Positions 1 to 29,304 of a DNA stretch of 29,304 nucleotides are shown here, piece after piece. Source of the stretch: a virus (taxonomy: Duplodnaviria; Caudoviricetes); IMG/VR virus record IMGVR_UViG_3300006867_000057, positions 1 through 29,304 of that record. One strand, written 5' to 3'. Below the pieces are notes generated by a model. It did no database searches. It was not told the origin of the DNA and worked only from the letters and a program-made list of their open reading frames with translations. The position numbers and the translations under genes were made by a program. Within the stretch, counting starts at the first letter, position 1, and every line of letters begins with the position of its first letter.

Positions 1-84
1 AAACGCCTCGCCAAATCCCATCTGCGGGCCAGGCGTCACCGCCGCCTGCAGCGCTAGCTCCGGGTTAGGCGCGAGCGACTGCAT
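1..84 (-). CDS. 5' end of a probable internal virion protein, running off the window edge
   Basis: ATG at 84, 6 nt after the stop of 91..2262; open frame MQSLAPNPELALQAAVTPGPQMGFGEAF to position 1; position in the virion gene cluster. Confidence 0.55.
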   Translation of the reverse strand, partial: MQSLAPNPELALQAAVTPGPQMGFGEAF

Positions 85-90
85 GCTGGG

Positions 91-2262
91 CTACCGCTGC
101 CCCAAGCGATTGCTGAGGACGATGTAGAGCTCGAGCAGCGGCACCTGGTAGTTGTCTAGGTACCGCATGCCGTCCGGCGCGAGCAGGTACGCGAAATTGG
201 GCACGCCGGTGGCAGTAAAGGCTGTGTCAGCCAGGCTACTCTCTTTCGCCGCGCCCTGCGCGGTCTGGGGCAGGTCGTCAGACAGTCCGGCCTGGCGTCG
301 CGCCTGCTGCAGGTCCGCAAACGTGATTTTGCCGCGCTTATCCTCCAGGTATTCGAACGCGCTGACCGGCATGCCTGGCGGCAGCCAAACCTTGAACGCC
401 TGCTTAGTCACCGGGTCTTTTCCCTCGGCTTCGACAATTCCGCCGGCGACGTGCTTCTCCCCGGTGTAGGTTGCGCCGAGCACGCGCTGCTGAGCGCGCT
501 CGTACTTCTTTTCCGTTACTTCCCCAGTCCCGGCTTCGGACAGCAGCACGGCCTCAGTAGCCTGCTGCAGAAAGCCCCGGTCAGCTGAGAGAATGTTGAC
601 GCCGCCGCTCGTCGTTAGCTTTTGCGACATGTTACGGTCGAACCCCGGCGCGTAGACGAGACTTACGCCTGTCGCCTTTGCGGTGACGCCCGCCACGATA
701 TCGCGCGCGAGCGCTTGGTTGCCCATGGCGTAGTGGTCGGCCGCCACGAAATAAACGCCGCTGTCGCTTGCTACCTGGGCGAGCGCCTCTTTGCCGACTT
801 GGCCGCCGCCCTTCAAAAAACTGGCGAATAGATCTAGCTTGTCGGCTGGCGACACTGCGGGATCAGAGATGAAGCGTGTCACGACTGCTTTTTCGTTTTG
901 GGTGAAGTAGTTGCGGTTGACGCCGTAGGTTCCCGCAAGCTCGACAACGGCGGAGAAGCGCTGCGTCAGCAGATCCGGGTTGCGCATGTCGTCGAGCGTC
1001 AATAGCGGAATGTGCGACCTACGGCTAACACGGTTGTGGTAGCTCACTACGTCGGCACTCGCCTGAGATTGGCTAGACTGAGCAATCTGCTGCGCCAGGC
1101 CGGCGAGCTCGTTAGTTGCCTCGGTGCCACCCACGCGCAGCAGCTGCGTCGCCAGCTCCTGTTGCGCCGATGGCGGCATGTTCCGCATCGTCGCTACCAG
1201 ATCGACGCGCCTCCCCAACTCATCGAGCAGGGCGTTCGTCTCGGGATCGCCCAAGGCGCGCGCGCGTGTCGCCAGCTCACTCAGCACCTGCGGGCTAGGC
1301 TCTATTAGATCTTTCAGCTGGTTCTGGTGCGACCTAATATCTGCACGCAGATCTGCGGTGGCCGCCCTATAGCTAGCGTTGCCTGCAGTTATCTGCGCTT
1401 GCATTTCGGCGGCCAGCGTCTTGCGCGCATCCCCGGTCAGCCTGCCTGCTAGTGTCTTGTCGCCGGACACGGCTTTCCGAAAATCAGCGAGATAGGCGTT
1501 GCGGTCGGGCGCGCCAGCAAACTCTGCGCGGATACGCGCTACGTTGCCGAGCATCTCGAGCTTGAGAACGTCGCGCTCGATGTCGTCAGGGTCACGCCCA
1601 AGAGCGCGCTGGCTCTCGCGGTAAGACGTTAACGTCGCGCTTAGCAGGAAGTCAGGCATCTGCTCCCCGCCGATCCGCTCAACCGTCTGTTGCACTTCGT
1701 GCTGCAGTCGGATCTGCCGCGCTTCGTTTTCCTTCGCTTGCTCCTTCAGGTAGGCGCCAGAGTACGAGAGGAAGGCAGCGTTGCCCGCGATCTGCAATGA
1801 GTCGCCAAGGCGCTGAGCCGCCAGTGGATCGAGCTGCCCGATGGCCTCCGAGTAGCCGTCGATGATACTGCCGATCCGCGCGTTTAGTTCCTCCGGCAGA
1901 CCCTTGCTCTCAACCCAGTCAAAGTGCGCCTGGTTGATAGCAGTGCGCGCGTCTGTCTCGATGCGCGACGACGATGCAGCGACGGCTGCGTCATACGCGT
2001 TGCGGTCGTAGATCGTCGTCGGCACCCTCTCAGAAAAGCGCTCAAGCGTTTCCTGCGGCGCGGTTGCACCCGCACGCCGCCCCTCGAGGCGAGCGCGCTC
2101 CCCGAGCGACTGCGCAGCGAACTGCACGACGCGATCCGCCTGCTGGCTGATTGTCTGCCCCTGGCGCTGTGCCTCGCGCAACGCCGCCGGGTCTACCTGG
2201 CGCGGCGCGGCCACGGCTGCAGACAGCCGGGCAGAGGGCTCTAATGTCGGGTAGCGCGCCAT
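91..2262 (-). CDS. Putative internal virion (ejection) protein, 723 aa
   Basis: Long Ala/Gln-rich helical ORF downstream of the tail-tube genes, where podoviruses place core/ejection proteins; TGATG coupling with the upstream gene. Confidence 0.65.
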   Translation of the reverse strand: MARYPTLEPSARLSAAVAAPRQVDPAALREAQRQGQTISQQADRVVQFAAQSLGERARLEGRRAGATAPQETLERFSERVPTTIYDRNAYDAAVAASSSRIETDARTAINQAHFDWVESKGLPEELNARIGSIIDGYSEAIGQLDPLAAQRLGDSLQIAGNAAFLSYSGAYLKEQAKENEARQIRLQHEVQQTVERIGGEQMPDFLLSATLTSYRESQRALGRDPDDIERDVLKLEMLGNVARIRAEFAGAPDRNAYLADFRKAVSGDKTLAGRLTGDARKTLAAEMQAQITAGNASYRAATADLRADIRSHQNQLKDLIEPSPQVLSELATRARALGDPETNALLDELGRRVDLVATMRNMPPSAQQELATQLLRVGGTEATNELAGLAQQIAQSSQSQASADVVSYHNRVSRRSHIPLLTLDDMRNPDLLTQRFSAVVELAGTYGVNRNYFTQNEKAVVTRFISDPAVSPADKLDLFASFLKGGGQVGKEALAQVASDSGVYFVAADHYAMGNQALARDIVAGVTAKATGVSLVYAPGFDRNMSQKLTTSGGVNILSADRGFLQQATEAVLLSEAGTGEVTEKKYERAQQRVLGATYTGEKHVAGGIVEAEGKDPVTKQAFKVWLPPGMPVSAFEYLEDKRGKITFADLQQARRQAGLSDDLPQTAQGAAKESSLADTAFTATGVPNFAYLLAPDGMRYLDNYQVPLLELYIVLSNRLGQR

Positions 2263-2750
2263 CAGCGCATGCCGCCAATCATCTTGTATTGGAACGCACC
2301 GGCGGCAAGCGACCCTGCGGCGTTGAACATGCCGGTGGTCGCTGCGGTCCTGCCGGCCTGGCGGTAGATGTTGGCTTGGTACCGGCCGCCGGCTTCTGCG
2401 ATGCGCGCGTTTTCCTGCGCCAGCAGCGCGTTATCGACTTGCGTAGCGTAGTCCTGGTAGCCCTGGCTGATGTTTGCGTCGATCAGGCTGCCGGTGCTGC
2501 CGCTAAAAGGGTCCAGGCTGCCCTGCGCCGCGCGAGCGTTGATCGTCGCCAGGTTGCGGCGCATCGCGACCAGATGCTGCGTGCCTGCGTCTTTGTATGC
2601 GATAGCCTCTTGCCGCGCGCGCAGGGCGTCCGCCTTGCCTTGTATGGCCGCCATTTGCGCTTGCGCGTTGTACTGCGCCTGCGCTGCCTGACCCGCGCGG
2701 ATCTGACCCGCTGCAGAAAGGAGAGACGCTGCGACGAGTGCTACTTGCAC
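2262..2750 (-). CDS. Putative small internal virion protein (T7 gp14-like position), 162 aa
   Basis: Hydrophobic N-terminus, Ala/Gln-rich body and Gly-rich 'AAGSLAAGAFQY' C-terminus; immediately follows tail tubular B. Confidence 0.65.
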   Translation of the reverse strand: MQVALVAASLLSAAGQIRAGQAAQAQYNAQAQMAAIQGKADALRARQEAIAYKDAGTQHLVAMRRNLATINARAAQGSLDPFSGSTGSLIDANISQGYQDYATQVDNALLAQENARIAEAGGRYQANIYRQAGRTAATTGMFNAAGSLAAGAFQYKMIGGMR

Positions 2751-4729
2751 TACTGCCCCACACTTACTTTGTAGTCGAGACTCAGAAGGTGCAAAGCAAG
2801 CGGAACGGTCTGGCTAACCGTGATAGCGACCTCTTTGTTGAAGCCAAGCAACGGCCCGATTGTTTTGACGCCGGTAAACGGCGCGACTGCTGCGTCGAGG
2901 ACGCTTTCGCCAAACTGCCGAAACGCAACCAGCTGCCCGTTCACGCTCATGGCCTGGCTTTGGTAGACCTCGGCGTTGACCTCGAGGACGCGCTTGCGGA
3001 AGCCCTTAAGGTTGCCGCTCGCGAGGCGCGGCTCGAGCGGCATGGTCTTGACTGTGACTGTGTACGGCAGGCCAACCTGGTAGCTGGTCGTGCTGGCGCG
3101 GTCGAAGGTAACGGTTCCGCTTGCGACGGTTTTGTCGGCCTGCACCATGCCGTCCACAATTACGTTTAGGGACTTTGCCTCGAGGTGCGACGCCGAACCG
3201 GTTGCGCTGGCGCTGGCGCTGTAGACGCCGCTATCGGTCGTCAGCGACGGATCGAATAGCTCGACGTAGTACACGTCGGATCCGTTTACACTACGCTTCA
3301 CGATTGCGTAGGTGGTATCGACATCGACGCCGATAGCCTTGAACTCACCGTCGGTCGTGAAACGCGACGGCGCGACTACCTGCTGCGCGCGGAGCAGCGA
3401 GAAAACAGCAAGCGTGCCGTCTGTCGAGTTGACGATGAACAGGCGGTCAGCTTCTTCGGTTGATGTCGCGCGACGGATAGCCATATCCGTTGGCGCTTTG
3501 AGCAGGTGGCCCGACAGCAACGAGATATTCGCCGTCGTATAGCTCTGCTCGACGTCGGTAAAGAGCAGCTCGTTGAGCTGTTTACCCTGGCGCTGTACGA
3601 ACAGGGTTCCGCTGTCGAGCGCTGCGACGGGCACGCCTGGCTTAATCCCATTCCGCGTCGCGACTTTGGTCGTCAGGTTGGCCGGCGTAATGGGCTCCCC
3701 GACATTCTGTGGGATGTAGAACTCGCCTCCGCTCGTGAAGATCTGCAGGTCGCGGCCGCTGTGTATATCGACGATCTCGTTCAGCTGGTTAGTGGTCAGC
3801 GTCGCCGCAACAGCTCTGTCGTCTAGCCCCTCTCCGAAGTCGAAGTCGAAATAGCTGGACACGACGCTCCCGTAGAACGTCGTGGGCAGGCTTTTAGTGC
3901 CGCCGAAAAACAGCCTTCCTTCGTGGAATGTGACACTTTTTGGGTACCCGCGTCCGACACTCCAGGCGTCCTCGTAACCAGTCTCAAGCTCCCAATCGCC
4001 GCTTGCGATGGCCGTCGTGTCAAAGAACGCGACCTCCATGTACGCCTTGACGACTGTGCTGCTGACGTACTCGACGATGCGGCCGCGACCGAAAGTCTGC
4101 AGCGCATTTATGTATTGGCCGACGTTGCCGGCGCTAAATACGCCGGCGGACGCGGTGATCGTGACGTTGCCCGTCGCGGCGCTTGGCGTAATGGTCGCAG
4201 CCGGGTTGCTCGTGCTGGCGGTGTACGCGTACTGCGGCACGTTGTCGAACGCGATAGTGGTCGCGGTCCATGTACTATGGCTGCCGCCGCGCACGATCTT
4301 GAGTGGGGCTAGATCCTCGTGAACAAAGATGATCGTGTCGGCGGCCTGCGCATAGCGTAGGCGCGCGAGCATGCTGCTGGTGATCGAGCTGACAGCCAGG
4401 TAGTCGTTGCCGCTGCCGTTGATGTTTGTGACGAGAGCACCGTCGCGAAATATGTATATGCGCTGATTAACCAGCGCGAACATGTAGCTGTCATCCGTGT
4501 TGAACTCGAACGGCACGAGGCGCACGCCGTTCTGCGGCGCGGCGGCGGATGGAAGCTGGTATATGTACTTGAGGCCGTCGCGTCTCTTGGCGCCGCCCTG
4601 TGGCAAAATAAAGACGTTAGTCGCCGTTTCGAGCGCGTTGTAATACTGCTCTAAGTCGATGCGCGAGCGCAGGAGGGGGTCCATCTCGCCGGCGCTGAAA
4701 TTAGTCTGGATGCGAACGACACGGCTCAC
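2750..4729 (-). CDS. Tail tubular protein B / nozzle (T7 gp12 / P22 gp10-like)
   Basis: N-terminal 'QTNFSAGEMDP...R.D...Y', 'QGGAKRRDG' and 'GYPKSVTFHEGRLFFGG' motifs typical of this beta-propeller family; synteny. Confidence 0.85.
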   Translation of the reverse strand: MSRVVRIQTNFSAGEMDPLLRSRIDLEQYYNALETATNVFILPQGGAKRRDGLKYIYQLPSAAAPQNGVRLVPFEFNTDDSYMFALVNQRIYIFRDGALVTNINGSGNDYLAVSSITSSMLARLRYAQAADTIIFVHEDLAPLKIVRGGSHSTWTATTIAFDNVPQYAYTASTSNPAATITPSAATGNVTITASAGVFSAGNVGQYINALQTFGRGRIVEYVSSTVVKAYMEVAFFDTTAIASGDWELETGYEDAWSVGRGYPKSVTFHEGRLFFGGTKSLPTTFYGSVVSSYFDFDFGEGLDDRAVAATLTTNQLNEIVDIHSGRDLQIFTSGGEFYIPQNVGEPITPANLTTKVATRNGIKPGVPVAALDSGTLFVQRQGKQLNELLFTDVEQSYTTANISLLSGHLLKAPTDMAIRRATSTEEADRLFIVNSTDGTLAVFSLLRAQQVVAPSRFTTDGEFKAIGVDVDTTYAIVKRSVNGSDVYYVELFDPSLTTDSGVYSASASATGSASHLEAKSLNVIVDGMVQADKTVASGTVTFDRASTTSYQVGLPYTVTVKTMPLEPRLASGNLKGFRKRVLEVNAEVYQSQAMSVNGQLVAFRQFGESVLDAAVAPFTGVKTIGPLLGFNKEVAITVSQTVPLALHLLSLDYKVSVGQ

Positions 4730-5349
4730 GTCGCCCTCGCGCTAACGAGCGGGTAGTTAATGAAGGCTTGGGTCGGCTTGCTGCCGCCATCCGCGCTCAT
4801 GGCTACGCGCATCATGCCGCCGCGCATGTTTTCTGAGGGCGAGCCAGCCGCTAGCACCTGGAAGTATTGGGCCTTCGTGATTTGGTCCGTGACCGGTTCG
4901 GCGAAATGCCAGGCGAGCCAGTATTTCAGAAGCTGCACAAAGTAGGTCGGCATCACATCTTCGGAAGGCCGAAACTGATAGTCGATGTAGACGGTGCTGT
5001 AAGAAGTCAGCACATCGCGGCCGTAGACCTCCCAGCCGGTTGCGACCGGGCTTGTGCCGGTGCCGGCGCCAGGGAACAGCGCGCGCGGCCCACTGCCGAT
5101 CAGATCACTTGGCAACGGGTATGCGTAAAGCCACTCGTTTGTTGGCGCATCGACGCTGCGGGCCAGCTGCACCTTTTTGACGCTGAAGCTCCAGGGGTAG
5201 GACATCAGCACGATGTCGCGCAGGTCGTCGTAGAGCCTGTCGCAGGTTTGAGCTGCGTCGGTGCCTTCGGAGAATGAGGAAAGGGGCGAAGCCCCAAGCA
5301 TGATTAACGCGTCGGAGCAAATGCTGAGTTTTGTGTCGCCAGTTGCCAC
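4726..5349 (-). CDS. Tail tubular protein A / adaptor (T7 gp11-like)
   Basis: 'ICSDALIMLGA', 'YPWSF' and 'YAYPLPSD' motifs; 207 aa; directly upstream of tail tubular B. Confidence 0.85.
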   Translation of the reverse strand: MATGDTKLSICSDALIMLGASPLSSFSEGTDAAQTCDRLYDDLRDIVLMSYPWSFSVKKVQLARSVDAPTNEWLYAYPLPSDLIGSGPRALFPGAGTGTSPVATGWEVYGRDVLTSYSTVYIDYQFRPSEDVMPTYFVQLLKYWLAWHFAEPVTDQITKAQYFQVLAAGSPSENMRGGMMRVAMSADGGSKPTQAFINYPLVSARAT

Positions 5350-5356
5350 GCCGCGC

Positions 5357-5398
5357 CGCCCCTATTGGATAGGAGGCGGGGGAGCCGAAGCCCCCCCG
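5357..5398 (-). terminator. Stem-loops after the capsid genes (terminator or stabiliser, plus an SD-occluding hairpin)
   Basis: Minus-strand CGGGGGGGC-UUCG-GCUCCCCCG (5377-5398) and a second stem at 5357-5378; no U-tract. Confidence 0.5.
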
Positions 5399-5407
5399 TC
5401 GCCACAG

Positions 5408-5683
5408 TTAGTCGGTGTCGGTTTCGGCGATTACGGTGCCGTCCGAGCAATCAACGACGCCAGAGGCGTTACTGAGCACGATGCACCAATGCGCTGTCGG
5501 CGTGTTGCTGTCCACGACGAGGATAACGTCGCGCACAGACACTTCGTTCGACACGGCGTTGAAGTAGCCGCTCGCACGAACCGTCGCGATTGCGTCGGTC
5601 GAAGTGTAGGACCAGATCGCCGGAGCGCTGCCCTTCTTGGACTGGCCCCCGATGGGGTTCCAGCCAGATCTCGCAAATGCCAT
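5408..5683 (-). CDS. Small conserved virion-associated protein (possible head decoration), 91 aa
   Basis: ATG at 5683 with AGGGAG SD, 1 nt after the capsid stop; 'WSYTSTDAIATV..SGYFN' motif. Confidence 0.7.
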   Translation of the reverse strand: MAFARSGWNPIGGQSKKGSAPAIWSYTSTDAIATVRASGYFNAVSNEVSVRDVILVVDSNTPTAHWCIVLSNASGVVDCSDGTVIAETDTD

Positions 5684-5684
5684 C

Positions 5685-6539
5685 TTAGGACTCCCTGCAG
5701 GTGATTTTGACGATGCCGCCCGCCGTGGTGTCCTCGATGGCGACCGCGCCGGCACTGAACATCGAGCCGACCAGGAAGCTGGTTTTTTCGGGGACGTAAT
5801 CGACGCGCGACTGCTGGTTCATCGACATGCCAAGCCCAACGGCGTTCTTGTGGAACGCATAGGCGATGCGGTCGTTGGACCCGTCGATGGTCAGGCCGCC
5901 TTCGTCCATGTCGCCGATCACGACGATGCGAAAGCCCATGTAGGTGTTGACGCTGCCGTCGAGCAGATTGCGGGTTGACACGAAATCCACGCTGGTCGCC
6001 TGGGTTTCGCCAAGCAGCGCGTTGAGGCTGTTCGCATGGATCAGCAGCACGCGGTCAGAAGCCGGGACGTTGTTGGCGTTGAGCTTCTTCGCCGCTTCGC
6101 GGATCTTCGCGACATTCATGTCAGCAGCCGAGCCGCCCCCGCCAATGGTGTTGGCGACAGTGGCAGGCGTAGCCGCATCGAGCGCGTCGATGACGACCTG
6201 ATCCATGCGGCGACCGATTGCGTTGCCGACCAGCTCAACCAATTCCGCGCGGTCGTTAAAGTTGACGTGCGACTGGTTGAAGATGTCGGAATACTCGAAC
6301 GCACCGTAATCGACCATAGTCGCGGTTGCCTGCGAGTAGGTCGCGTTGATCGGAACAACGTCCGACTGCGGCGTCCGGATCGTCGCGGTGCCTTTGCCCA
6401 ATTTTGGGAACTTGACGGTAGATGCGCCTTGAGCGTCGCGTTCGCGGACGAGGCCGGCCAGCTTGCGCGTGGCCTGGTACTTCTGCTTAACCTCGGCGTC
6501 GAACAGCGTCGTGAAGGCGGTGCTCACGGAAAGAGCCAT
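5685..6539 (-). CDS. Major capsid protein
   Basis: 'F...FDAEVKQ.YQ', 'TVKFPKLGKG' and 'AIGRRMDQ.VIDAL' motifs; AGGAG SD; follows the scaffold gene. Confidence 0.9.
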   Translation of the reverse strand: MALSVSTAFTTLFDAEVKQKYQATRKLAGLVRERDAQGASTVKFPKLGKGTATIRTPQSDVVPINATYSQATATMVDYGAFEYSDIFNQSHVNFNDRAELVELVGNAIGRRMDQVVIDALDAATPATVANTIGGGGSAADMNVAKIREAAKKLNANNVPASDRVLLIHANSLNALLGETQATSVDFVSTRNLLDGSVNTYMGFRIVVIGDMDEGGLTIDGSNDRIAYAFHKNAVGLGMSMNQQSRVDYVPEKTSFLVGSMFSAGAVAIEDTTAGGIVKITCRES

Positions 6540-6675
6540 TGCTTCACTCCTAGTTGATGTTGCTGTTGTCTTGCGTCGGTTGTCCGCGTGGGCCGACTGG
6601 ATCTCTTGGCGCCGGCCTCGCGGTTATCGGCCTGCTCGTGCTAGCACAGTCTTGAGCCGAGCGCTGTAACCGAAA

Positions 6676-7497
6676 CTAGCCAGGGTATGCCTCGCCGTTC
6701 ATCTCGTAGACGAGGCGCTCGACCTTGCGCGTGTAGTCGCGGTCCTTCCCGTAGCGCGCGTCCGCCATCATGCTCTGCACCGTCACCATGTCGGCGCCGC
6801 CGGCGTCCTCGACGACGACGCTAGGCACGTCCCGCTCGTTGTAGGAGCGGCGTATCTTGTTGAGCGCGATGACCACATCGGCGCTCGTGCTGGCATCGGC
6901 GAGCGCCTCCAGCTCGCCCCTACTAATGACGCCGCTAGTCTGCAACCGTTGCAGCCACGCGTCGGTGCTCGCGATGATCTTGTCGCCGTTCCTGCCCAGG
7001 CGCTGCAACTCCTGGCTCCGCTGGTACTGCTGCTGGTCGGCGACAATGCCCTGCTGGTCGATGTAAAAACGCACCAGCTGCTCGTAGTCGCCCTGCGACA
7101 GCTTCATGTCGCGCGCCATCGCGTTAAAAGCGGTCAGGGCTTCGTCGTCAGGCGCAATCTCGACGCCCACATCTTCCAGGCTGTAATTGCCGTCCTTCGG
7201 CGCTTTATGCTTGCCGCTGTCCATTTTCGCCCGCAACTCGCGATATGAGTGCAGCAGCTTATCAGCCGCCAGCTCGCCCTTTTCCGCGTCCCAGAACTGC
7301 TCTGGCACGTCGTCTGGGCGTTGCGCTGCTGTTTCTGCCGCAGGGCGATCAGTCGTGATCTGGTCGTCGTCATCCGAAACAAATACAGGCGTCTCGTCGC
7401 TTGCCGGCGGCGCATCTGCTTGCTGTGTTGTGTTTCGGGATAGAAGGGGGGAGGTTTCATCGGCCGCTGGCGGGTTGTCGATGTTTTCAGTCATCAC
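6676..7497 (-). CDS. Capsid scaffolding protein
   Basis: Acidic N-terminus, 'RPDDVPEQFWD...L..SY.EL..K' motif and C-terminal 'MMADARY..D..Y..KVE'; upstream of the capsid gene. Confidence 0.8.
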   Translation of the reverse strand: MMTENIDNPPAADETSPLLSRNTTQQADAPPASDETPVFVSDDDDQITTDRPAAETAAQRPDDVPEQFWDAEKGELAADKLLHSYRELRAKMDSGKHKAPKDGNYSLEDVGVEIAPDDEALTAFNAMARDMKLSQGDYEQLVRFYIDQQGIVADQQQYQRSQELQRLGRNGDKIIASTDAWLQRLQTSGVISRGELEALADASTSADVVIALNKIRRSYNERDVPSVVVEDAGGADMVTVQSMMADARYGKDRDYTRKVERLVYEMNGEAYPG

Positions 7498-7744
7498 TCT
7501 CTCTGGCTCTTGTTATGCGACGCTCTATTTCTCGCACCAGGCTATTCTGGCCTTCGCGCGCGTACCCGTGGCTCGCGTCCTCGCCTGGGTACCAGGTGGG
7601 CTGCTCGATGGTGATGCCGCGCAGGTGCGCGAGCAGCTTCTTGCCGTCACGCGTCGAGAATACGCGCAAATGTAGCTTGTCCAGGTCGCTTGCCTGCTGC
7701 TTGGCAGGCGCGGGCGCGGTGCGGAGTAGCGCGTCCCACGTCAT
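7487..7744 (-). CDS. Conserved phage protein (Bbp19-like)
   Basis: 'VFST.DGKKLL..L...TIEQP.W.PG' and 'REGQNSLVREI' motifs between portal and scaffold; ATGA coupling at 7741-7744. Confidence 0.75.
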   Translation of the reverse strand: MTWDALLRTAPAPAKQQASDLDKLHLRVFSTRDGKKLLAHLRGITIEQPTWYPGEDASHGYAREGQNSLVREIERRITRARESDD

Positions 7745-7854
7745 TTGCGCCCGACCCAAAACAGGACAGCGGTGAGGAGCACGATCAGAGTTGCGCTGCC
7801 GAGCGCAATGTCGAGCACCATGCCGCCCACTAAGAAGTCGCCGCTAACGCCCAT
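7741..7854 (-). CDS. Small membrane peptide, 37 aa (not in the ORF track)
   Basis: MGVSGDFLVGGMVLDIALGSATLIVLLTAVLFWVGRK; fills the gap and overlaps both neighbours; one TM helix with a basic tail. Confidence 0.55.
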   Translation of the reverse strand: MGVSGDFLVGGMVLDIALGSATLIVLLTAVLFWVGRK

Positions 7855-8155
7855 CACTTTTCCCCTTGTTGCGCTTTGAGATCGCAGCAGCCTTGCGACG
7901 TGCATCGGCCTTCGAGCTTGCTCCCCAGGCCTGCAGCGACAGCAGCAAGCGAGTAGGCTTTCCGTTTTTGCGCTCTGGGCCGGGCATGTTGCCCATGCGC
8001 GCCAGAAACGAGGCGCGGCGCGGGTTGTCGCCAGCCTTGACCGGCGCTTTTAGGTCGCTGCCTGGGTTCTCGCGCTCGTAGGACCGGCGGCCCTTTTCGT
8101 TGAGGCCGCCCGCCGGGTTCTTGCCGGCCTTACGCGTCCAGGCTGCGGATTTCAT
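7844..8155 (-). CDS. Basic conserved phage protein (DUF6321-like)
   Basis: 'AWTRK.GKNP.GGLN.KGR.SY' and 'RRASF.ARM' motifs; ATGA overlap with the portal stop. Confidence 0.7.
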   Translation of the reverse strand: MKSAAWTRKAGKNPAGGLNEKGRRSYERENPGSDLKAPVKAGDNPRRASFLARMGNMPGPERKNGKPTRLLLSLQAWGASSKADARRKAAAISKRNKGKSDGR

Positions 8156-9690
8156 GCCGGCGGCGCCTCGGCTTGCTGTTGCTGCATGGCAGCCTCAGCC
8201 GCCTCCTGCATCTGCGCCATCATCGCGGCGCGCTCGTCTTGCGTCGTGAGCACGCGAGCCGGCACCCCGAGACGGTCAGCAATGAACGCCAGCGTGCGCT
8301 CTTGGTCGATTGCCATAGCGCCCATTGGCCCGAGCTGCTGCGCGATTTGCGCGAACTGCAGGATGCTCTCGAGCTCCTCGCTATTCTGCGCCTTCGCGAG
8401 CGGCGAGACAGGCACGACCTTGACCGCTTGACCATCGACGCGCAGCGGCATGTCGATCAGGTTTTCCTGGTCCATAACTTTCAAGATGCGACCGACAAGC
8501 GGCAGCATGCACTCTGTCATCATGCGGCCGAACGCCGCCCCCATATTCGCCGCCAGCTCCGACATGCGCGCGCCGATTTCGGTCGCGCTGCGCGCGCTCA
8601 TGGTGTCGGGCGGGAGGCTGTCGTCGAGCAGGACGCGCTTGATAGCCAGTGTCAGATCCTGAATCACGAGCTGCGTTAGGTTCACGTCGCCAGCGCGAGG
8701 CACAGGCGCAAGGCTGGGGCCGGATGGCCCACCGTTGCGCGCGACAGGGATGATAGCGCCAGGCTCGATGTTGATATTCTGCGGGTTCAGCACTCCGTCA
8801 TCGGCGGCTGTGTACATGCCTGCAATGTTGATGCTGGCGTTTTGCAGCAGCATGCGCTTCGTCGCGTTAAGCGTTTTGATGTCGGGCAGCGCAGTGACCA
8901 GCACGCCCCGCCCCATCGTCTCGCCGGCCGCGACCATGTAGCGCGACACGATCCAGGGCGAGCTGTTCAGCTCGCGATAAACCAGCTCCTCGCGCTGGTC
9001 CGGCCAGATCAGGTGGTAGCAGTAGTAGTCCTCGTCCGGCATGTAGACTGTCGCCTCGATCAGGTCTACTTCCTCAACCGGGTTCTCGACAAGCAACTGC
9101 TGCAGACGGTCCGGCAGCACAGCGTCAGGCCACTCCTGCTGCAGAGCTTCCACCTTGATACGGTGCTTGCGGTACACGTTGTCGATCTGGCCGTGCGGAC
9201 CGGCCTCGAGCGCGACAAGAAATTGCGGCACAGCCTCAAACCGCACAGGCGTCATCTCGTCGCCTGCGGATACTTTCATCACAGCCGTGCCGACTGCCAG
9301 GTCCAGCAAGAACTCGCTCATCGCCAGGTCGAAGTTAGTGCGACGCAGGACGGCAAACATACGCTCGTTGTAAATGTCGAGCGCTACTTGCAGGTCGTCG
9401 CGCTTGTCCTCTGGGATGTCGTCGCCGGCCACGAGTCGGCACCAATTACGGTACGGCGGAAAGATTGTGCTCTGCAGGCGGTTGGCGAAGCGCTGCGTCG
9501 AGCTGATCGCCGTGCTGTCGAACACGCGATCCATCTTGCTTTGGCCTGGCGAGCGGCCCTCGTAATAGCTGTAGAGGTTGCGCTGCGGAAGCGCGAACTC
9601 GTAGCACTCCTCGTAGATCGAGCGCCACTGCTCCTTGCGCGCCTGCGCGCGCTCGTAGCGCCGCAGCAGCTGGTCTACCGGTATCGGCAT
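8152..9690 (-). CDS. Portal protein / head-tail connector (T7 gp8 / Bbp21-like)
   Basis: 512 aa; 'W..IYEECYEFALPQR', 'FDSTA', 'GE..GRG....ALPDIKTLN', 'RSATEI' and 'SPLAKAQ' motifs. Confidence 0.92.
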   Translation of the reverse strand: MPIPVDQLLRRYERAQARKEQWRSIYEECYEFALPQRNLYSYYEGRSPGQSKMDRVFDSTAISSTQRFANRLQSTIFPPYRNWCRLVAGDDIPEDKRDDLQVALDIYNERMFAVLRRTNFDLAMSEFLLDLAVGTAVMKVSAGDEMTPVRFEAVPQFLVALEAGPHGQIDNVYRKHRIKVEALQQEWPDAVLPDRLQQLLVENPVEEVDLIEATVYMPDEDYYCYHLIWPDQREELVYRELNSSPWIVSRYMVAAGETMGRGVLVTALPDIKTLNATKRMLLQNASINIAGMYTAADDGVLNPQNINIEPGAIIPVARNGGPSGPSLAPVPRAGDVNLTQLVIQDLTLAIKRVLLDDSLPPDTMSARSATEIGARMSELAANMGAAFGRMMTECMLPLVGRILKVMDQENLIDMPLRVDGQAVKVVPVSPLAKAQNSEELESILQFAQIAQQLGPMGAMAIDQERTLAFIADRLGVPARVLTTQDERAAMMAQMQEAAEAAMQQQQAEAPPA

Positions 9691-9948
9691 CTAGCCTAGG
9701 GTTGACTTGAGGCCGAGCTGCGCGTCCGCACGATCCGGCGAAAGAAGCAGCCGCATGCCAGTGCCGCCCCGCGCTCTGCGGGACGACCGACGCGCGCGGT
9801 CAGCCGCTGCCGTTTTCTGCATTTCGGTTTTCTGCTGCGCCTCAGCGCGCTGCTCTTGCTTGACGACGATCTCCTCTTGCCGCTTCTGGCTCTCGGCGAT
9901 TGCCGGATCCGGCGGCGGCGGTTTCGGTTTCTTTAGGACTGCACCCAT
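9691..9948 (-). CDS. Small pre-portal virion-associated protein
   Basis: 'MG...KPKPPPP' start, coiled coil and 'LLLS...LG' end, typical of the gene preceding podovirus portals. Confidence 0.7.
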   Translation of the reverse strand: MGAVLKKPKPPPPDPAIAESQKRQEEIVVKQEQRAEAQQKTEMQKTAAADRARRSSRRARGGTGMRLLLSPDRADAQLGLKSTLG

Positions 9949-10423
9949 CGTCGTATAGCCTCGCCATCAGGTAGTAGTCGTCGCCAGTCGGCCCGTATCG
10001 GCGCATGACGCCTTCTTCCTCGAATTTAAGCCACTCAGCAAACCGGACGGCTGACGAGAATGATACCTGCACGCTCACCTGGCACCGGTGCAGCGCCATA
10101 GCGGTACCAACCTCGTCGAAATACTGGCGCGCAATCCGAGCCACAGATACCGCGTGGGTGCCAACGTGGCGGTCGCGCAGCATCCAGGCCTCGGCGTTGC
10201 CTTTGCAGTAGACGACCAAGCCCCAAGCCGCCCACACAATCCCATCGTACAGCGCGGCGTAGGCAGGCCCGGACGCCAGCTGCGACTCGAACTGCCGCAT
10301 CATGGAGGGGTCGGCGTCGAATAAGCGCTGCTGCAGCGGGTGCAGGCGCATGCCCCGTATATGCCGCATCTCGGCCCTAACACAGATGGCACCGCGCGGC
10401 AGGCGCGGCTTGAAGCCGTCCAT
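9842..10423 (-). CDS. GNAT-fold protein (T7 gp13-like)
   Basis: 'G.AEAW', 'AVRFAEWLKFEEEGVMRRYGPTGDDYYLMAR' GNAT motif B-like C-terminus; synteny before the portal. Confidence 0.7.
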   Translation of the reverse strand: MDGFKPRLPRGAICVRAEMRHIRGMRLHPLQQRLFDADPSMMRQFESQLASGPAYAALYDGIVWAAWGLVVYCKGNAEAWMLRDRHVGTHAVSVARIARQYFDEVGTAMALHRCQVSVQVSFSSAVRFAEWLKFEEEGVMRRYGPTGDDYYLMARLYDDGCSPKETETAAAGSGNRREPEAARGDRRQARAAR

Positions 10424-10447
10424 CAGCGCGCCTCACACGCGCGGGCG

Positions 10448-10687
10448 TCAGGTTTCATCAGCCGCATCGTACTCGTAGAAAACAATCAGCTTGCTCGCGC
10501 TCAAGTGTTCGGCCTCAACCGCCCTACAGTCCGGGCACGGCAGTTCGTCGACGGCATGGACGTTCGCATTGAAGATCGCGTACCAGTGCAGCCGACACGC
10601 CCGACACCTGAGCAGCGCAACACGCGAGCCGTCGTCATGGCTGTGTTGCCGTTTCTGCGCGAATGGGACGACGCGCAGGTCACTCAT
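10448..10687 (-). CDS. Small zinc-ribbon protein, 79 aa
   Basis: CRAC...CPDC pairs; ATG at 10687 overlaps the upstream gene end. Confidence 0.6.
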   Translation of the reverse strand: MSDLRVVPFAQKRQHSHDDGSRVALLRCRACRLHWYAIFNANVHAVDELPCPDCRAVEAEHLSASKLIVFYEYDAADET

Positions 10688-11015
10688 TGGTGATCGCGAT
10701 GTTCTTCTGGTGCGCCCGCGCCATCGCAAGCAGCGGCTCTTTCCACTGGGCCCAGAACCGCAGCGCGTCCCTCCCGTCCATGGCAAAAATCTGCTCGTCG
10801 GTGAACGCGGCCCATTCCTCAGTCCGGTGCACCTGGCAGCCGATTTTGATATGGGCGTCGGTCACCATCACCGGCCATGTTGAGCCGAAGATGAAAACAG
10901 GCGGAATCGTCGCTTTCTGGTCTTGGCCGAGGTCGGCATCCGCGACGCATGTCCGATGCGACGACCCCGTGGTGAAAACGACCGCGCCGTTTGCGAGGTC
11001 AACGATCTGTCTCAT
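10680..11015 (-). CDS. Protein resembling the C-terminal domain of phage pentapeptide-repeat proteins
   Basis: 'WPV.VT...IKIGCQ.H..EEW..F.D..I..MDG.DAL.FW.QWK..LLA' motif. Confidence 0.65.
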   Translation of the reverse strand: MRQIVDLANGAVVFTTGSSHRTCVADADLGQDQKATIPPVFIFGSTWPVMVTDAHIKIGCQVHRTEEWAAFTDEQIFAMDGRDALRFWAQWKEPLLAMARAHQKNIAITNE

Positions 11016-11112
11016 CGACGCCCCACGACCTGCGGTTCATTACGTCAAACTTCGTAAACTCACTCACTCGCCCTCGCAACTGCGTTTTAGCCATGCCGCC
11101 TCGCAAAAAAGT

Positions 11113-11141
11113 TTGAAAAAGCCAACAGGGGTAGTTAAGAT
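11113..11141 (+). promoter_or_regulatory. Sigma70-type promoter, antisense to the late operon
   Basis: TTGAAA (11113-11118), 17-bp spacer, TAAGAT (11136-11141); A-tract at 11105-11110. Confidence 0.65.
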
Positions 11142-11146
11142 TTGCA

Positions 11147-11210
11147 TACCTCCACTGTAGTAATCCTCCCATACCTCGCCGGCGGCCCACAAAGTCGCCG
11201 GCGTTTTCTT
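11147..11210 (+). ncRNA. Candidate ~63-nt small RNA with anti-SD motifs
   Basis: Lies between a consensus-like promoter and an intrinsic terminator; C/U-rich 5' half with ACCUCC, UCCUCCC and CAUACCUC. Confidence 0.55.
11177..11210 (+). terminator. Rho-independent terminator (plus strand)
   Basis: CGCCGGCGGC-CCACAAA-GTCGCCGGCG 10-bp stem followed by TTTTCTT; no U-tract in the minus orientation. Confidence 0.7.
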
Positions 11211-12756
11211 AGAGCACCCGGAAATCCATTTTGGCGCGCATCGGTTGCTGCGGCCGAACGTAGGCGCCACGGACGAGACGCCTGTGCTCGCCGCCGCCCA
11301 GCAGAAGATAGCCGAAGGCGTCGCCGACATGGCTGTGCTGATCCTTATGCGGCGCATCGCGGAACCTGTCAGTACCGCCGCTAATGCCGACGCGCTTGAA
11401 GTGATAACCGCCAGCCAGTGACTTGCGCAGGCGGCGGCAATCTTGGTGCACCAGCAGGCCAGGCTTGCCGTTGACGAGGCGCTGCATCGGTGCTGCCGCG
11501 CTTTCACGCCGCACCTGGAAGTCGTTGCTGGCCGTTGGCTGCGCGTGCAGGCCCAGGCTGCGCAGGTGGTCGAAGCTCGTCACCTCGAAGATCTGGTCGC
11601 GAGCGCCGCCTGCGGGGTCGCCCCATACCTCCGGCTTGCAACCGGAAAAGCGCGTGTTCAGCTCGTAGAGAAGGTGCTGCGCAAAGCGCTCGAGGCCCAT
11701 GTCCTCCGTGACCAGCTCGTGCAAAATATGCCAGGCGCCAGCTGCAGTGCGCTGGCCGAAAACGGCTGCAGGCGTCAGACCGAAGTCGAGGCCGACGTGG
11801 ACCGACGCAGACCTGTCTACCTCGATGCTGTCAGAAACCATCGTCACGTCGTCGTACTCCGGCCAGACGGGCCGGCCCTCCTTGACGAAAACGTACTGCC
11901 CCGCGACGTAGCAGGAGATCCAGTCTAGATCCTTGCCACCCAGCTGCTGCTCGTAGTAGCCCGGCGCCAGGTTGTTGATGTTCTCGGCCTTTGGATTGAC
12001 CTGCCACCACCTGCCGGCGCCAGGGACGGCATCCGGTGCGTCAGCCTCGACCTGCACCATGCCGGCCGGCTGCTTGAAGAAAGTCCACTTGTACCGGCCG
12101 CCAATGGGCTCCTTCTCCGCCAGGCGGTACCACCAATGGTCGTCGTCCATCGGGTTCGTGTCGGCCCAGATGCCGCGCCACGGAGCGCCGCCGTTCGCCT
12201 TGGTAGGGTAGCGGCCTACACGATGCGTGAGCCCCTGGACAACAGCCAGCGGCAGTTCGCGCGCCTCGTTGATCCAAGCCCCCGTCAGCTCGAGCGACAG
12301 CAGCTTGCGCACGTCCTTCGGCTTGTCGAGCGCAAGAAAAATAACTTCGCAGTCGAGGCCAGGCACGCCGTCGCGCGGCGGCAACTGCAGGTGATGCGTG
12401 ATCGGCGGCGACCAGCGCAGCGGCCCCCAGCGGTTCTCGGGGAAAAGATCTGTCCACGTCTTGAGCGTAGTGGTGCGCAGCTCCGGATAGCTGTTGCGCA
12501 CCACAACGAAGCGGGAGTAGCGCGTGTTGTCTAGCGGGCTTGGCGGCTGTTTCGCCGCACGCAACAGCACCTCAGCGGCGCACGCGTAGCTCTTGCCGCT
12601 GCCGACCGGTCCGAGCAGGCCGCGAAAGAAGCTGTCGTCCTGCAGGAAGCGCCAGGTCGTAGCCGACTGCGAGAAGTCCAGGTCAAGGCTCTCGAGCGGA
12701 TCGGCCTCAGCAACGCGCTTGCGGCGAGGGCTGCGATCAGTATTCGACCTAGCCAC
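11209..12756 (-). CDS. terL: Terminase large subunit
   Basis: Walker A GPVGSGKS, Walker B WINEARE, 'DTNP' motif, nuclease 'GLDFGLTPA' and 'SHVGDA'; GTG start at 12756 preferred, frame open to 12774. Confidence 0.92.
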   Translation of the reverse strand: MARSNTDRSPRRKRVAEADPLESLDLDFSQSATTWRFLQDDSFFRGLLGPVGSGKSYACAAEVLLRAAKQPPSPLDNTRYSRFVVVRNSYPELRTTTLKTWTDLFPENRWGPLRWSPPITHHLQLPPRDGVPGLDCEVIFLALDKPKDVRKLLSLELTGAWINEARELPLAVVQGLTHRVGRYPTKANGGAPWRGIWADTNPMDDDHWWYRLAEKEPIGGRYKWTFFKQPAGMVQVEADAPDAVPGAGRWWQVNPKAENINNLAPGYYEQQLGGKDLDWISCYVAGQYVFVKEGRPVWPEYDDVTMVSDSIEVDRSASVHVGLDFGLTPAAVFGQRTAAGAWHILHELVTEDMGLERFAQHLLYELNTRFSGCKPEVWGDPAGGARDQIFEVTSFDHLRSLGLHAQPTASNDFQVRRESAAAPMQRLVNGKPGLLVHQDCRRLRKSLAGGYHFKRVGISGGTDRFRDAPHKDQHSHVGDAFGYLLLGGGEHRRLVRGAYVRPQQPMRAKMDFRVL

Positions 12757-12982
12757 GCCGCACCCCGATCCCATCCGCCGGCACCACTTCTAGCTCGTGG
12801 TCGAGCGCCAACAGCAGCGCCTGCACCGTAGCTACGTTAGCCGCGCGCTGGTTGAGCTCGATGCGCAAAACTGTAAGCGGGTGCACGTCAGCCTGCGCCG
12901 CCAGCTCGTTGCGGCTCCAGCCGCGCTCCTCCCGCAGCTCCCGTACCACGGCGCCGAGCCAGCTAATCGGTACTGGCGTCAT
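12749..12982 (-). CDS. XRE/Cro-family HTH protein, 77 aa
   Basis: 'VRELREERGWSRNELAAQADVHPLTVLRIE' HTH_3 signature. Confidence 0.8.
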   Translation of the reverse strand: MTPVPISWLGAVVRELREERGWSRNELAAQADVHPLTVLRIELNQRAANVATVQALLLALDHELEVVPADGIGVRRG

Positions 12983-13367
12983 CGTCCACAACCTCGTAGC
13001 CCACGACCTCCGGCCCACGCAAGTTAATGCCGATCAGAGCCGGCCTGCGGCTATCCGCCTGCGGCTCGAGCAGCTGGTGGTGCTTAGCCAGCAGGCGAAG
13101 CGCTGCGTGCTTGTCGTGCAGCTCGACCTCGATGCTGTTGCCAAATTGGTTGGGAGTGACGCGCACCTTTTTGATAGCCTTGCGCGCGCGAACATCGAGC
13201 GCATCAGACGCCAGAAACGTCACGCGCCCCAAGGCGTCCCAGCTCAGCACATCAGTGATCTCAGCCGCCGCTATCGCGCGCAGCTCGTCCAGCACCACCT
13301 GGCGCTGCGCCTCGTCGTCAGATGCCAGCGCAGCTCGCGCCTTGCGCACGGTCAGCTTGTCACTCAT
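12963..13367 (-). CDS. terS: Terminase small subunit
   Basis: 'VLDELRAIA...ITDVLSWD' and 'IEVELHDK..AL.LLAKH' oligomerisation-type motifs; upstream of terL. Confidence 0.7.
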   Translation of the reverse strand: MSDKLTVRKARAALASDDEAQRQVVLDELRAIAAAEITDVLSWDALGRVTFLASDALDVRARKAIKKVRVTPNQFGNSIEVELHDKHAALRLLAKHHQLLEPQADSRRPALIGINLRGPEVVGYEVVDDDASTD

Positions 13368-13641
13368 GCGCCAGCTCGCGCGCCAGGTCCAGGTAGGCCG
13401 CCGCGTCGCAGTAGTCATCGGGGTTGAAGCCGCCGAGCTGCGTGCGCGCAACCTTGAGCAGAGCCATCATCAGCGCCACGTCGGCTGGCGTCAGCTCTGC
13501 CCCAGGCTCGCGCCTGATGCGCAAATAGGCGTTCCACAGAGCCGCGATGTTGGCGTGGTTCAGCTCGTAGTCGCCATGCTGTTTCGCGCGGTCGCCAGTG
13601 ATGAGGCCTAGCGCTGCCTCGAGCGTGCGGCCGACCGTCAT
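13360..13641 (-). CDS. DUF6378-like protein
   Basis: 'GDR...HGD...N...IA.LW.AYL', 'DVA.MM.LLKVAR' and 'D.Y.D..AY' motifs. Confidence 0.8.
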   Translation of the reverse strand: MTVGRTLEAALGLITGDRAKQHGDYELNHANIAALWNAYLRIRREPGAELTPADVALMMALLKVARTQLGGFNPDDYCDAAAYLDLARELAHE

Positions 13642-13898
13642 AGCGGCAACAGCTCCCGGTGGCAGGCGCCGCAGTGCACGCCGCCCCCGACGCGCCGGCC
13701 CCGCGTCTGCGCGCCGCAGAAGTCGCAGGTACGATGTTGCTCCCAAAAACGCGCAACTATTTCCTGCGGCGGCCCCCCAGCAGACGCGCGGGGGCGGGGG
13801 GGCCGGGGGGCGGCCCCGGCCGCGAGCGCTCGATGGCCCCGGGCGGGGTCGTCGCGGCGGCTTTCGGGCTCGACGCCGGCGTCATCGGAGGCTTGCAT
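13638..13898 (-). CDS. Hypothetical protein with C-terminal Zn finger
   Basis: ATG at 13898 after GGGTGAGAG; CDFC...CGAC; ATGA overlap with the next gene; N-terminal half overlaps a G/C-run element. Confidence 0.5.
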   Translation of the reverse strand: MQASDDAGVEPESRRDDPARGHRALAAGAAPRPPRPRASAGGPPQEIVARFWEQHRTCDFCGAQTRGRRVGGGVHCGACHRELLPL

Positions 13899-13927
13899 AT
13901 CTCTCACCCTGGTTTGAGTTTTGTATT

Positions 13928-14593
13928 TTACAGCAAGCCTGCCCATTTCGCGACCTGCATCAGCGTCGATGGCGGCGAGCGCCGGGCCTCGAGCGCCGCC
14001 TGGCACGCCGCGATGGTGTACTCGCGGATCTCCGCTGGGCTGCGGCCGGCGACGACCAGGAGCGCGGCAGCTGCGAGCTGTGGCTCGAGGAGCCGGTGCT
14101 GGCCGGCGGCCGCAGCGCCGGCGACGAAGGCGCCAGCCACGCGTTTCTGCAACTCCGTGTCGATCCCCCGGACCCCCTCTTCGTTATCGCCAGCAGCATT
14201 GTCGTCGTCCGGCTCGGCTATCACAGCCGGCACCGGCGCGTAAATCTCCTCGCGGCTCGGCACCGGCGTCTCGGCGCCCTGGTAGAGCACCTGCCACCTC
14301 GGCGTCAGCCCGCGTCCTTTGCGCTTGATATGCCTCGGGTACGGCTTGTAGGCGAGCTTTCTGATGTAGCCCATATTCCGCAGCGCCGGCATGTAGCGCT
14401 CGACTGTTGCGCGGTGACAGCCTACATGCCGCGCCAGCGTCAGATAGCTGGGCCACGCAATGCCGGCCGCATTGGTGTGGAGGCACAACGCCGCCAGGAT
14501 CCGCAACTGCGTCAGCGTCAGCGCTTCGTCTTGCACTGCGCGCGCCGGCAGCACGGAGTAGAGCCTGGTCGCTGGCTTCTCGGCGTCACTCAT
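13928..14593 (-). CDS. Winged-HTH (HTH_36-like) replication or regulatory protein
   Basis: 'L.IL.ALC.HTN..G.AWPS..TLA...G..R.TV......L...GYI' motif. Confidence 0.75.
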   Translation of the reverse strand: MSDAEKPATRLYSVLPARAVQDEALTLTQLRILAALCLHTNAAGIAWPSYLTLARHVGCHRATVERYMPALRNMGYIRKLAYKPYPRHIKRKGRGLTPRWQVLYQGAETPVPSREEIYAPVPAVIAEPDDDNAAGDNEEGVRGIDTELQKRVAGAFVAGAAAAGQHRLLEPQLAAAALLVVAGRSPAEIREYTIAACQAALEARRSPPSTLMQVAKWAGLL

Positions 14594-14738
14594 CGGCTAG
14601 CACCTCGCCGGAGCCCAGGCACACGTCGCACTCGACGCGCTCATCCCGCGTCTCACTAACGCGGAACAGCACATAGCCGCGACCGGCGCACTCGCTGCAT
14701 GCCTCATAGCCTGCCGGCTCCTCAGAACGGTATGTCAT
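14586..14738 (-). CDS. Small DnaJ-type Zn-finger protein, 50 aa
   Basis: CSECAGRG and CDVCLGSG (two CxxCxGxG); overlaps both neighbours. Confidence 0.7.
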   Translation of the reverse strand: MTYRSEEPAGYEACSECAGRGYVLFRVSETRDERVECDVCLGSGEVLADE

Positions 14739-15225
14739 CAGATGGCAACTCGCGGACGCGATGCCCTTCCGGGCCGGGTGAACCAAACACCTTGAATGTC
14801 TCGAGCACGATTGCAGGCAGGTGCTGGATCGCCGTGTCCACATGCACGCGGACAGCGCCCTCTGGCAGGTCTGGCAGGCTGGCACCTGGCTGGTACAGAG
14901 CCACCGCAAAGCCATCCGGGTGCATACCGACGAACACCGCCTCGCCAGGCGGCAGCTGCCCCGTGCCCCGCGCGGCCGCGTCGAGGGCTATCCATGCGCG
15001 CCGCATGCCGCCGGCCGCCGCGCTGATGCCGGCCTGGTCGCCCGCCGCCAGTGCAGCGTTCAGCCGCTCGAGCTGCTGGTTGAACTTGGCGGCCAGATCT
15101 TGTCCTGCCGCGAGGCACAGCCTGTCAGCCGTGCCCCAGGCCGTCTCGATGCGATGCGCTACCCGGTCTAGCTCACGCACCGCGACCTCAGCCGGCGGCG
15201 CAAATGGATCTTCATCTTGCCTCAT
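14722..15225 (-). CDS. Hypothetical replication-module protein ending in DDIPF
   Basis: 'LD.VA..IE..WG..DRL' motif; follows the primase-helicase; ATG at 15225 preferred. Confidence 0.7.
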   Translation of the reverse strand: MRQDEDPFAPPAEVAVRELDRVAHRIETAWGTADRLCLAAGQDLAAKFNQQLERLNAALAAGDQAGISAAAGGMRRAWIALDAAARGTGQLPPGEAVFVGMHPDGFAVALYQPGASLPDLPEGAVRVHVDTAIQHLPAIVLETFKVFGSPGPEGHRVRELPSDDIPF

Positions 15226-15248
15226 ATGCTTACCCCACAGACAAAACG

Positions 15249-15480
15249 CGGACAGGGCTCCGGACAAGCGGACAACCCCCTAGAGGGGGTTTGTCCGTCC
15301 GCTTTTCCGCAGCTAGCCGTGCTTGTCCGCCCGCTTCTGTTGCTTCTGCTAAAACCCATGTTTTCTGCGGCTTTCAGCCCGGCGGACATGTCCGGACACA
15401 CCCCTAAAACTTGTCCGCAGCGCCTCATTCGGCACCCCTGCCGGACAACCCTCCGGACAACCCTCCGGACAACTGTCCGG
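15249..15480. repeat. CGGACA iteron cluster, probable replication origin
   Basis: 13 copies of CGGACA/TGTCCG in ~230 bp; dyad at 15269-15297; 12-bp tandem repeat at 15441-15473. Confidence 0.75.
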
Positions 15481-17293
15481 CACGCTGACCGCGAACTACC
15501 ACCTGCTTGTTACGCTCTAGAGTTGCTATGCCGCGCCGCCAGGCTCGCTGCTGCGACTCGCCGCTACCGCCGCCCAGAGCTGCCAGCTCGTCCGCCACGG
15601 CGCGCCACTCCTCGAGCGTGCAGCTCGCCCCAGGCCAGCCCGGAGCGTCGTCGCGACCCCATCGCACGACTGCCAGCGCCAGCGCCTGCAGCAGCTTGTC
15701 TTGCGTCGTGCTGCCGCCTGGCGCAGCTGCCAGGACCGGCACCAGGCTGGCCTCCAGGTCGTCTAGGCAGTGCACCTGAAACTCGACGCGCTGGAGCTCG
15801 AACCACATGGGCAGCAGCTCCTCTGCGTCCTTCTGCTTGTGGTGCAACACCTCGGCGTGCATCTCGTGCTTGCGCACCTGCAGGCTTGTATCGAGCGCGC
15901 CGTGCAGTGCTGAGCTGCCACGCAGCCCCCGCGCCGCGTCCTTGCCCTGGTGCGCGACGACCAGCTGTGTCGCGTCTAGGTGCAGGCGCACCTGGTCGAT
16001 GGCGCGGATGGCGGCTCCCATGTCTTCGGCGCTGTTCTCGTCGCCGCGCAGGCATCTCGCGAGCGTGTCGTACACGACGGCCTTGACGTCGCGCCCTTGG
16101 CGCAGGGCATCGACTGTCTGGATCAGCGCGTCGGCGCCGCCGTCGTCCAGCGGCACTGCCTCCTCGACGAGCAGGAACTGCGCGTCTGCGATCTGCAAGT
16201 TATGGTGCTTGTGCCAGGCCGCCGCCCGCGCCCGCAGGCCCGCAACACCTTCACCCGCGATGTAGACAACCAGGCCTGGGTCTACATCTCGCCCGTTCCA
16301 GCTGCGCGCGTGGGCGATGTGCAGCATCAGGTCGAGCGCCAGGAACGTCTTAAAGCTGCCCGGCGGCCCCCAGATGGCTGCCGTCGCGCGCGCTGGCAAG
16401 ATGCCTGGCACAAGCCATTGCGCCGGCGGTCGCTGCATGAGCTGCTCAAGGGACAGCGCGCGCAGCGGCAGGCTGCTGGTGATGTCGGCTGCGTTCACCT
16501 CGGCGGTCGCGCAGAGCTGCAGCAGCTGCTCGCGCGTGCCACCGGCGGCTATCCAATCGTGCGCGTCGCCCTTTTCAGGCAAACCTGGCAGACGCACGAG
16601 CCGCACTTCGGCCGCAACGCCGGCCAGTGTCTGCATCACCTGCGCCGCGTGCGCCTCGCCGGCCACGTCGTTGTCGGGCAGGACAAAGCAGCGCCTGCCT
16701 GCGAAATACTGCGCCAGCTCTGGCTTCCATGCTTTCGCGCCGCCAGGGTTCGTCGTCGCGAGCACGCCGAGCTGCTCGAGCGCGGCGCATGCCTTCTCGC
16801 CCTCCGCTATAAACAGGTCCGCGTCCGCCTGCGCGACGATCTTGTTAAGCCGCCACGGAATAGGCCGGTAGCTCGGGTCTGCGGTCGGCTTGCGCCCATC
16901 CGCCAGCGCCTGGGAAAAGGTCTTGGTGCCGTCCGCCAGGTCGCGACGCGTGACCCGCAGGTGCACGCTGCCGTCGGCGCGTAAGTAGTCATAGGTCGTG
17001 ACGCGCGGCGCAACGGGCAGCGGCCGCAGCGTCCAGGCTGCAGCGTCTGCCTCGTCGATCTCGGCGCCAAACTCGTCGCGCAGCCACTCTGCGGGGTTCG
17101 CCTTCGGGAAGTGGTGGCGGATCAGATCCGCGACACCACCGCCGACGTTTAACTCGTGGTCAAACCAGGTGCCGGCCTGCACGTCGATCTTGCGGGCGTT
17201 TTGGCTGCCCCAAAAAATCTCGCGCTCAGTGCGCCTGGAAGGCTCACCCCAAAAGTGCTTGGCGACGGGCAGCGCATAGTGCTGCCAGTCCAT
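15425..17293 (-). CDS. Primase-helicase (TOPRIM + RepA/SF4 AAA_25)
   Basis: TOPRIM 'IAEGEK' and 'PDND'; Walker A GPPGSFKT; 'YIAGEG', 'YDTLAR' and 'H.GKD..RGLRGSSAL'; ATG at 17293. Confidence 0.9.
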   Translation of the reverse strand: MDWQHYALPVAKHFWGEPSRRTEREIFWGSQNARKIDVQAGTWFDHELNVGGGVADLIRHHFPKANPAEWLRDEFGAEIDEADAAAWTLRPLPVAPRVTTYDYLRADGSVHLRVTRRDLADGTKTFSQALADGRKPTADPSYRPIPWRLNKIVAQADADLFIAEGEKACAALEQLGVLATTNPGGAKAWKPELAQYFAGRRCFVLPDNDVAGEAHAAQVMQTLAGVAAEVRLVRLPGLPEKGDAHDWIAAGGTREQLLQLCATAEVNAADITSSLPLRALSLEQLMQRPPAQWLVPGILPARATAAIWGPPGSFKTFLALDLMLHIAHARSWNGRDVDPGLVVYIAGEGVAGLRARAAAWHKHHNLQIADAQFLLVEEAVPLDDGGADALIQTVDALRQGRDVKAVVYDTLARCLRGDENSAEDMGAAIRAIDQVRLHLDATQLVVAHQGKDAARGLRGSSALHGALDTSLQVRKHEMHAEVLHHKQKDAEELLPMWFELQRVEFQVHCLDDLEASLVPVLAAAPGGSTTQDKLLQALALAVVRWGRDDAPGWPGASCTLEEWRAVADELAALGGGSGESQQRAWRRGIATLERNKQVVVRGQRAGQLSGGLSGGLSGRGAE

Positions 17294-17295
17294 CG

Positions 17296-17826
17296 CTAGA
17301 AAATCTCGCCGGCTCCAGCGTCGCCACCTGCCGGCGCCGCGCAGCGCCAACGCTTGAGGTTGCTTTTCCAGTCAAGCCAGCCGCGTATCTCCTCGGGCTT
17401 ATGCGGCGCGTCTACCCAGGCCTCGACCGCCAGCACTGGCATGTGGTTGTTGTTTTTGCCCGATTTAATGACTTCCTTGACGCTGGCGACGACGACCTTG
17501 CCGGCGTTATCCTTCGCGCCCTTTAACACGTCGCGCTGCAGGCCTTGGATCGCGTTGCGGTTCATCTGACCGATGCTGCGCCAGTGCACCCAGCAGTCGC
17601 TTGGCGCGCCGTCAGCTGCCGCCAGCCACACGTCAACCTGAAACGCCGGCTTGTAATCTTCGCCGGGCCGCTGGATGCTCGTGCCCGCCACTGCTGCCCA
17701 CACGAAGTCGCTGTTGCCTTGCGCAAGCATCCCCCAGCCCGTCTTTAGGCTGCCCCAGTCAATCGTTAGCCGCTTGAGCTCAATGTCGCTCTGCTCGCGC
17801 TCGCCTTCGCCTGCATATTCAAACAT
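17296..17826 (-). CDS. Putative ssDNA-binding protein
   Basis: Aromatic-rich beta-type core ('IDW.SLKTGW', 'P..DYK.AF.V'), flexible tail ending EIF, AGGAG SD; lies between the resolvase and primase. Confidence 0.5.
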   Translation of the reverse strand: MFEYAGEGEREQSDIELKRLTIDWGSLKTGWGMLAQGNSDFVWAAVAGTSIQRPGEDYKPAFQVDVWLAAADGAPSDCWVHWRSIGQMNRNAIQGLQRDVLKGAKDNAGKVVVASVKEVIKSGKNNNHMPVLAVEAWVDAPHKPEEIRGWLDWKSNLKRWRCAAPAGGDAGAGEIF

Positions 17827-18181
17827 CTGTAGTCTCCTCGCTTGGGTTCGCCGGATATCTCTGCGGAAGGCCAGCCCACCGGCACAGGCTGGCGAAAGTG
17901 TCGAAGGGCATGACGACCAGGCTGTCGCGCTGATCGTCGCGCACGAACAGCAGGTCGCTTCCGCCGCCTTGCTCGAGCGCCTGGTACAGGCTGCTGTAGC
18001 TGCGCTTGCGTCGCTTGCACTCGGCTGTCATCCCAGCCAGCTGCAGGTCGCCCTTGAAGCCTTGGGCGGCGCCGCTCAGCGGCACGCGCTTGCACTCGAT
18101 GCCGATAGCCCGGATCTGCTGCCGTATCTCGCGCTCGAACGCGCTGCCTTTCCTGCGCGCGCCGGCGCCGCTAACGCTCAC
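17819..18181 (-). CDS. Hjc-like Holliday junction resolvase (PD-(D/E)XK)
   Basis: 'RKGSAFERE', 'RVPLSGA', 'KGDL' and 'ECKRRK' motifs. Confidence 0.85.
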   Translation of the reverse strand: MSVSGAGARRKGSAFEREIRQQIRAIGIECKRVPLSGAAQGFKGDLQLAGMTAECKRRKRSYSSLYQALEQGGGSDLLFVRDDQRDSLVVMPFDTFASLCRWAGLPQRYPANPSEETTDV

Positions 18182-18384
18182 TGGTAGCCTGCGCTTCTGA
18201 TCACTGCGTCAGCCGCCCTGGCGCGACTGCGCTCGCGGAGGCCTCGCTCCAGCAGCTCCTCAGCAAGGCTGCTCTGACTGCGGCGCTCGAACGCTGCAGC
18301 CGCTGCCAAAGCCTCGCAGCAGGCAGTCGATAAGTGCAGGTGCTTGCCGATCAGGGCCCGTAAGGGCTTGTTTTTAATAGCCAT
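18178..18384 (-). CDS. Ribbon-helix-helix (Arc/CopG-like) regulator
   Basis: Alternating strand 'KHLHLS', a helix, then 'ERRSQSSLAEELLERGL'; first gene of the leftward operon. Confidence 0.65.
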   Translation of the reverse strand: MAIKNKPLRALIGKHLHLSTACCEALAAAAAFERRSQSSLAEELLERGLRERSRARAADAVIRSAGYQ

Positions 18385-18496
18385 TCTGCCCCGACATTTT
18401 TATTAAAAAAAAGTACCGTTAGGGTATTGCAAAGGTACCGCCACGGTATTACGTTGCAAGGGTAAGTTTGCAGTACCCAAACGGTGGAGGAGAGAT
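18385..18496. promoter_or_regulatory. Divergent control region with a rightward promoter and repeated operators
   Basis: AT-rich; TTGCAA (18427-18432), 17 bp, TACGTT (18450-18455); TACC-N5-GGT dyads at 18413-18428, 18435-18450 and 18473-18487. Confidence 0.7.
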
Positions 18497-18976
18497 ATGG
18501 AAGCCAGACTCTGGGTAACGACCTACGCGAAGTACAATGCCGGCACGCTGATCGGGAAGTGGTTTGATCTTGACGAGTACGCGAGCCGGGACGAGTTCCT
18601 GGCGGCTGCGACGGCTTATGTCGCAGAAGCGGACCCCGAGCTGATGTTCTGCGACTACGAAGGGTTCCCGGCTGCCTGGTACTGCGAAAGCAGTGCGCCG
18701 CCGGACGAGCTGTGGGACTGGCTGGAAATGAGCGATGAGGATAAGGCGCTCGCCAAGCTGCTCGCAGAAGTCGGCATCAACATGGAGCCAGGCGACGCGA
18801 TGATCTTCGAAGGAAGCGCCGAGAACTACGCGGCCGAGCTAGTGGCCGATTGCTACGACCTGCCAGAGATTGCTGAGCGGTACTTCGACTACGAGGCCTT
18901 CGCTCGCGACTTGGTGCTAGGGGGCGACATAGTTGAGCTGGCGCCTGATGTTTGGCTAACAAACCCGAACGGCTAG
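18497..18976 (+). CDS. ardA: Antirestriction protein ArdA (DNA mimic)
   Basis: 'V.TYAKYNAG.L.GKW.DL', 'DPELMF.DYEGFP' and 'YFDYEAFARDL' motifs; very acidic; GGAGG SD. Confidence 0.92.
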   Translation: MEARLWVTTYAKYNAGTLIGKWFDLDEYASRDEFLAAATAYVAEADPELMFCDYEGFPAAWYCESSAPPDELWDWLEMSDEDKALAKLLAEVGINMEPGDAMIFEGSAENYAAELVADCYDLPEIAERYFDYEAFARDLVLGGDIVELAPDVWLTNPNG

Positions 18977-18986
18977 GAGGAGAGAT

Positions 18987-19262
18987 ATGAGCTACGAAAA
19001 AGGCGTGACCGAAAAGTACGGCTGGATCATTGACAAGGATTGCTGCGACGAAGCTGCCGGAGCGACCGGCGTAACAGGCCCAGTTGGCGGGCTCACAGTG
19101 GCACCCGGCGAGGGTGAAAAGTTCGAGCTGTACGACGACGACGAGAACCTGATGGCAAAGGGACGGATCGTTGGCGACTTTACCGGCTTCGAGCCCCTCG
19201 ATGATATTGGAATGGGGTACTGGGGCTGCACGTTGATTTCTTATGGTGGGGAATACCTATGA
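18987..19262 (+). CDS. Small acidic hypothetical protein, 91 aa
   Basis: Strong SD; 'FELYDDD.....G......GFEPLDD.G...GCT.I.Y' motif. Confidence 0.75.
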   Translation: MSYEKGVTEKYGWIIDKDCCDEAAGATGVTGPVGGLTVAPGEGEKFELYDDDENLMAKGRIVGDFTGFEPLDDIGMGYWGCTLISYGGEYL

Positions 19263-19432
19263 GCTACGAAACATGCAGGTGCGGCAGCGGAGAGGTTGCT
19301 CGCTGGGTAAAGGACGCTCGCGGGATACCAGTCGCCAAATGCTGCCGCGACTGCGAGGCCGACAAGCTAAAGGGCTACAGACGCGAGATATTTACGGACC
19401 CGAACTACTGGACTGACGAGCCAGTCGAGTAG
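19259..19432 (+). CDS. Small Cys-rich protein, 57 aa (not in the ORF track)
   Basis: MSYETCRCGSGEVARWVKDARGIPVAKCCRDCEADKLKGYRREIFTDPNYWTDEPVE; ATGA overlap with the upstream stop. Confidence 0.7.
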   Translation: MSYETCRCGSGEVARWVKDARGIPVAKCCRDCEADKLKGYRREIFTDPNYWTDEPVE

Positions 19433-19475
19433 TGGCTTGATTATGCAGAACTCAATAGGTACATAAGGCATAGAT

Positions 19476-20081
19476 ATGCAGTCTGTAATCAGGAGCATGG
19501 TGAAGGAGGTGGCCGGGCTCAGCGTGACGCTGGGCCTGGCGACGCCGTGGTTCGCTGACAATCTGCAGCTGGTTGTTCGCGGCAGGTCGAGCCTGGCCGG
19601 CAAGCGCTGCGGGAAGCCGTGGGCGCAGATCTCGCCGGACAGTGGATCCTGGTGGTGGACGCCGTTAGATGCGGCGCGGGTGCGGGCGGGCGCCGAGCGG
19701 CTGCGGCCAGGCCGCAAGCGGGATCGCTGGTTACGCCGGGCTGTCGCGCTCGAGGCCGGCGCAAGCATCCGGGGCGAGTACGACAGCATCGCCTGCGACC
19801 CGGAGATCGGCGACCTGATGGGTGACGCGCGCGACACGTTAGCGCCGCTGGCGATGGTCGTGTGCCACGAGCTCGCGCACGCCGTCGATTACGCTGGGGA
19901 GCCCGTCAAGGTCACGACCGGCGGGCACAAGAAGGCCTGGCAACAGATCTACAGAGAGCTACGCAACGCGTATGTGGCGAGCGGCGCCTATAAGCCGACC
20001 GTGGCAGCCAATGTGGTGCCGCTCGCAAGAAAAAAGGACATGCGGCTGGTAGGGCTGCCGCTGTTCGATCAAGCAGCATAG
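19476..20081 (+). CDS. SprT-like zinc metalloprotease-domain protein
   Basis: 'VVCHELAHAV' (HExxH) followed by 'GHKKAWQQIY'. Confidence 0.7.
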   Translation: MQSVIRSMVKEVAGLSVTLGLATPWFADNLQLVVRGRSSLAGKRCGKPWAQISPDSGSWWWTPLDAARVRAGAERLRPGRKRDRWLRRAVALEAGASIRGEYDSIACDPEIGDLMGDARDTLAPLAMVVCHELAHAVDYAGEPVKVTTGGHKKAWQQIYRELRNAYVASGAYKPTVAANVVPLARKKDMRLVGLPLFDQAA

Positions 20082-20092
20082 GAGGAGGAACC

Positions 20093-20818
20093 ATGGCAGA
20101 GGCAGGCAAAGCACATCGCGGCAAATACGTCGCGTATTACCGCGTCAGCACGAAGCGACAAGGCGCCAGCGGGCTCGGGCTCGCGGCGCAGCGCCAAATG
20201 GTAGAGGCGCACCTTAACGGCGGCGCCTGGGAGCTGATAGCCGAGTTTACGGAAGCCGAAAGCGGCAAGCGCACCGACAGGCGCCGGCCTGAGTTGCGCA
20301 AGGCGCTCGAGCTGTGCAGGTCGCAGCGCGCGACGCTGATCGTAGCCAAGATGGACAGGCTGTCGCGTAACCTGCCGTTTCTGACAAGGCTCCTCGAGGC
20401 GGACGTTAAGCTGATCGTTTGCGACATTCCGGAGATGGGGTCGCCAAGCCAAAACCGCTTCCTGCTGCAACTAATGGCTAACATAGCCGAGCTCGAGGGC
20501 GCGCAAATAAGCGAGCGCACGACGGCCGCGCTTGCAGCTGCCAAGCGGCGCGGGACGCGGCTCGGCACGCCGGACCCGGCAGCGGCCGCCAAGAAGGCCG
20601 GCATCGCTGTGGCGAAGGACGCGGACGCTTACGCCCGAGAAGTGGGCCCGGTTCTCGACCAGCTTGAGCAATACGGCTGCGAGACGCTGCAGCAGCTCGC
20701 TGACGGTTTGAAAGCAAGAGGCGTAAGGACTGCGCGGGGCGGCGACACATGGAGCCTCAGCTCTGTGCGCAACACGCGGCTGCGCTATCGCAAACTGCAA
20801 AAGAAAGGGCGTGCGTGA
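20093..20818 (+). CDS. Serine recombinase (resolvase domain plus short C-terminal DNA-binding domain)
   Basis: 'YYRVST..QG.SGLGL.AQ' (catalytic Ser), 'ESGK...RPEL', 'KMDRLSRN' and 'ISERT..AL' motifs. Confidence 0.92.
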   Translation: MAEAGKAHRGKYVAYYRVSTKRQGASGLGLAAQRQMVEAHLNGGAWELIAEFTEAESGKRTDRRRPELRKALELCRSQRATLIVAKMDRLSRNLPFLTRLLEADVKLIVCDIPEMGSPSQNRFLLQLMANIAELEGAQISERTTAALAAAKRRGTRLGTPDPAAAAKKAGIAVAKDADAYAREVGPVLDQLEQYGCETLQQLADGLKARGVRTARGGDTWSLSSVRNTRLRYRKLQKKGRA

Positions 20819-21438
20819 TGCATATTAGTAATGGTGTTGCCGACCGCAGGAGCGCGTGGGCGTCGTACCTGCAGAGCCGGGTCAGCGAGTATGTGGACAC
20901 ACACTGCGCTTATGTGAAAGTTGACCCGGCCGACCTGGGCGCGCTGCGCTCGCTGGACGCGACCAATAACGCTCGCATGCGTATGCTCGCGAGTTTCGTA
21001 GAGAGTACCTACTTGACGCACTGTGGCGCTCCGGTCAAAGCCCTGCTGAGTGGCGAGCGCTCGGCCCTTTATTGGGTGGTGGGCAACTGGCTGCGCTGGG
21101 TGCTGGCCGACGCGGACGAGCCACCGACCGTCGGCGACTTGGTTGCATTTTCCGTGCAGTTTGACACGCCGGCGACCGCCGCGCGGATCGTGCCGAGGCT
21201 GCGAGCGGCGGGCCTGGTAACGACGCAGCCCGGGCCTGGATCTCGCAAGCATGTGCTGCCGTCGCGCACCTGCGTGCGAAATGGCGCTGTGTCGCACATC
21301 ACATGGAACATGAACATGTTGACAGCCAGCCGGGCGCTGCAGAGCAATGACTACCTTGCCACCTGGTCGAAGGCGAGCCCGGAGGCGAAGCAGCTGCTCG
21401 ATGAGTGTGTAGCGCGATACCAGCACCTATTTGGCTAG
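20818..21438 (+). CDS. Hypothetical protein with an internal winged-HTH
   Basis: TGATG coupling to the recombinase; 'PTVGDL...TPATAARIV..LRAAGLV' resembles MarR-type wHTH. Confidence 0.55.
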   Translation: MHISNGVADRRSAWASYLQSRVSEYVDTHCAYVKVDPADLGALRSLDATNNARMRMLASFVESTYLTHCGAPVKALLSGERSALYWVVGNWLRWVLADADEPPTVGDLVAFSVQFDTPATAARIVPRLRAAGLVTTQPGPGSRKHVLPSRTCVRNGAVSHITWNMNMLTASRALQSNDYLATWSKASPEAKQLLDECVARYQHLFG

Positions 21439-21440
21439 GG

Positions 21441-21489
21441 CGCAGAAATGCTGAGCAAAACTGCACGCAGAATTGCTGAGCAACACTGC
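21441..21489. repeat. Two tandem palindromic sites (24-bp repeats, 25-bp period)
   Basis: CGCAGAAATGCTGAGCAAAACTGC (21441-21464) and CGCAGAATTGCTGAGCAACACTGC (21466-21489); 22/24 identical. Confidence 0.8.
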
Positions 21490-21525
21490 GATAGCTTTTG
21501 TGCGGAACCTGAGTACAAGAGAGGT

Positions 21526-22635
21526 ATGAAGTTGAAACTGCCATATCTGGTCGAGGAGCAAGCAGGCGGTCGGACCTATCACTATGTGCGCAAGGGCAAA
21601 GGCCCGCGCGTCGCCATCACCGCGCAGCCTGGGACGGCTGAGTTTGGACGCCAGTACGCAGACGCGCTAAACGCGCTGTCGCATGGTCAGGCGCAGGTCA
21701 GCGCGCCGCGCTTCCAGTGGCGACACCTTGTTAGTGCTTACCTAAACTCTGCTGCGGTCCAGCGGCTGCATCCCGAGACGCGCCGGGTGAGGCGCCGCGT
21801 GCTCGAGCAGTTCCTGCACGACTGGGCCGCCAAGGACTACCGCAAGCTCGAGGCGCTGGACGTGATCGAGGTTCTGGAGCAGAAGGCGCGGCGACCGGAA
21901 GCTGCGATCACGCGCCTAAAGGCTATACGCGCAGTGCTTAATTACGCTGTCAGGCGCGAGCTGGTTGCAACGAATGTCGCGCTGAGCGAGAAGGTCGCCG
22001 CCTATGCGCGAGAGGAGCTGCGGCGCGACAGCGGCGGGCATAAGGCCTGGACGCGCGAGCTGATTGCTCGCTTTTACAAGCACTATGAGCTGGGCGAGCG
22101 TGAGCACTTGCTGATGACCCTCCTGCTGTACACAGGCTGCCGCATCAGTGACGCAGCGATGCTGGGGCCGCAGCACGAGCGCGCCGGGTTCCTGGTCTGG
22201 AACGAGACGAAGGGTCGCGGCCGCTACGCGAAAGACGCGACTGCCGTGCCGATCCTGCCGCCCTTGCGCGCGGCTATCGACGCCGCGCCGACCGGCGACA
22301 TGGTGTACATGGTGACGGAGCTCGGCTTGAGCTACTCCGTCAAAGGCCTGGCGCAGTGGTTCGTCAAGCGTTGCCGCGAGGCCGGCATACCGGCCGGCTA
22401 CACAGCGCATGGCGTGCGCAAGGCAGCAGCGACGATGATCGCGGAGGCCGGCGCTAGCGAGGACGAGCTGATGAGCATGTTCGGCTGGCAGTCCAGCAAG
22501 CAGGCGCGCGTCTACACGCGCACAGCAAACAGGCAGCGTCTAGCAGCGAGCGCTGCGCGCCGGCTGTACCAAGAAACATTGCAGGAACAGGGCGCCCCTA
22601 GCCCTGCCCCTAACCGCAAGGTATATAATGAGTAA
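21526..22635 (+). CDS. int: Tyrosine integrase
   Basis: 'LLYTGCRISD' (R), 'HGVRK' (HxxR), 'FGW' and 'VYTR' (Y); N-terminal arm-binding-like region; frame open from 21448. Confidence 0.93.
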   Translation: MKLKLPYLVEEQAGGRTYHYVRKGKGPRVAITAQPGTAEFGRQYADALNALSHGQAQVSAPRFQWRHLVSAYLNSAAVQRLHPETRRVRRRVLEQFLHDWAAKDYRKLEALDVIEVLEQKARRPEAAITRLKAIRAVLNYAVRRELVATNVALSEKVAAYAREELRRDSGGHKAWTRELIARFYKHYELGEREHLLMTLLLYTGCRISDAAMLGPQHERAGFLVWNETKGRGRYAKDATAVPILPPLRAAIDAAPTGDMVYMVTELGLSYSVKGLAQWFVKRCREAGIPAGYTAHGVRKAAATMIAEAGASEDELMSMFGWQSSKQARVYTRTANRQRLAASAARRLYQETLQEQGAPSPAPNRKVYNE

Positions 22636-22734
22636 CCCCAGGCAGCTTGTGGGCTGCGGGGCGTCGATGGAGGCCGGGACCGGGCTCACCTTTGTGAGCA
22701 CTGCCAACGGTTTACCAATTTCGTCCCGCCCTAA
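22594..22734. other. Probable attP with a core matching a tRNA-Cys 3' end
   Basis: Minus strand 22683-22668 reads CCGGTCCCGGCCTCCA; arm-like repeats GCCCCTA (22594, 22606) and GCCCTAA (22728); IHF-like CAAcggtTTA near 22705-22714; directly after int. Confidence 0.6.
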
Positions 22735-22765
22735 TCCACAGGCTGCCTCAACCTAGGAGGCAGCA

Positions 22766-22915
22766 GTGAGCACAGTATTTCAGCGAGTTTTAGCTCTACA
22801 TCTTGAGACAGCGACAGGCCAGCGCATTACACCTACACAGGTGTTGCCCTCGGCAGCCGTTTGGCTCCTCGTCATGGCCGCGCTCGTGGCTGCCTATTTC
22901 GTAGGTGCAGCATGA
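22766..22915 (+). CDS. Small membrane protein, 49 aa (not in the ORF track)
   Basis: AGGAGG SD and GTG start; C-terminal TM 'AAVWLLVMAALVAAYFVGAA'; ATGA overlap with the exonuclease start. Confidence 0.6.
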   Translation: MSTVFQRVLALHLETATGQRITPTQVLPSAAVWLLVMAALVAAYFVGAA

Positions 22916-23910
22916 CTGGTGAAGCTCTCGGCAAGCTCAGCGACGACGCACTACTGAGCTGCTCACAGCTCCCGGCAATCGCTGGTCGCTCGCCGTATGC
23001 GACGCCCAACGACGTGTTGATACGCGCAAGCCAGGTCCGCCAGGCGCGCGCCAATAACCTGCCAGACCCGCCGCGAGAGTCGGCGGGCGAGGCAGCGGCC
23101 TGGGGCAACAAACTCGAAAAGACGATTTTGCAAGAGGCGGCCGACCGGCTTGGCCTGGACGTGCAGCTGGCGGTCACTGAGGCGGTGAGGCATGCAGAGC
23201 TCCCGCTGCAGGGCAGCCTCGACGGCATCTTGTGGGGCGACGGCCGCGTCGTGGAGCACGACCCGACCGCCGGCATATACGTCGTCGGCGCTGACCGCAT
23301 CGCACTGCAGGGGCCAGGCGTCCTCGAGGCAAAAGCTACGCGCGTGCGCCCACTGGACGAGCCGGCCGATTACCGTGGGCCTATTCAAGTGCAAGGCCTG
23401 ATGATGTGCTGCGGGTACACCTGGGGCGCAATCGCGACGCTGTATCAGGGGTCTGAGCTGCGGATTTACTTGGTAGGCCCGGACTTCGCGACCCAGGAGA
23501 AGATCCGCCAGGACTGTTTGGACTTCGAGGAGCGACTCGGGGTGTGGGCGCGCGATGGCGTAATGGACTACTACCCAGTGTTTTCTCCGAACGACGCGCA
23601 GCAGACCTTTGCTCGGGCTGAGGACGACCTGCCGGCCGTCGAGCTGGACAGCGAGCTGAGCCAGCTTGCGCTTGATCTGCTCGCCGCCCGCGCCGCCATC
23701 AAGCAGATGCAGGATCTCGCCAAAGCCTGCCAGACGCGCATAATGGACGCGATGGGTTTGCATACCCAGGCCATCGCGCGCGACGAGGCCGGCGAGGTTG
23801 TCGCGACTGTGAGCTGGGGCATGCAGGCCGCGCGCAAGGGCTACACGGTCGCCGCAAAGCCGCCGGCGCGTGCCGCTAGTCTCAAGGTCGAGGAGGTTAG
23901 CAATGAATGA
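22912..23910 (+). CDS. YqaJ / lambda-exonuclease-family nuclease
   Basis: 'G.SPY.TP', 'WGNKLE..I', 'GSLDG', 'LEAK' and 'IQVQGLMMC.G' motifs; ATG at 22912. Confidence 0.85.
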   Translation: MTGEALGKLSDDALLSCSQLPAIAGRSPYATPNDVLIRASQVRQARANNLPDPPRESAGEAAAWGNKLEKTILQEAADRLGLDVQLAVTEAVRHAELPLQGSLDGILWGDGRVVEHDPTAGIYVVGADRIALQGPGVLEAKATRVRPLDEPADYRGPIQVQGLMMCCGYTWGAIATLYQGSELRIYLVGPDFATQEKIRQDCLDFEERLGVWARDGVMDYYPVFSPNDAQQTFARAEDDLPAVELDSELSQLALDLLAARAAIKQMQDLAKACQTRIMDAMGLHTQAIARDEAGEVVATVSWGMQAARKGYTVAAKPPARAASLKVEEVSNE

Positions 23911-24118
23911 GAAGCTAGGGCTGACGCAGCGGCAGGCCGAGGCGCTCGAGTTTTTGCGTGCCTTCTTTGCGGAGCGCGGGTACAGCCCCAGTTACGCAGA
24001 GATTGGGAGAGCCTGCGGCTGCAACCTCAGCGGCGTGCAGCGCATCGTGCAGGCGCTTGAGGACCGTGGGCATGTGAGCCGCCGGCGCGGAGCCTGGCGG
24101 AGCATCAGCCTGCTCTGA
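23903..24118 (+). CDS. LexA-type DNA-binding-domain protein (no peptidase domain)
   Basis: 'LTQRQAEALEFL..F....GYSPSYAEI...V...V.ALE.RG.V.R..G..RSI'; AGGAGG SD. Confidence 0.85.
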   Translation: MNEKLGLTQRQAEALEFLRAFFAERGYSPSYAEIGRACGCNLSGVQRIVQALEDRGHVSRRRGAWRSISLL

Positions 24119-24536
24119 TCCTATCGGCCATCCGCGCCGCGCGTCCCGGTGTCTGCCGGGCGAAGCGGCTGTCTAGCAGCTCGTCCGCAGCCGTTTCGTA
24201 GTCGCCCGCCTCGAGCGCCGCCAGGTGCTTCTTGAAGCCGAGATACTTGGGCAGCCCAAGCTGGAACACAAGCTGCACGACGGCCTCGCGGACATTGGCG
24301 CTGGCGCTTGAGAACCACGGCAGGGCGCGGTCGCACTCGCCGGCGCAACGCTCGATGTCGCGGCGCAGCAGGTAGAGCGCTTCTTCTTCGTCGATGCCTA
24401 CGCCGTGTGCTTCGTGGATGCACCGGCCGATGCCGACGGTCACCAGGCCCAGGCTGTCGAGGTAGGCGAAGCGGCGGTAGCCTTCCTCGCGCCGCAGGTC
24501 TGCCGCGATGCGCTCGGTGTTAAGTATGACAGTCAC
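24105..24536 (-). CDS. Endolysin, T4-lysozyme-like (GH24)
   Basis: E-x8-D-x5-T catalytic triad 'EGYRRFAYLDSLGLVT'; 'AADELLDS..A.QTP.RA'. Confidence 0.9.
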   Translation of the reverse strand: MTVILNTERIAADLRREEGYRRFAYLDSLGLVTVGIGRCIHEAHGVGIDEEEALYLLRRDIERCAGECDRALPWFSSASANVREAVVQLVFQLGLPKYLGFKKHLAALEAGDYETAADELLDSRFARQTPGRAARMADRIRAG

Positions 24537-24904
24537 TTGCCGACGCCAGCCTTGCGCTCATATGTGCGCATGCCTGCGAGGCCCAGCATGCCGAGCAGCA
24601 GCGGCATCATCACGCTCATATCGGCCTGCGGCACGTCTACACCGAAACCCTGCGCCAGCGGCGAGACAAGGAAGTTGACAGCCAGCCCAGCGACGCATGC
24701 GTAACCTGTTGCCGGCCGCCAGCCGCTCTGGAACCAGCTGCCCCTCGCGTCTGCCTCATTCACCTTGATCTGCGCCAGAGCGATCTCTTGCGCATGCCGG
24801 TCAGCCATGGTCGCCAGCTCGAAGGCCAGGCGCTCGCGCTGGTCTTTGTCGGCGATAAACTTGTCCAGCAGTCCCGTCACCGGGCCGATAAGCGCTTCAA
24901 TCAT
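24533..24904 (-). CDS. Holin of the GTA_holin_3TM (DUF3154) family
   Basis: 'LIGPV.GLLDKFI.DKD', 'N..DA..S.FQSGWRP..G' and 'LLGMLGL.GMRTYE' motifs; adjacent to the lysozyme. Confidence 0.85.
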   Translation of the reverse strand: MIEALIGPVTGLLDKFIADKDQRERLAFELATMADRHAQEIALAQIKVNEADARGSWFQSGWRPATGYACVAGLAVNFLVSPLAQGFGVDVPQADMSVMMPLLLGMLGLAGMRTYERKAGVGK

Positions 24905-25118
24905 CTTGCTCTGCTCCATCGACATTAAACGTGTAGATCAGCGCGGTCTGCGTGACGCGAGCTGCGACTGCGCGCATTGCCTCGCGGAGCAGCTCCTCGG
25001 GCTCCGAGCCATCAGGCAGCTCAGCCCACACCTCGGCCAGGCGGGCGAGCGCGTCGGCGTACTGCCAGAGCAACGAGTTAGTCGCGTCGGCCGGCGACTG
25101 CGCCAGTTCGTCCGTCAC
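24897..25118 (-). CDS. Hypothetical protein, 73 aa
   Basis: Overlaps both neighbours (GTGA coupling) within the operon. Confidence 0.55.
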   Translation of the reverse strand: MTDELAQSPADATNSLLWQYADALARLAEVWAELPDGSEPEELLREAMRAVAARVTQTALIYTFNVDGAEQDD

Positions 25119-25438
25119 TTCAGCAGCTCTTTCATCGCCGCGCTGGCGCCCTTCCAGCGGATGCCCTCGTCGCTCGTGTAAGCGAGCAGCACGCGTAAGC
25201 GCTTCTGCAGAGGGCTACGAACGCGCGATATCGCGTAGGTATTGGAGCGCCCAGCCAGCCGGCGCCGGCTGTCGGTCTTAACGTCTACCAGCGCGACATA
25301 GCCGCGCGGGTGCACCGCCACCAGGTCCACCGGCCCGGAGAGCGCGAAGATCGGCGCGAACACCCACCAGCCCCGCCGGCTGAGATGCAGCGCGCAGATC
25401 GCCTCTGAGATCTGCCCGCGCTGGTGCTTGCCGTTCAT
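25115..25438 (-). CDS. Small PD-(D/E)XK endonuclease-like protein
   Basis: 'G.ISE......L...GW.VF', 'GPVDLVA' and 'DVKT' motifs. Confidence 0.7.
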   Translation of the reverse strand: MNGKHQRGQISEAICALHLSRRGWWVFAPIFALSGPVDLVAVHPRGYVALVDVKTDSRRRLAGRSNTYAISRVRSPLQKRLRVLLAYTSDEGIRWKGASAAMKELLK

Positions 25439-25785
25439 AATGTTGCAACCGGCGGGTGGCGGCCGTTGTGCATATGCTTCAGGGCCTCTACGTCGCGCGC
25501 GACGGTCGCGAGGCGCGCCTGTAGATCTGCTGTTTCTCGATGCCGCCGCTCCATAGTGGCCGGGTCCATCATGCTAGACAGCACGTCCACGCGTTGCGCG
25601 TGCATGCCCATCTCGCCCTCGTGCCGGTCGGTGCGGCTGTCCAGCCGGCGCAGTCGCGCCTCAATGTCGGCCAGGTGTTCGGCGATCTGCTTGATCTGCT
25701 GTTTAGCGACAGTCGTCGCGCCGACGACGCTGACCAGGATGCCGGCCAGCGTGATAATCAGGCGTAGATCGACAGCACCGTCCAA
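25435..25785 (-). CDS. Membrane-anchored coiled-coil protein (possibly lysis-associated)
   Basis: N-terminal TM 'LIITLAGILVSVVGATTV' followed by heptad repeats; TTG start. Confidence 0.65.
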   Translation of the reverse strand: MDGAVDLRLIITLAGILVSVVGATTVAKQQIKQIAEHLADIEARLRRLDSRTDRHEGEMGMHAQRVDVLSSMMDPATMERRHRETADLQARLATVARDVEALKHMHNGRHPPVATL

Positions 25786-25791
25786 CAGCTA

Positions 25792-26133
25792 TCACGCAGG
25801 CTTCGTCGGCCAGACTACATCGGCGGGGCTTGCGAAAGTCTGCGGCACATCGCGCAGAGCTTGTCTGTAGGCCGCTTCGCTCGCCGACATGGTACGATCT
25901 GAGACTGCCCACCAGTCCGTTTTTCCAAGCAAATCGTCACGCTCGCTGCGGATGTCCGCCCAAGTCAGCGCCGGTTGTGGTTCGCTCGCAAACACCCCAT
26001 TCGCGTAAAAGTGGGTGTCGCTAATAATGGTGTCATCGCAGTCCACCCATTGTAGTGAAGAATGGACCGGAAAGATTTGGTCGTCAGCGACGACTTGAGC
26101 GACACGCCCGCTTGCTTCGACTAGAGCCTTCAT
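25792..26133 (-). CDS. Tail fibre assembly chaperone 2
   Basis: 'IRSERD.LL..TDW' and 'YRQALRDVP...WPTKP' motifs; TAATG coupling. Confidence 0.85.
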   Translation of the reverse strand: MKALVEASGRVAQVVADDQIFPVHSSLQWVDCDDTIISDTHFYANGVFASEPQPALTWADIRSERDDLLGKTDWWAVSDRTMSASEAAYRQALRDVPQTFASPADVVWPTKPA

Positions 26134-26948
26134 TATTGATACTCCCAAACGATAACAATGCCGGAGCCGCCTGCGCCGCCGCTAGGATTGCCGTCGTCTG
26201 CATAAGCCCCACCACCGCCACCACCAGAATTAGCTTCTGCTGCCTCTCCGTCTGACGCGATTGCGCCGCGTCCGCCACCTTCGCCAGCACCGACTCCCGT
26301 GATGCTGTCCCAGGCTACGCCAGGAGCGATACCATTTCCGCCAGCCGCGCCTCGAAGATTTCTATCTCCACCAGAACCGGAACCACCGGCACCGCCTCGA
26401 ACATTTACAGCTACAGCACCACCTTGCCCCCCGGCACCGCCAGTCGCTGAACAGTGTGCTCCAAAAGAGGATGTGCCGCCCTGTGAACCGGAACCACCAG
26501 CACCACCCCCGGCGCCGAAGGCACCAATAGTCACGGTTTCACTGGAAATGGCTGAGACGTCTATGAGCTTTGCGGAGTACCCACCCTGTCCGCCGCCAGC
26601 GCCAACTTGGATGCCCGCCGTACTCGTAGCTGCACCGCCGCCACCACCACCGCCGCGAACCTCAACTTTTACTCGCGCAATGCCAGCAGGTTTCGTCCAA
26701 GTGCCGCTGGCAGTGAAAACCTGAACAGATGCTAGGTTGCCCGTGGCAGCAAGAGCCGCACGTTGCGCCGCCGCTGTGGCCGTCGAGGACATGACTGAGG
26801 AGAGGGCCGTGAGCGTGGCGCTTTCCGTTTGCGCACTGAGTGCCGTCCGCGCCGCGCTGGCAGTGGTCGCTCCCGTGCCGCCATCGGCAATGTCGATGCC
26901 GCCGGCAAGGGACTGGGCGAGGTCTGCTAGATCACGATTGAGTGTCAT
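26133..26948 (-). CDS. Second, short glycine-rich tail fibre or spike
   Basis: AGGAG SD with ATG at 26948; 'QVFTASGTWTKPAG...V.VEV.GGGGGGG' and 'GGAGGSGIVIVWEY' glycine-rich domain. Confidence 0.8.
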   Translation of the reverse strand: MTLNRDLADLAQSLAGGIDIADGGTGATTASAARTALSAQTESATLTALSSVMSSTATAAAQRAALAATGNLASVQVFTASGTWTKPAGIARVKVEVRGGGGGGGAATSTAGIQVGAGGGQGGYSAKLIDVSAISSETVTIGAFGAGGGAGGSGSQGGTSSFGAHCSATGGAGGQGGAVAVNVRGGAGGSGSGGDRNLRGAAGGNGIAPGVAWDSITGVGAGEGGGRGAIASDGEAAEANSGGGGGGAYADDGNPSGGAGGSGIVIVWEYQ

Positions 26949-26950
26949 GG

Positions 26951-27322
26951 TTAAGCTCCTGGCTTCGTCGGCCAAGCCGGGTTGGCGGGGTCAGAAGTGT
27001 TGGCAGGCAGATCGCGGAGGGCTTGGCGATAGGTTGCCCAAGCGGCGGGGACTGCCTCGCCGGCTTCTTGCGCCTTGACCACCACCCAGTCAGTATCCAT
27101 CAGCATGTTGTCACGCACTCGCCGCAGCGCGTCAAAAGCTACCTCTCGATTTGCTACTGTTTCATCGTATGCTGCGTAAGCAGCCTGTAATGCAGGCTGA
27201 TCTACGCCGTCGATGTGAAGGATGTTGTCTGCGTCTATGTAGCGCGGCAGCGAAGCATCAATGTTTGCATCGCGCAGAAAAATTCGCATCACTACCGGTC
27301 CGTTGAGTTGTACACTTGCCAT
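26951..27322 (-). CDS. Tail fibre assembly chaperone 1
   Basis: 'LRR.RD..L..TDW' and 'W.TYRQALRDLP...WPTKP' motifs; GGAG SD. Confidence 0.85.
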   Translation of the reverse strand: MASVQLNGPVVMRIFLRDANIDASLPRYIDADNILHIDGVDQPALQAAYAAYDETVANREVAFDALRRVRDNMLMDTDWVVVKAQEAGEAVPAAWATYRQALRDLPANTSDPANPAWPTKPGA

Positions 27323-27330
27323 GTTTTCTC

Positions 27331-29304
27331 CTATTCGTCGAAGTAAATCAGCATCACGTTGCCGGGATCGGCCCAGCCCCCGCCGGTATGATCGTGAAGT
27401 TGCCAGAACCTAATAACGTCACTAACGCTAAGTGAGTCGATGCCGCTTACCACTCCGCCTCGCGCAGAACTTGCGTATTGGGTGAGGCCGACATCCGAAG
27501 GGCTTCCGTTGTCACTCGCGCCTTGTGCAAAAAGTCGCGTACCCCCGCCAAGAGACACGCTATTTTTTTCGACGTATGTGCGAACGTAATACGTTCCATT
27601 CCCGTATGAGTTTCCACCGCCAAGCGTTCCGTTCCACACCATCATGTACTTCCCGGCCTTCTTGATGGTAATCGCATTGCCAGTCGTCGTCCCATCCACG
27701 ATTGCTTTGTTTTCATATACTGGCGTGGACATAGAAATCTGCGCCCATGTGTTGTCGGCAACGCTGGACACATAGGGCATCTTGCATGCGAACACGACTG
27801 CGCCTTGGATGACCGCGCCCGCGCCACCATAAGTCGATGCTTCTCTCGGCTTCAGCACACCGGAACTGTCAAGGATGATGCGCTGCTCACCAGCCGTCGC
27901 CGTCGAGATTTCGTTGTCTGCCGAGAAGTAGAGACCTGTGTCAGTGTCGCCAGTATTAGTTATTGCTGGCGCCGAGTTGCTGCCGTCCGCAGCCGAAATC
28001 GGGGAGCTTGCACTGAGAGTAGTGAACGAACCGGCGGCTGCGCTTGACCCGCCGATCACCGCGCCGTCGATAGTGCCGCCATTCAAGTCTATTGTGCTAA
28101 TCGTGCCGAGCGACGTGATGTCTGTATTCGCGCCAAGCAGCGCGTACTTCGCATCGCTCGCAGCCTTGCTGTAATAGTCTCCCGGTGCAGCCGCACCGTG
28201 GGCGATCACTTCGAGCTTGTCACCCGCAGTCAGCGCCGCCAGCCCGGTGATTGACGATCCGCTCGTCGCAGTGTAGTCGCCGTCGTTGAGCATCACGCCG
28301 TTGAGAAACACCATGATGAACCCAGCGTCATAGGCGAGGGTGTTAGCGTTGTCGTCGCCGCCGGTCACTGAAGTCTCGCCGCCGGACGCGGTGTACTCGA
28401 ACCGCTGGTAGACAGAGCTGATCGTCGATCCCGTCGCGACCCAACCGCTGCCGCTATAAACTTTCATCTCGCTAGCGGTGGTGTCGAAGTACAGCGCCCC
28501 GGTAATCAGAGCATCGCCGTCGTTGTCGAGCGCCGGAGCGCTGGACTTAGCGCCAAGGTACCTATCGTCAAAACTATCGTAGGACGCCGCCGCCGATGCG
28601 GCGCTGGACGATGCAGCCGACGCCGAAGTGCTTGCGTTTGACGCGGATGCGCTTGCAGCCGACGCGCTTGTGCTTGCGTTCGACGCAGAGGTGCTGGCCG
28701 AGCTGGCCGACGCGCTCGCCTTCGCGCTGTAGTGCTTGGCGGAGTATTCGCCGCCGCCGCCTGGAACGGCGGAATCTTCGGCTCGCTGCGCCCACTCTTT
28801 CGCGCTCCCGCCAGCGCCGGCCTGCGTGCCTTGCGCGTACTCTTTCGCACTGTAGCCGCTCGTGTCTACTGTGCCGGTTGTCTCAGTCGCCCACTCTTTC
28901 GCAGCGCCAGCGGCGGCGGTGTCCGTGACGCCCGTCCCGCCGACCGCCCATGCCTTCGCGCTGTAGCCCTCGCCGGTCTGCGCCTCGCCGTCGGTTTTCT
29001 TAGCCCAGGCCTCGGCCTCGTCGGCAAATCCGCTTGCACTCGTGGCAGAGGCCGCCGCGCTCGCCGCATCGACGAGGAGATCCCATTTGGCTACGTCCGC
29101 GTTGCTCGAGATAGGCTGTGAGCCGCTTGAGGTATGCGCCGTGTTAGCGAGGTAAATGTTGTTGTTGCTCGTATCCTTAATTATGTCGCGCTTATTGTAG
29201 GCAGTGCTTGCCGCCCAGTTGCCGCGCCATTGCCCGAGCACCTCCTGTGCCAGCGGGTTGCCGGTGGTGTCGTCAAAGGTGAGGATCTTGCCGAGGCGCG
29301 TCGC
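27331..29304 (-). CDS. Main tail fibre protein (5'-truncated by the window edge)
   Basis: Frame open to 29304 ('RLGKILTFD..GNP'); SAKxWA and Ser/Ala repeats; 'YDSFDDRYLG.K', 'GALYF' and 'DTDTGLY' fibre motifs; beta-rich tip. Confidence 0.85.
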   Translation of the reverse strand, partial: ATRLGKILTFDDTTGNPLAQEVLGQWRGNWAASTAYNKRDIIKDTSNNNIYLANTAHTSSGSQPISSNADVAKWDLLVDAASAAASATSASGFADEAEAWAKKTDGEAQTGEGYSAKAWAVGGTGVTDTAAAGAAKEWATETTGTVDTSGYSAKEYAQGTQAGAGGSAKEWAQRAEDSAVPGGGGEYSAKHYSAKASASASSASTSASNASTSASAASASASNASTSASAASSSAASAAASYDSFDDRYLGAKSSAPALDNDGDALITGALYFDTTASEMKVYSGSGWVATGSTISSVYQRFEYTASGGETSVTGGDDNANTLAYDAGFIMVFLNGVMLNDGDYTATSGSSITGLAALTAGDKLEVIAHGAAAPGDYYSKAASDAKYALLGANTDITSLGTISTIDLNGGTIDGAVIGGSSAAAGSFTTLSASSPISAADGSNSAPAITNTGDTDTGLYFSADNEISTATAGEQRIILDSSGVLKPREASTYGGAGAVIQGAVVFACKMPYVSSVADNTWAQISMSTPVYENKAIVDGTTTGNAITIKKAGKYMMVWNGTLGGGNSYGNGTYYVRTYVEKNSVSLGGGTRLFAQGASDNGSPSDVGLTQYASSARGGVVSGIDSLSVSDVIRFWQLHDHTGGGWADPGNVMLIYFDE

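Follow-up and report, generated by a model that had tools for sequence, protein, structure and literature searches.

The gap behind the terminase large subunit gene (terL) of a podophage-type virus record very probably holds a real sRNA gene, which we regard as a phage-borne variant of the alphaproteobacterial anti-Shine-Dalgarno (anti-SD) kind. The analysis shows the anatomy of the unit, which is kept while the sequence changes, its occurrence in only some relatives at a single junction, and the likeness of the units of relatives to host suhB RNAs. We further propose, as a moderately probable reading, that the predicted RNA is of the suhB/MmgR (alpha-R8) type, comes from a host and acts in trans as a broad anti-SD sRNA. 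In what follows, the window is the whole stretch of DNA that was analysed, a 29.3-kb record (29,304 nucleotides) that CheckV estimates to be 84% complete.

Architecture of the unit behind terL

The unit lies on the plus strand and is convergent with terL (11209–12756, minus strand; phrog_2, E 1e-22). An A-tract at 11105–11110, 5' of the −35 and possibly UP-element-like, is followed by a sigma70-type promoter-like site at 11113–11141 (−35 at 11113–11118, a 17 nt spacer, −10 at 11136–11141). The spacing to the −10 suggests transcription from A11148, which would give an sRNA of approximately 63 nt (11148–11210). This carries two anti-SD motifs, CCUCC at 11149–11153 and a second at 11164–11170, ahead of an intrinsic terminator at 11177–11210 that consists of a 10 bp stem, nine pairs of which are G-C, with a 7 nt loop (11177–11203) and a U-rich tail (11204–11210) overlapping the terL stop codon. 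The promoter hexamers, A-tract, stem and tail all agree with the sequence as the initial annotation had described them.

Positions 1–15000 of the window contain a single promoter-like site (a match of at least 9/12), against a mean of 2.5 in shuffled sequences; taken alone, the promoter is therefore at chance level. The terminator ranks best of 17 in the same interval. A 64 nt RNA folds at −20.3 kcal/mol (z = −4.1), with none of 200 shuffles as good. The 5' 30 nt of the predicted RNA are unpaired, and both anti-SD motifs are accessible, with an unpaired probability of 0.97–0.98. Two copies of a further 8-mer that had been assigned to the unit are both present, but with the start placed at A11148 the first (11145–11152) lies partly outside the RNA; the final base of the second (11170–11177) is the first base of the terminator stem.

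The unit had also been described as free of any credible ORF. A 63-aa minus-strand ORF that spans it has no PHROG or Pfam match. The strand opposite the unit does carry an SD followed by a GTG start and a 6-codon ORF (11135–11155, minus strand). This ORF, on the late-gene strand, is the candidate target if the RNA acts in cis, as considered below. In one metatranscriptome run (0.06 share) the sole contig covers 11369–11543, within terL, and so has no bearing on the unit.

Genome context and probable host

The long minus-strand arm of the genome runs from a ribbon-helix-helix gene through replication and terminase to the head and tail genes, and the plus-strand arm contains ardA, a serine recombinase, a tyrosine integrase, a YqaJ nuclease and a LexA-type DNA-binding gene. 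The window TerL is 62% identical to that of Methylophilales phage MEP301 and 40–44% identical to those of Pelagibacter and BcepC6B-like phages. A 34-kb contig in a Rhodospirillales MAG (G008) is largely syntenic with the window, and a Hyphomicrobiales MAG (G007) contains a related prophage integrated between mazG and tatD/metG, 2.5 kb from hfq (gene names from ORF lists). Because of these relatives we infer an alphaproteobacterial host for the window phage. The G007 prophage (C36, ~63500–100200; L137 and L139), situated 2.5 kb from hfq-hflX, also contains the serine recombinase, together with an additional ORF for a tyrosine recombinase (L137:9610–10524) that does not match the window integrase at E 1e-3.

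Between the unit and the gene that in relatives comes next after terL, the window has three small overlapping ORFs of 31, 111 and 79 aa (10448–11094, minus strand). The 111-aa ORF matches phrog_31567 and the 79-aa ORF carries two CxxC pairs; none of the three has a match in relatives G001, G002, G007 or G008. The conserved next gene (9842–10423, minus strand) matches phrog_4177 (unknown), weakly matches phrog_308 (internal virion protein) and has no Pfam match; its product is presumably acetyltransferase-like, a label that we take from the annotation adjoining terL in phage MEP301. In other relatives (L050–L056, L058, L059, L062, L063, L068 and L075) the gap directly behind the terL stop has, by eye, a late-strand promoter-like site instead, and for this reason the junction after terL looks like a control point in the group.

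Conservation and patchy distribution

A covariance model, R1, made from six relatives with the window left out and only roughly calibrated, has its top match in the 29.3-kb window at 11113–11211, that is from the −35 to the tail (30.8 bits, E 2.4e-4). In a first scan of 80 terL relatives, three are identical to the window and four (79–81% identity) have the same anatomy right behind the terL stop. An automatic signature, defined as an A-run, a GC hairpin and an anti-SD motif behind terL, is present in 11 of the 89 loci with enough flank, the three window-identical loci being left out. A neighbour-gene search, in which 11 of the 91 loci supplied had no terL, gives 40 distinct terL junctions, with the window's own counted, and 13 of them carry the signature in antisense orientation. 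The unit is thus conserved in the post-terL gap of related phages, with its sequence changing and its anatomy kept. Six further units recognized by eye (L317, L322, L324, L330, L337 and L338) are displaced by inserted genes, have a longer hairpin or, in one case, lack the U-tail. Unrelated loci made up 4 of the 11 in a first pattern scan and 2 of the 3 in a second.

In most types a −10-like hexamer, often with a −35, is found a short fixed distance ahead of the anti-SD motif. It occurs in three reading frames relative to the opposite-strand start codon, which argues that the constraint acts on DNA and not on protein, and in the L113 lineage L319 and L321 no longer have an ATG that is situated at a distance of 20 nt, with the −10 and anti-SD motif both kept. 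The stem is nearly invariant among the six close relatives, where we find no compensatory change; between lineages the stem sequence differs, yet it pairs in each fold.

On a terL tree of 39 sequences the unit occurs in three unconnected parts. L120 carries it, whereas in its sister L045 (support 0.96) the next gene follows terL without a unit between them. Moron-like cassettes have their own promoter and terminator and are present or absent at one junction among relatives. L120 and L045 differ in just this manner, with promoter and terminator predicted, and the patchy presence on the tree is what gain or loss of a cassette would produce, as for an RNA-only moron. R1 finds the L120 unit at 22.7 bits but misses the L113-type unit; run with default filters it finds no unit in 82 other loci, and distant units score at most 17.4 bits amid chance matches of similar score. 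As R1 misses the L113 type and scores the distant units so low, the units may represent several independent captures and not one family.

One candidate, L114, was rejected and is uncounted: at 2304–2420 an antisense −10, a hairpin with a C-rich loop and a U-rich tail lie in the start of the gene after terL, but they are inside coding sequence and there is no anti-SD motif. It is possibly a coding-overlapped variant of the unit. In L004 (3790–3830) one extra base, compared with L087/L109, shifts the frame at the beginning of the gene that follows the unit, reflecting either truncation or an assembly error.

Likeness to host suhB RNAs

Rfam gives one chance miRNA match only across the whole window, and five weak matches of at most 14 bits, with no family at cut-off, for the unit alone; the window unit does not match suhB (RF00519) at E ≤ 10. 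Seven of the relatives' units do match suhB, at 20.4–28.9 bits against a cut-off of 41, and in the reverse search host-type suhB copies are matched at 13–27.5 bits. Two host suhB copies align with the relatives' units in core, linker and stem. A chromosomal suhB-like copy in G008 (39.9 bits) closely resembles the L004/L109 type in core, linker and the start of the stem, and its core aligns with the second anti-SD motif of the window. In G007, the host of the prophage, hfq is found along with a suhB copy on the chromosome at 69.7 bits; hfq is present in the host MAGs of the relatives.

As outlined in PMC12559287, the features that define the alpha-R8 family are a terminator and a 10-nt core, which is unpaired and preceded by a weak hairpin. 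The window matches the core UUUCCUCCCU at 7/10 positions, all of them in unpaired sequence, and the relatives match it at 7–9/10. A Rho-independent terminator just 3' of the core is present in the window, but the weak hairpin 5' of it is absent, the 5' arm being unpaired; L120 and L339 have this hairpin and agree with the definition nearly in full. From its terminator, its 7/10 core and the likeness of the relatives to host suhB, we consider that the window RNA is built like alpha-R8 and probably descends from an alpha-R8 RNA, although it is not filed as a member. The initial annotation had placed the unit among alphaproteobacterial anti-SD sRNAs with AbcR and the cuckoo RNAs in mind; the kind stands, but suhB/MmgR is the family nearest to it.

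When terminators with the stem of the relatives were scanned for, at least 120 loci were obtained, or 95 after dereplication. Among the matches listed, an anti-SD motif lies within 23 nt of the stem in 22/95, compared with a shuffled mean of 6.4 (maximum 13) and 3 for the opposite motif, and 3 of 20 loci checked, again among the matches listed, are true suhB/MmgR RNAs. As anti-SD motifs ahead of such terminators are this common, the suhB likeness may be partly convergent.

A divergent switch with candidate repressors

The initial annotation had remarked that no CI-type repressor is visible. PHROG and Pfam searches indeed find no classical CI in the window, but other candidates are present. An Arc/CopG-like ribbon-helix-helix gene (18178–18384, minus strand; PF07878 at E 2e-4, which is below cut-off, and phrog_3431 at E 6e-4) is the first gene of the replication/late arm, faces ardA and starts without an SD. 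Three operator-like inverted repeats lie ahead of ardA within 18413–18487 (18413–18427, 18435–18449 and 18473–18487), with a promoter-like site at 18427–18455 among them. A LexA-type DNA-binding domain gene (23903–24118, plus strand; PF01726, E 2e-12) is another candidate, and an HTH_3 DNA-binding gene is present too. Judged by position only, the ribbon-helix-helix protein would be the one to bind the repeats.

The stretch 18385–18496 has the look of a compact divergent switch without a CI gene. Its repeats are 22 bp apart, a spacing also seen in L279, L281, L284, L285 and G008, and two or three repeats occur at the same place in five relatives. A further operator-like site (19448–19462) is situated ahead of the SprT-like gene.

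The switch region (18413–18487) is the second match of R1 in the window, as it also is in G008 and L285. When unit promoters were examined for operator-like sites, 5/17 gave p < 0.05, although the promoter was wrongly picked for L313, L327, L363 and L337, and one of the five as well as the combined p were set aside. The clearest sites are those of L004/L316 (p 0.006) and L022/L308 (p 0.002), with weaker ones in L338 and L322. The window sRNA promoter itself has no significant operator (p 0.19; rank 122 of 29290); its best ungapped match falls in the ardA leader (23/36 as a raw count).

Possible antisense action on late mRNA

The foremost alternative is a cis-antisense brake on late mRNA at the terL junction in the manner of P22 Sar, lambda OOP and aQ. 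Such an RNA would hide the SD and start of a short re-start ORF, or draw RNase III, with head genes delayed until shut-off by the ribbon-helix-helix protein. We think this unlikely, although it accounts for several features. Perfect complementarity to the late mRNA is automatic, and an antisense anti-SD motif necessarily creates an SD on the late strand. An ATG, GTG or TTG follows this SD motif at 3–12 nt in 10 of 15 sequence types, where a rough reckoning (three start codons over ten positions) gives a chance rate of ~40% per motif. In the clade closest to the window (L022/L106, L087/L109 and L108) the short ORF runs at its end into the start of the next gene, and in L120 and L363 the SD precedes a possible start of the next gene itself. 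In relatives without the unit, terL mostly abuts or overlaps the next gene. In the long late arm most genes depend on start and stop codons that overlap, and with a strong SD at only 3/36 of its starts translational coupling is likely to matter. The operator-like sites in the L316 and L308 promoters also fit a timed brake of this sort.

Other observations stand against it. Five of the 15 types (L113/L319–321, L323, L330, L337 and L339) have no start codon behind the SD, the 6-codon ORF of the window ends ~40 nt before the next start and is uncoupled, and there is no common frame between the short ORFs and the −10 motif. An RNA acting in cis would need no fixed sequence, yet the core matches that of the trans-acting host suhB, and the window promoter is without a clear operator. 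The short ORF over the unit could be a Sar-like target, or could simply restore translation after insertion of the cassette.

It is less likely still, and in our view quite improbable, that no working RNA is made, with the hairpin and U-run serving only to keep antisense transcription from running into terL and the SD-like motif only re-starting late-strand translation. The chance-level promoter and the SD with a start codon in most types speak for this. Against it are the −10-like hexamer kept in most types at a fixed short distance ahead of the motif and the R1 match that spans promoter to tail; nor does it fit the five types without a usable start, or the enrichment of anti-SD motifs ahead of such terminators (22/95 among the matches listed against a shuffled mean of 6.4).

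Predicted pairing with ardA, integrase and host mRNAs

The initial annotation had suggested an RNA that silences the early arm or host mRNAs, and had noted complementarity to ardA and integrase and the absence of a visible CI-type repressor. In its specific form this would mean that ardA and integrase of the phage itself are silenced in place of repression by CI. The complementarities are present: 10 bp (one G-U) with the ardA SD region (18481–18490, plus strand), 8 bp with the integrase start (21521–21528, plus strand) and three GGAGGA sites. We scored 47 hand-set phage start regions by contiguous helices, a measure that replaced full-duplex energies as these had put terL first through loose G-rich pairing. 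The ardA match (−16.5 kcal/mol) is the best of the 47. It also exceeds every one of the 190 start regions scored, from crude gene calls, in the host of a relative, among which the best reaches −11.9 kcal/mol. Neither match goes beyond chance, however. With the anti-SD cores fixed and the flanks shuffled, 129/1000 RNAs reach the ardA energy and 373/1000 a 10-bp helix, and a perfect 8-mer to some start, as seen at integrase, occurs in 1136/2000 shuffled trials.

Starts of the plus arm do pair better than those of the minus arm (p 0.003), which is in line with the count of strong SDs, 5/11 in the ardA arm (18497–24118) vs 3/36 in the late arm. A generic SD by-catch on the strong-SD phage mRNAs of the ardA arm is possible. 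Specific pairing is not kept in a relative. L279 and L280 overlap G001 at 99.8–99.95% and so provide the early arm of the L022-type phage, whose own RNA pairs over 6 bp (−8.2 kcal/mol) with its ardA start and at −4.1 kcal/mol with its integrase start. The RNAs of L004 and L087, on the other hand, pair over 13–14 bp with the window ardA and the next gene, at least as well as the window's own RNA, which shows that such matches arise between non-cognate pairs. A comparison of cognate with non-cognate pairs in G008, G007, G001 and L279, using automatic starts that are crude and in some cases wrong, gives no signal of co-evolution.

The lack of a classical CI would leave a role for such silencing, but with candidate protein repressors and operator-like repeats at hand the RNA is not needed to repress the ardA arm. 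Moreover, were one repressor shared by both promoters, the RNA would be made together with ArdA, which makes it a poor fit as a silencer of ardA. We do not uphold the specific silencing of ardA and integrase, and consider it very unlikely. The faintest prospect of all is a decoy that mimics the host alpha-R8 RNA to soak up Hfq or a CrfA-like sponge without repressing mRNAs: the core is common to the unit and host suhB, CrfA pairs with the alpha-R8 core as outlined in PMC12559287, and phage VpdS competes for Hfq according to the summary in PMC12197685, but the window core differs from the alpha-R8 10-mer at 3/10 positions.

A proposed trans-acting RNA of host origin

We favour a trans-acting RNA. 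A plausible sequence of events is that a cassette probably captured from an alphaproteobacterial host would give rise to the ~63-nt RNA from the predicted start at A11148, and that its unpaired CCUCC/CUCCC motifs would pair in trans with the SD sites of many mRNAs, mainly those of the host. Repression would come about by SD occlusion, presumably with the use of Hfq through the U-tail. By analogy with SuhB and AbcR, host transport and carbon-storage mRNAs would be the targets, and the strong-SD mRNAs of the ardA arm would be affected only as generic by-catch. As some relatives' promoters carry a copy of the switch operator, the unit may be expressed at an early stage or during lysogeny, and be shut off by the ribbon-helix-helix protein.

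Several observations weigh against trans action. The window unit is without a suhB match, has a 7/10 core and lacks the 5' hairpin, and no strong host target is found among the start regions scored. The start codon behind the SD in 10/15 types and the ORF overlap in the closest clade fit a role in cis; cis and trans action could both operate. It is conceivable, although doubtful, that alphaproteobacterial temperate podophages have repeatedly captured a host RNA of the suhB/MmgR type as an RNA-only auxiliary gene at the junction after terL, in some lineages wired to the phage's own switch operator, with which they lower host nutrient receptors and carbon storage and also brake the late mRNA that it overlaps.

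If the trans-acting RNA is real, a regulator of host type with links to PHB storage and TonB-dependent receptors is present in these phages as a 60-nt copy, which neither gene callers nor Rfam would reveal. In the literature searched, which was mostly open-access, we find no report of an alpha-R8-like RNA in an alphaproteobacterial phage, and the phage sRNAs met there are mostly from enterobacterial, Vibrio and Pseudomonas phages.

Comparison with known small RNAs

Among phage RNAs, P22 Sar, lambda OOP and aQ are antisense RNAs, and Sar blocks translation initiation, as summarized in PMC12197685. From that account, Sar and OOP resemble the unit in being 60–80 nt long, with their own promoter, and antisense inside a phage operon. 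However, Sar, OOP and aQ are described as acting on the regulator genes ant, cII and Q, whereas the unit overlaps the terL junction and in several types has no start codon to act on. In its described function, the prophage sRNA svsR of E. coli NC-SV, which lowers host transport genes and limits other phages (outlined in PMC12803456), offers a parallel to the role proposed here, although in another host class.

AbcR1/2 (alpha-r15) have two independent anti-SD motifs that act on many SD sites, as outlined in PMC8844928. In that outline they have three stem-loops over 114–121 nt with aSD1 in the first loop, whereas the unit is ~63 nt long with one stem-loop. The cuckoo RNAs are described in PMC4615179 as having 2–4 hairpins with the motif in each loop. 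As so described, the cuckoo/CcsR/NfeR1 group (alpha-r14) needs CCUCCUCCC in 2–4 loops, and the unit has one hairpin whose loop is without the motif. The unit thus differs from both groups in placing its motifs in an unpaired 5' arm ahead of a single hairpin, and it has no Rfam match to either. Four of the variants seen by eye, L337 (1395–1498), L338 (1400–1501), L322 (273–388) and L317 (near 600–700), have anti-SD motifs in hairpin loops including the terminator loop and are closer to the cuckoo build; the terminator loop of L337 has the full alpha-R8 10-mer. SorX (RF02784), SorY (RF02651) and BjrC1505 (RF02356) share with the unit an anti-SD motif just ahead of the terminator. The L113- and L120-type units match them weakly, at 22–27 bits against cut-offs of 46.6, 111 and 50 bits respectively, and the window unit does not match them.

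The closest likeness is to suhB/MmgR (RF00519), which includes Caulobacter SisA-D and Sphingopyxis SuhB. As outlined in 10.64898/2025.12.09.693200, Sphingopyxis SuhB acts with Hfq and binds the SD to repress thnR, phbB and the gene of a TonB-dependent receptor, and MmgR limits PHB according to the outline in PMC7143759. The window unit differs from this family in being phage-borne and antisense at the terL junction, and in its two anti-SD motifs and different stem. The mechanism that we propose is not itself new, but is a known one in a new setting. Like the suhB/MmgR RNAs, which are ~55–95 nt long, the unit has an unpaired CU-rich anti-SD core, which a GC-rich intrinsic terminator follows within a few bases.
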